DNA of 64,000 nt from Trypanosoma brucei (lineage: Eukaryota). This document shows positions 1 to 64,000 of the stretch, in pieces. A program made the position numbers and the translations under genes. How positions within the stretch are numbered: position 1 is the first letter of the stretch; each line of letters starts with the position of its first letter. The stretch lies in assembly GCA_000002445.1 (NCBI GenBank), contig CP000071.1, positions 1,248,001 through 1,312,000 of the forward strand. The letters run 5' to 3'. The notes under the pieces are model-generated. The model had not been told where the DNA came from. It searched no databases and worked only from the letters and a program-made list of their open reading frames with translations.

Positions 1-876
1 AGAAAACAAAACGAAACAAAAAAACACAAACAAACAAACAAACAAAAAAGAAAAATAAATGGATGGAGATGTTGTGTAGAGTGATGGAGAGCTAATCGGG
101 CCGTTATGCAATAACATTTTTTTTTTTTTAAAGCCGAGAAAAAAAACAAGAAAGAAAACAAAACTGTTTAGAGGAAGGAAGCGGAAGATGAGAAAAAAAA
201 ACAAAAAAAAGTGAGGGACTTTTAACGGACCAAATGACAAGAAGGAGCGCGTTCGTAACTGGGAGGACCCGCTTCTATTCTCTAACATGTGAACTCCTTA
301 CGGGGAGGAAAGAGAAGGTGATAATAATAATAATAATAATAAATCAAAGAGGGGGAAATCACAGAGAGAGGAGGAACAACAACAACAAAAAAAAAACAAC
401 AACACCGCACCGGAAGGGAGGAACTCAAAAAGTAAAAACAAAAAACAAAAAAGGCACCAGCGGCATCTCCACAGCACCAACAGGAGGCGAGCGCGCAACA
501 ACGAGGTGAAGAAAGGGTGGAACAGGATTTTTTTTTAAAAAAAGAAGGAAGTCAGGCCGTCAGAACAAGTCAGGGATGCGGCAGAGGTGTCATATATTAC
601 ACTGCTATGAGGTTCATTATTTAATTATAGTGTCTACTTCATTTCCCTGTACACACAAACCTAACCTCAACGTACCCAACTAACCAAACACCACTGGAGA
701 TCACCGTAAACAAAAAAAAAGGTACTGGAAAGCAACAGCGCCCCCTGCAAATTCGCCAGACGAAAAAAAAAAGAGAAGCACAGAACTTCAATGACATCAC
801 AATGAACATTTTCCCTCTAATCTATTTCCTTTTGCCCACTCGGACCCTTGCTTTTCCTTTTTCTCCTCTTTAATGC

Positions 877-2136
877 TCAACTTTTCCATATACCACACGT
901 ATTATCCTTCGATCCCGTTAATATTGTGTCTCCCTCATAGTTGAAAGCACACGAAAATATCTCATCATTATGCCCCGTAAGCGTTTGTAAATTCTGCCCC
1001 GTTTCCACGCTCCACACTCGACACGTCTTGTCATTTGCAGCCGAAATAATTTTTGTGCCTTGTGGGTTGAATTGAACCTTCGAAATCTCCCCTTCGTGCC
1101 CCACCAGACTTGCGACGCAGTTAAATGTCGCCGTGTCGTATACACGCGCCGTTGCATCTGCACTAGCCGTTACAATTTGGGATCCCGATGTGCTGAAAGC
1201 AACGTCAAGAATTTCATCCGTGTGCCCACGCAGCGTTGAAACACACTGTCCACTGCCTACATCCCACAACTTACTCGTGCGGTCAATGCATCCTGTGACG
1301 CAGAGGTTCCCAGCAAAGTTAAATTGCGTGGAGGAAATCTCCGCTCGATGGGAGCTCAATGTGTGTACGCATTTTCCCGTCCGCACATCCCACAACTTCG
1401 CAGTGGTGTCGAAACTACCAGTGAGAATGAGATCCCCATTCGTGTTAAAATTTAGTGAGACGATTTCTGCGGTGTGGCCGAGTAGTGTGTACAATTCTTG
1501 CCCTGTTTCAACATTCCACACCTTTGCCGTGTAATCCATTGAACCTGACGACAAGTGTGTGCTCTGGGGGTTGAAACTCATGCACACAATTTCCGCCATG
1601 TGTCCCGCCAGCGTGCAGTAGCACTGAGCTGTCCGTGCATCCCATATCTTACATGTTTTGTCGAAACTCCCTGTGGCTACTCGGTTGCCGTACGGGTTGT
1701 TGAACGAAACAGAGTAAACAACGTTTCGATGTCCCTCAAGAGAAACAATTTCATTGCCCGTGGCCGTGTCCCATACCTTACAGGTGCGGTCATAACTTCC
1801 TGTGATGAAAGAATCACCGCCTTTATTGAAGGCACAGTTGGTCAGTGGCAGCATGTGCGCTCGGAGAGTCTTGAAGAGGTAAAACGTTTGGTTGTTGTTG
1901 TAACCCGCACGAAGTTTGTCCACCAGGCGTTGCAGATACGTGACAATCTGCGGCAGAAGATTCATGGAGAGCAGGGGCTCCTCCTTGATTATTTCTGCGG
2001 CCAAGAGTTCTAGATTGGTGTTTGGCGTCAGCGTGAGTAAATCTATATGCTTCTCGCCCACCTCCCCAACGGAGGTCTCATATTCCAACGTTATTCCCGG
2101 AGGGTAGTATCGCAGCAAGAAGGAACGAAGCCGCAT
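877..2136 (-). CDS. ODA16: Outer-row dynein assembly factor ODA16 / DAW1 (WDR69) WD40-repeat protein
   Basis: The 419-aa ORF aligns near end-to-end by eye with human DAW1/WDR69: [15 protein letters not shown] vs [68 protein letters not shown] and the C-terminal [26 protein letters not shown]. It contains about 8 WD40 repeats. Confidence 0.9.
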
Positions 2137-2675
2137 GGGTTCAGTAAGTGGATGTGGGGGAAGAGTTAAACGAAGTCGGATATAAATATATATAAAGTAA
2201 ATGAGATTAAACCTTGAAGTAGCTAATCAACAACAAGTGACTGCTTTTTCTATACTTTAATATATGTACGTATATATGTTGCTCCTATAGAGTTAGAAAT
2301 AACACAAAACAAGAAAAAGGATGGTGCGAAAGTAACAGAAACCTTTCCATTTAAGTGTGAGCGAGAGATACAACATATGTCCATCCTCGTCGTAACGCGT
2401 AGTAACAGTGGAGGGAACCGTAAATAATCACAGAAGTAGCAGTAGGTGTTGTGGTGGGCAGTTTCTTTTTTTGCTGTTGCGTATTTGAAATATATGCTTT
2501 AAGACCCACTTGACATCCTTCCTTCACCAGCAGATCCCACAGGTGAAAAATGTGCTTCGACCTAAACACGTCGCGCGCTGCAGGTTCATCAGGGAGGTGC
2601 CAGGTGTCTGTGTATGCAGAAGAAACGAAAGAATGAAGACGGCAACGAAATAAAGATAGAGATGAGGAGCCGAAC

Positions 2676-2689
2676 AAAAAAAAAAAAAA
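2676..2689 (-). promoter_or_regulatory. Putative polypyrimidine tract in spacer upstream of ODA16
   Basis: A14 is embedded in a purine-rich plus-strand stretch (2640-2700), which is pyrimidine-rich on the coding strand, 5' of the ODA16 start at 2136. A second purine-rich stretch at about 2290-2345 is an alternative. Confidence 0.3.
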
Positions 2690-3194
2690 GCAGTCGATAC
2701 GACAAGAAAGAAAGGAGAGGCAATAGCCACAACCATCCTCGCTGAATATCTACCACTCCGCAACATATACAATCCTGAATCCTCACACACCGGCATGAAA
2801 TCAGCGCTTGTAAGAGTGCATCTCGGGTTGGAAGAGAACAGGTGACGTTGCCTGCCACGACGCAAATGGAAAAAAATGACACTAAACTGAGTGGGAGAGA
2901 CGGATACAAATACACTTCCACATCGCTGGCACTCGAAGCGTCATACTTGTCAAGAAAAACAAAGAAAGCCATCTACGAAATCAACGAAATAAAAATACTT
3001 CGTTTGGTTTCTCTTCCTCCCTCCTCTCTTTTTCTTTATTTCAGGGATCAAACACACATGGGCTGCGTCACTTGGTCTTTTTGCGGTTTAACATAATCAC
3101 AACTTCCGACCTCCCCTCCCCTTCCTTCAATGTCTCTTCCTGAAACAACAGCACACACTGCTTCTTCCCTACTATCGCAATAGGGCACTTCACA

Positions 3195-3872
3195 TCAAGA
3201 AAGATCATACGCGGCTTCGTCGGCGTCTTCGTCTGGAATGGATTCCCTCTCATACGCCTCATCGGCATCCTCGTCATCAACAAATAGTTCCTTATCCATT
3301 TGCCATAAGTCCCAACCACGAAGTTTGCCCTCGCCGGCTTTCGCCTTCCGCACACGAGCGGCATCCGCCTCGGCTGCCTCCTGTCGCTTGGCCGCTTTCC
3401 AGGCTTGAAAACTTTCCTCCGTAACGGGTGTGAGATCACTGCGCCCCTTCAATGCTTCACGTTCCGCCTCCAGCTGTTCCTCTAATCGGCGCTCATCGTA
3501 TTGCACCTCGTCAAAGTCCTCTGGTCTGAACAGGTATTCATCAGGGGCGCAACCGAGATTTTTGTCGACCTCTTCACCTTCTGCGTTGTTGGCACTTTCC
3601 TCTTGCTTCGATTTGTCCTGTTTATTGACGGTAGAAACGTCCTTGAAGAGGCGAGCCATCTCCATCTCGAAGGCCTTCTTCTCCTCACGGGCCTTTCGTT
3701 TTGCTTCAAGATCCTCATTACGCTTACGGTCATTGGGGTTTCCTTGATTGACACTTTTGGAAATGGATTGAATGTAGGACTGTACCTTCGAGCTTCTGTT
3801 CTTATTCTTCAACCCAAACGTTTTGTCTTCGACAATCTTTTCCCGCTTCTTCTGCTCAGCCTTCTTGCCCAT
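3195..3872 (-). CDS. DFRP1 / ZC3H15 / Tma46-like DRG-binding protein lacking the central CCCH zinc fingers
   Basis: The N-terminus KKAEQKKREKIVEDKTFGLKNKNRSSKVQSYIQS matches yeast Tma46 ([21 protein letters not shown]) and human ZC3H15. The C-terminal LTPVTEESFQAWKAAKRQE matches the DFRP domain (LTPITIANFAQWKK / ITLESFLAWKKRKRQE). The 225-aa ORF has no C-x8-C-x5-C-x3-H motif between these blocks. Confidence 0.75.
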   Translation of the reverse strand: MGKKAEQKKREKIVEDKTFGLKNKNRSSKVQSYIQSISKSVNQGNPNDRKRNEDLEAKRKAREEKKAFEMEMARLFKDVSTVNKQDKSKQEESANNAEGEEVDKNLGCAPDEYLFRPEDFDEVQYDERRLEEQLEAEREALKGRSDLTPVTEESFQAWKAAKRQEAAEADAARVRKAKAGEGKLRGWDLWQMDKELFVDDEDADEAYERESIPDEDADEAAYDLS

Positions 3873-4920
3873 GTTAACTTGCTCTTAATCGTTTTCTTTT
3901 TGTTGCTTTTGGCAGGTGCTCCGGTTGCTGAAGTTTGTAACAAATGTCTCCACGCCGCCCTACCAATTACTATGTTGCACCCTCTATTAACAACAACAAC
4001 GCAGATTCGCAAATCAAAAAGAACAAAAGGAGGAAGCGAATCGAATTAATTAATTCCGGAAGCACTGTGTAACCGCCTGTAGGCCGCCGCTGCGCCCACC
4101 AAACCTCCTGTGCATGTTTGCATTAGGGAGGGTAGAAAGGGACTGGAGAAGTGACGCTTACTTAAAAGAAGGGTAAACCACATTACTAGTCTCCTCTCAA
4201 AAAAGAAAAAGAAAAATTGTGTTTTTCGTTGTACCCCGTCTGCACATGACTAAACTAAGAAGCAGTTCGGAGCTTCACTCTCCTCTGGAAATTCCAATTG
4301 CATTTCCCCATGTGCTCGGGTACCTCCCACCAATCACTGATCTATGATAAATGTGTGAAGATATAGATGCAACCCGACAGACTAATTTCGTCTGCCTTGG
4401 CATGTACCTTCCCCTTTGCTTGGGGCTGCCACTGCTCCCATTGGTAGTTTCAAATCAATGAGCAAGTGGACAGCAAAAATAAACTTTCTCCCCTCCTCCA
4501 CATTCAAATATTTGTATAGGATGTGTAAGAGGAAACGACGGTGCGCAGAAGCGCACCCGCCCGCGGAATACACGGGGCGGGTGAGAATCCCACGACACTT
4601 GAGTGTGATGGTAAGTGCATGGCACTGCTAATAAGATAGAAAAGAGAAAAGTGGGCAAGAAAACCCAGCGAAGGAGGTGTGAATCATTTATTCACTCCTT
4701 TCTTCTTTTCCATTCCCCCTACACTCCTTCTCATATATCTTTTCACCCTTCTATACTGGCGCATATTCAGCATTTTCTATAGATCTGTTGGACCCACCCT
4801 CAGGTAGGGTCGCGAGAGAATGGAAAGGAAGCGTTGAAACAAACATCACTGACCAAAAATAAAAAAAAGAAGGGGAAACAAAACAATAACCACCCGAAAC
4901 AAGATACGATTACTCAACAC

Positions 4921-7900
4921 TTAACGCCGTACTCTCTCGAACCAGCGATCTTCATCTCCTATGATATCCGAACTGTTGGAAATTGCAACACGGCCTACAC
5001 GTCTTACCCCGGAAGTACTTCGGACTCTTGGACGAGTAGTCAATTCGGCCTCCGCCTCTTCATCGTCGTAGCTCACTTCCCTAACAGCCGCGTCTCCTTG
5101 TAGACGCGAGGGCGATGGTTGAGGTGACGATTGGAACGATGGTGATGGGGGGCGTCTAGTGGGTGGAGTCCTTCTTATCGGCCGCCTAACCGCTTCCTCT
5201 TCCTCTTCTTCTATTTCATCCACCTCATGATTCATGACGGGGGGCGCAGGTCTGCGGGTGATGTAACCCCTTCGTGGAACTGGGGCTGGTGGTATCTCAC
5301 TTGAAGGTACGCTCCGGAACGAGTCAGGTACAAACTTTCGATCGGGTTGAGATGAAGGGCGACGAGGAGCTCCTTCAACACCGTCACCACCCCTCTCCAT
5401 AGCTTGAAGTCGATCCCGTTGCTCCCGCCCACGCGTTGGTGGCGGGCCTCCTCTTTTTCCATTTGCACTCGCAAACAGAGGTTGTTGTGGCCTCTTTTTC
5501 GCTTCGTGGAACTCTGCTTGCTCGTTCACCTGCTCCTCCTCGACTTCTTCGTACTTTACCTCTTCCTCATCAACCGCTTCTCCATCCGCCATCTCGACCT
5601 CCTCCTCCTCCTCCTCCTCCTCCTCTTCCACTTCTTCCTCTTTCATGGCGGTACTCCTGGAGGGCGGTGACCTCGACTTTCCACCCCTTCCTGATTTAAC
5701 CACAACCTTTGTTTCTTCACCTTCCATTTCGGTTCCCTGAAGCGTATTGCCCACCGTCTGGGGAATTTGGGAACTACCATGTTTTGTTGACGAATCCCTT
5801 GAAGCAATACCCCGTCGTGCGGGTGCCGCTATCTCCTCCATTTCGTCAAAATCATCATCATCGTCAGCCTCTGGGAGTAACTGTACAAGCGTTGGCGTAA
5901 GCAGTGCCTCGAGGTCGTCACGGTTGGTCAGAATGTCGTGAACCACAGAAACATCAAACTCCTCTATGGCTTCCACAAGACTAGAGACACTCTCGCACTG
6001 AGCTATTGCATTCGCAAGTCCTAGCGGTTCAGCAAGCTGATAAAGACGCTTTTTCTCTGCCACTGAGAAAGGCCCTTCGGTGTCAATACTAACAATGGAT
6101 GTGTTTGCGTTACTCATGGCAGTTGCTCTGTTGGTTCCACTGCCGCCGCTAATGGAAGTGGCCAAAATGTGGTAATGCACGACGTTTACACGGGTTAGAA
6201 TCTGCTGATCAAGCACGTGAAGCACCCCAAGCATCGCCTCAGCAAAACGACAACGAATGTCTTCTTCACGAACAGAACTCTTGAGAGATGTTTCGTATAA
6301 GTGCAGCGTGGTTCCCATCAATGCGACGACACTACACCCCGAGTTGAAGTCAATTGCCGGCCGAATGGGCGTGAAACGACACTTTTTATTCGCGAAGAAT
6401 GCTGTAAACGCCTTAACGGCTTCATCAACCTTTTCCGCCGTCATGTCAGTTACGTTTTTACCACGCCGGGACCGGTACGGACGCCGATCAGATGAGAGAA
6501 GAGGAAAACCAAACGGAGGTACATCACGCACATCAACCGTAACGGGATGCCCACGCGAAATGGTACGCAACAAAACAGCAGCGTGTATTAGTGCCTCTAC
6601 ACCCTTTTCTTTGTAGAATCGGACGGACGCCACGTCGGCTGTGGAGGCCTCACGCGCTTCTGCGTAGCTGTTATACGCAGCCCACACCTGCTTCAATGCG
6701 GCAATCTCCGCCGTATCGTTACGCGATAAACTTGTCGAACTGAAGGCACTATAAAGGGCGAACGGATCCACCTGGGAAATCTCGTCGTCGATTGGTATGA
6801 CGAAGCCTCTCTTCTCGTCCTCCCTAACGTCCGGTAGATGCAGATAGCCATCTGCACTGCTAAACTGGTGAAGCATCAGGGCGGTAAGGCGCGCTAAAGA
6901 CTCTCTCTCTTTCTTGTTGGGCGGTGAAACAGTTGTTGCGGATGCGGTCGCAGCATTTTCGCCACGCTGCTCCTCCTCGACATCGGCATTGTGGTGTCTA
7001 CCTTTTTTCTGCGGACTGTCATCAGTGCCCCTCTTCTTATGTCGGACTCTCATCGCCTTCGGGTCGGAAGCTTCCGCTTTCACATTCTCCGGGGTCGCTA
7101 CCGGATTCAAGTTTCTATTGCCCCGCACGTATGGGGCGGGAGCAAACTCCTGCTCTGTCTCCTCCAAGAGGCGTGCGATCTCAGCATCCTCATCTGTATG
7201 TACAGTCTCAGCAGCCTTCTCATTTTTCTTGCTATTGCTTGCGGCCGCAGCCACTTTATCTTCCTCTCCCTCCCCGAAACCCTCCCCAGCAGCCAACTCT
7301 ACTTGTCTCGCATGCCTCTTTCCTCTGTTCTTCGGTGACTTGTTAAACTTGTTACCAGAGGCATCAGTTTTGTCTTCTCCCTCCTCGGTTGCTGACGCCG
7401 CACTCGCTTCTTGGCTTTTGTTCTCTCTCTTCTCTCCAGCAGCTTCACTAGCTGCAGCTGCCACAGCCCCTGGGAGTGCCGCCTGCATCCCCGTGATAAG
7501 TGGTGCGAGTATTTTCCTGTTGCCCTTATTCGCTACGAACTCTTCAATTACAGCAGCCTGTATTGTTTTTGTTAACCACATAATCACCTGGTCCTTCTGT
7601 GACTCAGCAGGTTGCCGTGCCATCGTGGCATACGCTTCTTCTAAAACGCCCCGGGTATACATCGACACAGGAACTCGCTCCCGGTTCTCATCCCAACGAC
7701 CCACCGTCGTTATACCCGCAAGACGGAGCGCTCGCGCGTCTTTGCACACCTGATAGCGTTCCGAGGCAAGAACGACATCCAACCATTCGCGGCGGCCGCG
7801 TAAGGCCGTAAGTTGTCGCCGTGGGACCATTGCGACAAAATCAAGCATGGACACGTCCTCAACATCAGAGGCGCCGGAATCAATCAACAGCTGTACGACA

Positions 7901-8271
7901 CCCCGCAACGTGTCAGTACGTATACCACTCCCACCGGGTTCTAGTTCAGGAATCAGTACCTGTTCGATTGAACACTGATGCGGCAATGTGTGCGGAATGT
8001 TACCGCCATTAGTTGGGGTCATATTTGAAGACGTGGAGTGGTAACGAAAGCTTCCACTTAGGCCCGTAGCACATAAGCTTCTGCGTCGTAATCCATTCGT
8101 CACAGTGGTGAGGAGTCCAACGCACGCCACATGTTTTGGGGCCAGAGAAACAAGATTACGGCGAAGCATGGCTTTTGTTCGTTCTACTCCCCTCACACTT
8201 TTAAAGGCTCCGGTTCGTTCCACTGTGTGTGATCCGGTTTGGTTTCCAGGACACGTGGAGTTGAAAACCAC
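4921..8271 (-). CDS. Large hypothetical protein (1116 aa), paralog of the adjacent 9778-14847 gene; poly-Glu and Pro-rich C-terminal tail
   Basis: A long uninterrupted ORF on the coding strand of the unit. Two blocks are shared with the neighbouring gene: LLIDSGASDVEDVSMLDFVAMVPRRQLTALRGRREWLDV...ALRLAGITT, and PPFGFPLLSS...FFANKKCRFTPIRPAIDFNSGCSVVALMGTTLHLYE...FAEAMLGVLHVLD. An in-frame (GAG)n run encodes E10. Confidence 0.7.
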   Translation of the reverse strand: MVFNSTCPGNQTGSHTVERTGAFKSVRGVERTKAMLRRNLVSLAPKHVACVGLLTTVTNGLRRRSLCATGLSGSFRYHSTSSNMTPTNGGNIPHTLPHQCSIEQVLIPELEPGGSGIRTDTLRGVVQLLIDSGASDVEDVSMLDFVAMVPRRQLTALRGRREWLDVVLASERYQVCKDARALRLAGITTVGRWDENRERVPVSMYTRGVLEEAYATMARQPAESQKDQVIMWLTKTIQAAVIEEFVANKGNRKILAPLITGMQAALPGAVAAAASEAAGEKRENKSQEASAASATEEGEDKTDASGNKFNKSPKNRGKRHARQVELAAGEGFGEGEEDKVAAAASNSKKNEKAAETVHTDEDAEIARLLEETEQEFAPAPYVRGNRNLNPVATPENVKAEASDPKAMRVRHKKRGTDDSPQKKGRHHNADVEEEQRGENAATASATTVSPPNKKERESLARLTALMLHQFSSADGYLHLPDVREDEKRGFVIPIDDEISQVDPFALYSAFSSTSLSRNDTAEIAALKQVWAAYNSYAEAREASTADVASVRFYKEKGVEALIHAAVLLRTISRGHPVTVDVRDVPPFGFPLLSSDRRPYRSRRGKNVTDMTAEKVDEAVKAFTAFFANKKCRFTPIRPAIDFNSGCSVVALMGTTLHLYETSLKSSVREEDIRCRFAEAMLGVLHVLDQQILTRVNVVHYHILATSISGGSGTNRATAMSNANTSIVSIDTEGPFSVAEKKRLYQLAEPLGLANAIAQCESVSSLVEAIEEFDVSVVHDILTNRDDLEALLTPTLVQLLPEADDDDDFDEMEEIAAPARRGIASRDSSTKHGSSQIPQTVGNTLQGTEMEGEETKVVVKSGRGGKSRSPPSRSTAMKEEEVEEEEEEEEEEVEMADGEAVDEEEVKYEEVEEEQVNEQAEFHEAKKRPQQPLFASANGKRGGPPPTRGREQRDRLQAMERGGDGVEGAPRRPSSQPDRKFVPDSFRSVPSSEIPPAPVPRRGYITRRPAPPVMNHEVDEIEEEEEEAVRRPIRRTPPTRRPPSPSFQSSPQPSPSRLQGDAAVREVSYDDEEAEAELTTRPRVRSTSGVRRVGRVAISNSSDIIGDEDRWFERVRR
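5598..5628 (-). repeat. In-frame (GAG)10 trinucleotide repeat encoding poly-Glu inside the 4921-8271 CDS
   Basis: The plus strand reads cctcctcctcctcctcctcctcctcctc. On the coding strand this is GAG x10, translated as EEEEEEEEEE within VEEEEEEEEEEEEVEMADGE. Confidence 0.9.
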
Positions 8272-9777
8272 ACCGGGCCTATCCGTCGCACCCTCGTTCC
8301 TCCCTTTTTTTTCTCTTTAAAAGGATGGAAGATGTATTGATAAGAAATGTTTGTCTACTGTATGCGCAAAAAAAAACACATATAGAAGGAGAAAAGCGGA
8401 GAAGGAGAACGATCGTAACGCGGCCCTCATAGTGGGTACAGTGACAATCACAAGAAAAAAGCGCGTGCTCCCAACAAGGTATATACTTTTGTACAAGTAG
8501 TGTATGACAAAAAGGGGGTGGGGATAAAACAGAATCACATATGGGAGTGGAATAGAAGAAAGGATGAATGACCCAAACATAAGACGGAGGAGAGGGGAAC
8601 ACCAAACAAAGAAACAAGCGAATGAGAAAAAAAATACAAAAAGTAAGGAAAGTGGTCGTATGCAACAGGACGGGCGGGCCCTCACCCCAGTCGCCGTTTT
8701 CTCTATCCTTCGCACCCTTTTCGCTTTCCCTCATTGGGTCAAACCATCGCCGTCATGCTTTTTCGTTGATTGAAAATCCATTTAGACACTTATGAACGTA
8801 AATAAATATATTTATATATATCACAACGTCGCGCACATACTTATAGAAGGGGCATGCGCCTTTAAGTGCGGTTACTGGCACCGCATGACCTGGCTTCCTC
8901 TCACTCAGTGGTCACTGCGGTAGCTCTGCAGTTGGATGACACACAGGGGGGGGGGGAAATAGGAGGGAGAACTCTGCGTAAAGATCCAGCACCACCTTGC
9001 GTAGGCCAAACGACACGACATCGGCCTTCCAGGCGTAAACGAACTCATAAAAAGAAAAGATTAATCCACGTTGCGAATATATAAAATGACATGAATACGG
9101 AAAGAGATCTAACAAAGGAAGCCACGTACCTTTCACTTCATTACTCACTTGTCTTTAATTTTAATGCATCTATGAAACTTGCGTGGCGGTTGCGCCGCAC
9201 GGCCACACACAGCAAACTGCCGTCTTGGTCACGAAGCGCACGCAAGCCAGGGGAACAACTGGTATCTGCTTCCAAAGGCAGAAACCGGCGAAGAATACCA
9301 AAGTAATACTTAAAGTAATAACAATAAGTGCATCAGTGATAGGTCCATCAAAAGAAAAACTAGGACGAAACACTGCTTAGACGTATCACCCTTCCTCTAT
9401 CGTTCTATTTACGTATGCGTTCATCATGTTGTAGGTTTGCGGGTCTGCACTTACATACTCCGTGCGTAAGTCTGCACACGACAATGTGAAGTAATGCAAC
9501 GAAGCTGGGCGACCATCAGGAAGTCACGGGATAAGGGAAAGATACAATTCAAGCAATCGGTCGAGAGCCGACACTACCAAATGAAGTAAAGTGAAACCAA
9601 AACTCTGAGCTCAGGTAAGTAAATGCAGCAAAGTATGCAAACATCATACGAGGTAAGGAAGAACACACTGCAGTTTTTACGGTGGTGCGATGCGAAGTCC
9701 AGCACTGTTTTCTTACCACCTTCTACTCTGTTCCACACTGCTATCAGTAAACGTTCCGTGGGAAAACGCCAAGAAGC

Positions 9778-12700
9778 CTAAACCATACGCAGCGCTGATT
9801 TCTTCTGCTTTTTCTTCGCATTCTTATCTGTCTTTGATGCAGCCGCCACGCTTGCACGTGATGTAGTGCGCTTGGCTGGTTTTGCCAATTCCCTTGATTT
9901 GTTCCTTCCACGCGATGAGGCCGCTGTGGTGGAGGATGAGGAAGAGGACCTTTTCGGTGTTACTGACTGTACAGTCCTCTTTAGATTTGCTTGCTGCTGC
10001 TTTGGCTTCTTTTCTGGCACATTTGAACGCTGGAGAGGCTTTCTGCCTCTTTTCCCGGTAACAGCCTTGGTGCTACTACCCTTCCCGTCAGTACCACTAC
10101 CGCTGCCGCTACCACTGACCCTGCCTCTACTTCTACCTCTACCTTTGTTATCCCTAGTTGCCTGTTCTACGTCGCTTTGTTCCTCCACCTCTACCTCTTC
10201 TACTTCCACCACCTCTATCTTTTGGCCACTAACTTTTCCGCGCTTCACCTCTTCCTGCACCTTCTTAAGTTCTGCAGCTGGCTCCCTTGCGGTACTAGTA
10301 GCCCTGTTCCCCATGGCACTATGCGTTACGCTGGAGTTACTTTTCCTATTGAATGGTAAAGGGGCTGTAATCACTGCAGGTCGGGAAGTCGAGGCGCTTG
10401 GGTACGCAGCAATGGGGGCTGTCGCGCTCGACCTATCACTCTCTTGACTGGAAGCCGCCGCCGGAGTAACGATATCATGCAGCCACGCCAGTGCATCTTC
10501 TTGAGAAGCCGTGGCCGCTGGATGCGGTGTATTCTCGACGGCAGGTATGCTGCTACTAATAGGATTTCCCACTGCTACACTTTCCATTGAGGCTGTTGTT
10601 GCTGATGGGTCCTGTGCAGGCGTTGCGGGATACTCCTGCGCACTACTGGAGAAGGCGTCATTCATCATAGCCTCCAACAACTCTGCTGAATCTTGTATAG
10701 GATCACCGCCAACAAAATCATCGCCGGTAGGGGCATCGTGAGGTACGGCAGCACCGCTTTCCACTCGTTCCATCTCTGGTCTCCGTGATCCCTCGTGCTC
10801 ATCATCAAGTATGTCCACCATCAGGGCATTTGGTGGGAGCACTTCCGCCCGGTATGGTGGCAGAACGGTGGCATCTGGAACCAGCTGCATAAGCGTCGAC
10901 GACAGCAACGACTCGAGTTCTGCCTGGGAGGCCACCACATCTTGATGGACATGGACGTGGTAAACGCTTTCTAACTCGTCCAGAATATCATTAAGGGTTC
11001 GGAACTCCTTGTCGATGCCAAGGATCTCCTGCAAAACGCGTAGCCGGTCAATGACACTATCTTCAAACACAGCACTCAAGTCTAAGAAGTAGGGAACAAT
11101 GGGGACAGGTGTCGCGGTGAACATCTCATCTGTTGTCAGCACCGACACCCGACTATTCGCCCCTTCACCACCGTTGCTGACGCCACCCATGCCGCTATTT
11201 GTAGATGATGCTTGATCCACGGAAACAACACTAACATAGTGGACTGTTTGTATCCGATGTTGTGGCAGAATATTCTTCTCAATGCAGTGCAGAACACCAA
11301 GCAGAGCTTCCGCAAACCGATAGCTGATATTGCGAAGCGCTTCCGTCGTGGTGACCAAGTCGTACAATGCCAACGTTGTGCCATCAACAAAAACAACATC
11401 ACACCCACCGTTCAACCCCACTGACGGTCGGAACGGGAAACGCTCTAGTAGTGTATTTGCAAAGAACGCCCTGTACGCCGATCCAGCTTTTCGGACAGTC
11501 TCTGGTGTCGCTTTCATAATGGTCGGTATTGCGCTTCCCCTTTGTTTGGATCTTGTTGGTGAGGCAAGTAACGGGAACCCATAAGGAGGAATCTTAAGGT
11601 TCAGGTCTATCTGCACCCCAGAAACTGCTACGGCGCGTAGAAGCAGCGCCCCATGCAGAAGCACACGCAATGCATCACGTTTGCGCACGCTTGTTGTACC
11701 CATCGGACTCACAACGGCACAGTACTCAGCCCACACTTCGCCCCAAGCCCTTACGATGGGTGTCTCCCGAGGGGATTCCAAGGGATCCTGATGAGAAAAT
11801 ATGGTAAAGAGCGCAAATGGATGGACTTGACAGGCTGTGTGGTTGTAGGGAACGATGAGCCCGTCCCGTTCATCCTGCAGCGTCGTATCGACGTCTCTGG
11901 TTAGGTACCCGGTAGGACTGCTTAACTGCCGCTGTAGAAGTTCTACAAGTCGCATCCGCGCTTCAGGCGGATTCCGCAGAAGGTAATTTCGCTGGGGCAG
12001 GTCCGCAAAAAGTTCGCTCGGGACATAGCTTCGAAGCAGGGGATGTGTGCCACTCCATTGCATCAGCCGTGGTGCACCACCTCGCAAGTCCATAAGCGCG
12101 GCACGCCCGGACCAGAAGACATCCAATGTGTAACCCAACAACCCCGGACAGTTCTTTAGCACCTCGTACATCAGACCAGAGAAACCAAGTCGGAAGCGCT
12201 GGTGGAGGGCGTGCAGCACGGAAACCAGTGGTAATACACGCAGTCGTTGCTGTAATCCGATGCCACTTGCTAAAGGGACAAAATAGCGCCGAACAGGGGC
12301 GTCAGCGTGAACGAGAAGGACCTTGCTCACATGATGTCCCGTAAAAACCATGTTCAGCTGCCCTAGCGCAACCGTCACCTTTGACAAAGCGGTCTCCACC
12401 ATATCTTGTGTAAACTGCTGTTCGTGTTGCGCGTGATGACCAACCCCGGAAGGCGCTGGGGATGGAATGCCTGCAGCCTTTATGTCACTGGCCGCACCCT
12501 TTTCGACGTTTTGAGGTGAATGGTATTGGGGATTCTGTGGCACTCCAACCCCCATCGTTGCTTCACCCGCTGACAATTGGAGTGTACTGTTTGTGTCCAT
12601 GCTATTCATTAGGCCACCAGGATACGTCAGCTGAGGGATGTGGTGCTCCATGCAGTCCAGTACTCGATCGATGTCATCCACAAGAATCGCGTGCAGCGGC

Positions 12701-14847
12701 GGTGGTGCACCTTCGCAGTGACCTCGGATGCGGATACGTTTCTGGTATAGTTCCCACGACCAATTGTTGCGGTTGGCCCACCACATGACGGACTGCGGAG
12801 CGCGGGTGAAAATTTCCTCTGTCCGAACAAGGTAAGGACAAGAGGCAAGAGCGACACGAAACCAGAAACGCGGGGCGAATGCCAGTGGGTGATCATCCAG
12901 TCCCGGTGCAAACGGTGTGGTGGACCCACTATAGCGTACAGTGATGGCGGTCCTACCGCTTTCTGCCATACGTTTCGAGAGGCGCTCAAGAACGGAAGTC
13001 TTGCCGCACGAGTGCCCCGCCTCAACGAAATGGAGCTGCTTCGACGCGGACGACGACATATAGTAGCCGCTCAACACGGAGAGTAGACGCTCCTCCACAA
13101 GCTTCCCCGCACCAAAAAGTTGCTGCAAACCCAGAGCCTCTGCTGCACTAAATCCTTTACCCAGTCGATCGGCACCCTTAATGGCGTCAAACAGTGTGGT
13201 ACGGGCTACACGTATGGTATGACGCTTCAGCCTGTGAAGGACGGAAAAATACTCATTCTGCACGGGGTTTCCCTGCCAGAGCTCGGGAGATGAGGACGGT
13301 TGCGGACTGCCACACCACTCACCGAGGGTCACGTTATAGTTTGTGCTACCTGTGAGGAAGACTCCACCTGCCAAAGTGGGAGCCGCCACATCCAATGCCG
13401 ATGGTGCGTTCCCGCTCACAATCATACTGTTACCACCGGGGTGCGCCCCTGAAAACCTCGTGCTATCCGAGTGTGTGAACATCTGGGTACTCATTGCAGT
13501 GCTAGGGCTAAACCCCCACTCGCCGGTGTTATGAAAAACAAAATAGCGTACGGGGATACTCTGCAACTGCAATGCCGATGCAGTCTGTCGCAGCAGGCCG
13601 GGAAGACGCTCCAGTGCGAGAAATCCGTAGTCCCGCAATGGGTGTAACTCCTTTGGCATATTGGGAGCTTGTGTCTCCAGCACCCTTAACATGGCATCAC
13701 TTAGAGTTGCATATGCTTTTTCGCGAATTTCTGCTTCAGCCTGCGGGTCGAGAGAAGCTTTCATCGCCTCATTGTCTTGTGCACCCATGTGCCGCTGCAT
13801 CATGTATTCCCTGCGCACACTTGCTATCACCTTCTTAACTAGACGGTGGTAGTGTTCTAATGTGCATATGTGCCCCGTTGAAGCGCCGTCAAATCCAATA
13901 CCGCCGCTCTGCAACATTGCATGGTTAGCTGGTATATTCAGTGAATCGAGGATAAATTTACCAATAATGTCAGCAGCCCACAATACCAGCGTATCCTCCA
14001 GCATGTTACTTGTATTTACAAGTTTAACCACCTCGTCTACGTACGTTTCGACGCTTTTATCCACGGCGGCATCCAGTAGACTGCGTGTACAGGAAGAAAC
14101 TTTTACCAGGTTGGGCTGCTCTGCCCACTGATAAAGTGTTGTGATGCCCGCCAGCCGCAGCGCCCTCAGATCATAATGTGGCGACTCCAATGAAAGACGG
14201 GAAACCTGTTTGTAGTGTGAGCTCTCCAGCAACCATTCGAGCCATGATCTCTTCCCATTGAGTGCCGCAAGCTGCCTTTTGGGCTGCATAGATGCAAAAT
14301 CCGTCAGGGAAACGTTTTCCACCCCCTCCGCGTTGGGGTCAATGAGAAGCCGCACAATATCGGGCAGCATCTCGGCTGCAAGGGATTCATCCGCTTTAAT
14401 GATATCTCCAATGCGTGTATCTAGTGTGGGGCCTGTAAGCACTGGCATTCGACGAGTGGCGGTGGCACGCATTGGCCCACATTGGGCCGCTGTGCTCTGC
14501 AGCACGCCAACGTTCTCCGGCATGATTCGTGCGCCCGCTCCCACTCTACTTGCCTCTTCCTCCATCATGGTAATGCTGAGGATGCCATCTAACTCTGTGG
14601 ATGAAGGCATACTCAACGGGGGTATGGAGGGTTTAACATTTAACATTGACGGCGGCACTGGGGTTGATGCTGCCGGTTTCGTTGTCTGTGCCCCACGGAA
14701 CCATGGTAAATGCGGAACACTATTTCCAGGAGGTGTGTAAGAAATCTTCCCCAAACTTCCAGTGTTATGCACCTGGTGTCTCATCAGTCCAGAAGTCCAT
14801 TGAACCGGCACCGCGATGACCGGCGAGATGACACGACGTCGCAGCAT
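9778..14847 (-). CDS. Large hypothetical protein (1689 aa) with P-loop NTPase motifs; paralog of the 4921-8271 gene
   Basis: It shares the N-terminal block (LLIDPNAEGVENVSLTDFASMQPKRQLAALNGKRSWLEW...ALRLAGITT) and the C-terminal block (PPYGFPLLAS...FFANTLLERFPFRPSVGLNGGCDVVFVDGTTLALYD...FAEALLGVLHCIE) with the upstream gene. A Walker A motif AGHSCGKTS lies at about nt 12994-13020 and a Walker B-like LHAILVDDID about 100 aa later. The C-terminal tail is basic, S/K-rich and low-complexity. Confidence 0.7.
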   Translation of the reverse strand: MLRRRVISPVIAVPVQWTSGLMRHQVHNTGSLGKISYTPPGNSVPHLPWFRGAQTTKPAASTPVPPSMLNVKPSIPPLSMPSSTELDGILSITMMEEEASRVGAGARIMPENVGVLQSTAAQCGPMRATATRRMPVLTGPTLDTRIGDIIKADESLAAEMLPDIVRLLIDPNAEGVENVSLTDFASMQPKRQLAALNGKRSWLEWLLESSHYKQVSRLSLESPHYDLRALRLAGITTLYQWAEQPNLVKVSSCTRSLLDAAVDKSVETYVDEVVKLVNTSNMLEDTLVLWAADIIGKFILDSLNIPANHAMLQSGGIGFDGASTGHICTLEHYHRLVKKVIASVRREYMMQRHMGAQDNEAMKASLDPQAEAEIREKAYATLSDAMLRVLETQAPNMPKELHPLRDYGFLALERLPGLLRQTASALQLQSIPVRYFVFHNTGEWGFSPSTAMSTQMFTHSDSTRFSGAHPGGNSMIVSGNAPSALDVAAPTLAGGVFLTGSTNYNVTLGEWCGSPQPSSSPELWQGNPVQNEYFSVLHRLKRHTIRVARTTLFDAIKGADRLGKGFSAAEALGLQQLFGAGKLVEERLLSVLSGYYMSSSASKQLHFVEAGHSCGKTSVLERLSKRMAESGRTAITVRYSGSTTPFAPGLDDHPLAFAPRFWFRVALASCPYLVRTEEIFTRAPQSVMWWANRNNWSWELYQKRIRIRGHCEGAPPPLHAILVDDIDRVLDCMEHHIPQLTYPGGLMNSMDTNSTLQLSAGEATMGVGVPQNPQYHSPQNVEKGAASDIKAAGIPSPAPSGVGHHAQHEQQFTQDMVETALSKVTVALGQLNMVFTGHHVSKVLLVHADAPVRRYFVPLASGIGLQQRLRVLPLVSVLHALHQRFRLGFSGLMYEVLKNCPGLLGYTLDVFWSGRAALMDLRGGAPRLMQWSGTHPLLRSYVPSELFADLPQRNYLLRNPPEARMRLVELLQRQLSSPTGYLTRDVDTTLQDERDGLIVPYNHTACQVHPFALFTIFSHQDPLESPRETPIVRAWGEVWAEYCAVVSPMGTTSVRKRDALRVLLHGALLLRAVAVSGVQIDLNLKIPPYGFPLLASPTRSKQRGSAIPTIMKATPETVRKAGSAYRAFFANTLLERFPFRPSVGLNGGCDVVFVDGTTLALYDLVTTTEALRNISYRFAEALLGVLHCIEKNILPQHRIQTVHYVSVVSVDQASSTNSGMGGVSNGGEGANSRVSVLTTDEMFTATPVPIVPYFLDLSAVFEDSVIDRLRVLQEILGIDKEFRTLNDILDELESVYHVHVHQDVVASQAELESLLSSTLMQLVPDATVLPPYRAEVLPPNALMVDILDDEHEGSRRPEMERVESGAAVPHDAPTGDDFVGGDPIQDSAELLEAMMNDAFSSSAQEYPATPAQDPSATTASMESVAVGNPISSSIPAVENTPHPAATASQEDALAWLHDIVTPAAASSQESDRSSATAPIAAYPSASTSRPAVITAPLPFNRKSNSSVTHSAMGNRATSTAREPAAELKKVQEEVKRGKVSGQKIEVVEVEEVEVEEQSDVEQATRDNKGRGRSRGRVSGSGSGSGTDGKGSSTKAVTGKRGRKPLQRSNVPEKKPKQQQANLKRTVQSVTPKRSSSSSSTTAASSRGRNKSRELAKPAKRTTSRASVAAASKTDKNAKKKQKKSALRMV

Positions 14848-15322
14848 CCGCAGGTGGGCGCTCTATGATTTGCGTACTTGCGAACCAAAATAGGTGCGGT
14901 CGTTTCAACTAATTAATGACGATCTTCACGATGGATATACACATATACCATTATCATTTTTTTTTGTAGCGTCGGTATAGGTCGACGCGGAAAGAGAGAA
15001 GGAGGTTGAGGTGAGGAACAAAGAAAAGGAAAGTGTTTGCGAATAAGAATCCAAGTATTTAGTGGTTCCGTGTACCAAAGATCTTAGAAAAGAAGGGATA
15101 CGCGACGGTACACCACAAGCGTACCCGGCTACGCGCACAAGGACACCCAGTTCAGTTATTCCCCTTTACTACCATCCTCACTGATGCACCAGTGTCACGA
15201 GCTTAGGGAATAAACAGAAAATCAAGTACGATATATGTAACAGAGGATGGAGGCGGTCACAACAACAACACCGGAAAACAAAAAAAAACAAGGACTGTTC
15301 ACCTCCAGTCCAGCAATGGTCA

Positions 15323-16753
15323 TTACAAAACGAACTTGTACGGCTTTCCGCTCATACCAGGAGCAATCACCTCAGCATTCTCCCAAATTTCCGCAGCCCT
15401 TTCTTCGTCCAGTCGAGCTTCTTCGATGCGACCCAACGCTTCGCGTGCCTCAGCACGGAGTTGAAACAACGTCGCACACCGCTTCTGATTAACAAATCGT
15501 AATGCCCTTGTTAAATCGTCTTCAGCACGGTCGTATGATTTGAGTTTGCAATACACCATACCGCGGGCAGCGAGGACGGCTCCAATCGCCTTGCGATGCC
15601 TTTCTTTCTTAAGATCCGCTCCTTCATTGATGAAACTCATGCACGCCGTTAGGGACTTCAGGGCTCCTGCTGGGTCATCTTCATACACTTGTATTTTAGA
15701 CCGGGCGTACATTGCCATAACAAGTGCCATAAGCTTGTCGAACTTCGCATGCATATCAACACCAAATTTTTTCTGAATGTGTGCCCGCACCTTTGGGTGC
15801 TCCAACCATTTTTGAAAGAGGTCGATGTCCCGCATGTAGCGATTCACAAATTCGTGCGCTTTCTTGTAGTCCTGATTTTCTTCAATGATCATATGCGCAC
15901 CGTGCAGCAGGCCCCAGTGCACGAAACCATTGAACTCCTGCCGCTGCTGGATGTTTTCCTGCCCCTCACGTTGCGGTTGAAGGAGGTAATCCACTTGGTC
16001 CTCAACAAGTAAAGGGTTACCAAATGCTTCTAACCGCCGTCTGTCCTCATCAACAGCCTTCTGGATGTCAAACATAACTTGTCCATCCACAAAACCCTCG
16101 TCATCAATCTCATCCACTGCGGGATCGAAGCTTGGTGGCGGAACAAACCGACGGGTTTCATCAAACACCTCATCAGCCATATGAAAATCCGGATTGAGGA
16201 AGAAGTTATCGCCAGCATAACTCAGCTCCAACGGCTTGTCAGGGCCGTGCACCTCTTTCATTTCCGGCACAAACATGCCATCAAACTTCTTCTTGTTTTT
16301 GTCTAGCGGAGAAGCAAACATTCTCCCCGACCAGTTTTGATTTTCCTCCGGCCACCAGCGCGCCATTTCAGACTCCGATTGCTCCGGCAATGGCTCTTCA
16401 CCACGCCGCTGGGCATCTGTTGCCCGTTGCTGCTGTTGACGCCGCTGCTCAATGGCAACTGCCTCGCTCTCCCTTCTGGTGTTGTACTGCACACCACCGG
16501 GAGTTGCTGCAGGGGTTGTTGGAGGTGGTCGGGGCGGTGGATTTTGGGACGTCATGCGGCTCGGGACGGAACCACTTGTACTACTGCTTACACCTTCACG
16601 GCCAGATGCATCTTTGCAATCACATAAACAAATACGTGTCAAACTGCAGGTTAAACGCTTCTGCAGAGTGTTGACTAGCACTGGTGTTAACCCCCTCTGT
16701 CTGATGCGGTGGTTGAACCACATAAACTTGTCGCGCCGTTTGTGCCAACGCAA
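15323..16753 (-). CDS. Hypothetical protein with C-terminal TPR-like helical repeats (start codon uncertain)
   Basis: The 476-aa ORF has a P/Q-rich N-terminus and an acidic middle. C-terminal TPR-like helices are AMYARSKIQVYEDDPAGALKSLTACMSF and AARGMVYCKLKSYDRAEDDLTRALRF. The first Met of the ORF may lie upstream of the true start (internal Mets such as MTSQNPPP and MARWWPEE exist). Confidence 0.5.
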   Translation of the reverse strand: MRWHKRRDKFMWFNHRIRQRGLTPVLVNTLQKRLTCSLTRICLCDCKDASGREGVSSSTSGSVPSRMTSQNPPPRPPPTTPAATPGGVQYNTRRESEAVAIEQRRQQQQRATDAQRRGEEPLPEQSESEMARWWPEENQNWSGRMFASPLDKNKKKFDGMFVPEMKEVHGPDKPLELSYAGDNFFLNPDFHMADEVFDETRRFVPPPSFDPAVDEIDDEGFVDGQVMFDIQKAVDEDRRRLEAFGNPLLVEDQVDYLLQPQREGQENIQQRQEFNGFVHWGLLHGAHMIIEENQDYKKAHEFVNRYMRDIDLFQKWLEHPKVRAHIQKKFGVDMHAKFDKLMALVMAMYARSKIQVYEDDPAGALKSLTACMSFINEGADLKKERHRKAIGAVLAARGMVYCKLKSYDRAEDDLTRALRFVNQKRCATLFQLRAEAREALGRIEEARLDEERAAEIWENAEVIAPGMSGKPYKFVL

Positions 16754-17640
16754 AAATATCCGTCAGTGGTCTAAGGTGGCAAAAACCGGGGAAGGCGCAA
16801 CAAATTCTGCCTCCGCCTTCGCAGTACCGAAATAAGTTCCTCCCCACCCCACGGATGATGCCCCCACAACTGAAAACTTGAGTTAAAAAGTGAGTGAAAA
16901 GAGAGAAAGGGATTAACAGATGTGGTATGATATGATGCGTAACATACGCAAAGGCTGATATAAAGCGTAGAAGGAAGCATCTGCGAAACGTGGCAGAGAC
17001 CAAGTAAACCAACATTATGTACTAGAGATAGCGATACTGAGGCTGCACAAGCGCATCGCTACGGATTCAAAAGTTTTTTTTTAAAAAAAGGAGAAAAAAG
17101 GGAGCGAGTTAACCCCCCCTTCCCCTCAAGAGGCACCTGGTCCCTGAAGACCAGTGAATGAGCAGAAAGAACTGAATGTTGCTCAGTTTCTCCTCCCCCT
17201 TTCATCCATCTCGATTATTTCGTGACCCCGATCCCGCTCACAAAACATTGTCGCTCACTAAGGAACGTCTCAAAATTTATGCGCCCTGAAACTTCATTTC
17301 TGCCCCCTTCCCTCACCTAGGGGAACAACAGCCCCGGGTGAATAACAGGAAGTGTTAAATTGTACGCCAGTTTGCAGCACAAACAATGCCAATGATTTTT
17401 TGAAGCGTCGCATAAAGTTAAAACGAAAAAAGAAAACATGACAAAATACAATTTTAGTAGGAATAACAACCCCACCTTATTTATTTTAAAAAATTATTAA
17501 GAGAAAAATCACCAGCAACAAAAGAAGCAAAACATATGAAAAGCAAGATACCACATCCCCATATACTGATGGCAAATGTGCAGACTTCGAATTACTCTAC
17601 AGATTTCATTTATGTTTTAACAGCACAGCCGGCTACTAAC

Positions 17641-17644
<4 letters not shown>

Positions 17645-17687
<43 letters not shown>
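17645..17687. repeat. (AT)21 microsatellite
   Basis: A perfect alternating AT run of about 43 bp in intergenic DNA. Confidence 0.95.
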
Positions 17688-17691
<4 letters not shown>

Positions 17692-17935
17692 TTGGAACTT
17701 CACGCACATATGAGGATGCTCACACACATTTGGCACCCACTGAGACCATCGCCTACCGAAAACCTGCACGCCTTCCTCCAAAAGTTCGCTTTGTTTTGCT
17801 TCCCCCTCAACAGACCCGTTCCCCTTTAGCACGGAAACGACCACTTCGTTTAAGTTAATTATGGTGAATGCACCGTGGAAACAATGAAGAAAAAAGAGCC
17901 ACGCCAAAACAATAAAAGAACCAACTAATCTGAAA

Positions 17936-17938
<3 letters not shown>

Positions 17939-17976
<38 letters not shown>
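17939..17976. repeat. (AT)19 microsatellite
   Basis: A perfect alternating AT run of about 38 bp, 251 bp downstream of the previous (AT)n. Confidence 0.95.
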
Positions 17977-17978
<2 letters not shown>

Positions 17979-18034
17979 TTTATATACGTATACTTATCGG
18001 AAATTCCAAGACCCTGCTTCGCTCGAAAAGTTCC

Positions 18035-20854
18035 CTAAGCGGTAAAGGAAGGAGTAACAGTTTGTGAAGGAGTCGACAGGGAAAGGACTGCAGCCTCATA
18101 AAGAGAGAGAAGCACCATAAACTGATCCACTCTCAAGCGCTTCGTAGGTTCTAGTTCTAGAAGACCAGCTATCAGTCTCTGCATATGCAGCAGTTCTTGT
18201 GAATGTCTCGGCAGCGTGGGCATTACAGCTGCCCGTTCAGCAGCCTTTACGTAACAGTTTTGTGTGTGGTCCACATCAGACCGGCACTTTGGGTTTTGGC
18301 ATGGAGGATACAACCGCCGAGAGTACATCAGTTCGTATAATGTCGCCCCAAGGCTGTAACAATCGGTGGCGCGGCTACACATTTTGTGTTTGAGCGCGCG
18401 AAGGTCCATATAATCGTAGGTGCCAATAGCCCCCTTTACTCTATCACTATTTTTTGGCCCCACTATGCGACAATTACCAAAGTCACTCAGATAAAAAATA
18501 TATGGGCCGGGAACTGAATCACTCTGTGACCATAGTGCTGCCGGCTCCGTGGCCGGTCGACCTGAGGAGCCCAGTTGCGTCCCCGTCCCTAATGTACATT
18601 GCGTTTGTTCATATTGCTGTTGGGAATACTCTTGGGAGCACATACTTTTGCGTCTGTAAAGGATATTACTTGGCTTAACATCAAGATGCAAGATCCCAAA
18701 TTCGTGCATTGCTTGCAGTACCGTACCAACGCAAAAGCCAACGTCCCTGACGGCATCTGTGTTATGAGGAAAGTTTTCCAGGTCCCCATCGCACAAATCT
18801 GTTACAAGAAATATGGTTGCATCACACCGCATCGTATCCTCCGTGGTTATGGTCAAAAACCGCGGTAATCTCACACTTTCACCTTGTTTACCCCCATCCA
18901 AACTCCCGTTCACGTCACTGTTTGACCATTTCTCTCCGTATTCATCTTCCCTTCCATCAGGTAGTATTCGTTGCGCCTGACACAACTGTTCCCCCTGTGG
19001 GACAAGTGATCCTTGCCATTTCACGGAGATTGCGACATCGGGAGGAAGACACTCTTGGCCCTGCACAAAGAAGGCACTATGGAGTGGAAGAACGTATGGG
19101 ACTCCGTGCTTTCCCAAAAAGCGCATGACGACGACTTCGCGCAAAGTAGAAAGTGCATCGCTAACGCTGCCTCGACTCTGCAAACTTAAAGGACACGACT
19201 TCACAGCGACAACATCTCCTCTCAACGTACGGCAACGCCATACGAACCCAAAACTACCCTCGCCAACATATTCAACATCCTTGAACGCACCCCAGAACAC
19301 TCCTTCTTCAAGACAGTATTTTTTTGAAATGACGTGTTCCACTGCCTCATAAAACGATTCACGAGTAAAGGTTGTGTGAAATAACGGACGCAACTCTTCT
19401 ACAAGACGAGTATCTCTCAAAGTGCTGAATTCGTGATCCACCGGCGTACTTTCACTCACTGCTTCCGCACTACTGACCTTCATTGTGCTCGACATAACGG
19501 AGAAGCTATTCAAATCAACGGGTTTACACCGTTCAGTAGGAAAAAGGAGATCCAATATACTACCCGTTGGTGAAAATGTTTCTTTCCATTGGGGACATGT
19601 TGATGGTTTTGGCTCCGGCGTGTGGTTTTCAGGGGAAGGCAAATCCTCGGCGAGGCAATCGCGCGGACCTCCTCCATTCGCCGTGGCGGTGACGAGTTGG
19701 GCTGCCCCTGTCGCTGGTGTCTCTGCTCTGCTGCTACTATCACTATCACTGTCATCAACAAGGATGTATTCTCTGCCACCACTACTGGCACATGAGCAAT
19801 AGCTTTGGCACGTCGCAAAAAGATGATCATCAGAAAATGCAATGGACGATTGTTGCGTGGAAGGTAGAGGCGGTAGTGGTGACGCCGTATTTGCTGCAGC
19901 TCCTCGAAGGGTGACTTTTGTGGTGTGGTCTTCATCAGACGATGCATAGCTATCATCACAAATAGTGTAGTTGCTTGTAGATGAACTTCCTCCGCGCGGA
20001 CCCGTTCCATGGGCACGTAGAGGTTCTTTGCGCTCGCGAGGCGTTTGGTCAAGCACCCCTGAAGCGGCATACCGACACTGGTTTTCTCGAAGCTGTTCAC
20101 CGCGGGTGAATGATGGTGCATTATGCTCTCCCCTGGCAGTAGACCAAGTGCCGTGCGATTCCTCTGACCTCCCCGGAAAATATGACGTCGTACATAGCGC
20201 ATCCTCAGCATCGTCGACGTCTTCGAAGGAAATACAATGCCCTTTCGAGGGCTTGGTGAGTCTTGTGGTTGTTATATGCCGGACAGGGGCAGCTAAATGG
20301 CGGTCGACTGTGGTGGAAGTGGCACTACCCACACCCTTCACCCAGCCCATTTTGCCATATGCAGGACTAATCCCAGTGTTGGCGACTAAAGCGTTACTGC
20401 AACCAAAACTACCGCTACTCCCCTCTTCCTCACGTGCTGAGAGGCGCTCTGCCACATACGCGATGGGGCGGGGTGAAGTATTAGAGTTTTGAGCGGTACC
20501 CCTGCAATCTCTGAACCGGTGATGTGAGGTCATCATAGCACCCCAGCCGTCCACACATGACCCCATGCGATGAGGCATGAACCTCGATACTGAAGGAGTT
20601 CCGGCCCCAATTACTGATGGTCGCACATTATGGGAGGATACAACACCGCTTCCACCTGCTGCAGCTCCTACTGATATTGCTATTTCTGGATTTGACAGAA
20701 GTGACTCCCTACCCGACACCTCATTCGGTACGGCTTCATTGTCGTCACTGCAACTGATACTCCAGCTGCGTTCACGATTCCGTTTGGTTTGACGTAATCC
20801 CATCGAGGAGTTCGCTGTTGAGGTACCCCCCTGTGGTCGTCTGATTTCACTCAT
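18035..20854 (-). CDS. Ser/Thr protein kinase (non-RD type) with long Ser-rich N-terminal region and large kinase-domain inserts
   Basis: The C-terminal half has a Gly loop GEGSFGFVWRC, VAVK, the catalytic loop HLDVKPSNILY (HLD rather than HRD), DFG in YLSDFGNCRIV and subdomain IX DCYSLGATLYELM. There are 60-70-aa insertions before the hinge and between the catalytic loop and DFG. The N-terminal roughly 500 aa are S/T/G-rich and disordered. Confidence 0.85.
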   Translation of the reverse strand: MSEIRRPQGGTSTANSSMGLRQTKRNRERSWSISCSDDNEAVPNEVSGRESLLSNPEIAISVGAAAGGSGVVSSHNVRPSVIGAGTPSVSRFMPHRMGSCVDGWGAMMTSHHRFRDCRGTAQNSNTSPRPIAYVAERLSAREEEGSSGSFGCSNALVANTGISPAYGKMGWVKGVGSATSTTVDRHLAAPVRHITTTRLTKPSKGHCISFEDVDDAEDALCTTSYFPGRSEESHGTWSTARGEHNAPSFTRGEQLRENQCRYAASGVLDQTPRERKEPLRAHGTGPRGGSSSTSNYTICDDSYASSDEDHTTKVTLRGAAANTASPLPPLPSTQQSSIAFSDDHLFATCQSYCSCASSGGREYILVDDSDSDSSSRAETPATGAAQLVTATANGGGPRDCLAEDLPSPENHTPEPKPSTCPQWKETFSPTGSILDLLFPTERCKPVDLNSFSVMSSTMKVSSAEAVSESTPVDHEFSTLRDTRLVEELRPLFHTTFTRESFYEAVEHVISKKYCLEEGVFWGAFKDVEYVGEGSFGFVWRCRTLRGDVVAVKSCPLSLQSRGSVSDALSTLREVVVMRFLGKHGVPYVLPLHSAFFVQGQECLPPDVAISVKWQGSLVPQGEQLCQAQRILPDGREDEYGEKWSNSDVNGSLDGGKQGESVRLPRFLTITTEDTMRCDATIFLVTDLCDGDLENFPHNTDAVRDVGFCVGTVLQAMHEFGILHLDVKPSNILYRRKSMCSQEYSQQQYEQTQCTLGTGTQLGSSGRPATEPAALWSQSDSVPGPYIFYLSDFGNCRIVGPKNSDRVKGAIGTYDYMDLRALKHKMCSRATDCYSLGATLYELMYSRRLYPPCQNPKCRSDVDHTQNCYVKAAERAAVMPTLPRHSQELLHMQRLIAGLLELEPTKRLRVDQFMVLLSLYEAAVLSLSTPSQTVTPSFTA

Positions 20855-21012
20855 TATCCTACAAATACCGCCCTTGACTTATTAATAGTTGGTCACCTCC
20901 TCCTTACTTTCACTTTTCCACTGAGGCTCCTTACCCACAGGTGATGAAACTTATAATAAGGGTAAGGAAGAACATGGGATAGCGGCAACAACATTAAAAA
21001 TGTTGCGAAAGT

Positions 21013-21024
21013 AAAAAAAAAAAA
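21013..21024 (-). promoter_or_regulatory. Putative polypyrimidine tract (U12) upstream of the protein kinase gene
   Basis: A12 on the plus strand is T12 on the coding strand, about 160 nt 5' of the kinase start at 20854. Confidence 0.3.
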
Positions 21025-21509
21025 GGACGGTGCGCAGTGGACGGCTCTCCGCTTACACGAGTTCGCCCACGGGCAACGGAACCAAGGAAAGAACTCTACT
21101 AAAAAAAAAAACAGCCTGTAAACAGGGCAGTGAAAGTCCTCATAACTCTACACACACCCACGCATGCACACACCCACAAACCAATAAACTCGAAGCACCG
21201 CAACTGCAATGGAACAATATGGAAAAAACAAACAAATATGGAAGGAGAATTCGAGTAGCAAGGGCAACAGCGAAGGCACCGCACAAGCGGGTATGTGGAT
21301 GTACGCACCTCTCTCTCCCTCTCTTTCTCTACCATGCAACAAAACAAAATGATTTAGATGAGAACGTGCCAGACATTGTGAAGTTATGGAAACAACAGCG
21401 GGAAGAAGCGTGGGGGCTCGCATGTATGGTTTAAAAAAAAAAAGCTCCTGGGAGAATACATATCCACATCTGTGGTTGCCTCCGTGTAAAACCCCAAATA
21501 GACCTTGGC

Positions 21510-23435
21510 TTACGTGGAGGATCCCCAAGCAGCATCATATGTCTCGAGTAGCCACTCCAGCTCCATGCAGCTCAAATCCGCACACACGGCACCACTAAGT
21601 TTCTGCAATTGACTTTCCACGTGTAATAAATGATGGCAGCCACCGCAGGAGCAGCAGCTACAAGCCTCAAGTTGGCGCTCAGTCTCGTCGTTCGGTGCGC
21701 CATGGCGTTGCTTTACGTAATACAACAATTCAAGAGGCAACGTAAAAGCATGGGGAACGGTGAGTCGTTGAAGAGCCCACAAGGCTCTAACTGAAAGTGC
21801 CGCATCATCACAATCTTCTCCCATAGTCGAGTGATGGAGAAGGAGTTGCAATTCCTCTGTTAGCGAAGTCTCAAATACCCCGCGGTCGTCGGTGTTAAAG
21901 GAGATATTAGCCATAGTCGTCTTATACCCTTCTTCATTGTCGGAGGTTTCCTTCCAGAATATCAAACGACGCTTCACCCGGCACCTCATGGCTTCAGCGA
22001 GCTGCACACTGTCCAATAAAATATCGATAAGTCGTGGCGTATTTTCCCTTACGTCCTCAACATTACGCCCCCACTCTTGTTGCTGGGCGGACATTATTTG
22101 TGTCAAATGATGTTTCTCCACGGAAGAATACCCACCAGTGAGAAGATTACTTGACAGGCACAATTCGATAGGATCATACCGCGCTGTTATAGTCTTGAGG
22201 TTCGCAGGATCTGTGAACACGAGGTGGCCCCAGCGATCGGGGGCAAACCCAACTATTTCGGTGAGTTCTGCCGTATCCGGCTTCTCACCGGCGTGAATCG
22301 TAATCCCAAGCGGCGAACGGTTGGTAACAACCCCGCCATTCCCGTCCCGACCCCGTCGAACTTCGCTCAGTGCGGGAACGAATTCAGTAAAAGAGTTTTT
22401 GCCGCAATAACCGGAGAAATCCATTCCAGTCACCCAACATGTTCGTCTAATCACATCCCACAACCGCGACTCCACGTCTGATATGGCTGAACCGTCCACT
22501 ACGCCGGAAGTGCGGCATTCCGCGCACATTTGCCGTTCGCTTTCGAAGAAGTTTTCCAGCTGCTCGTGTTGCAGTTTCTTGGCAAGAAGCGCTACCTCCA
22601 TCGCCACTTCACCACCATGGCTTCGGTTTAGAGACACGAGAAGTCGAACATGCATTCTGTGCTGGAGATGATAGCGGAGTTTGCCCCACCACTTCAATCC
22701 CATATCCTCACTGGAAGTGCCTCCATCAAAAAATGACGGGTATAACCGCTGGAACTCGGCCCACCACTCAGTGGTTGGTGATTCACTTATAGGAAGGAGG
22801 TTTCCAGTGTCAAATGCCACCAACCCGCCATTTAAAATGTGCTGAACGGTAGAAGTAACCGCCTCCAGATATGCTTCTTTACTGACGCACTCCGAGTTTA
22901 CGGAAGCCACTGAGGCGGCAGCAGTTTTATAAAGCTTCTCCCGCAGCGATGTCCGTATCTCAAGAAGAACAATATTTTCTGCTGCAGAGTGCAGAAGCAA
23001 ATCCTGCACAGCCATCCGCGTGAATGCGAGGTTGTTTACCACCTTATATATATTATCAAACACAGTAAAGCAGTACTTCATTCGTTCGCTCGGTGAATCC
23101 AGTTGTTTGAGTCCTCCTTCTCCGCTCTTAAAATTTCGCGGATGTAGCTCTGCATCAACATCCTCTGAAGAAGTTGCATCTTCCTCGCGTTTTCCCTGCG
23201 CCGCACGTTGTAATTCTTCCATGTGAGAAAGCAGTGGAGTGCTGATACTCCCGTTGAGGTGGCAATGCAAGTCAACTTTTGGAATGGCAGAAGCATCAAT
23301 TTCATCACAACTACCAACCCTCTGCGCCCAAGCACGTGCAAAGTCATATAACCGCCCCTCCATTCCGATTTCGGTGCGTCCCAAGAAATTGGCCTCTCTG
23401 TTGAGCCGTTTATTCCAAATGGTGTGAACTAACAC
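21510..23435 (-). CDS. Adenosine/AMP deaminase-family metallohydrolase (ADA-like) with C-terminal Cys/His-rich extension
   Basis: ADA signature motifs are present: KVDLHCHLNGSIS (the H-x-H metal ligands), ITIHAGE (the HAGE motif) and SFNTDDRGVF (compare SLNTDDP). At 641 aa it is much longer than canonical ADA (about 360 aa), with inserts and a C-terminal CSCCSCGGCHHLLH cluster. Confidence 0.8.
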   Translation of the reverse strand: MLVHTIWNKRLNREANFLGRTEIGMEGRLYDFARAWAQRVGSCDEIDASAIPKVDLHCHLNGSISTPLLSHMEELQRAAQGKREEDATSSEDVDAELHPRNFKSGEGGLKQLDSPSERMKYCFTVFDNIYKVVNNLAFTRMAVQDLLLHSAAENIVLLEIRTSLREKLYKTAAASVASVNSECVSKEAYLEAVTSTVQHILNGGLVAFDTGNLLPISESPTTEWWAEFQRLYPSFFDGGTSSEDMGLKWWGKLRYHLQHRMHVRLLVSLNRSHGGEVAMEVALLAKKLQHEQLENFFESERQMCAECRTSGVVDGSAISDVESRLWDVIRRTCWVTGMDFSGYCGKNSFTEFVPALSEVRRGRDGNGGVVTNRSPLGITIHAGEKPDTAELTEIVGFAPDRWGHLVFTDPANLKTITARYDPIELCLSSNLLTGGYSSVEKHHLTQIMSAQQQEWGRNVEDVRENTPRLIDILLDSVQLAEAMRCRVKRRLIFWKETSDNEEGYKTTMANISFNTDDRGVFETSLTEELQLLLHHSTMGEDCDDAALSVRALWALQRLTVPHAFTLPLELLYYVKQRHGAPNDETERQLEACSCCSCGGCHHLLHVESQLQKLSGAVCADLSCMELEWLLETYDAAWGSST

Positions 23436-23606
23436 GGTTGTATTTGGTCAAACAGTTTAATAATAAATGTTCCCTCCTTCGATCACCTTCACCTTCAATG
23501 CTCACTGGTTGTGCGATATCAAATGATCCACTTTTCGCCAATGTTTATGTGTAGGACCCCTCTGCGTACACCTGTTCCGCCACTGCAGGAAGAGGAACAA
23601 TGCTTT

Positions 23607-23618
23607 AAAAAAAAAAAA
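23607..23618 (-). promoter_or_regulatory. Putative polypyrimidine (U12) trans-splicing/polyadenylation signal upstream of the ADA-like gene
   Basis: A12 on the plus strand is T12 on the coding strand, about 175 nt 5' of the 23435 start codon. In kinetoplastids, poly(Y) tracts followed by AG direct splice-leader addition and upstream polyadenylation. This is inferred from position and composition only. Confidence 0.35.
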
Positions 23619-24379
23619 GCAACAAACCGCTCACGCGATACCACGCCTCAGTTTTTAAGAGATGTTGGAAGCGGGACAAAGACAAAACACGGGAAAGAAG
23701 GGCGGATGTTTGGGTAAGCACTAACGCGAGGTACGGCAGTGTACGGCCGGCAAATTCCGAAGGGAAGTGATCGCATATCAACTGTAACAAAACCTGGTGG
23801 TGGCACTTCTTTTAGAAATAGCACAGTCCACCACGAAGAATGTTAAGAAAGAAGTGTTAGTGATAAGCGATGGGCAGTCAGTCGAACCAAAGCTGAAGCA
23901 GAACCGATGGAAGGAGGACCTGAGGAGACAACATTAACAATACCACCGACTACCCCCATCCCCCCACAACATCGGGGTAACTTTTAATATGTGCACGACG
24001 GCAAAAAAAAAAAGGGGGGGGGAAATTGTGAACATTGAGACAAAACCTATGTGCCACCAACGCTTAAACCCCACTCTTTCCCTTCATTTCATTTCCGCTC
24101 CATCCACCTTCCACAGAAACCGCCTCGTTCAGTAATCTCAGACCCCCTCCTTCTTCTTCCTCTCCTCCCTCTCCATATTCTTTCTTACCCACCCTTCTTT
24201 CTCCCCATCCATGTTTCGTTGTATCACCTTCTTCTCTTTCACACGCATTCATATTTCAATACCATCGCTCCTTTTCCTCTCCATCCCCATCCCTCTCACC
24301 TCCAACCTCACGCCCTTTTCTCCTCTTTTTTCTTTTTATTCTTTGCTTGTTTTCCAACTCCCATCACATTCATCGTTGT

Positions 24380-24754
24380 TTAGTGGCCACCGCCGCCAAC
24401 TATACGAAAGATTTGGTTCGAGATGTACCACTGACTTCCTTCCTGGGCCAAATGAAAAACATCATTGAACTTCAGAGGATGGCTCTCACCCTTCAGCAGT
24501 ACTTCACCATTCACCACGACAAGGACACCACCGCTGAGTGATGGGTGACAATCGATATCTTCTGTCTTAAAAAGTGCTTCATCAAAGCTTAGGTTGGCGA
24601 AACGGGCCATAATATTCTCACCCCCTTGGATTTGCTCACCAACCCAAGTCATGAGGGAAGTTGGGCGATACACACCAGCAAGTTGCGTGCGGTTCTTTGA
24701 GAAGAACTCGTAGTACTGACGGATGAATCCCGTTCCAATCTCTTGAAAGGACAT
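24380..24754 (-). CDS. NTF2: Nuclear transport factor 2 (NTF2)
   Basis: The 124-aa ORF has the NTF2 fold hallmarks IGTGFIRQYYEFFSKNRTQLAGVYRPTSLMTWVGEQIQG...LSGGVLVVVNGEVLLKGESHPLKFNDVFHLAQEGSQWYISNQIFRI, and both its size and motif layout are typical of NTF2. Confidence 0.9.
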   Translation of the reverse strand: MSFQEIGTGFIRQYYEFFSKNRTQLAGVYRPTSLMTWVGEQIQGGENIMARFANLSFDEALFKTEDIDCHPSLSGGVLVVVNGEVLLKGESHPLKFNDVFHLAQEGSQWYISNQIFRIVGGGGH

Positions 24755-24829
24755 TGTTTGTTGTCTATTTCAGTCTGTGATTTACACCACTCTTAATGTT
24801 TGACTTCTTATTGGTCTTTTTTCCTTTTC

Positions 24830-24843
24830 AAAAAAAAAAAAAA
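24830..24843 (-). promoter_or_regulatory. Putative polypyrimidine tract (U14) upstream of NTF2
   Basis: A14 on the plus strand is T14 on the coding strand, about 75 nt 5' of the NTF2 start at 24754. Confidence 0.35.
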
Positions 24844-25503
24844 CAAACCTCGCTTCAATTAATTCTTCTTTTGTGTTGTTTTTAGCTTGCCTGGAGGTAA
24901 TAGCAACGGCAGCAAATGTTTAAAATTGGCGTGGGCAGAAGAAGGGAAAAGAAGCAACAACACTTACGCACTGTAGACTCACTAAAGATAACCATCACAA
25001 CAACAACTAAAATGACTCTCTCTCTCTTTCTCTTTATTTATTTATTTTTGCCTCCTTTTCCTTTAGCATATAGAACCCCCTCCCCTCACTATGCAGAGGT
25101 CATTACAGTTATCCCACCATACAAATTTAATCGAATAATAGACACACACAGTAATCATGTGCACAGCACCCACCTGCGGTACAACAACTCATTCCACCAA
25201 ATCGATCCTGCAACGTTTTCTCATCCTTCAATTCTCTCATTGCCTCTTTCTTTGATTTTACTGCTTGCTAGCGCTCACAACATAAGGACAAGAGCAGCGC
25301 TTTTGGATTAACCGTGCATCCCCACTCGTCACGGTTTGTTACCAACGAACATGGAACTATAAATAACCTCAACCACCGTCTCACAATGAAAAATAAAAAA
25401 CGGCAACGCGAGCACCTGAAGCTCTATCGGCCATTCTTACTTTTGTATTTGTGTGGGTTTATGTATGAAAAAGAGGAATGAAATAATGTCTGCTTGTCAC
25501 CAC

Positions 25504-26079
25504 TCATTCCTTTCTGTGCCGGTTCTTTGGGTTTGCGTACTCTTCTATTGATAACCAACCATTTGCTTCTGCTTCAGCAAATGCCTCCGGGAATGCAGCC
25601 TTTTCCCAACGGAGGTAATTCACTACTTGGCGTTGCAGTTGCCGTGGATTTAATTGATAGGGATTTAACTTTCTGTCCAATGACATGGCCTTGAAATCTG
25701 TTTGGTGCTTGCGTATGAGGTTTGCCATCGTGACGGCCTCTTCTTCGCTGATACGCCTGACCTGTAGTGTTCCTTTACGTTGCTGTCGCAGTTCCTCCAA
25801 TTCATTTTCCTCTTCGAGCCGCCGTGTGGGTTGCGACGGTTCATCCACTATTTTTTTTGGTGTAATGCTCGGATCTTTTGCGAGTCCGAGACTCTTAAAG
25901 TTGCTGGAGGCGGTACTGAAGCGCTTAAAATACTTTTTGGTGAAGTAATTGTTAGATCCGGCCTTATCAATTTGGTGAAGATGGGCGAAGCGGCGCTTGA
26001 GATATTTCTTTCGTCCACTGCGCGTGATCGGAATATTTTTCTTCGCCTTCCCCTTAGGTGTCACCCTAATTCGCCCCAT
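25504..26079 (-). CDS. NOP16: Nucleolar ribosome-biogenesis protein NOP16
   Basis: The 191-aa basic protein has the C-terminal HQTDFKAMSLDRKLNPYQLNPRQLQRQVVNYLRWEKAAFPEAF, which matches the NOP16 family (human EDYKAMARDEKNYYQDTPKQIRSKINVYKRFYPAEWQ). It has a Lys/Arg-rich N-terminus. Confidence 0.65.
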   Translation of the reverse strand: MGRIRVTPKGKAKKNIPITRSGRKKYLKRRFAHLHQIDKAGSNNYFTKKYFKRFSTASSNFKSLGLAKDPSITPKKIVDEPSQPTRRLEEENELEELRQQRKGTLQVRRISEEEAVTMANLIRKHQTDFKAMSLDRKLNPYQLNPRQLQRQVVNYLRWEKAAFPEAFAEAEANGWLSIEEYANPKNRHRKE

Positions 26080-26089
26080 GCTTCCTTCC

Positions 26090-26135
26090 TTCCCCGAATA
26101 ATAATAATAATTATTATTATAATTACTACAACAAC
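26090..26135. repeat. (AAT/ATT)n low-complexity tract, representative of the 2.4-kb AT- and trinucleotide-rich spacer 26080-28523
   Basis: taataataataattattattataattactacaacaacg. Similar (CAA)n, (ATA)n and (CAT)n runs occur at 26625-26652, 26856-26880, 28253-28275 and 28396-28430. Confidence 0.8.
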
Positions 26136-28523
26136 GATTGCTGATGTCTCTGCGTTTGTCACTTTTCTTTTTGTTTTGCCGTGTGAGTTTAACTCACTTG
26201 CACCCTTCTCCCGTGTAGCAGATTAGCCGCTATTCCTTTCCCCCTTTTAATTATGCACAATAGCACATGCATAATGGGGACGAAGTGAAGTAAAAGATTA
26301 AGAAAAGAAAAAAAATTTAAAGGGAGGAGTTAAAAAAAAAAGATGTGAAATAAATGCAATGTGTGTAGTTTGTTATACACCATAACTTATTCAAAGCTAC
26401 CGCCATGCGGTTTCCCGCCATCATTTGACGGGCTTTTTTTTTTTGAGCCGCCGATTATTCGATGTTAGTTAAACATTCTTTTTTTTAAAAAAAAATCTGT
26501 GTTCAAACGCACATTCAACATCCCTGCACTCTGTGTTTTCTCCCGCTTTCTCATAACAACCACTAGTGGACCCACTGAAGAAAAACAAAATAAAAATAAG
26601 AAAAAGGAAAAGGAAACGAACAACAACAACAATAATAATAATAATACATAATTTCCCCCCTTAAAAGTAGTGTGTCGCCAACACTAATAATTGAGGTAAC
26701 CGTATCTATCACATAGATAATGTTACTGCAATATGAGAAGGCGAAAAAAAGAAAAGAAAGAAAGAAAGAAAAAAGTGTCGAGAACAGCAATTCAATGCAA
26801 TGCAAAGTAGTCGATCGTGTAGCACGCGGCAGCTGAGTGACGAAAGACAAGGTGTAATAATAATAATAATAATAATAATGACAAATGAAATATTTCATAA
26901 AATGAAAAAGAAAAGAAAACAACAACAACAAAAACAAAAAGGATCACTGAAGAGACGAGCAGGCGCTTTCACATGCTTTCACAATTGCATGAAAATATTA
27001 ATACAAAAACAAAACAAACAAATAAATATATACTGAAGACTTCTTTCAGTATACGTGATCACATGACATAAACCAATTAACAACGAGTACCTCAAAACAA
27101 GAAAAAGAAAAAAAAAAGAAAAACGAAAGCTGTAAAAGTGTGCAGCCAAGTAAAGAATTTATTCTATACTTTTCTTCTCTTTTTGGAAAATGTATAAGAG
27201 GAAGGAAAAGGGAGTCGGGGAGAGGGGAAGTGAATTAAAAGAAGTGACAACGAAACAAACAAAAAAAAAACAGCAACACAGTATACCCACTGTGAAGGTG
27301 AAATATGTTACAAAACAATAATAATGACAACAACAGGCTGCGAGTGAGTTCCCCTCCATCATCCTTTAAAAAAAAATGAATAATTTCATGCAGCAGAATT
27401 CAACCCAAAAACATATTTGTTTTCTTTTTATTTTGGATTTCCCCCTCCAGTTTCTTTCATATTTCCATGTTCCCCTTGTTGGTAAAACTCTGCACATGTT
27501 CATTATTTTGTTTTGTGTCATTGGTCGGAAAAAAAAACGCAAATAAGTCAAATAATCCCCTATCTCCTGAAAAAAAAAAGAAAACAGAACTTCAAGATGA
27601 GAAATAAAAGAAACGGTGGGGTAAAACGGAATGGAAGCCACTAAAACCCTCCCCCCTTTTTTATCATCGCAGCCAATAGAGCAAACAGACAAAAGAAAAC
27701 ATGGAAGGAAACGAGACATAAAAAAAAAACAAAAAAAAAAAATAGCTTCAATATTCATTTGCGCATGCAAACAATACAGGCGCCGCAAGTCTTTCTTCAC
27801 GTGGTCTCTTCTTCCCTTCCTTTTTTTTTGCAATATAAATTCTCTTCCCCTCTTCCTCCTATCAATGTACCCAAAGCAAACAAACACACAAATAAACAAA
27901 CACGTATATGGCATCAATAATATATATATATATATATGTATATTCATTTACACTGACACATATTTATATATGTGGATACAGATATATGCATGTATATATA
28001 AATATGTATATGTATATTCATGTGCTTGCGTGTAGTTTTTTTTAAATAAAAAACATATTTATACCCCTTCATCTTTTAATATATATATATATATTTGATC
28101 TGACCCTTCAGTTCTTTCAGGTCATTTTACTCAGTTAAACAATGTAAAAGATGAGCATCTCAACACCTAATGCCTTCCCTTTACTTTTCCCCCTTCACTT
28201 TAACTTTTTGCGTCTCACAAAGAACATACATTAGCATTAGGGGACAGCGGTACAACAACAACAACAACAATAATTAAAAAAACCCGCTGCCAATATGGTC
28301 AACTAACTAACCAACTAACCTTAAGAAAAAAAAAGAGAGCAAGCGCATGCCGAGAAAAAGTAGAGTGAACGAAGAAGAGAAATCCCAACAAATAATAATA
28401 CATGTATAACAATCATCATCATCATCATCATCTCGCGCATGAAACTAAGAAGAAAGGAGAACTCGAAACCTGTGGTCGTTGGAGGTTGCAGTAGCCACTA
28501 ATGATCGCGCAAACACAAGAAAG

Positions 28524-30560
28524 TTAATTGCGATAGCAACCGCGCATGGTTCGTGCTGCCTCTGCCTCTGCGTACTGCGACTGTTTCAACTGCGCTTGAC
28601 GCCGCTTAACCGCTGGGAACAAGTCAGATATGGCAGCACCCACTAAGGAATCCGCAAAGTGTGGTAACACCGTGCTGTACCTATTATTTGACTCTACCGC
28701 CGCCATGTAACGCTCGACATTTTCATGGAAACGGTTAACGACGCCGCGGTCGGACTGAGAGCAACGACGGCGGCCGCTATGAAATAATGCTCGCTGCTGT
28801 TGATGCTGATGCTGATGCAACTGGAACTGCTGCTGCCTTTGTGAAATGTCACTGAACTTCCCTAAGGCTACTTCGCCACTAATTTTCGGTATCTTCTCCT
28901 CTACTCTGCCATCTACACCCACACCAACCTCCCATGTCCCCAACCTTGTGCAGCGCCGCCACTCTGCCGATGTGTCCAGTCCATCACATGCCCGTTCTGC
29001 ATCCATGGGCATGGCGCCACTTCGCATAGAGTGATTTTCCGTCCGTCTGGCGCTTGTAGCAATCTCCGGTGTTGTGCTATCACCGCCCCTTCGGTGTTCA
29101 CATGAACTGGGTTCATGCTTCACGTGCTGCCCACGTCTCTTCCTGAGAGGGTTGCGATCTCCTCCTTTTACACGTGTGGATGCATTATAATCTACATCTC
29201 CTTGTGATGGTCGGCCCTCTTCACTGTGAGTTACCTCGTGTCTTAAGAGAGACGAGCAACTGGGTTGCTGCGGTGACAACAATGGCACGTCACACCGGTT
29301 AACCACCATACCTCGACCAAAAAAGTTCTTACTCCCCTCTTGGCGTTGGGACGGAGGCAAAATGTGCACGCCATGTCCGCTGCGATTTGTTTTTACGTTG
29401 CAACTCGCGCTCCCACTGCTGTTGGCGATGGCAAACTCTCTTCGGGTTATGGGAGGTACGGGTGAATGAACTTCGTCCTTCCGTGGAGGATACCACACCG
29501 TGTCGAAACCCATACCGAAGCTGTTATCCGCCTCGTTACTGTTCTCGATTGCATCCACTAGCAAAGTGGAATTCCACGACAATTGGCGCGCTGGGCTCGT
29601 CGTCCTCACGTTTTGTGACGGAATTGTGGTACCTAACTGTTGCCTCAGGAATCCCATCGCTTGCTTCCGTTCTTGACTTTGCACATCAAAAGAACGACTG
29701 AGTTGGTCTTCCGTTAGTGCATTTGCAAATATGTCAACGTGACTGGACCCTTGTGCCACAGGAGTGGAGCTGTAAGCCTCTCTACTCAACTCGCACCCCC
29801 ACATACCGCCACCTGCAGCCGGGTTAGACGTCATCAAAATATCCGTTGACAGCTGAACTAGCGGTGTCGGTGTGTTGGCATCGGTAGAGTGATCCCCACG
29901 AACACTAGAAACGGGAAGTGAAGTGTCCTCGTCACGTGTCGCGTTCTTCTTACCGCCTCCAGTTTCACTTCCAGATGTGTTTTTGCTTTCATACTCGCCG
30001 CAAGCATTGGACAGCTCGCCACGACGCGTCAACACACGACCAGGGACACACGCTGGAGTCTCATGCGAGGAATTGCCACCTATCTTCCAGTCCTCACAAC
30101 CGTTGCCCACTATGTGACGGTATCCCTCGAGCAATTCCTTTAACTCCTGCTCGACAGAGAGCAAATCGTTGCTGGCGCACAACGAGCCAGATGAAGACAA
30201 TGCAGGGGAATCAACGTTACCACGGCTAGCGCGTGATACTACAATCGGTTTTGTGTCAAACCGTTCGGTGGTATGAGTTACACTGATCCCTTTTTTCATT
30301 CCTGGTCGCCTCCATTCACATTGCTCCTCACGGCCCAGCTGCTCAGTACCGTGACCTCTATTGCTTGATGAGTGAAGCCGCAACTCTGGTGACGGAATTT
30401 GACACCCGTACACGCCGTCGCGGCACCACCCTTGAAGATGCTTTTCATCCTCTTCAATACGCCTTTCCATGGCGCTTTTTCGCCCTCTTATGTAGTTCTT
30501 ATCAATACTTACCTCCACTTGCACGTACTCTCTCCTCCCCTCTCGCGCCCGTTCTACCAC
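28524..30560 (-). CDS. Hypothetical protein, largely disordered S/R/G-rich, with a Q/H-rich C-terminal stretch
   Basis: A 678-aa uninterrupted ORF on the coding strand of the unit, flanked by low-complexity intergenic DNA. I recognised no domain. It contains QQQFQLHQHQHQQQ. Confidence 0.5.
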   Translation of the reverse strand: MVERAREGRREYVQVEVSIDKNYIRGRKSAMERRIEEDEKHLQGWCRDGVYGCQIPSPELRLHSSSNRGHGTEQLGREEQCEWRRPGMKKGISVTHTTERFDTKPIVVSRASRGNVDSPALSSSGSLCASNDLLSVEQELKELLEGYRHIVGNGCEDWKIGGNSSHETPACVPGRVLTRRGELSNACGEYESKNTSGSETGGGKKNATRDEDTSLPVSSVRGDHSTDANTPTPLVQLSTDILMTSNPAAGGGMWGCELSREAYSSTPVAQGSSHVDIFANALTEDQLSRSFDVQSQERKQAMGFLRQQLGTTIPSQNVRTTSPARQLSWNSTLLVDAIENSNEADNSFGMGFDTVWYPPRKDEVHSPVPPITRREFAIANSSGSASCNVKTNRSGHGVHILPPSQRQEGSKNFFGRGMVVNRCDVPLLSPQQPSCSSLLRHEVTHSEEGRPSQGDVDYNASTRVKGGDRNPLRKRRGQHVKHEPSSCEHRRGGDSTTPEIATSARRTENHSMRSGAMPMDAERACDGLDTSAEWRRCTRLGTWEVGVGVDGRVEEKIPKISGEVALGKFSDISQRQQQFQLHQHQHQQQRALFHSGRRRCSQSDRGVVNRFHENVERYMAAVESNNRYSTVLPHFADSLVGAAISDLFPAVKRRQAQLKQSQYAEAEAARTMRGCYRN

Positions 30561-31759
30561 CCCTTACTTGTTTATTCCCTTCTGAAGAAAACAGTTTTTT
30601 TTCCCTCTTCCCCCCTTCGATTTGTTATGACGCCTATATGCTATTACTACTTCTTTCTCACAAATGATTTCTTTGATTGGTTCCGCTCACGCGTCGACGC
30701 CGAACTCCCGATGGATGTGAGCACACACACGCACACACACACAAGCGGGAGAAAACTGACGGGAAGGTCCCTTGTCTCCTCTTGATGCGGTTGCTGCCGG
30801 TTCGGACAGCTTTCGTCGGTGCACGTCGCAGCTGAAAAATTATAGGTTGGAACCGGAGGCAAATGCACCGTGAAAATGTCCTGCGAGTGAGCCAACCGAT
30901 GAGCTAAATGCAGCTACAGTCAAAAACGCTTGATGTGTCTAATATATATTATTGCTCTTTTCTAGTGGATATGACCACAGAGCTACCTATTTCCTTTTTA
31001 CCCTTTTACTGTTTCCCTCCAAAAGGCACTTTAATGAAGAGCAGTAAGTTCATTGGAGGGTAGGAAACAGGACGGAAACCCCCATAAATGTGGAACACTC
31101 AAAAAAGAAAAGTGCAAAGTAGAAGACTTATAGCCAGGTGAAGTCACACGCGTGGAAATTTGCCAAGGACGTTATGACAAGTGCCTCCTATCCATGAACT
31201 TAACTTTTCAAAAATGCTTCTCTTTTTGTTTCATCCCAAACAAATGCATAACGAGCAGACCCCTGGAGCAACAGTGTTCCAATTTGAATCTTTTATAGTA
31301 CACATGGAAACACACGAAAACGTCTCAGACGAGCTGCAGCTTGGTGGACAAAGAAGTGATATTTGGTCACCCTTCGAATACAAACCGTCTCCCAATCACA
31401 AGCACAAACACAAACACAAACACACACGTATGGGCCTCCCTGTTCACTCACCTGCATCTACATGAGAAACTCACCCACAAACCACTTGTGGACAACTCAC
31501 ACCGACAAATCGTGGTTTTATAAGTATGTTGGTGGGCGAAAACAAAACAAAATACATAATTGTACAAAGGTATGAGCCAACACCCAACCAATATAGTGGT
31601 CAGTAAGGTATCAGGAATCCACCTCTACAAACAGTGGTCAACGCATATCTCATTCCTTTCCCTCTCTAAGGGGGAACTGGAAGAGAAGTCGGGGGTGGGG
31701 TCAAGGGAAGAAAACAAAGTAAAAAGGAAACAAAAAGGAAAACACAACTTCTGAAGGTG

Positions 31760-34700
31760 TCACGAGTCTTCTCTGTACGTACAATATACGCTGTCTAACT
31801 CCTCATCACTATCATCAGTGTCCCTCATAATATTTTTGACTACCAACAACGCGGCGGCGCCAGGAAGCGATGTCCTGCTAAAGCACCAGCTAATAACATC
31901 GCGGGATTTTTCCTCTAGCACCTCAATTCGCCGCCGATCATGTTCACATTGCAACATCGTCGCCCGCCACTCATCGACCCATAGTTCCACGGCCACCTCT
32001 TCCATTTCCTCTCGTTTACGCGCCTCCCGTTGCACCAAATAGGAACGAAGTCGGTAATCACGTCGTGCAAGAAATCCGCGCATGACAGCCTGAATGCGCG
32101 TGACACACGAAAGAACTAAAGCACGAAGAGCACGCTCACGCTCTTCCGCCTCCTTCTTGCGGCGCCGTGCTATCCAGCGACGAACCCCACGCTGAATAAC
32201 GGTTGCGCATTTATCGAGGAATAACTGCCGCCGCACGACCCTGCGGACAATCAACTTATCCGTTAACCGACGGCAGCGTCGTTCCTCGGCTATTTGGCAG
32301 CTTCGTCGTGCACGGAGAAATGCGCCAATGTGGGCCACAATTTTCAATTTTTGTTCGTGACGAAGCCACTGGTACAACTCCATGGCTTGACGGCGGAGTC
32401 GCAGTGCATAACCCAGTTGCATGCGCACAGTCCCGGCGCGACTCGCACTTTGAATCCTCATCGCTGCATAGAAGAAACCACGACCGATAGCCGCACGGCG
32501 GTGCCGTGCGGTTCGTTTTGCTATTGCCATGCGAGCAAATGATTGAAGTTTTATGGTTGCTCGGTATATGCGGTATTCTTCGTCCAGGCGGTCCCTACTG
32601 GTAACTTGCTGCACCCTGCGGAGATACCGTACAGTTCCATCAGCAAGGAAGCGACGGACCACGCGCTGGATCAACAGCACTGCACGCACTGTTCGACGGC
32701 AGTGGTTGAGTGCATTGTGCACAACCTGCAGCCGTAAGGCATTCTTCCATCCTTGCTGTATGACTGCGGCAGCCTCTTCACGTTTGACCTCACGATGTGC
32801 AGCTTCCAGCGCAAGACGCTCACGGCGGCGTTTGTACTCCTGCAAGCACAACCGCACAAGATCGATACTTTCGTTAAGTTTTCGCTGCCGTTGCTCGTAC
32901 TCTTCTGCCAACCGCTCCCTAAGGAGACGCACTTTTCGTCGGTCCAGATGGCCTTTATAGTGTCGCTGAATGACAGTTGCCGCGCTGTTTTGTTTTCGAA
33001 GCAACTCCTCTTCTCTCTGCTCTTCCTTAATTTCACGCTCCCGCCGCCGCCAGTATTGCCTGCGTGGATAAACAAGTCGCCACCAACGCGCCACGATCGT
33101 CTGCGCCACAACGCGCAGCCGTAACTCTTCCATGTTGTTGAGTCTAAGCAGTTTACAAAGGTACCGCTGAACTCTTCGCCGAGCAACGTAATCCTTTCCA
33201 TAGCGCGCAATAACAAGTGCTGCCTTGATTTCACGATTTTCTCGTTCAATTCGCTCATCCATAGCCGTAGCGTACCTTTGCTGCGTCAAACGCAGATGTT
33301 TTTGCGCGACAACAGAGTGAATAAAGCCTTCAATACACATTGCTGCGGCCTTTTGCACCCGGTAAACACGCTTGTAGAGAATCTGCTGCCGTTCACGCAG
33401 TGCAACACGCGCCTGATAAACACGCCAGGCGCATTGTATTTTGATGGCTGAGAGCATACGCCACTGGAAAAGTTGCCGGAAGTAGTTAACGAGTTCGATC
33501 TCGCAGCGTTCTTTTTTCTCTTCTACTGTTTCCTCCTCACTTTCTTCACTCTCCTCAGTTTCCTCACTTTCTTCGGTTTCCTCCGTTTCTTCTTCATCCG
33601 ATTCATCTGATTCATCTTCCTCATCCGATTCCTCTTCCTCATCCGATTCCTCATCTTTTTTATCCTCACAAACTAACCCATGCGCCGACCCCTCACGTTC
33701 ACTAGCTGCTGCTTCACCTGAATTGGGCCTCTGAGTGCTATCAGAAGATTGGGCCTTGTCGATTCTGGGTCGGCGTTTGGGTTTCTTCGCAAGCGCACTT
33801 TTCAGGTTGAACGCTCCCGAACTTTCTTGCAGGTCAGCGTCAGAGTCTCCTTTGTCCATTCCCAGTGCGGAATCATGTAAGGGGGAACCGACTGATGAAC
33901 TTCCACCATCCGCTGCTCGCTTGTGGCTTCGTTTCTTCACTTTGCGCTTTAGTGCCTGGGAATCGCTCAGAGGGGCTTGGGAGGCGCGTAAAGATCCGCC
34001 CTCCTCGGAGGTGGTGGGTTCCTCCTTATCATGCCCCTTTGCTGATCGCTTCTTTTTCTTCTTTTTCTTCATGTCGTCACCAATAAGACCCAGTCGGGCA
34101 AGCAGCGCGTCACCGCTAGAGAAATCGTTGAAGAGACTCTTGGTAAGATCCTCACTCTCAACGCGCTTCCTGACTTTCTTCTTCTTCTCTGTTTTCCGTT
34201 TAGCTTTTTTCACTCGCGCCAGCAGTTGGTCCCCGGCACCAAGGTTGTCGGCGGCAGAATTTTCTGTAACTATGGCTATTTCCCCGGTACCACTCGACGT
34301 CTTTTTCCTTGCTCGGACACGGTTTAATAGGTTTGTTAAGGTTCCATCACCACTAAGCTCATCGGTAACAGTACCATCATCGTCATCATCATCGCCATCT
34401 GATTTTGTATCTTTATCATCGCCCTTCGCTTTCTTATGCTTTTTTTTGTCATCTTTCCTGCTTTTCATACGATCAATACAGGCTAATAGTGCTTCCCCAC
34501 CAACGAAACCATCGCCGTCCGCCTGCAACATGCCTTCATCGATCTCCAAGGTCGATTCATTTCTTTCCTCTTTTGATTTCCTTGACTTTTTCTTCGACTC
34601 GCTTCCACCTTGCGCTGCACCTGGTTTCCCTGGCCCGACAAATGCAGGCAGAAAACTTCGTTGGCGACGGAGCCTCCTTCTTCGCCGCTGTATTTCTAAC

Positions 34701-36160
34701 ATTTTTTCCCTCTCCCGCTCTTCCTCGCGCCTTTTCTCCGCAAAAAGCGTATCCTCCACACTCACACCGCCGAGCCGCAGCGCATCACTCGGCCGTCGTA
34801 ACCTGTGACAGGTGAAGAGGTGTTTTGTATTTACATGTTCCCCACTTACCACAACCTCAACGGTCCGTTTTCGCGTTCCACCAAGAGGCATAGAAGGGTC
34901 CCACTTTATGGCAGCCTGGTACCAATTATCGTTTAGTTGAGAATCCGAATCACCTACAACTACTGGGAAACTCGGAAGGCGGTCTTGCAGCGAGGGAAGT
35001 GCAATTTTCGTGCTGACAGTTGCGAACGAGCTCATCCCTGCGGTCGTTACTGTGCGTGGGGTAGAGGCGTTGCGCGATGGTGCAGTGACCCTACCTTGGC
35101 TAATCTGTGGCAGACTCAATATGCTTTGATTCGATCCAACTGTTTCGCCAAGGATGTTAGCCTCAAGTCGTGACGGTCGGTTCGATCTTCTTCCATCCTC
35201 ATGCGGCTCTACCATGGGTTCCGCCTGATTTGGGGCATCTTGGATGCCCTCAAGTTTCAAACGAAGCGGATGGTTGGGTTCCAAGTACTGCTTACCAAGT
35301 TCTAAGGCCCTCGAAAAGCTGGTTTGCATTTCTCGTTCTATAGCCAACTGTTTATTACTATCAACTTCCAATGAAGAAATATGCTCAAGTTCACAGCCAA
35401 CATTGTACAGCGCGACCGGAAGGAGCTCACAAGCCTCCTTCATACAATTGACACCGAATCCCCCTGCCGATGGGTTGCTTACCGCAGTTTCCAACATCCG
35501 AACAGCGGCGCGGTGACGCCTGATCGCTCGGTCACACTGACCCGCGTTATGTAAGAGGACGGCAATCTGTATGGAACTCATCGCCTGTCGAAGAAGGTTC
35601 ACCTTCTCCTCAACGGCGACCAACTGCTGCACCGTCTTCGGGTCAGCGGCATCTCCTTGACTTGTCACCACGGCCCGCTGCTTCCTCACAACGGCGGCTA
35701 CATGTTGTTCTAGTTTGCATGCCTCTTTGGCCTGCTTCACAGCCTCCAGCATATCCCCTTGCGACGCATGACCTTGGTTGTTATGGGCAAACAATTCCCG
35801 CAACATAACATGCGTATCGCGAACAACTAACAAAATTTGCGCCGCTATAAGGGGAGGAATGTGCTCCTGTATGCTGATACTGGGTATGGAGGCGTCGCTT
35901 CCGTGATCATCCCTGTTACTAAGAGGAGCACCTTCCCGCTGCAGCCATATGCCGTCTGGAATACAGGCACGACGAACCTCATGCCCGATCTCAGCAGCTT
36001 TATCTAATGCCTGTATGGCTTTGGTCCGCACACCCATGGCGGCCTTCCAGTCAGGTCCGTCAACTACGCCGGGTGGAATATTACTGGAAGCGAGGAGGAA
36101 CTCCTCAATATTTTGTTTTGCCTCAATTTGCAACCGCTGGAGTTCATCAAGTCGTTCCAT
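31760..36160 (-). CDS. Large IQ-motif (calmodulin-binding) protein with TPR-like N-terminus, Lys-rich repeat region and acidic tract
   Basis: The 1466-aa ORF has at least 9 IQ-like motifs in its C-terminal third: IQCAWRVYQAR, VIQRHYKGHLDRRK, VIQQGWKNALR, LIQRVVRRFLA, IKLQSFARMAIAKR, RIQSASRAG, VIQRGVRRWIARRR and RIQAVMRGFLARR. Upstream lies an acidic TEETEESEETEESEESEEE tract. Four degenerate repeats G[DE]xLLAR...K-rich occupy aa 550-706. N-terminal helical repeats are TPR-like. Confidence 0.7.
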   Translation of the reverse strand: MERLDELQRLQIEAKQNIEEFLLASSNIPPGVVDGPDWKAAMGVRTKAIQALDKAAEIGHEVRRACIPDGIWLQREGAPLSNRDDHGSDASIPSISIQEHIPPLIAAQILLVVRDTHVMLRELFAHNNQGHASQGDMLEAVKQAKEACKLEQHVAAVVRKQRAVVTSQGDAADPKTVQQLVAVEEKVNLLRQAMSSIQIAVLLHNAGQCDRAIRRHRAAVRMLETAVSNPSAGGFGVNCMKEACELLPVALYNVGCELEHISSLEVDSNKQLAIEREMQTSFSRALELGKQYLEPNHPLRLKLEGIQDAPNQAEPMVEPHEDGRRSNRPSRLEANILGETVGSNQSILSLPQISQGRVTAPSRNASTPRTVTTAGMSSFATVSTKIALPSLQDRLPSFPVVVGDSDSQLNDNWYQAAIKWDPSMPLGGTRKRTVEVVVSGEHVNTKHLFTCHRLRRPSDALRLGGVSVEDTLFAEKRREEEREREKMLEIQRRRRRLRRQRSFLPAFVGPGKPGAAQGGSESKKKSRKSKEERNESTLEIDEGMLQADGDGFVGGEALLACIDRMKSRKDDKKKHKKAKGDDKDTKSDGDDDDDDGTVTDELSGDGTLTNLLNRVRARKKTSSGTGEIAIVTENSAADNLGAGDQLLARVKKAKRKTEKKKKVRKRVESEDLTKSLFNDFSSGDALLARLGLIGDDMKKKKKKKRSAKGHDKEEPTTSEEGGSLRASQAPLSDSQALKRKVKKRSHKRAADGGSSSVGSPLHDSALGMDKGDSDADLQESSGAFNLKSALAKKPKRRPRIDKAQSSDSTQRPNSGEAAASEREGSAHGLVCEDKKDEESDEEEESDEEDESDESDEEETEETEESEETEESEESEEETVEEKKERCEIELVNYFRQLFQWRMLSAIKIQCAWRVYQARVALRERQQILYKRVYRVQKAAAMCIEGFIHSVVAQKHLRLTQQRYATAMDERIERENREIKAALVIARYGKDYVARRRVQRYLCKLLRLNNMEELRLRVVAQTIVARWWRLVYPRRQYWRRREREIKEEQREEELLRKQNSAATVIQRHYKGHLDRRKVRLLRERLAEEYEQRQRKLNESIDLVRLCLQEYKRRRERLALEAAHREVKREEAAAVIQQGWKNALRLQVVHNALNHCRRTVRAVLLIQRVVRRFLADGTVRYLRRVQQVTSRDRLDEEYRIYRATIKLQSFARMAIAKRTARHRRAAIGRGFFYAAMRIQSASRAGTVRMQLGYALRLRRQAMELYQWLRHEQKLKIVAHIGAFLRARRSCQIAEERRCRRLTDKLIVRRVVRRQLFLDKCATVIQRGVRRWIARRRKKEAEERERALRALVLSCVTRIQAVMRGFLARRDYRLRSYLVQREARKREEMEEVAVELWVDEWRATMLQCEHDRRRIEVLEEKSRDVISWCFSRTSLPGAAALLVVKNIMRDTDDSDEELDSVYCTYREDS

Positions 36161-36725
36161 TGTGCAGCTCGGAAGTTAGAAGTGGGGATGTAAAGCAGAT
36201 CGAGTCAGTAGCAACCGGCAGAGAAAGAAGAAAGTAAAACAAACCCACACAGTCTGTCACAGTAACCGCGTAAAAATTGTGGGACTAGCCGTGCAGTTCC
36301 TCTATTCCTCTGGTCACGCGGCACCGGTGCAGAACTGGGCACCACCTCTATCTGCTGCTTGTTTTCTTGTCCCTTCGCTGGTCAACCAACCGAGTTTAAG
36401 AAAATAAGGGAAGTTAAAAGAATGGCCAAATTTGCATAATATAAACATGTGCGCAAAACAGTGAAGTTGAAAAAACTGGTCTCGCATATGTGCGTGGAGA
36501 TGAGACTAAGTACGTGGGTGTGGATGTGCACGCGCTACACGGCACAACGAGAGATGAAGAAGTTGACAACAGCGACATTTTCACACGGAAGAGTTATACA
36601 AACACGTCAACACAAAAATAACCAGGGACTAAGGGAGAAAGGAATATGCATAAATGTTGCCTCCAGCACCCGTGGACCGTGTTGTTAAAAGTGTATTACC
36701 TGCCCATCTTAACAACCGCCCACGG

Positions 36726-36777
<52 letters not shown>
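36726..36777. repeat. Compound (AC)9(AT)16 microsatellite
   Basis: The sequence acacacacacacacacac is followed directly by a long atat... run in the spacer between the IQ-motif gene and Rab11. Confidence 0.9.
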
Positions 36778-36780
<3 letters not shown>

Positions 36781-38609
36781 GTTATCAGCAAGGGAGAGGG
36801 AAAAGAAGGGTTGCAATTCACACTAAAAATAGTAATATATATTAGTGTGTATGTTTGCTTGCACGCATAAGTTTAACAAGGCAAAGAAAAAACAGGTACA
36901 GTAGACGGTCGTACTCAGTTTCTGCATCTGAGACTTCCTGATCTGGCCTGACCTCACCTCATCTCCCCCTTCTCAACCCTTTGAGCTGCCAAATCCTCAG
37001 GTAAAATGGAGCGCCGCAATACGCCTCAGGCGGAAAAGTAACGAAAAAAAAAACGGCACACTAGTGACACTTTCATCCCCTTATTCCTTTTCTTCACCCT
37101 TCCTTTCAACAGCTCAATAACCATTTCATCTATTTCCTCGTCCACTTCATGTCAAGTGATGTCACAAAAATCAGTCCCATTCCCCCCCGTACTCTCTTTT
37201 TCTGATGCGCTTCCTCTTTCAATCCGTCCTTCCCCAGCTCCCTTCAAAGACCACCACATCCCCTCCATAATGCAACACACAACAAAAAGGAAAGAGAGGA
37301 ATGGAAAAAGAAATGAAGAAGAGAAAAGAGGTTGAAGGAAAAGAAAGGAAAGGAAAGTGAGACCCTACTCAGAGAATGCATTGACAGCAACAGTTGTGCC
37401 ATTACGTGACATGGCACCCATTTCCGTTTCTTCATAGGAATACCATGGTTTTCTTTTTTTTTTTTGTCCGGGGGGAGGGGGTTGCCTTGTCGGTCATATA
37501 TTTCTTTGCGGTTTCACTCCACTGCATCACCGCTGCTCCCTCCCCCGATAAAATTTTCCGCAAGTTCAGCAAATCGATTCCGTGAGTTGTTTTTTCTTTT
37601 TCTTTTTTTTTCTTCGTTCCCTCCTTCTTTCCTTCCTTCTAAATGTACGTATGTTTGTGCCTCACTGGAATTCTTCATTTTATTCATTTCCCTCCATCTT
37701 TTCATTCTTCTTTTCCCTCTTTTTTTTTTCATCTTCCATTTGCTCAAACAACTCCCACCCCCCAATCCCAAGCCTTTATGACCACAACGACTACACCAAA
37801 CCCACAAAAGGCTGACCTACCTATTTCAAAACATTCAGCCATACCAAACCCGAATATGAAGGGAACAAACAAACAAACAAACAACAAAAAATGGAAACAC
37901 AAAGACAGAACAGTGGAGAAACTAAAGGGATGGAATCGAAATAACGAGTGAGCATTGTTTTACTTATATTATTTATGTGCGCAATTATCCACTTGTTTGA
38001 AGGGTTGTTGTTAACCAGCAAAGCACAGAAACCTGAGACTGTTTTTTTTCCCCTCCCTTTTAAATAGAAAAGAGAGATGCGGCGCTCGCAGTAATAACAT
38101 ATACGCAACATAACGCACGCAGTCTCAGAGGTGTAACCGTGAGCGCAGCAAACGGACACACACGATTGAAATTTAATAACAGCAAGATTTGTCAGAGTAG
38201 CTTTGTATAAAAGAGGGCCTGGCAAACCAAAGAGGCACACAGAAAGGTGTAGGGGCAAAAGGTTCGTAAAGGAAGAGAGAAAGGGAAAAGGAAGGGAGGG
38301 AGGGCATGGAAGGGAACAACAACAAAAAAAAAGCGGTAAGCTGCGCCCAAGTATTTGATACTCCCCACACATCCCACTCCATCGGGCATTTGTTACTTGA
38401 GCAAATGTCACATGTTAGATACAACAAATGTCTTTACACCATAGTGTATGTATGCATAATTCCCGTCCACTCCTTATTTCGTTTCCCTACTCAACCACTC
38501 ACAACCACACGAACACGAACATACACATATACGTGTGCACTCCTTTTTCTCTTTTTTACCAAAGTTACCTTTTTTTTTTCTATCCAGGCCTTAATCGCTT
38601 TCTGAAGTC

Positions 38610-39260
38610 TTAACAGCACCCGCCACTCGCCTTACCAGCCGGCTGGTTGGAATTGGAAGGCGAAAGGTTCACTGGCTTTTTGGCTGCCGCGCCTGCATTA
38701 AGAGGCGGCCGCTTGCCCGTTGCAGCGGAATCGACCGGCGCCACAACATGGTCATACACCGATTTCGCAAGCCACTCAAAAGCCTTGTCTACGTTTGTTT
38801 TCTCCAACGCGGAGGTTTCGAGGAAAGACAAACCGTTTTCACGGGCAAAGCGGTCAGCCACTTCCTTTTTGATCACACGCAGGTGCTCAAGATCGCATTT
38901 GTTGCCAATGAGAAAGATAGAGCACGTGGCGGGTACGAAGGCGCGGAGCTCCTGAAGCCACGTGGAAATGGAATCAAATGATGTTTGGTTGGTGATGTCA
39001 TAGACGAGCATCGCCCCCTTCGCTCCGTGGTAAATCGAACGGGAGATGGCGCGGAAACGTTCCTGCCCAGCGGTATCCCAAATCTGCACTTTGGCGTCCC
39101 GCCCTTCAATTTTGATGCTTTTTGTCATAAACTCCACGCCGATAGTCGCCGGCGTGTCTTGACTGAACTCATCGGCTGTGTAGCGAGTCATGAGGTTGGA
39201 CTTCCCAACACCGCTGTCACCCACGATAACAACTTTGAACGTAAGGTTCATGTCTTCCAT
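38610..39260 (-). CDS. RAB11: Rab11-family small GTPase
   Basis: G1 GDSGVGKSNLMTRYTADEF (Rab11: GDSGVGKSNLLSRFTRNEF), the switch I/effector TIGVEF, WDTAGQERFRAI, GNKCDL, NGLSFLETSAL (Rab11: NGLSFIETSAL), ETSALE and a C-terminal GGCC prenylation motif. At 216 aa it has the Rab11-like N-terminal extension before the P-loop. Confidence 0.85.
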   Translation of the reverse strand: MEDMNLTFKVVIVGDSGVGKSNLMTRYTADEFSQDTPATIGVEFMTKSIKIEGRDAKVQIWDTAGQERFRAISRSIYHGAKGAMLVYDITNQTSFDSISTWLQELRAFVPATCSIFLIGNKCDLEHLRVIKKEVADRFARENGLSFLETSALEKTNVDKAFEWLAKSVYDHVVAPVDSAATGKRPPLNAGAAAKKPVNLSPSNSNQPAGKASGGCC

Positions 39261-41217
39261 TGTTTCTGGTTTTACTGAGTATGAAAGATATTAAAACCGT
39301 GATATGGGTTCTGCGAGAACTCTCCTCTTCCTTCCCTTCAAATACGTCACTTTTCTTCGTTTCTTCTCCTTCGTTCAGCTACTTCGTTGTAAACCTTCTT
39401 CGTGATGTCCTTTGTTTGCGTACGATTATTACTTGCTATTTTTATTCTATTATATACTTTTTTTTTTTTGCTTCTCTTGGCGGATTTCTCTTCTTCGTCT
39501 TCCTCCCCTTGATTGCTTCAATTATCCTATCACGGCGACTAGTTGTTTCTATCTTCCCTCAGTTGTCAGTGTTTGGCCTACGTGACAAAACCGAAGAGGT
39601 CAACGTACAAATTAAAATTAAAAATAATAACGATGACAATGACAATCATTATTTTTATATGAAAGGTGCGAGATAAAGGGAAAGGGAAAACAGGAGGAAG
39701 TTGAAAAAAAGGGGGGATGATGTTTGGGATACAGTTGGAAAGTTTTTCAAAGGCTCACTTCCAGGCTTTTGCATCAATTACACTAAAACAGAAGCAGTGG
39801 TGGCATCCCGTAACGAAACAGCACGCAGTCGCACTGCGAAACTCAATTAATATGCTGTAACAGTAATGCCATCTCGCAAGTCACAGTAGCAACAGCAAAC
39901 ATCACTTCCAAAATGATATATCAATAATGGAAGAATCGGAAACGAAAAAGAAAAGAATGCGTACGGTATCAGGCAGGCTTCCGGTACCAAATGGTTTCAA
40001 CAACATCACTCAAAAAAGACAACAGTATGTTTTTTTTGTGTGTGTGGAGGGAGGAGGAGGAGGTGATCGTGTTGGTAAGTGAAAAGATAAAAGTAGCCCT
40101 CCTCTCTCTCCTCCTCCTCTATTTGTATCCTTCGGGGACCTAAACGCGTCGGCGAATAAAGGGGAAGGAGGAAAGAGAAGACAAAAAGAAAACAAAAAAA
40201 ACTTATCAGAAGTAATCCCGGGCTATCGCCCCCCCCCCTCTCTCTTGTCTATTCATTTCTTTTTCTTTTTCCTTTTCCTTTTTCTTTCATGTTCATAGGC
40301 GCTCGTATAATTGGTTAACTGATGAAATTTAGCGTCGTTTCGATATTCTCCACTTTTTTGTTGGTGCTGTTTTTGTTTTCATCTCCCAACACACTTGTCA
40401 GATGAGGCCCATCGCCTCATCCCCTCCGTATTCCCTCATATAATAATGTTACGATGACGAACTTTCGGAATATATTCACCTCCTCGATTTTTTTTCTCTT
40501 AAAAAAAGGATATAAAGCAAATGGAAAAGAAAATCAAAAACAAGAACGAAGACGTAAATGGAAAATATCCACACGAGTGTCATGAACCGGCTATGCATCC
40601 CCCTTTTCCTACTTCCTTTTATATTTTAGTGTTACTTTAAACACCAAATTACTGCAGTGACAGCCAATCACAGAGACTCATTTCGAAACAGCACGGGGGG
40701 GGGGTACACCAAAAGAATGGATAAAAAAGTAATATATAAAGAAAAAAGACAGTGATTTCTTAAAGAAGTTTAACTTTTAAAAAATGTACGGAAAAGAAGA
40801 GCAAGAAACGGTCCCACTACCAGCAACACAAACAAATCAACGAAACAAACAAACAAACAGCGCTGTGCGGTAAATTTTAGTAAAATATAAAAGACCATCC
40901 ACATTCTCTTCCATACACATGAATAGGGGACTAACAATTACGGGAAAATACAGAAGAAAATGAGTAGAACCCTTCCAGCGGGAAACCGACCACAACCGAT
41001 GTGCCTCCGTATAGAAATACCTACGTATATTCATACTCGGTGGGAATACAGAACAAGAAAAAGAAAAAAAAGCACCATCGCGGTCCACGACACCGCCATA
41101 TTACCCACCTAGCAACAAAAGACAAACACAAAAAAGAAAAACAAAAGAAAAGAGAAAAATATGGTAAAAGTGGGTGTAAATTTTTTTTAAAAATGAGTAA
41201 AAACAGGTGGGATTCGC

Positions 41218-41820
41218 TCATTTAACGCAAGGCACTCCACAAACATCAACATTATACATTTTCTTCTTAGTTTTTTCCACCAGAACCTTCTGCACATCAA
41301 ACAATGCGAGCATTTGAAACAATGCCGTAACACAGGCAGCAAATACCACCATGGAATGCAACGAACAGCTATGCACGGCTCTTCCCGACTTTCCAATCAC
41401 TGCTGTTTCATTATCAATAGTCCCCGATTCATTCAGCATGGAGGTTAGCTCCGCTGGGTTATTCAACGCATCAAAAAACTCCGAGTGGTTGAGAATTCCC
41501 AAGTCGCGGCAGTCCAAAACGACAAGTAACGTCAGACCGGTGGAATGAGTGAGGAAGCCAAATGTTATTAACAACACGAAGGTAATGATGTACAGCAAAT
41601 ACCGCTGCTTCAGGCTAATGCAATGCAGCGCGGCGTAGCAAAAGAGAGAAAGACTACAGAAAGCAACGCTGAGCATATGAAATACGGTGAAACGGTCCCG
41701 CTTCACTTCACGAAACACAACCACTGAAAGGCACACGGCGTAAATGGTTGTACTCAAAGCCAATAAAACGGCAGTGATCACGCTCATGAACCTACGGAAG
41801 CAATTACCGACGGAAGCCAT
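41218..41820 (-). CDS. Small 4-TM membrane protein (tetraspanin-like topology), hypothetical
   Basis: The 200-aa ORF has four hydrophobic helices: VITAVLLALSTTIYAVCLSVVVF, MLSVAFCSLSLFCYAALHCI, LLYIITFVLLITFGFLTHSTGLTLLVVL and MVVFAACVTALFQMLALF. A Cys-containing loop lies between TM3 and TM4. Confidence 0.5.
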   Translation of the reverse strand: MASVGNCFRRFMSVITAVLLALSTTIYAVCLSVVVFREVKRDRFTVFHMLSVAFCSLSLFCYAALHCISLKQRYLLYIITFVLLITFGFLTHSTGLTLLVVLDCRDLGILNHSEFFDALNNPAELTSMLNESGTIDNETAVIGKSGRAVHSCSLHSMVVFAACVTALFQMLALFDVQKVLVEKTKKKMYNVDVCGVPCVK

Positions 41821-43049
41821 GATGCTAAATTACTATAGAAACAGATATATGTATATTATAAATACTTGTGTATTTGCCTGGGATACCTCCTTTTTTAAAA
41901 GAGGGGCCTTCTTTTTTGCACTCACGCCTTTTTTTGCCCTCTAAATATTCGTATTTCTCGTTATTGATTTTTTTCTCTAACTCCTTTGAAAAAAAAAAGA
42001 TGATTGCTGGGCCTCTTTACTTTATTAGTGTTGTTACAAATGTAAACACTGTCGAAGGTGCCGCCGTCACGACGAAGTGCGAAGGAGGTCAAAAAAGCAA
42101 GTCGAATATATGGAAAGGAAGCAAGCACAAGAAGAAGGGGAAAGAGATGACAAAAGTCGGAATAGCATTAGCTTCTCTGTCATTTTTTTTTTGTTGCACC
42201 TATCAGACACACATGAATGCATGCACAGAATTCGCACAAACATATAATTAGTCGCAACAAGCCAAGTGAAACTGTAAAAGGTGAGATTTTTTTTTCTGCG
42301 ATGATTCATCGGCAGTTTCTTCAACAAAATAAGGAAGTGAAAGTTCCACAGTAAAGGCATTTATTCCTCCTACCGTTAAAATACAGTGGTTGCAAGAACG
42401 AACAGTTCCCAGTGCCGTTTTCCCGTAGGCAACAATGCATAAAAATACAAAGGAAATGACAAGCAACAAACCTTGAAGGCAAAAATTTCTGGAACAATGC
42501 CTTTAACCAACAAAAATAAGGCGGTAACACCAATGAAAATAATAACAATAACATTCTCGTAGAAGCAGGCTAGAATAATACTGCTAATAACCGTAATAGC
42601 GATATTAATTTATTGAAAAATGCAAATAAGGCAATGGATACAATACAATTGTCATTCGGTTGTGTCCTGGTCAAACGTTTGGGTATCCTCTGGGTATCTG
42701 AGAACACCATTAGCCAAATAAACAATAACAAACAAAAAAGCAGATGCTCGTGGCTGTGCACATATACATGTATGGGTGTCCTCGCCTCTTCTTTTCCCCA
42801 ATAACTAAAAGAGAGGTCATGCGGAGCCCAATCAAAATAACTGTATTCCCACAGACGAAACCCATTTGATGTAAACAAAATACTGTCGATCATTACCCTC
42901 TAAGCAGTATAAAATTGCAACGTGCAGATGCGGACCATCATCGATGAATTGCTTTCCCGTGTACGCATACACAGTATGTACCATCGAGTTTACCTGCTCG
43001 GGGACATACTGGCGCAACGAACAGAAAATGTAACTTATCAAAATAGCTC

Positions 43050-46000
43050 TCATGCACTGCAATTGGGTAACACACCTACCACCACATGTCTCTCCCCAAC
43101 TTGAAGTACACCTCGTAAAAACAGTGCGGCAGCAGCAGCAGCGCTAATACCGAGAAAAATGAGGAGCCACCGCACCATCTGAGCAGCTTGCGCATTTATG
43201 TAGCAATCGACCGCACGCTGTTTCCGAAGCATGTGAACTCTCTGGTTCTGATAAAAGTCAATCAACCGCTGGCGGGCGGCAACCGCCTGTGCGCGCTCCA
43301 AGAATGCTTCGCAATGCCGCCCTTCCAGAGAAGCCCACGGGTTGCGTCGCGAAATTAGTTGATAGGGACAACTTCCTCTTTCGTAGACCGCCACTGAACT
43401 TAGGCGGCGGCGCGTGTTGCTTTTTTGAACATCTACACATGGTGACGCCCCCCAACGACATGCGCCACCTACTGTAGAAAACAGAACAGTCATGGCACGC
43501 TGACATAACTGGTGCTCTTCTGCCAACGGCGAGCTGGAGGCCGAAATAGACAATGTAGGCTCCAGCGTTTGCGGAGTTGTTACTCCGCCGTGCTCAGAGG
43601 TTTCCTCACGCCACGTAGAAGAGGTTACTGGCGTTTGTCGGATGCTAAACAAGGTCTTGGCTGGTGAACAACTTCTCAACCTTCCAGAGAACAATGCCGA
43701 CCGTACATGAGCCCAACGTTCCCTGCTCCGGCTTGTGGAAGTCACTACCGGCCTTGCCGATGGGGCAGAAGGAGACGGACTCCCGCATGTAGAGTACGAA
43801 TTCGCAGGCGGTACTGAGTGGTCAACTGCCGGCGGTGACGGTGATGCCGCCCGTGAGTTGAACCCATCTCCTACTCTGTTGTGCCGTAAATGGAGATGGT
43901 TGGAGCCTACCCGCCGCAGCCTATCTGATGTTGCCGCCCCTAGCGGTCCCGCATTTGCAGAGAGTTCAGTCTTAAGGAGTGAAAAGTACAACGCTGGTAC
44001 AAAGATTTGATAGCTACGTGGCTCCTGGTTGTGATGCAAGAACCAGTGCGAACCGGAGTGCTTTGGTTTGGGTCGTAGACCACACGTTAAAAAATCCCAA
44101 AGGAAGCCACAAACTTGGTTTCCCCGCTGCCGCCTTTTCGTCCGCTTTCTGTGCTTTAAACGACACTGGCGTCGGCTAGCCAATAAGCCACCAACGAGAA
44201 TGGCACCGCACGGCACAAGGAGGAAACAGGACGCGACAAACGACCATAAAGATCTCGAAACGACTGCCGGTTTGAACGAGGACACCAAACCCATAGCTGC
44301 CAGTACAACTAGCATGAGCTGCAACGCCAGGCTCAACGCGAATTCTACGGGTCCGGAGTACGGCCTACATACAACCAGGATAACAAGCATCCCGAGGTGA
44401 AGGATAACGGAGGCAATGAAGCCGGTCCAAGGACTCGCCAAACCGTCATCTTCCTGCATAACAGCAGAAAATATAACCACAGCAGTTTTTTGGGCCAGCA
44501 CAACAAGCTTGAAGTAACGCCAGGAGAAGGTGTACGGCGCATACAAAAAGTGCACCTCATTCTGTGAACTGTGAACTCTTCCATAATAATTTTTATGTCT
44601 CATGCGCTCACGACCACTTTGACTTACTCCTTCACGCGGCACTGTTCCCCGCGCTGGTTCCCACTTTCTGCCAAAGAAATTTCCTGAATGGTGAAATGCC
44701 TCTGCTGTATTTCCACCAATTGCAGGCACCACTTCCGCTGACCGCGCAGAACAGCTCCCTGAATCCTCAAGTGGATAGTGCTCCAAGGCCAGCAGCGCCT
44801 GTCGTGTGACGAGCCCGTAGAGTAAAATAAAGAATGTGGCATACGTAGTTGACGTGAGTAAGGCAGACGCGTAGAGAAAGAAGTTTACGCTGTCACAAGA
44901 GACATTCGATCCGACCATCAGCTTTCGTGCCTCGGTAGTGCTCCACTTTGAGGTATCAACCTCCAAAACGGAAGTAGACTTATTATCTGCTCCACAGGCG
45001 ACAGGAGCATTGTTGTCAACCACATCACGACAGGGGATGAGACCGATGGCACTCCGAATGAGCGGGGCGTACAGGAAGGAAACGAGAAGTAGCAAAGTAT
45101 AAAGAAACAAATGCCGAAACCACAGCTTTGCATCAAATAGCCACCGGCGACCGCCCTCTGAGAGACCAACTGAGAGCGACAACGCGAGAAAGAACGTCGT
45201 CAGAAGGAGCATGCTAACTGGGAAGTATATTAGCGGGCTGCAAAAAAGCGACTCAGTCGATTCCCACAGGCTCTTCCTTAGGAGAAAAGCAGCGGCAGTT
45301 CCACTTCCCAACAGTACCAGCAACTTCAACAGTGCCCACCATAATGAAAAGGCATGCGTTTCTCCATGCCGCCGCTGCATCATTTCCTGGTACGCCAATT
45401 CTGCTTTCGCACAACGCAGACGGGTCTCTTCCCTCTCTCGCTCTTCAACCGGTCTTTCCATGCCGCCTTCGCCATCCCTCCACACACACCCGTTGTGACT
45501 CGCAGCAATGTTCATCAGCGACTCAGCTACACGCTCCTCCACGGAATGTGGAGCCTGTTCCAAATGCCGGAGCTGCTCCAATAGTTGTGCCTGCCTTCGC
45601 TTCCCCCAGATGAGACGCAGTGTGAGACCAACAGCAGCTAACAAGCCCACAGAAACGGCACTGGCTGCAGCTATTGCCACCTTTGTGTCCGAGGGGATAG
45701 CACGCACCAGTTTCAACAGTGCGCTCCCGCTCTCGAGCACTTCCAATGAATGTTGTGCGTGAAGAAGCAACGTACATCCGGCCAAGAAAAAAACCGCGGT
45801 ACAGAGCGCATACGCAAACGCAATGAATTGGGGTGGACCTAGCACCGGCGCAAAAAGCACGACGAGGGAAAGCGGTGCCACAATGTTTGTGAGGGCAAAA
45901 ACCCTACGCAAATCTGGGGGCATCCACTTGGGCAAGTTCAGAGTGGAACCTTCAAACATGCGAGTCGTGTTATTATGTTTTGAAGTGCCATTGACTGTCA

Positions 46001-46181
46001 CGGCTACACCGCCACCATGGGAAATGGCATTCATCGCCCTGCCCACAAATCGAAGAAAGGAACTGTACGCTGGCGGAAAGACACTTGGAGCTATCAACAC
46101 TGTGAGATTGATGTATTGAACGTAGTTTGCCAACAACTCCACAACATCATATAGCATCGTGTCGAGACCTCCACCAATCAA
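43050..46181 (-). CDS. Polytopic membrane protein (1043 aa), paralog of the 48185-52291 gene
   Basis: At least 10 predicted TM helices. The N-terminus MIGGGLDTMLYDVVELLANYVQYINLTV...TLNLPKWMPPDLR parallels MTFVDLFDMTVAYVQYLYIMV...FTLPNWIPHDSRL in the neighbouring gene. The shared core includes VVCRPYSGPVEFALSLALQLMLVVLAAMGLVSS (vs MMVRPYARPVENWYSISHQLVLTFIGSLGVVGS) and EHYPLEDSG (vs DEYPLEKRI). The long cytosolic S/P-rich region ends in a terminal TM helix VRWLLIFLGISAAAAAALFL. Confidence 0.7.
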   Translation of the reverse strand: MIGGGLDTMLYDVVELLANYVQYINLTVLIAPSVFPPAYSSFLRFVGRAMNAISHGGGVAVTVNGTSKHNNTTRMFEGSTLNLPKWMPPDLRRVFALTNIVAPLSLVVLFAPVLGPPQFIAFAYALCTAVFFLAGCTLLLHAQHSLEVLESGSALLKLVRAIPSDTKVAIAAASAVSVGLLAAVGLTLRLIWGKRRQAQLLEQLRHLEQAPHSVEERVAESLMNIAASHNGCVWRDGEGGMERPVEEREREETRLRCAKAELAYQEMMQRRHGETHAFSLWWALLKLLVLLGSGTAAAFLLRKSLWESTESLFCSPLIYFPVSMLLLTTFFLALSLSVGLSEGGRRWLFDAKLWFRHLFLYTLLLLVSFLYAPLIRSAIGLIPCRDVVDNNAPVACGADNKSTSVLEVDTSKWSTTEARKLMVGSNVSCDSVNFFLYASALLTSTTYATFFILLYGLVTRQALLALEHYPLEDSGSCSARSAEVVPAIGGNTAEAFHHSGNFFGRKWEPARGTVPREGVSQSGRERMRHKNYYGRVHSSQNEVHFLYAPYTFSWRYFKLVVLAQKTAVVIFSAVMQEDDGLASPWTGFIASVILHLGMLVILVVCRPYSGPVEFALSLALQLMLVVLAAMGLVSSFKPAVVSRSLWSFVASCFLLVPCGAILVGGLLASRRQCRLKHRKRTKRRQRGNQVCGFLWDFLTCGLRPKPKHSGSHWFLHHNQEPRSYQIFVPALYFSLLKTELSANAGPLGAATSDRLRRVGSNHLHLRHNRVGDGFNSRAASPSPPAVDHSVPPANSYSTCGSPSPSAPSARPVVTSTSRSRERWAHVRSALFSGRLRSCSPAKTLFSIRQTPVTSSTWREETSEHGGVTTPQTLEPTLSISASSSPLAEEHQLCQRAMTVLFSTVGGACRWGASPCVDVQKSNTRRRLSSVAVYERGSCPYQLISRRNPWASLEGRHCEAFLERAQAVAARQRLIDFYQNQRVHMLRKQRAVDCYINAQAAQMVRWLLIFLGISAAAAAALFLRGVLQVGERHVVVGVLPNCSA

Positions 46182-47874
46182 AACATACAGATGGGAGGAG
46201 CTTTTCCCCTCCCTTTGTTCTTTCGGTTGTCTTTAAAAAAAAAAATAGTGAAACACAGTATTATGTAAAACAAAAGGGATGAGACAAAAGGGACGGTATG
46301 GCGGAAATAAAATACAAGTGTACAGCCTCACACATCTTCTCCGCAATCGATGTGAAGTGGAAAAGGTAAGACAGCAAACACACACAATAGGGGAAACATT
46401 CTTCACGGTACACGTAATCATATGTTCACGGATGGAGAGGAGACAGAGTTGCAATAATTTAATATAAGTTGTTAATTATGTATAATTGTATGTCTATGTG
46501 TGCTTATTTAAGAGTTTTACTACCATAATTTTGGCCCTCATCTCCATATAAATCTTGTGGTACATTTGCAAGCACCAGTACCTATTTCCTTTCTCATTTT
46601 TATTCCTTTCGCTTTAGCATTAGTTAGGTTACGATTATTATTATTATTACACTTTTTTTTTCGCACACTTCCCCGTTTTTCTTCGTCTATCCATCCCCGA
46701 GTTGCACAAGCAGCACGAGTAACATGAGCACCGGTATTGTTAGAAGCGGCAAACAAAAAAAAAGGAATTTGAAAAAAAAAATCAAAAACAAACACACAAA
46801 GTCATACAAGTCAAAGAAAAAAAACATTTACATACTGGCAGCGGGGCTAGTAGCGAGTATGGTTTAGCTATTTTCTTTCAACATTTGTTTTGCAGCTTTA
46901 CATAACCCCGTAGCATTTCGAGCGCCGTGTTGTGGGAGAAAATAAATCCAGGGGAGGAAGTCAACCACGTCTGAAAAAAAGGCGTGTGTGAAACCTCACG
47001 AGGCGACTCCACCAATTCCAAATATAAACACAAACACAAATACAGACACGGATACCACCAGTAACAAACAATGTTTCCCCCCCCTTTCTCCTCCAAAATA
47101 AAGACATATATTAAACCTCTCGCATTTTCGCATTTCAGGGCGCGCTCCCCTTTCCACTACAAGAGCATGCAATAGTAGGTGAAAAAGAAAAAAAAAAGAA
47201 AAAGTGGAAACCAAAAGACAAAACCTTTTCCGCACGCACACTCATGCGCGCTCACGTTCACATTCATACCAAATATTGTATACGAGTGACTTCGAAGGAG
47301 AGGTGCCCAGAGAGGGAGAAAGATGCACACAACCATCAGCATCACGCCTCACACTGGTGTGGAAACAATATTGATATCAGTAATGCTAGGGGAAAAAAAA
47401 AACACAAGTAATATTTTAAAAGGCCAAACCAAAAAATGTTTGATTCTCCCCTCCTCGATCCACCGAAAAGCAAGAATACATTTTCAGCCTCACTACGAAG
47501 ATATATACAATCATATATGCACTACAACGCGAGTGGTTGTACAATGAAAAGGACAAAGGCAAGAGATGGGGGGCAATGCAAAAAAAAAAAAAGGGGGCGT
47601 GTATGTTTATGAATATAGTTGGAAGAGCGAGATGTTATTCATATTGGAGTTGAGACTCCGGAAGAAGGTGAATACACATCAAGAGGCACTTGCAGGCAAA
47701 AATCGTGCACAGGCCCTTCCAGATGTAATTTCCCCCTTTCTCTGCTCCACATTCACTCAAAAATACAAACGCACAGGCAGAGCATCAGAAAGGAATAGTG
47801 CAACACATAAAAACTCGTAAGGACTTCATCACAAAAGGGGGAAAGTGAAGAAAAGATAGCAAATGCAACAAAAA

Positions 47875-47895
47875 ATATATATATATATATATATA
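47875..47895. repeat. (AT)10 microsatellite
   Basis: An alternating AT run in the intergenic spacer between the two membrane-protein paralogs. Confidence 0.85.
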
Positions 47896-48184
47896 CATTG
47901 CTCCTTAACTTCCTGCTTGCAGTTTACACAGCAACGCAAACAACCGACCCCCTTCGCTCTGTCCCGCAGACAGAAAATTTCATTATTTATCTGTTGCAGC
48001 TTTAAATGTATTACCAATAAATATTAACATGCACATATACGCAGTCACATACGATTATTTCTGTCCTTCAAATTGTTGGTTATTGTTCATGGGCATTCTT
48101 TTCTCTTCCCTTATTTCATTTTCTACGCACCCGTTAAAATGGCACTCAAACCGAAATGAAGTTGCTTGCATGCGCTTTCTGTTA

Positions 48185-51100
48185 CTACCACCGCAAGATT
48201 TCTTGTTCCGTAACTGGCGTAGTACAGTTCTCAATTTCAACTCTTCCCTTTGGATGCAACTTCAATTTGCATCCGTTTTTGAAATCCATGCCACATAACT
48301 CACGTATTTTGAAACCATCGACAGCTTCGCCTTTAAGGACATCACGCCGCACTCGCTCCTTCACTAGTCTGTTTCTACACACCCACCGCTCTAAAGCCAT
48401 CACGTTGTTTGGCGGTAAGGCAGCGGGTGATGACAAACTGCTGCAGCAACAATTACGAGTGAACTCCTCCCATGATTTGTAACCAAATAGTTGATTGTGC
48501 ACACTGTAAGCACTCTGGGCGTTTGTTAAACTAATATTGTCTCCCTTGTACATCATTCCTCCAATGCACATGGCTAGGGACAGCGTTGAAAAGAGGCAAA
48601 GCGCCACAAAGAAAATTTGCATGTAGCGTCTGATACTCATAGCGATGCGGTGGTCCACAGCCATCTGGAGAGATTCCAACTTCCCTGCCTCAGAATTATA
48701 TTCGTCAACCAACTGTTGTCGAAGCAGGTAATGTCGTCGCAATTTCGGCATATTTTCTGCATTCATATTAGCCGCTCCCCTCACCAGCGCGCGGGCAGAC
48801 GAGACATCCATCCACGATTTTCTTTTCGCAGATGGAGAACCTGCCATTTTCAAGGCAGCGTCCAACGTTACCGATTGTCGTCTCCCTGTTGTTGTGTCCT
48901 TGGGCGACCCCTCAGCTTCGGCTGACTCGCGAGATCCGGTTTCCCTATACTTCTCCAGCGGGTCGGGTATGTCTTCCAGTAGCCTTTGAACAAAAGCCTC
49001 CCAGTTCCCTTCACTTTCTCCCTCAAGGGCGACATGAGGTGCGAACTCGGGGCAGATTGACGGGCGCCGCTCGGTGACAGTAGTGTCTTTAAGATCACGA
49101 GGCAGAAGACGATCTAAATCGGCAGCCTTCAGTTCAGCGAGTGCTGCGCATAGCTGTTCCTTCGAGAGCATGGCGGATATGCGGTCTGAGACATCACTGG
49201 TTATTGTCTGACCGTATGGGTTAACGTTACCTTCCTTAGCGACTGGTAAGTTGCTTGCCACGACAGCCAGTGCGCTGCTCGGGCTATTTGACCCCTTTGT
49301 CTTACCACTACCTTCCTTTGCTGTTTTTGCGGCGGTTACCGCTCTGCTCGATGGGCCAACAAGGGGATTCCAACATTTCTTCTTGTGTTCCACGAGTTTA
49401 GCGAAAAATTGACTTGGTTCATATGGGCTCGACGGACCCTCATCACCTCCAGCGCTTTGGCGTATCGCCGGTACATCACACCCCTCGGCCTTAGCCGCCA
49501 AGAACTGAGACTCGGAAGGAGTGATCCAAAATGGCCTCTCCGCGATGCCAGCCGTCATTTTGAGGGTTCTTCGACTTTGCAGCACCTCCCCATAACGTAG
49601 AGTGTTGCTGTGTACATGAAACGCCTTTCCACACTGCCGCATCCAACGAAGCATTACAGAGAAACAAGAGGGCTTTCCTTTTGTGGCGTCATCTTCCTTC
49701 TTAGCAGAATCGTACTCTTCGCCATGCTGCGTTTCATGGCGCCAACCATCCAACGCGTTAGAGGGAACTGCCACCCCTGGTGGATAGCCGTCGTCAGGCA
49801 AGTAGTCGTCCCCTTCCCTTATTAACGATGACAGTACCGCCTTCAGTTCACCCCTTTTAACTGCTGTCTGTTCGTAGAGCTCATCATCCATCCCACCCCC
49901 CTCACCTTCACCTTCACCTTCGCCACAATCATGGGACAGTGGAACTTCTTTGTATCCACGGAAGTATTCCTGGGGTTCGAAGGATCGTTTGTCACCAAAA
50001 TAATCGTCTTTCATGACCTTTTCCTTCTTGTCAGTCTCTTCGGGTGCATTATGTTCATCCGCAAATACTACAGCTGTTCCTATATCGGCACCATCCGAAG
50101 GCCCTGAAGCCGGTGCCCCCTCTCGATCCGCACGATTCCCACTTCTTTGTCTCGTGTTATCCCCTTTCACCCCACCTCCTGCCGCGGGCAAACTTGCTAA
50201 AACTTGAGGATTCTGTGCAGGTAGACCCGTCTCCCTTCCGTTCGAAGAATCGTTCACTTCGGCGCCTGGTTGCGGGTTATTGGCCATATCCCCCGGTGAT
50301 TGCGCAGAACCAACTGTAGTACCATCTCCACGTGGGGGTAAATCAGGGTCAGTACACGCAGTTGCTTGCCCCTTGCAGTTAGGGTTGTCAAGGCTTTCAC
50401 CCACCACCACGTTATCAGGCGATTGGTTTTCAGCAGTGTCTGCCACAGTTTCGAAATCGCGCTTAAGACGACTCTGTAGTCGCTCCACGCGTTGACGGTC
50501 GTTACGAAAGGTAAGTACAGACCCCACGATAAGGGCAAACATGGGAGCAACAATCATGAGGGCAACCGCAGTTATGGTGACGGCATTTGGAACAAGCTCT
50601 CTGGTCGACATACTCCCCACAACACCGAGAGATCCAATAAACGTAAGAACCAATTGATGCGAAATACTGTACCAGTTTTCCACAGGACGTGCATAAGGCC
50701 TGACCATCATGAGGTACGTCAGGTACACCAAGCAGATGCATGTGATGAGACTAATACCCAACCATGCAACCACTGACCCTGGACCCCGTCGCATCAGTAC
50801 ACCAATAAGGACCAGCAAGATCCTTTGCAAAAGAAACAAAATACGTGACCGACGAAACTGATACTTAAACGCCACGTACAGCGAAGACGAGACGTTTCTG
50901 GACATCAAAGTTTTTTCATAATAAAGCTCCTTTTTATTGAACTCATCACAGATACGCTTTTCAAGTGGGTACTCGTCCACCAGGATGCTCGTAGCTCGAT
51001 CGATTGATAGTATGAGGAAAGCAGGATATGCGACAAAGTAAGCAATGAATACCAACGACATGGACATCTTGTAGAAGTTGTCTATCTCACGGCAGGATAC

Positions 51101-52291
51101 TCGAGGATCGTATGCCAGACGTTTTTCACGAATATTACCACCACATAGCTTAATTTGCAGCGATTTAGAACATTTCTGCGTGTGCTCCGTGAAGTTGCAA
51201 GCAAGACAAGGTTTTTCAGTTGTATCCCAGGAGTTTGAAAAGTTTCTCGACCCCCCTACAGCGGATTTCATTCTGATCATCATCTCTCCTTCATTACAAG
51301 ACACCTCAGTGCACACTAACAACCTCATCATATTCAGTGTCACCGGAGTAAAGGCAATGGAGAGGGCAATCAGCGCAGTACTGGTGAGTGCTTTGGACAA
51401 TTTGTCCGTCAGTTTAACCTGTATCTGTCTCCCCTTTTGAGAAATACTGAGTAAAGCCCATATGACAATTACGCTACTGGCAACAAAAAATGTAATAGCC
51501 ACTGCTTTATCATAACGGCCTATTTTCAAGGCTTCAGCTGAATCTTCTGTTGGCAATGTAACGTATATGAAGTATCCCGCTGCAATAGCAATGCCGCAAA
51601 CGAGCAGTTGGATTAAAATGCTGCGCCACCTACGAGCCTGGACATACACCTCTTTTTTTGCTTCGTAAGCGAGCAAGGCAGACGTTGCCCTCTTGTTTTG
51701 CGTCACACGTCTCACAGCTTTTTGTATTGCGGATACCTCTTCCCGATGCTCGGCCCCCCGATCGGCGGCCATTTCCAATCGTCTCTTTTTTTTCTGACTC
51801 CGACGTAACATGAATAGATAGATGATGCCTGCAACAAAGAGAACAATGAGACCCACTCCACCAGCGAGAACAAGAATCCTTTGTGTTTCGCGGGTCATTA
51901 TTTCCATTTTTTCTGCGCGAGGCGTGGAGACAAGCACTGCGCCAAGTACTGTAAAGAAAACGGCCACCACTTGCGCGAAAAGACAGAGGGACGCGCCCGT
52001 CGAAGACACAATCAAGAACCCTCCAAGAGAGATGACCATGGGAATAATGACAACAATAAATGTGTAGTTTAGGCGACTGTCGTGGGGAATCCAGTTGGGA
52101 AGTGTGAACATTTGTTCCCTTTTTTGTGAATCCCCCGTTAGATAATCATACGATATATGTAATAATGCCAACTGGCCTTTCGAAAGCGGCTGCAGAATTA
52201 TTTCTGGGAAGCTGTTTGGTGAGAGAGAGACCATGATGTACAAGTATTGCACGTATGCCACCGTCATGTCAAATAGGTCAACGAAAGTCAT
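48185..52291 (-). CDS. Polytopic membrane protein (1368 aa), paralog of the 43050-46181 gene, with longer cytosolic region and Cys-rich C-terminal tail
   Basis: It has the same N-terminal TM core as the upstream paralog, a roughly 600-aa hydrophilic region (GEGEGEGEGGG, acidic and basic stretches), a late TM helix MQIFFVALCLFSTLSLAMCIGGMMY, and a roughly 120-aa C-terminal segment with CCC, CRNR, CGMDFKNGC and C in ENCTTP. Confidence 0.7.
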   Translation of the reverse strand: MTFVDLFDMTVAYVQYLYIMVSLSPNSFPEIILQPLSKGQLALLHISYDYLTGDSQKREQMFTLPNWIPHDSRLNYTFIVVIIPMVISLGGFLIVSSTGASLCLFAQVVAVFFTVLGAVLVSTPRAEKMEIMTRETQRILVLAGGVGLIVLFVAGIIYLFMLRRSQKKKRRLEMAADRGAEHREEVSAIQKAVRRVTQNKRATSALLAYEAKKEVYVQARRWRSILIQLLVCGIAIAAGYFIYVTLPTEDSAEALKIGRYDKAVAITFFVASSVIVIWALLSISQKGRQIQVKLTDKLSKALTSTALIALSIAFTPVTLNMMRLLVCTEVSCNEGEMMIRMKSAVGGSRNFSNSWDTTEKPCLACNFTEHTQKCSKSLQIKLCGGNIREKRLAYDPRVSCREIDNFYKMSMSLVFIAYFVAYPAFLILSIDRATSILVDEYPLEKRICDEFNKKELYYEKTLMSRNVSSSLYVAFKYQFRRSRILFLLQRILLVLIGVLMRRGPGSVVAWLGISLITCICLVYLTYLMMVRPYARPVENWYSISHQLVLTFIGSLGVVGSMSTRELVPNAVTITAVALMIVAPMFALIVGSVLTFRNDRQRVERLQSRLKRDFETVADTAENQSPDNVVVGESLDNPNCKGQATACTDPDLPPRGDGTTVGSAQSPGDMANNPQPGAEVNDSSNGRETGLPAQNPQVLASLPAAGGGVKGDNTRQRSGNRADREGAPASGPSDGADIGTAVVFADEHNAPEETDKKEKVMKDDYFGDKRSFEPQEYFRGYKEVPLSHDCGEGEGEGEGGGMDDELYEQTAVKRGELKAVLSSLIREGDDYLPDDGYPPGVAVPSNALDGWRHETQHGEEYDSAKKEDDATKGKPSCFSVMLRWMRQCGKAFHVHSNTLRYGEVLQSRRTLKMTAGIAERPFWITPSESQFLAAKAEGCDVPAIRQSAGGDEGPSSPYEPSQFFAKLVEHKKKCWNPLVGPSSRAVTAAKTAKEGSGKTKGSNSPSSALAVVASNLPVAKEGNVNPYGQTITSDVSDRISAMLSKEQLCAALAELKAADLDRLLPRDLKDTTVTERRPSICPEFAPHVALEGESEGNWEAFVQRLLEDIPDPLEKYRETGSRESAEAEGSPKDTTTGRRQSVTLDAALKMAGSPSAKRKSWMDVSSARALVRGAANMNAENMPKLRRHYLLRQQLVDEYNSEAGKLESLQMAVDHRIAMSIRRYMQIFFVALCLFSTLSLAMCIGGMMYKGDNISLTNAQSAYSVHNQLFGYKSWEEFTRNCCCSSLSSPAALPPNNVMALERWVCRNRLVKERVRRDVLKGEAVDGFKIRELCGMDFKNGCKLKLHPKGRVEIENCTTPVTEQEILRW

Positions 52292-52975
52292 TGTTACTGT
52301 CGCCTAATTACTGGTTCTTTGCTTAGTTGTTTGCCTCCTTATTCTCTACCTCGCCTTGCTCAGAGGCGATATATTTCCTACCCCACCACTCTCCCTGCCT
52401 CCTACTTCGTATACTCTTCTTCACTTATATCTACCTTTTATACCACTTGAAGATTGTTTTGTCCACTTCCTTGACCCTTAGCCCCTCCGTATCGATGTGA
52501 CGGTCGGCGGAGACGTATCTTTGAAACCTTAAATATTCACTTTTTTTTTGTCCTTCCGTGGACTTACCGCCTTTTGACAGCCGGCGACTCTCAAACCCTT
52601 TCACCAACAAAAAACACGGCCGATGTACTGCCAAGCAAAATTGTGTGTGGTCGTTCGACAACTATTAGTTCTATAAGAAGGGAGATACAGTAAAATTTTG
52701 GGAAGAACGGAAACCATTATTTTTTTTCTTGATGAGCAGGCGGACGGTCATCCCGCGTAAGTAGAACATCATTTCTGGCCCCCCTTCACCTCCTTTGGCA
52801 GGTAGAAACAAAAGAGGCACACGAGCGTTGGAGGAAGAATAAAAGGGAATAAATAGCAATAGGGGGAGTAGAAACACAAATATATGAAGTATTCCTCAAC
52901 CCCCCCTAAACTTTTATGAGACCCATAACGGAAGATAAGAGGAGGAACAAACGGCGGTTGATATGCGGGAATGGC

Positions 52976-52997
52976 GAGGAGGAGGAGGAGGAGGAGG
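52976..52997. repeat. (GGA)7 trinucleotide repeat
   Basis: gaggaggaggaggaggaggagg in intergenic DNA upstream of the 48185-52291 gene. Confidence 0.85.
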
Positions 52998-53347
52998 CAA
53001 AGAGCAAGGGGCGATTCACTCATGTACATTAAGCATATGCACATATGCACACGAATGGGCATTTTCCCACCCTCTCACCATTTGTGTTTCCCAAGGCCCA
53101 ACATTACCAGAATTGCATATAAATGTAAGAATGTATATATGCACACAACACATCATACAATCAGTGTTGTCATAACCACACAATGTACTTTACTCCCATC
53201 CGTTACCGAATCAATCTTCATTTCGTTGCCCCCTCCTCCCCACCTCTCCGCCCACCCTAAAGTTCAATCGCCTTCTCCCATCCTCCCCATTCCCAGTCTT
53301 CACACCATTTTGTTTCATTAATTAAGTTTACCACAACAACTCATCCC

Positions 53348-53371
53348 TCTCCTCCTCCTCCTCCTCCTCCT
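53348..53371. repeat. (CCT)8 trinucleotide repeat (reverse complement of the 52976 repeat)
   Basis: ctcctcctcctcctcctcctcctc lies about 350 bp from the (GGA)n run in inverted orientation relative to it. Confidence 0.85.
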
Positions 53372-54404
53372 GCCTCATACACCTACTCTTCTTCTTTTTT
53401 TTCTTTTGTTCCCCTTCCACTCTATCAAGTTCTTAGTGCTCTTCTCAACAACGTTTTTCCATATTTCCTCGCCCCCGAGTAACAAAATGTCCGCCACAAA
53501 TATTTCTCTCTTGTCAAACTTGTCCCTCTCCCGACTTTCTTTCCCTGTGATACAGGTGTGGAAATAAGAAGGGAGTGTACAGGAAATAAAGATGAAACCC
53601 AAAACAAATAAAACCGACAGGATGGAAAAAAAAAACAAAAGGAAAGGAAAGTATATATAGTGCGACAAGCACCTTTACAGCAAGATGAAACTAATAATAA
53701 TAATAATAACAATAGAAACATAGCACTGGAAGACATATATTTTTTTTACGCATATACATGCACGTATATATACATATATATGCACAAAAAGTGTCGACAC
53801 GCAGGAGAACGGAAGAGGAGTCGCAACCAAAGATAATCAAAAAGACAAATAAAGCACGTTCGTGCACAACAATTTAATGAAAAGTTACTGCATAGGTACT
53901 CAAATCCACACTAGAGAGAGTGTGCCGACTAGAGGCGACCAACAACCACGGCGAACGGAGCTGAATGTCCACTAACGGATAAAGTTGCATAGTAACAAAA
54001 AAAAAACAGCTGACCAAACTATATTGTTATTGTGGAGAGAAAGGTTACATATGGTCACCGTACATTCCTTTACTTTATTTGGATGCCCTAACCCTATTTT
54101 ATGAAGCCGAATGCTGGCCGTTTATATTTTCTATTGGCTTCCATATCCCGTTGTCCACGAGGCTCTAACATACAGAAGCCACGTGTAATGCCACATATAT
54201 AAACAGATGTATATTCACCTTTGGCATGGATTACTCGCAGCACATGGGAGATGGTCAAGAGGGGCACGCACACATATAATTAACACCTCTCAAAGTATAG
54301 TTCTCCTGTTTCAAATTTCTGCGCACGATGACGCAGTCCGTGCCTATCGCTGGGATACTGGCACCAATTCGTACCATAATTAACGCTAAACGCACGGGTT
54401 CGGC

Positions 54405-57179
54405 TCACTTTGGTGCACTCTGGATCACTCGGTAAACCCCAATAATTGCCCCAACAAAACCAACAATGGCACCCGTTGGATGGATCATCGCTTTTAGAGG
54501 AGCATCCCGCTTCCCTGTGTCGTACCCCCCAAAGCAGTACATCACAGCAAGGTAAAACTCCGCTAAGTAACTCACCTGAAGCCAAATGGTAGCACTCCAG
54601 TTAGAATGAGATCGCACCAACCATATGTAGTTGAAAAGCCTTCGCATCAGCCACGGAATAAACAGAAAGACAACCTCAGCGCGTCCTGTTATCGACTTAG
54701 ACGCTTTTTGCCGTACAGCGGCATTCCCATTGGTCTCAACTTCCTCCGTGTCAGTGACGCCTTTTTCCTCCGCTGTTGTGTCATCACCACCCTCCTCGAG
54801 CTTTTCACCCTGTTCGTCGGGTGATGTCATCTCAACAAAGAGCTTGCCGCATACACGACAGGCGGGGGCGATGTTCTCCGGATCAGCAGCCTCAAAGTAA
54901 CCCGGGGAGGAGCAAATGGGCACGCCGAAATCGAGATCCACATCTGGGAAGTACAAATTTGCCTGCCGCCGGATAACGAGCTCACGGAAAAGCATTACGG
55001 AGCCCCTTGTGTCGGGGTCCTTACAACCACAGCGAAACCTGGGATTGTCTCTGACATTTGTATACTTGTACCAACCGGGGTTCAACAGACGAATTGTGTT
55101 CAGGAGGACGTCAATGCTGGCAACTATCAACCATAGCCAGTGGCAGTGCCGTTGAAGAAGCGCACGGTTTTTCTCAACCGGTGACAGGTTTAAAAAGTGC
55201 TCAGATGAAAGCAGGAGGAGGTCGCGGAGCAGACGGCGGGCAATAGTCGCGATACTGCGCACGGCCTGAAGTAGTATGAGAGGTGTGCTGAACTGGAGAA
55301 TACCCTTGCGTCGACTCGCAGGTTTCCCCATCTCTGCTGCAAGACCTCTCTCCCTCTCTTCTTCCCTGTCGTCAGAGGGAGAGACAGTACCATTAGACTC
55401 TAAGTGGTTATCACCTTCATCAAAGGCTGCACCGAGTGAGAACATGTTCTCTTCTGCACCTATATCATCACCGTTATCAACAGCACTCCCACAACGTGCA
55501 AACTTGGCTCTAGAGGGTTGGTTCTTTGACATTTTGTTCATACTGTCACCTTCACCTTGGTGAGGCAACCGCAGAGCATCACCAAGCTTCGGTTCGTACG
55601 GCACAGTTTGGTACATTTTAAAATAACTCTGATGAGAGTCATCAGGATTTCTGCTCGTTGAGAAACCCTCGTTGTATGTGTCGCCTTTGGGTTTCCCTTC
55701 TTGCATCAAACTATAATTAAGCGAACCACCGCAAATGCTGCTGGGTGCCGTATTGTTGTTGTGAGCGATTGATGTGTTGTTGCTGTTGCTTGACTCATCA
55801 TCGGCTCCAGTGCATCGGAGTGGCCGCAGTAACGTGGCAGGTTTTGATAGTGACGCCCTTGTGGTGTTACCAATACCAACTGCATACATCTCAGTGGCGG
55901 CAGGGTATAATGACGGAGGGGTCGCGGAAGGGGCGAGAGAACCCGAAGTGAGCGCCTCAGTTCGCAGCGGATCACGAACCATGAGACCTTTACCTTCTGA
56001 TAGTGTTGAGAAACCCGCCACCTTGCGGTCTCCATCTTCTTTAGCCTCCTCGCTTTGCAACGCCATATCAGACGCTTTAATGGCACCAGAAACTCCCACC
56101 TCCTTCTGTTGTATCCCGGTCAGACTCGGACCAGTAGTAACTAATTTCGCATCGATAGAATGCAACTCTGAGACGAACTGACGAGGAAACTCCACACGAG
56201 CGACGTGCTCATATGTGTCACCAGGAACCAAAACTTCCCTATTCACAAACTGACCGGCGCTTCCTCCCCCAACACCATTGTTGTCCCACCCGATAAGTCG
56301 TCGCATCACGGACCCCGGTGGAAGGGATAAGTATCGGCATAAGAACGCCTTAAATTCACCCTTCACCTCCCTCATAGTCCTTCCATATTTCAAGGCAAGT
56401 CTTTCGTAAACCTCCTGCAGGTAAAAAGCATTCACTATCCAACGCCCCAACTTGAACAAGCTGCGTCCGTGGCGAATGGTGTTAATATTTTTTCGAAAAC
56501 GTTCTGCCCAGTAATCTGCAGTCTCCTCCGAACCCTGTGGGAGGATTGACGGCCGCATCAAAAGACAAATTAAAAGATGCAAACTACACTGCATACACTT
56601 AAATAATCTGTCCCGACCGTCTGAAGCTGTCAACAAATAAAGAAATGTGCTTCGTGGAAGGTCATTAGGAATCAAGAACGCCATGTTGTCATCAGCACCC
56701 TGCAAGAAACCACCTACTCGCACCTGCGTGCGGTCAAAGTTGTCACCATCTCTACGTGAAACAACCCTGTTAGCAATATCTGCCTCCTCATCGTCGTCCA
56801 GACCATCTTCATCTTTTTCTGTGCCAGTGTTTGGATAAATAACTGTCATGAATGGGTCAACGGTGCCTGAATCTAAAAAACCTTCTGGAGAGCCATCGCC
56901 GGCCGGATCGGCTGCGTCGTCTTTACGCTTTGAACTCTCTTTGGGGAAGCCAAGTTCCTCCTGCAGAAGCTGTGAAGAAGTTCCTATTTTCACCACTCTC
57001 TTACGCGGTACTGGTGCTTTAATCGCAGATGATCCAGCGACCGCGTCAGGCAAAAACTCCTCCTCATTATTATTATTATTGTTATTATGTGCCCCAGCAA
57101 CAGCAGCGTCGCATCCGCTGTTGTTACTGTCAGCCATTAATCCGCAGCTACTGCACGGTAGTTCGTGGCTGATAACCAA
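54405..57179 (-). CDS. Giant PEX11-family protein (glycosome/peroxisome membrane-remodelling family) with about 550-aa insertion and Cys cluster
   Basis: aa 188-246 DGRDRLFKCMQCSLHLLICLL...HGRSLFKLGRWIVNAFYLQE matches the PEX11 N-terminal signature (human PEX11A QGRDRLFRATQYTCMLLRYLL...TGRKWFRLGNVVHAIQA; yeast GREKVLRLLQY). The C-terminus KAMIHPTGAIVGFVGAIIGVYRVIQS matches the PEX11 C-terminal helix NPGIIGLGGLVSSIAGMITVAYPQ. Between them lie a long disordered insert and RCGCKDP...CSSPGYF...CRVCGKLF. An alternative start at Met166 (MAFLIPNDL..., about nt 56684) would put GRDRLF at the canonical position. Confidence 0.6.
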   Translation of the reverse strand: MVISHELPCSSCGLMADSNNSGCDAAVAGAHNNNNNNNEEEFLPDAVAGSSAIKAPVPRKRVVKIGTSSQLLQEELGFPKESSKRKDDAADPAGDGSPEGFLDSGTVDPFMTVIYPNTGTEKDEDGLDDDEEADIANRVVSRRDGDNFDRTQVRVGGFLQGADDNMAFLIPNDLPRSTFLYLLTASDGRDRLFKCMQCSLHLLICLLMRPSILPQGSEETADYWAERFRKNINTIRHGRSLFKLGRWIVNAFYLQEVYERLALKYGRTMREVKGEFKAFLCRYLSLPPGSVMRRLIGWDNNGVGGGSAGQFVNREVLVPGDTYEHVARVEFPRQFVSELHSIDAKLVTTGPSLTGIQQKEVGVSGAIKASDMALQSEEAKEDGDRKVAGFSTLSEGKGLMVRDPLRTEALTSGSLAPSATPPSLYPAATEMYAVGIGNTTRASLSKPATLLRPLRCTGADDESSNSNNTSIAHNNNTAPSSICGGSLNYSLMQEGKPKGDTYNEGFSTSRNPDDSHQSYFKMYQTVPYEPKLGDALRLPHQGEGDSMNKMSKNQPSRAKFARCGSAVDNGDDIGAEENMFSLGAAFDEGDNHLESNGTVSPSDDREEERERGLAAEMGKPASRRKGILQFSTPLILLQAVRSIATIARRLLRDLLLLSSEHFLNLSPVEKNRALLQRHCHWLWLIVASIDVLLNTIRLLNPGWYKYTNVRDNPRFRCGCKDPDTRGSVMLFRELVIRRQANLYFPDVDLDFGVPICSSPGYFEAADPENIAPACRVCGKLFVEMTSPDEQGEKLEEGGDDTTAEEKGVTDTEEVETNGNAAVRQKASKSITGRAEVVFLFIPWLMRRLFNYIWLVRSHSNWSATIWLQVSYLAEFYLAVMYCFGGYDTGKRDAPLKAMIHPTGAIVGFVGAIIGVYRVIQSAPK

Positions 57180-58376
57180 TTCTGTTCCCTACAGGAGAAC
57201 CAAAGTAAAAGAGGGTAAATGAAAAAAAAAAAGGGAGGCGGGAGAAATAGGGCAGTAGTACGGGGCAAAAATACACGGATCGACGCCCGTCACACTTTCT
57301 CCTTCCCGCTATAAACCGAAAAAATAAAACGAAAACACATACACACACACACAAAAAAAAAAAAAGAGCGACGTTCCACAGTTCCATTTTTTTTGTACGT
57401 ATACCACCACGCGAAGCACACAAACCGGATGGAAATATCACATCACAAACCTCACATTCATGTGTTTAAAGGTGCCTAATACAACAAGCCCAATAATGTA
57501 GAAACATGTACACCGCCTCTAGCGAAAAAAAAAAAATGGCTCAGGCACCTCATGAATAATGTGCCCTCAACTATACAAGGAGAATCCCAGTGGTTGTCTA
57601 ATTGAAAAGACACACAAACTCGGAAATTATGAAAATTCACACCGCTACCTTAATAGTTTGAAACACTTCCTCCCTAAGTCACAGTTCTTCATCTTAGTTT
57701 CCCTAGCTTGGCTACAGCAAGGGATGGTTGCGGGTTAAACAAGCGTGCACCACACACGTATCTATTTATATATGCATAGTTAAGTCATACACTAATAACC
57801 CCCTGTTTAAAAAAAAAAGACAAAAAACAAAAAGCTAATAAAGAGAGGTTTGCAAAAGCTGAAGTGAAGTATTACACCACACATTTTCACCCTGAGGTGG
57901 ACAAGAGTTATCCAAGTAAACGGAAGACAGGTCAGACGATGCGGACCGACAACTTAGTGATAATAACAACAACTTGTTCGCTGGAAGTTTAGCATTTTAG
58001 CGGAGGAAACGAAAACAAGCTGTTTTTTTTTAAAAATCGATGGCTCGCGACAAAGAAAGTGCCCAACAAAAAAAAGTTGTACTGAAGAAGATTTAAAGCA
58101 CAACACCCCGTTACACGTCCAGTTGGTGCCTGAGAAAATTAGTTTCCTCCACCATTTGAATTTTTCGCCCACAACTCTCACCACTCACATCCAATACTCA
58201 CGATATCGACGCCTGCTGCTTCACCCTCCCCGCAAAACTATTCCTCGTTACTTTCCCGCAGGGCCTTTGATTCTCATTTACCCTTTCCCTCTTCCTTCTT
58301 TTGGTGCTCATCGGCCTCAACATACTCTTCTCCTATATTTTTTTCCCCCTTCCTCTGGCTCCCTTAATCAATAAAT

Positions 58377-58718
58377 TCAAGCAGTGGAGGAAACATACTC
58401 CCTAGTTCCTGCTGCGGCGAGGCGCTTACGCTGCGGCGCGCTGCCGGGTTCATAAGCGGGGAACTTTTGCTCCCGCTCCTCCTCATCCTGCACTCCTGCG
58501 TAGTGCATCCACGCGAGGCCGAATCGCTCCGTGTCTTGCGTGACCATGGCAGCATTGTAAGCGATAACAAGCGCGGCAGGGGTTAAGAAGGAAAGGTAAA
58601 CACTTCCAACATGCCTCGCATACGTCTTTGTGAACTGCCACACTTTGTTCCACCTACTCTCACCGTCAGCGGTACCGTTGAGCATCATAAACATATATAT
58701 TTGCTTACGTGGCCGCAA
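58377..58718 (-). CDS. Small hypothetical single-pass membrane protein (113 aa)
   Basis: This ORF on the coding strand of the unit lies in a 2-kb gap between two genes. It has one clear hydrophobic helix VYLSFLTPAALVIAYNAAMV, a basic N-terminus and an acidic C-terminus with non-repetitive composition. I recognise no family. Confidence 0.35.
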   Translation of the reverse strand: MRPRKQIYMFMMLNGTADGESRWNKVWQFTKTYARHVGSVYLSFLTPAALVIAYNAAMVTQDTERFGLAWMHYAGVQDEEEREQKFPAYEPGSAPQRKRLAAAGTREYVSSTA

Positions 58719-59266
58719 CTACTTTTGTTTTGATTATCGCTTGCGCTGCTACTGTTTCTACCGGATATTCGTCTGCGTCCCTTCCTTTCCGCACGAGAGG
58801 ATGAGAGTGTGAATATGGAATAATTATTTTGCAGTGTAAAAACAAGCAGCCTGTGAAAGGTACACGGAACACGCTGTCAAGCAAAGCGATGAAAGAAAGA
58901 AGGCATGGAAAGTGCAGGAAGTCACGAAACAAGAAACAGTAACCTCAATAATGAGTGCAGCCTGCTAACACCGCATACTTGAGAAATGTGTTACACTCAT
59001 CACCCTTTCTCCCGCATACTCGCAATAGGAGAGGAAAAATAATGGAGCGAAAACTGGAAAAAAACGAGGGGAACCCCCAGTATGGTCTCGCTACTGCATC
59101 CGACTATCAACACCCCGGCCCCCTTTCAAGTCAACAGTCACACGGTTCGTTCATTACCATCTTCTCTCTGTGTATATTCCAAAATCATCACTCTTCCCCC
59201 CCCCCCTCCCCCAAGTTGCCTCCGCTACCGCAAAGCAACAGCATTAAGCAAACGCAAGCATCACGA

Positions 59267-60715
59267 TCAGTCCTCAGGACTGTAGTTTTCCCGAACGATG
59301 CGGTGAATCTGCGACGGCGTGTACTCCGACTCGTTAGTTGCGTAGAGCGTAATCAACTCTGGAGGCACATACTCCGTCACTGGTGAGTGCACCACAAAAG
59401 AGCCAAACGTGTCAACATCAGCTCCGTACGGAGCTGGCAGTACATCACCTGGAGACCCGTATGTGTTCCACGGTATTTCTTGTGCTGAAGAACGAGAAAT
59501 TTTCACCAGGCTTGTGCAGTACGCATCACTGGGGTAAAATGGAGTCATTTTTATGGTTGCGGTTACTACGAGCACGGGAACGGCAAAATGCTTGGCTGCG
59601 ATACAAAGTGGATGGGTTCCAATAGGCGCAAGAATCCCGCCATTTGCGAGGACGTTTTCAGCACCGATCAGCACTTTTGTGCAGGTACCCATAACCGCAA
59701 ATGCAGAGCTGTCGGGTAACACTTGCACTTCTGCGTGCTTGGAGCGTAGCTCCGCTGCTAATTTATGGGACGCCTCGCACAGAAGAGGTGCACCCTCCAA
59801 AATAATAACTTTAAACGAAGTTCCCGCTGACAGAGCATGTAAGAGGTACCGACGGGTTGTATGGCTGCTACCTGTTGTTATTACCGTGTCTGTTGGGTGC
59901 AGTTGCTTTACCGCACGCTCGCATAGGGCGTCGCACATCCCCTCTATTTCAGCACGGAGTTCTACAATATGTTGCAAGACACAGTTGAAAAAATCGTGGG
60001 CGTGTACGAGCACGGCCGCTTCCTCACGCACCACGCTGTCCACCTCACGCCGACTCGGCGCCCTGCGGAGTGTTTGCCTGCCAGGGATGCCAACGGTTGA
60101 TATTTCCTGCTCCTCTTCCTCATAACTCTCATTGGAATCATTTGTAGTGCCCGTCCCCCGTCCTGTACCGCCTGCAACTGAGCACACGCCACTCGACTGC
60201 CGATTAGTGGTCGCCAGCCGCTGCATATCCAACGAAGCACTTTTCTCATTGTCTGACCCACCCGCATCCCCCTTCTCAAAGCTATCAACCTCATTACTGC
60301 TCACTTTACATTCAACGGCAGCCGTACGAATAAAAGAGAGCACGCGACGCGTGACATTTGTGAGCAGAAGCGTACCAAATTGGGCGCGCAACATTGCGTC
60401 ACCAGTGAATGAGATGAGCCATATCAGTCGATGCACGTCCCTAGAGGTTATAATCTCACAGGAGTGGGAGTGAGTCCCTGTAGTGCCTTTCTTTTCCAGA
60501 TGGTTTTTAAATTCTGTAATAATTTCGTGCATAAGCTGCACCGAGCCGCTGGCTGCCGTCATCGAAAAGCTTTTACCATCACGCGGCCCCAACTTGCCGC
60601 GGCGAACGTTTCCCACAAACTTCTCAATAAGATCCCCGATAATCTCCATTAAAGGTGAGGCCTCCTCTTGTATCCGAATCGATCGTTTCCCCATCGCAAC
60701 TATGACTGCTACCAC
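59267..60715 (-). CDS. Translation initiation factor eIF2B regulatory subunit (IF-2B family, delta-like)
   Basis: The C-terminal 300 aa carry the IF-2B fold motifs VITTGSSHTTRRYLLHA, KVIILEGAPLLCE, VLIGAENVLANGGILAPIGTHPLCIAAKHFAVPVLVV and the family-terminal EYVPPELITLYATNESEYTPSQIHRIVRENYSPED (compare human eIF2B-delta ...PPELITLFISN...IYRLMSELYHPDD). A roughly 200-aa N-terminal extension is consistent with the delta (or beta) subunit. Confidence 0.8.
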   Translation of the reverse strand: MVAVIVAMGKRSIRIQEEASPLMEIIGDLIEKFVGNVRRGKLGPRDGKSFSMTAASGSVQLMHEIITEFKNHLEKKGTTGTHSHSCEIITSRDVHRLIWLISFTGDAMLRAQFGTLLLTNVTRRVLSFIRTAAVECKVSSNEVDSFEKGDAGGSDNEKSASLDMQRLATTNRQSSGVCSVAGGTGRGTGTTNDSNESYEEEEQEISTVGIPGRQTLRRAPSRREVDSVVREEAAVLVHAHDFFNCVLQHIVELRAEIEGMCDALCERAVKQLHPTDTVITTGSSHTTRRYLLHALSAGTSFKVIILEGAPLLCEASHKLAAELRSKHAEVQVLPDSSAFAVMGTCTKVLIGAENVLANGGILAPIGTHPLCIAAKHFAVPVLVVTATIKMTPFYPSDAYCTSLVKISRSSAQEIPWNTYGSPGDVLPAPYGADVDTFGSFVVHSPVTEYVPPELITLYATNESEYTPSQIHRIVRENYSPED

Positions 60716-61519
60716 CGCCGATGTTTGTGACGGCCGTGCACACTGAGCTGCGGATTAAAAACGCTTGCGTCGGATACCGTAGAGGAAGAATCCTGAATCA
60801 CACAAATTCACTACCTTGTATGACATACATGTACGAAAACACACATATGGATATGGGAACGAACATTTGTTAACCAAGAAAAGAACACAAACAACAACGG
60901 TTAAAAGCGGTGAGAAATCGTGGGTATCAGGGAGTGTGGAAAAGAAAGCTATTGAATGAACAACAGAACGAGCGCAAAGAGACAAAGTCTCAGATGCCCC
61001 TACATTCACGTGATATTCTACCACAATGAATAACGTCCCGATAGGAAGCTACACATGGTAATTTTTACGTGTATATACAGTCAAAATAAAAAAGGAAGAA
61101 AGGCGCAAAAGAGTGAGCTCTCAATATAAATTAGGGGAGGGAAAGAGCGAGCCATCCACGAGCTGGATTAATGGAAAGTCAGAAAAGAAACGCGAAGAAA
61201 GTAAAACCAAGAACAAACGCCTTTCCTCTAGCTGCTTGACACAAGAAAACTTCCCTTTCTACGCAAATCTAATACCTCCCGCATGACCCATTTCCAGATC
61301 CTCCGGAAAGCGTGGGCGTCAGGAGCCACTCCACAAAATACCTCTAACGTTGTGTTTGTCTACATGCATGCACATCAATGCATATGTGGGAAACAAATAC
61401 TACTGCGTTTACTTTTCTCGCCGTCCGCCTATTTTTTCTTCTTGCTTCTCCTGCTAAAGTAAGGAAGAATACATAATCACAGTAATCGAAGCAAACAACC
61501 ACATACCATCCTATTACTA

Positions 61520-63526
61520 TCACCGCTGGCGTTCCTCCCGCAGCCGGCGCCTCTCTTCACGGCGCAGCACTACCGCAGCCAAGCGTTTAATCTGCTCACG
61601 GCCCAACGGCTCATCATTGTCCAATAGAGCCATAGAGCGCCTGCCTTCCTCAGTGTCATCCTCGTGTTCACCAGAGTCGCTTGATACTGTAGAAATGCCA
61701 AGCTTTCCCCCACCAATGGGTACGATGCCATTTGTAACGCTATCTGTGAAGCAGCTCCCCTTGTCAAAGAAGCAGCTTCCATCCGTTTCCGGTGACGGCG
61801 GATTGTTTGTAACGGGGGTTGACGTTGTTGGAGTTGCCGTTTTGGCCTGTTCCTTTATAGAACACAGCTTCACACGCGTGTTGGACGATGGAAGGTTCAC
61901 GTGAATAGATGCCACACATGGCGCTGTTGAAGTGCGGTCCACCGTTTCGTCGGCAAGGGATAGTATTTTTGCCCCCAAGAGTTGCAAATTTGTAACAACA
62001 TTTTCAATCTTTGTCCGCGGAACCACAACCTCAGGCTTATACAATGAAACTTGCTCTGCGAGTACATCTGTGTGCTGCACCACCTCCGCCAGAATGCGTT
62101 CCAGTGTTGTCAGCTCCCCCAGAGCTGAGTCACGTTTACACGACGCATCGGTAACGTAGCTATCCAACTCGCTCTTCATGCAGAACGTTACAGGTGCGGG
62201 GTGTACGTAGGTAACTTCGTGATCCTTTACTTTTTTCTTCAGTCTCGCAACCTCATTCTGAAGGTCTTCAAGTCTTTTTTGCTCGTCGCGGTACTGTTTT
62301 TGAAGCTGTTCACGCAGCGCCTGCTCTTGGGAAAACTTATTCACAAGGTCGTCAAGTGACTCTGCTTCTGTCACACGCATCATTTTTACAAAACTTTTTT
62401 CGAACGCTCTCATGCGCTCCTCATCCTTCGCCGATCCACTTGCAAGAAGGGCATTAGCGATCCTGTCAGATAATTCAGCCCGTTGATTGTAGTCAGACGT
62501 ACCAGCAACCACAGAATTTCGATCAGGGGGTAATATAGTTCGTCGTCGCCTCTGCAGGACAAGTTGCTTCTCTATTTCAGCTTCTTCGATGCGCTGTAAT
62601 TCCTCATCAATTTCCTGCTGCAACTCCACTTGCCGCTGCTCAAGACCTTGTGTTTGACGTAGTGCAGTTTCCACACGAAGTCTTCTGTCAGCAAGGGCTT
62701 TGTCTTTCAAATGCCGTGCCTGCTGAAAAGAGGAATCAAAGCTCTTTAAATCCCTTTGCACGTTTTCATATTGCGATGTAGCGTTGTGATAGAGTGTTAC
62801 AAGGCGCGCATATTCCTGGTGGCGAATATCAAGGTGCTGCTCCAGAGCACGCGTGCGGGCATCACGACCAATAGAATCTTCCACAAGCTCCTTCAACAGC
62901 TCACGGTACCCATCATTAATCCTCGCAACAAACCGCTGGTGCCCCAGTGTCTGATCAAGAAATTTTTCGAGACGATGAATCCGCAATGCTACACTTTTGC
63001 TTCCTGACACGGCGCCATCTTTGGCTGCCTCAGAAAGCTCCCTTTCGTTGGTTACACGCTCCTCCTCATTTCTGCGAATTCCTTCCTCGATCTTTCTCAC
63101 TTGGTGTGTCAGGCGGTTCAGCCGTCTTATTGTTGCATATTTGCGACGGTCCAAAAGTTCCAACTCCCGGTCCGTTACGTTCTTGCCACAGGCACGAATG
63201 GAGCGGAGGTGCGTATTTTCATCGTGCATCATACGCACTTGCGCGCGATTGGAGGCAATTTTCTGTTGATACTCCCGTACCACCTTGGTCCGCTGAGCAC
63301 TGATCTCATTAATCCGCTGCATGTAAAGTTCCACTTCATTTTTTGGTGCCTCAGCCACAGTAGCGTGGCGCGACCCCGCATTGGTTCGCTGTTTCGAGGG
63401 TTGCTTTGGACTCAACTTCCGTTGATCATTCCCGGCAGCATCCCCGCGGGCACTTCGACTTTGAACGGAGGATCCCTGTGCTGGCGGAGACGAGCGCCCC
63501 GCTGCCGCTGAAGGCAACCTAGTCAT
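61520..63526 (-). CDS. Coiled-coil protein (668 aa), possibly of the CCDC63/CCDC114/CCDC151 outer-dynein-arm docking-complex family
   Basis: The central roughly 450 aa are heptad-rich and alpha-helical: ...RLNRLTHQVRKIEEGIRRNEEERVTNERELSE..., RIHRLEKFLDQTLGHQRFVARINDGYRELLKELVED, LQQEIDEELQRIEEAEIEKQ. The pattern R-I-x-x-LE-x-x-LD-x-x-L...N..YRELLKEL resembles the docking-complex family RVLENRLDKAL...NKELREEIDHLRRE. The termini are non-coil and S/T-rich. Confidence 0.55.
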   Translation of the reverse strand: MTRLPSAAAGRSSPPAQGSSVQSRSARGDAAGNDQRKLSPKQPSKQRTNAGSRHATVAEAPKNEVELYMQRINEISAQRTKVVREYQQKIASNRAQVRMMHDENTHLRSIRACGKNVTDRELELLDRRKYATIRRLNRLTHQVRKIEEGIRRNEEERVTNERELSEAAKDGAVSGSKSVALRIHRLEKFLDQTLGHQRFVARINDGYRELLKELVEDSIGRDARTRALEQHLDIRHQEYARLVTLYHNATSQYENVQRDLKSFDSSFQQARHLKDKALADRRLRVETALRQTQGLEQRQVELQQEIDEELQRIEEAEIEKQLVLQRRRRTILPPDRNSVVAGTSDYNQRAELSDRIANALLASGSAKDEERMRAFEKSFVKMMRVTEAESLDDLVNKFSQEQALREQLQKQYRDEQKRLEDLQNEVARLKKKVKDHEVTYVHPAPVTFCMKSELDSYVTDASCKRDSALGELTTLERILAEVVQHTDVLAEQVSLYKPEVVVPRTKIENVVTNLQLLGAKILSLADETVDRTSTAPCVASIHVNLPSSNTRVKLCSIKEQAKTATPTTSTPVTNNPPSPETDGSCFFDKGSCFTDSVTNGIVPIGGGKLGISTVSSDSGEHEDDTEEGRRSMALLDNDEPLGREQIKRLAAVVLRREERRRLREERQR

Positions 63527-64000
63527 GCGAGCAGTATTTGCGGGCTATTTACCGAGGTAAGGAAAGGAAAGTCACAGACAAAAAATAATTTATACATATA
63601 TATATATATATAAAGGAAACGAAGGCGAAACACGGCGGGTAATGCAAATGAACAATCCGAGAAGGGGGATATCCCCCTTGTTTTCTACTCTACAACTCAT
63701 ACTCAACACTCACGCGTGCACAGACTAAACTGTGTTTCCAGGTTTAGCGGTGAACACTCCACCTCCCCCTCGCCTTCCACTCAAGAAGAGTGAGGCCCAG
63801 AACACACACAAGGGGAAACAAACAAACTTTAGTGTGCAAACCAAGAAGTCTCCACGTAAGTGTAAAGGGGGGGAAATAGCGCGCAACAGCAAGGACGTGT
63901 AAAGCCTCATGCGAATTATTTTAAAAGTTCCGGCTCAACCGACTACTTGGGAAAGATGACTTCAAACATCTCAACCGGCGAGACTGCGCGCGGGGTGCTC

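What the first reader, a model, noticed from the sequence alone, without database searches (positions are those of the whole stretch)
54405..57179. A 924-aa PEX11-family protein: canonical N- and C-terminal PEX11 signatures split by an insertion of about 550 aa carrying a Cys cluster
PEX11-family proteins (PEX11, and in trypanosomes GIM5A/B) are 25-30 kDa glycosomal/peroxisomal membrane proteins that tubulate and divide the organelle. Here the two ends of a PEX11 domain are recognisable: DGRDRLFKCMQC...HGRSLFKLGRWIVNAF at aa 188-250, which is nearly identical to human PEX11A GRDRLF...GRKWFRLGNVV, and the terminal amphipathic/TM helix HPTGAIVGFVGAIIGVYRVI. Between them sits a long, mostly disordered insertion that includes RCGCKD-x24-CSSPGYF-x14-CRVCGK, a possible zinc-ribbon-like element, plus an N-terminal poly-Asn and acidic extension. 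Either this is a giant, possibly regulated, glycosome membrane-remodelling factor, or the ORF start is miscalled and Met166 (MAFLIPNDL...) is the true start. In either case it is an atypical PEX11 architecture.
Basis: partly seen in the sequence, partly recalled or inferred. Interest (0 to 1): 0.7.

Follow-up and report, generated by a model that had tools for sequence, protein, structure and literature searches.

The report
Giant divergent PEX11-family glycosome membrane protein
This Trypanosoma brucei gene (Tb927.8.4370, so far labelled "hypothetical") encodes a 100-kDa glycosomal membrane protein that is a stretched-out, highly divergent relative of the organelle-dividing factor PEX11, carrying a four-cysteine module and long floppy insertions that ordinary PEX11 proteins lack.

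Summary
The ORF is real. It lies on the minus strand, 54405-57137 from the first ATG, and encodes 910 aa rather than 924. It is T. brucei TREU927 XP_847268/Q57VZ8, which I map to Tb927.8.4370.

The T. brucei protein itself gives no Pfam hit. The PEX11 reading holds at family level:
- Compact 330-500 aa relatives score up to 51 bits on PF05648; 7 of 10 pass the curated cut-off.
- The family profile aligns end to end with a Pfam-positive kinetoplastid PEX11 group (hhalign 99.6%, E 8e-24).
- It also aligns with the N-terminal signature of mammalian PEX11A (E 3e-5 to 3e-6).

The "550-aa disordered insertion" is wrong. The PEX11 fold is split into three conserved blocks:
- H1-H3, aa 164-270
- H4-H5, aa 601-690
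- H6-H8, aa 819-910

The truly variable pieces are a 330-aa disordered insert, a 48-aa acidic linker and the N-terminal extension. The Cys cluster (C703, C705, C760, C763) is a conserved module that defines the family.

Published proteomics already places Tb927.8.4370 in the carbonate-resistant glycosomal membrane fraction. I found no paper calling it PEX11-like.

Verdict: a new variant of a known kind. Function (membrane remodelling or a scaffold) is inferred, not shown.

The parts
54405..57137 (-). Complete CDS, 910 aa plus stop. Equals T. brucei TREU927 XP_847268.1 / UniProt Q57VZ8, mapped to Tb927.8.4370.
   Evidence: ORF list. Exact-sequence look-up. Gene ID assigned by matching the molecular weights of five window ORFs to File S1 of bioRxiv 10.1101/2023.10.13.562043.
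57189..57263 (-). Putative trans-splice acceptor: a long polypyrimidine tract followed by the first AG (57190/57189), about 50 nt upstream of the ATG.
   Evidence: Read directly from the sequence. Inference from the usual trypanosome splice-site layout; not tested with RNA data.
56733..57137 (-). N-terminal extension, aa 1-135: poly-Asn, acidic, poorly conserved. Contains one conserved island, DPFMTVIYP.
   Evidence: 12-21% identity to orthologues, net charge -16, 74% disorder-promoting residues. pLDDT <35. Alignment A1.
56649..56732 (-). Family-specific conserved motif just before helix 1, aa 136-163 (RTQVRVGGF...LIPNDLPRS).
   Evidence: 46-86% identity. R136, V141, G143 and L155-P161 are invariant in A1. 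Also present in mid-size and compact relatives.
56328..56648 (-). PEX11 block 1, helices H1-H3, aa 164-270. Holds the GRDRLFKxxQ signature (region equivalent to the PEX19-binding site BS1 of TbPEX11) and GRSLFKLGRW.
   Evidence: Only Pfam hit of this segment is PEX11, profile 4-74, E 0.096. Orthologue hits to profile 5-77. hhalign to mammalian PEX11A E 3.3e-5. BLASTP to human PEX11A 28% over 78 aa. BS1 described in PMC10469627.
56421..56477 (-). Basic amphipathic helix, aa 221-239 (IRHGRSLFKLGRWIVNAFY). Candidate equivalent of the membrane-bending Pex11-Amph helix.
   Evidence: Hydrophobic moment 0.69, among the two highest peaks in the protein. Its position matches the GRKWFRLG segment of PEX11A.
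55338..56327 (-). Insertion 1, aa 271-600: a 330-aa fast-evolving, disorder-type segment between H3 and H4. Absent from compact relatives.
   Evidence: 13-33% identity, 68% disorder-promoting residues. No secondary structure and pLDDT ~25. Absent in the 330-376 aa relatives.
55812..55838 (-). Conserved short linear motif inside insertion 1, aa 434-442 (ATLLRPLRC; consensus [KT]-T-L-L-x-P-[LI]).
   Evidence: L436, L437 and P439 are invariant in A1. The motif is found once in each of P0001-P0017 (17 long family members) and not in the seven longest, most divergent ones.
55068..55337 (-). PEX11 block 2, helices H4-H5, aa 601-690. Holds a strongly amphipathic helix (621-641) and the most hydrophobic helix after the C-terminal one (664-686).
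   Evidence: 42-83% identity. Helices in both AF2 runs. Mapped from P0045. Aligns to the central part of the PEX11 domain: hhalign A2 vs A5 covers it, and Pfam hits of P0045, P0044 and P0050 extend to profile 140-145. Hydropathy.
54828..55067 (-). Family-defining Cys module, aa 691-770: C703-x-C705 ... C760-x2-C763 plus FP.(V/L)DLD.G.P and EAA.P motifs. Putative Cys4 metal site.
   Evidence: The CxC...CxxC pair is present in most full-length members from 330 to 1989 aa; P0038, P0049 and P0054 lack the CxC and outgroup P0050 lacks both. The four Cys are invariant or >=90% in A3/A4. Short beta elements (222-225, 231-233) flank the CxxC in the confident P0045 model. No known Pfam domain; Zn_ribbon E>=4.
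54684..54827 (-). Insertion 2, aa 771-818: acidic, unconserved linker.
   Evidence: 10-27% identity, net charge -8, 88% disorder-promoting residues.
54408..54683 (-). PEX11 block 3, helices H6-H8, aa 819-910, ending in the Gly-rich hydrophobic helix and the conserved SAPK tail.
   Evidence: 46-78% identity. Three hydrophobic segments. The C-terminus of compact relative P0045 hits Pfam PEX11 profile 175-222/222, E 9.4e-4. Collinear hhalign matches to the PEX11-domain group and to the PEX11A C-terminus.

Best explanation
The gene encodes a single 910-aa integral glycosomal membrane protein (Tb927.8.4370). It belongs to a small, very divergent branch of the PEX11 superfamily, whose named members are all kinetoplastids.

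The ancestral unit is about 330 aa. It is a PEX11-type bundle of eight helices with a four-cysteine module, probably a structural Cys4 metal site, inserted in the loop between helix 5 and helix 6. Ordinary PEX11 proteins have a variable loop at that position.

In trypanosomatids this unit was stretched threefold by three additions:
- an acidic N-terminal extension;
- a 330-aa disordered insert between helices 3 and 4, carrying a conserved TLLxPL peptide motif;
- an acidic linker after the Cys module.

Inferred mechanism (not shown):
1. The conserved GRDxLFKxxQ helix serves as a PEX19-binding targeting element, as in TbPEX11.
2. The basic amphipathic helices (aa 221-239 and 621-641) lie in or deform the glycosomal membrane, as in PEX11.
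3. The disordered extensions act as a platform for partners or regulation, for example the fission machinery. They are cytosolic if the N-terminus is cytosolic as in TbPEX11.
4. With helix 5 as the first membrane span, the Cys module would face the organelle lumen.
For: Shown:
- One ORF, collinear in all orthologues from 886 to 1989 aa.
- Identity to XP_847268/Q57VZ8.
- Only 45 relatives among 1.84 billion representatives. The named ones are Trypanosoma, Leishmania, Porcisia and Papus.
- Pfam PEX11 is the top hit for all 10 compact relatives tested, and 7 are above the cut-off. P0045 scores 51.3 bits (E 1.4e-13, profile 4-140) and P0050 scores 46 bits.
- The P0045 C-terminus matches profile 175-222.
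- A T. theileri construct with the inserts removed scores 27.7 bits, above the 23.8-bit cut-off.
- hhalign of the trypanosomatid core against the Pfam-positive group: 98%, E 2.7e-13.
- hhalign of the family without P0050 against that group: 99.6%, E 8.2e-24, 267 columns end to end.
- hhalign against mammalian PEX11A: N-terminus E 3.3e-5 and 3e-6, plus a collinear C-terminal second hit at E 2.7e-3.
- The AF2 model of compact relative P0045 is confident (pLDDT 89.9, pTM 0.89). It is all helical apart from a small beta element at the CxxC.
- Region-wise conservation, amphipathicity and hydropathy.

From the literature:
- Tb927.8.4370 (100.38 kDa) is a class-1 glycosomal membrane candidate. It is enriched in the carbonate-resistant pellet (1.0 against 0.027 in total glycosomes) and rated 'high-confidence' glycosomal in Guther 2014 (File S1 of bioRxiv 10.1101/2023.10.13.562043).
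- The N-terminal PEX11 motif region is the PEX19-binding site BS1, and both TbPEX11 termini are cytosolic (PMC10469627).
- PEX11-family proteins co-purify with the dynamin-like protein in Crithidia (bioRxiv 10.64898/2026.04.27.721030).
Against: - The T. brucei sequence on its own fails the Pfam PEX11 model: no full-length hit at E<=10, the N-block scores only 12.6 bits, and the C-block gives nothing.
- The full-length AF2 model is unusable (pLDDT 33.9), and AlphaFold-database fold libraries were unavailable. Fold-level similarity to PEX11 models was therefore not tested.
- PDB searches gave only generic helical matches.
- The gene ID was assigned through matching molecular weights of neighbouring genes, not through a database look-up.
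- Table 1 of the proteomics preprint is an image. I could not see whether the protein survived manual curation.
- Metal binding, topology, PEX19 binding and any effect on glycosome shape or number are untested.
- The authors of the inventory ran Foldseek on class-1 proteins and reported only two 27-kDa new PEX11-family members, not this one.
Confidence: 0.7

Rival explanations
1. PEX11-derived in sequence but functionally moved on. Rather than tubulating membranes, the protein could act mainly as a tether or scaffold, for example at glycosome-ER or glycosome-mitochondrion contacts, using its long disordered arms. Alternatively it could act as a solute pore like yeast Pex11.
For: - It is extremely divergent from canonical PEX11; the T. 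brucei protein fails Pfam.
- More than half of it is disordered sequence, with a conserved peptide motif typical of docking sites.
- Trypanosomes already have PEX11, GIM5A/B and two further small family members for the classical role.
- Pex11-family proteins are reported at contact sites and as channels (PMC8172628 and PMC9512073).
Against: - The amphipathic helices and the overall helical core are conserved, which fits a retained membrane-active role.
- There is no direct evidence for contacts or for pore activity.
Confidence: 0.25
2. Not a true PEX11 homologue. The resemblance is limited to a short shared PEX19-binding or amphipathic motif at the N-terminus and a generic Gly-rich hydrophobic C-terminal helix.
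For: The T. brucei protein has no significant direct Pfam hit. Against mammalian PEX11A only about 60 N-terminal columns align with confidence.
Against: - Compact relatives match the Pfam model over positions 4-145 and 175-222, not just the motif.
- The end-to-end profile alignment with a Pfam-positive PEX11 group gives E 8.2e-24 over 267 columns.
- The C-terminal match to PEX11A is as strong as that between two accepted PEX11 groups.
Confidence: 0.04
3. The ORF is mis-annotated: either two adjacent genes were read through, or the true start is the internal Met (MAFLIPNDL).
For: The central 330 aa are poorly conserved and look non-globular. No transcript data were available.
Against: - The same collinear architecture occurs in every orthologue.
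- Conserved coding motifs lie upstream of the internal Met.
- A polypyrimidine tract plus AG sits just upstream of the first ATG.
- Compact relatives join the blocks directly in one protein.
- A 330-codon open stretch arising by chance has a probability of about 1e-7 (my own estimate).
Confidence: 0.02

Closest known systems
PEX11 proper (Pfam PF05648: human PEX11 alpha/beta/gamma, yeast Pex11, TbPEX11 Tb927.11.11520)
   Same: - N-terminal GRD(K/R)LF..xQY helix and GR..F.LG amphipathic helix.
- The same order of helices, and a C-terminal Gly-rich hydrophobic helix.
- Peroxisome or glycosome membrane location.
- A variable loop at the position where the Cys module sits.
   Different: - 100 kDa instead of 24-30 kDa.
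- The T. brucei protein fails the Pfam model directly.
- A conserved Cys4 module lies between helix 5 and helix 6.
- It has a 330-aa disordered insert between helices 3 and 4, an acidic N-terminal extension and a family-specific LIPNDLP motif.
- Function is untested.
Kinetoplastid 315-448 aa PEX11-domain group (P0064, T. vivax 'putative PEX11'; P0050, P0058-P0063)
   Same: It is the nearest detectable relative. The alignment runs end to end (hhalign 99.6%, E 8e-24). It shares the HTHQGRDKLFK...NxRRLFRxGRF and IDLxLNTxRL motifs and the ...GLxSGxxSVYRVW C-terminus.
   Different: That group passes Pfam and lacks the four cysteines. In the same loop it carries a different motif, FSLLSxYDxVDK. It also lacks the long disordered insert.
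GIM5A/B and the two 27-kDa 'new PEX11 family' proteins Tb927.10.8410 and Tb927.9.11640
   Same: They are divergent PEX11-family glycosomal membrane proteins of trypanosomes. All appear in the same glycosomal membrane inventory.
   Different: They are small (26-28 kDa) and were recognised by structure comparison. This protein was listed only as hypothetical.
Zinc-ribbon / zinc-knuckle Cys4 modules
   Same: Two cysteine pairs (CxC and CxxC), 43-60 residues apart. The CxxC lies between two short beta elements in the model.
   Different: No match to any Pfam zinc-ribbon model (E>=4). The first pair is CxC rather than CxxC. The module is embedded in a membrane-protein loop that may face the organelle lumen. 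Metal binding is untested.

Membership tests
PEX11 (Pfam PF05648) | The protein itself scores at or above the curated Pfam cut-off (23.8 bits) | tested here: not met
   Full length: no hit at E<=10. N-block alone: 12.6 bits, E 0.096. C-block and H4-H5 block alone: no hit.
PEX11 (Pfam PF05648) | Homology to the family shown through relatives or profiles (transitive membership) | tested here: met
   - Orthologues score 16.7-22.2 bits.
- A T. theileri construct with inserts removed scores 27.7 bits.
- All 10 compact relatives have PEX11 as top hit, 7 above the cut-off, up to 51.3 bits.
- hhalign to the Pfam-positive group: 98% and 99.6%, E 8.2e-24.
- hhalign to mammalian PEX11A: E 3.3e-5 and 3e-6.
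PEX11 (Pfam PF05648) | Conserved N-terminal helix with the GRD(K/R)L..R/K..QY signature (the PEX19-binding site BS1 region of TbPEX11/ScPex11) | tested here: met
   The sequence GRDRLFKCMQC at aa 174-184 is invariant at G174, R175, D176, F179, K180 and Q183 and aligns to PEX11A GRDRLFRATQY. Actual PEX19 binding cannot be tested here; the BS1 definition is from PMC10469627.
PEX11 (Pfam PF05648) | Basic amphipathic helix after the GR..F.LG motif (Pex11-Amph) | tested here: met
   aa 221-239 has a hydrophobic moment of 0.69 with several basic residues (R222, R225, K229, R232). A second amphipathic helix at 621-641 reaches 0.79. Membrane bending itself cannot be tested here.
PEX11 (Pfam PF05648) | Collinear C-terminal hydrophobic helices ending in a Gly-rich helix | tested here: met
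   Hydrophobic segments at 822-841, 851-869 and 881-909. The P0045 C-terminus hits profile 175-222/222. Collinear hhalign hits.
PEX11 (Pfam PF05648) | Integral peroxisomal or glycosomal membrane protein | not testable with these tools
   Published proteomics lists Tb927.8.4370 as a class-1 glycosomal membrane candidate, carbonate-resistant, and high-confidence glycosomal in Guther 2014. I assigned the gene ID to this ORF from matching neighbour molecular weights.
PEX11 (Pfam PF05648) | Compact size of about 25-30 kDa with no extra domains | tested here: not met
   100.2 kDa. It has three lineage-specific disordered additions plus a Cys module.
PEX11 (Pfam PF05648) | Controls organelle elongation and number (over-expression tubulates, loss gives fewer and larger organelles) | not testable with these tools
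   No experiment was found in the searchable literature. No main text mentions Tb927.8.4370.
PEX11 (Pfam PF05648) | PEX11-like three-dimensional fold | tested here: inconclusive
   The confident model of compact relative P0045 is a bundle of long helices. AlphaFold-database libraries were not available, and the PDB holds no informative match.
Zinc ribbon / Cys4 zinc module | Four conserved metal-ligand cysteines in two pairs | tested here: met
   C703, C705, C760 and C763. Both pairs are present in most full-length members (exceptions: P0038, P0049, P0054 and outgroup P0050) and are invariant or >=90% in A3/A4.
Zinc ribbon / Cys4 zinc module | Match to a known zinc-ribbon profile or fold | tested here: not met
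   Only noise-level Pfam hits: Zn_ribbon_RPAB4 at E 4 and Zn_ribbon_4 at E 8.3 on P0044. The exhaustive profile search found the module nowhere outside this family.
Zinc ribbon / Cys4 zinc module | Metal binding | not testable with these tools
   Needs recombinant protein and metal analysis. Two disulfides are an untested alternative.
GIM5 (trypanosome PEX11-related proteins) | Sequence relationship to GIM5A/B | not tested
They did not appear among the 45 hits of the family profile.

The most novel reading that the evidence does not exclude
Kinetoplastids evolved a PEX11-derived membrane protein in which a metal- or redox-sensitive Cys4 module faces the glycosome lumen, and a long cytosolic disordered arm with a conserved TLLxPL docking motif faces outward. 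The protein would then couple the internal state of the organelle (metal or redox) to recruitment of division, turnover or contact machinery. That would be a signalling-competent PEX11 with no counterpart in yeast, plants or animals.
Probability: 0.1. Interest if true: 0.8.

Novelty: new variant of a known kind. Interest (0 to 1): 0.5.

Why it matters
Glycosomes are essential for trypanosomatid parasites, and their biogenesis factors are pursued as drug targets.

This result gives a family assignment, a domain map and testable sites to an abundant, parasite-specific glycosomal membrane protein that databases still call "hypothetical". The testable sites are the PEX19-type helix, two amphipathic helices, four cysteines and a conserved peptide motif.

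It also shows that the PEX11 scaffold can tolerate insertions splitting it into three blocks and can host an extra Cys4 module. This widens the known architectural range of the family. It also explains why both Pfam and a published Foldseek screen of the same protein list missed it.

Tried and rejected
- **Pfam on the full protein and on separate blocks.** No usable hit.
- **PDB sequence search.** Nothing.
- **AF2 of the full 910-aa protein with 10 orthologues.** pLDDT 33.9, discarded.
- **Fold searches against AlphaFold-database libraries.** Not installed.
- **Literature and supplements.**
  - Tb927.8.4370 appears in no main text.
  - No supplements are held for the PEX38 and DLP preprints.
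  - It was not found in the TrypTag or Jansen supplements as stored.
- **Taxonomy of compact relatives.** Cluster look-ups gave no names except Papus.
- **Synteny.** The Rab gene next to compact relative P0057 is only 35% identical to the window's Rab11, so synteny was rejected.
- **The two published 'new PEX11 family' proteins.** I considered whether this gene is one of them. Rejected: they are 27-28 kDa, Tb927.10.8410 and Tb927.9.11640.
- **One inflated comparison.** The A4 vs A5 C-terminal hhalign (98.7%) shares P0050 on both sides. I repeated it without P0050.


Full report
**What is in the sequence**

An open reading frame runs on the minus strand from 57179 to 54405. The ORF lister starts it at a TTG. 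The first ATG is at 57137, giving 910 aa and 100.2 kDa.

That 910-aa sequence is exactly T. brucei brucei TREU927 XP_847268.1 / UniProt Q57VZ8, "hypothetical protein, conserved", on a 2.48-Mb record.

A long polypyrimidine tract (about 57195-57263) followed by the first AG at 57190/57189 lies about 50 nt upstream of this ATG. That is the usual layout of a trypanosome trans-splice acceptor. This is an inference; no RNA data were available.

The window is a one-strand gene array with about 45-50% GC.

**Gene identity**

File S1 of bioRxiv 10.1101/2023.10.13.562043 lists molecular weights for chromosome 8 proteins. Five window ORFs match, in gene order:

| Window ORF | Size | Matched gene | Listed size |
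|---|---|---|---|
| 877-2136 | 46.14 kDa | Tb927.8.4210 (WD) | 46.138 kDa |
| 15323-16723 | 53.61 kDa | Tb927.8.4250 | 53.579 kDa |
| 38610-39260 | Rab, 23.53 kDa | Tb927.8.4330 | 23.527 kDa |
| 54405-57137 | 100.22 kDa | Tb927.8.4370 | 100.38 kDa (strain 427) |
| 61520-63526 | 75.93 kDa | Tb927.8.4400 | 75.932 kDa |

I therefore take the gene to be Tb927.8.4370.

- The full protein has no Pfam hit even at E<=10 and no PDB sequence relative.
- The N-terminal block alone has PEX11 as its only hit. It scores 12.6 bits (E 0.096, profile 4-74). The C-terminal block and the middle block give nothing.

**Family-level evidence**

Orthologues exist in T. congolense, T. vivax, T. cruzi, T. theileri, T. 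rangeli, Leishmania and Porcisia. They are 886-1331 aa, all unnamed and without Pfam domains.

Their alignment shows three conserved blocks rather than two ends: aa 136-270, aa 601-770 and aa 819-910.

- Three orthologues hit PEX11 just under the cut-off. T. theileri scores 22.2 bits, E 1.1e-4, profile 7-77.
- A T. theileri construct with the variable parts removed passes the cut-off, 27.7 against 23.8 bits.

An exhaustive profile search of 1.84 billion representatives found only 45 relatives. Among them are compact proteins of 330-500 aa that contain all three blocks joined directly.

- PEX11 is the top Pfam hit for all ten of these that I scanned, and seven exceed the cut-off.
- P0045 scores 51.3 bits (E 1.4e-13, profile 4-140). 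P0050 scores 46 bits (profile 4-145).
- The C-terminus of P0045 alone matches the end of the model, profile 175-222/222, E 9.4e-4.

A profile search with the compact forms retrieved a sister group of 315-448 aa proteins. These carry the Pfam PEX11 domain and include a T. vivax entry named "putative PEX11".

Profile-profile comparisons:

| Query | Target | Result |
|---|---|---|
| Trypanosomatid core | Sister group | 98%, E 2.7e-13, 160 columns |
| Cys family without P0050 | Sister group | 99.6%, E 8.2e-24, 267 columns, end to end |
| Trypanosomatid core | Mammalian PEX11A | 72.5%, E 3.3e-5 (N-terminal signature) |
| Wider family | Mammalian PEX11A | 88%, E 3e-6 (N-terminal signature) |
| Cys family without P0050 | Mammalian PEX11A | collinear C-terminal second hit, E 2.7e-3 |

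The C-terminal match to PEX11A is about as strong as that between the accepted PEX11-domain group and PEX11A.

The pairwise match is 28% identity over 78 aa, not near-identity.

**Anatomy**

A model of compact relative P0045 built with 31 family sequences is confident (pLDDT 89.9, pTM 0.89). It has long helices at 10-40, 50-91, 95-126, 138-167, 249-292 and 301-329. A mostly non-helical module at 168-248 includes short beta elements around the CxxC.

Mapped to T. brucei:

| Residues | Element |
|---|---|
| 1-135 | Acidic, poly-Asn extension (12-21% identity to orthologues) |
| 136-163 | Family-specific RTQVRVEGY...LIPNDLP motif |
| 164-270 | H1-H3 |
| 271-600 | Insertion 1 (13-33% identity, disorder-type composition) |
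| 601-690 | H4-H5 |
| 691-770 | Cys module |
| 771-818 | Acidic linker (10-27% identity) |
| 819-910 | H6-H8 |

- The two strongest amphipathic helices are aa 221-239, the position of the PEX11 amphipathic helix, and aa 621-641.
- Hydrophobic segments lie at 181-199, 664-686, 822-841, 851-869 and 881-909.
- The four cysteines C703, C705, C760 and C763 are invariant or nearly so. The CxC...CxxC pair occurs in most full-length members from 330 to 1989 aa, with 43-60 residues between the pairs.
- The sister group lacks these cysteines.
- The module matches no known Pfam domain and was found in no other protein context.
- Inside insertion 1 one short motif, [KT]-T-L-L-x-P-[LI], is conserved in 17 long members.

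**What this corrects**

- The "insertion of about 550 aa, mostly disordered" is really 330 + 48 aa of variable sequence. These flank two core helices and a conserved module.
- The Cys spacing is x34 and x11.
- The alternative start at MAFLIPNDL is excluded by conserved coding sequence upstream of it.
- A two-gene reading is excluded by collinearity in all orthologues and by the compact forms.

**Where the protein is**

In the glycosomal membrane inventory preprint, Tb927.8.4370 has these properties:
- It is a class-1 candidate with mean correlation 0.979 to glycosomal membrane markers.
- It is strongly enriched in the carbonate-resistant pellet.
- It is flagged "high-confidence" glycosomal from Guther et al. 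2014.

The same paper reports two new PEX11-family proteins found by structure comparison. Those are the 27-28 kDa Tb927.10.8410 and Tb927.9.11640. No main text in the searchable library mentions Tb927.8.4370. Table 1 of the preprint is an image, so I could not check the final curated status.

**How it probably works (inferred)**

[quoted passage not shown] TbPEX11 has both termini in the cytosol (PMC10469627).
- I therefore expect PEX19-dependent insertion, cytosolic N-terminal and insertion-1 segments, and amphipathic helices acting on the membrane as in PEX11.
- If helix 5 (664-686) is the first span, the Cys module and the acidic linker would face the lumen. Confidence in this is low.
- PEX11-family proteins act as adaptors or activators of dynamin-related proteins in other systems, and they co-purify with the dynamin-like protein in Crithidia (bioRxiv 10.64898/2026.04.27.721030). 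The disordered arm and its TLLxPL motif are candidates for such recruitment.
- A tether or channel role is a live alternative.

**Limits**

- Fold comparison with AlphaFold-database PEX11 models could not be run. PDB searches were uninformative.
- The organisms behind most compact relatives are unknown. Only Papus, a kinetoplastid, is named.
- All functional statements are inference.

**Verdict**

This is a real, single gene. It is a divergent member of the PEX11 superfamily with an unusual split, expanded, Cys-bearing architecture, and published proteomics already places it in the glycosomal membrane, unnamed. It is a new variant of a known kind, of moderate interest.

Noticed in passing
window 43050-46157 (-) and 48185-52291 (-): Two neighbouring large ORFs (1035 and 1368 aa, probably Tb927.8.4350/4360) start with similar N-termini (…VAYVQYLYIMVSLSPNSFPE and …LANYVQYINLTVLIAPSVFPPA). 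The 1368-aa one is rich in hydrophobic stretches. Neither has any Pfam hit. They look like tandem paralogues of an uncharacterised membrane protein family.
   Followed up: partly
window 55812-55838 (-), aa 434-442: A short motif, [KT]-T-L-L-x-P-[LI]-[KR], is conserved across trypanosomatids inside an otherwise unconserved 330-aa disordered insert. Its partner is unknown.
   Followed up: partly
proteins P0050, P0058-P0064 (not in the window): A separate group of 315-448 aa kinetoplastid-type PEX11-domain proteins is the closest relative of the family studied here. It has the motifs HTHQGRDKLFK...SVYRVWTYGR and FSLLSxYDxVDK, and it includes a T. vivax 'putative PEX11'. Its size fits none of the five T. 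brucei PEX11-family proteins named in the literature I read, so trypanosomes may have still more family members.
   Followed up: partly
locus L001 (JGI metagenome 3300045738, 5648 bp): The contig carrying compact relative P0057 is gene-dense. All genes lie on one strand with roughly 150-250 bp spacers, and GC is 61%. A Ras/Rab-type GTPase sits directly upstream, but it is only 35% identical to the window's Rab11, so this is not clear synteny. The source organism is unknown.
   Followed up: partly
window 38610-39260 (-): A 216-aa Rab GTPase (23.53 kDa) matches Tb927.8.4330. It helped anchor the gene numbering.
   Followed up: yes
window 26001-28000: A markedly AT-rich stretch (GC 0.34 against about 0.45-0.53 elsewhere) lies between genes of the array.
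   Followed up: no
window 55706-56086 (-), 55774-56181 (+), 56848-57222 (+), 54280-54585 (-): Several ORFs of 100-135 aa overlap the gene in other frames or on the other strand. They fall inside a conserved coding region and are most likely chance ORFs.
   Followed up: no
window 59267-60694 (-): The downstream neighbour is an IF-2B family protein (Pfam PF01008, E 3.9e-37). The domain lies in the C-terminal part, after roughly 200 residues with no Pfam match.
   Followed up: no
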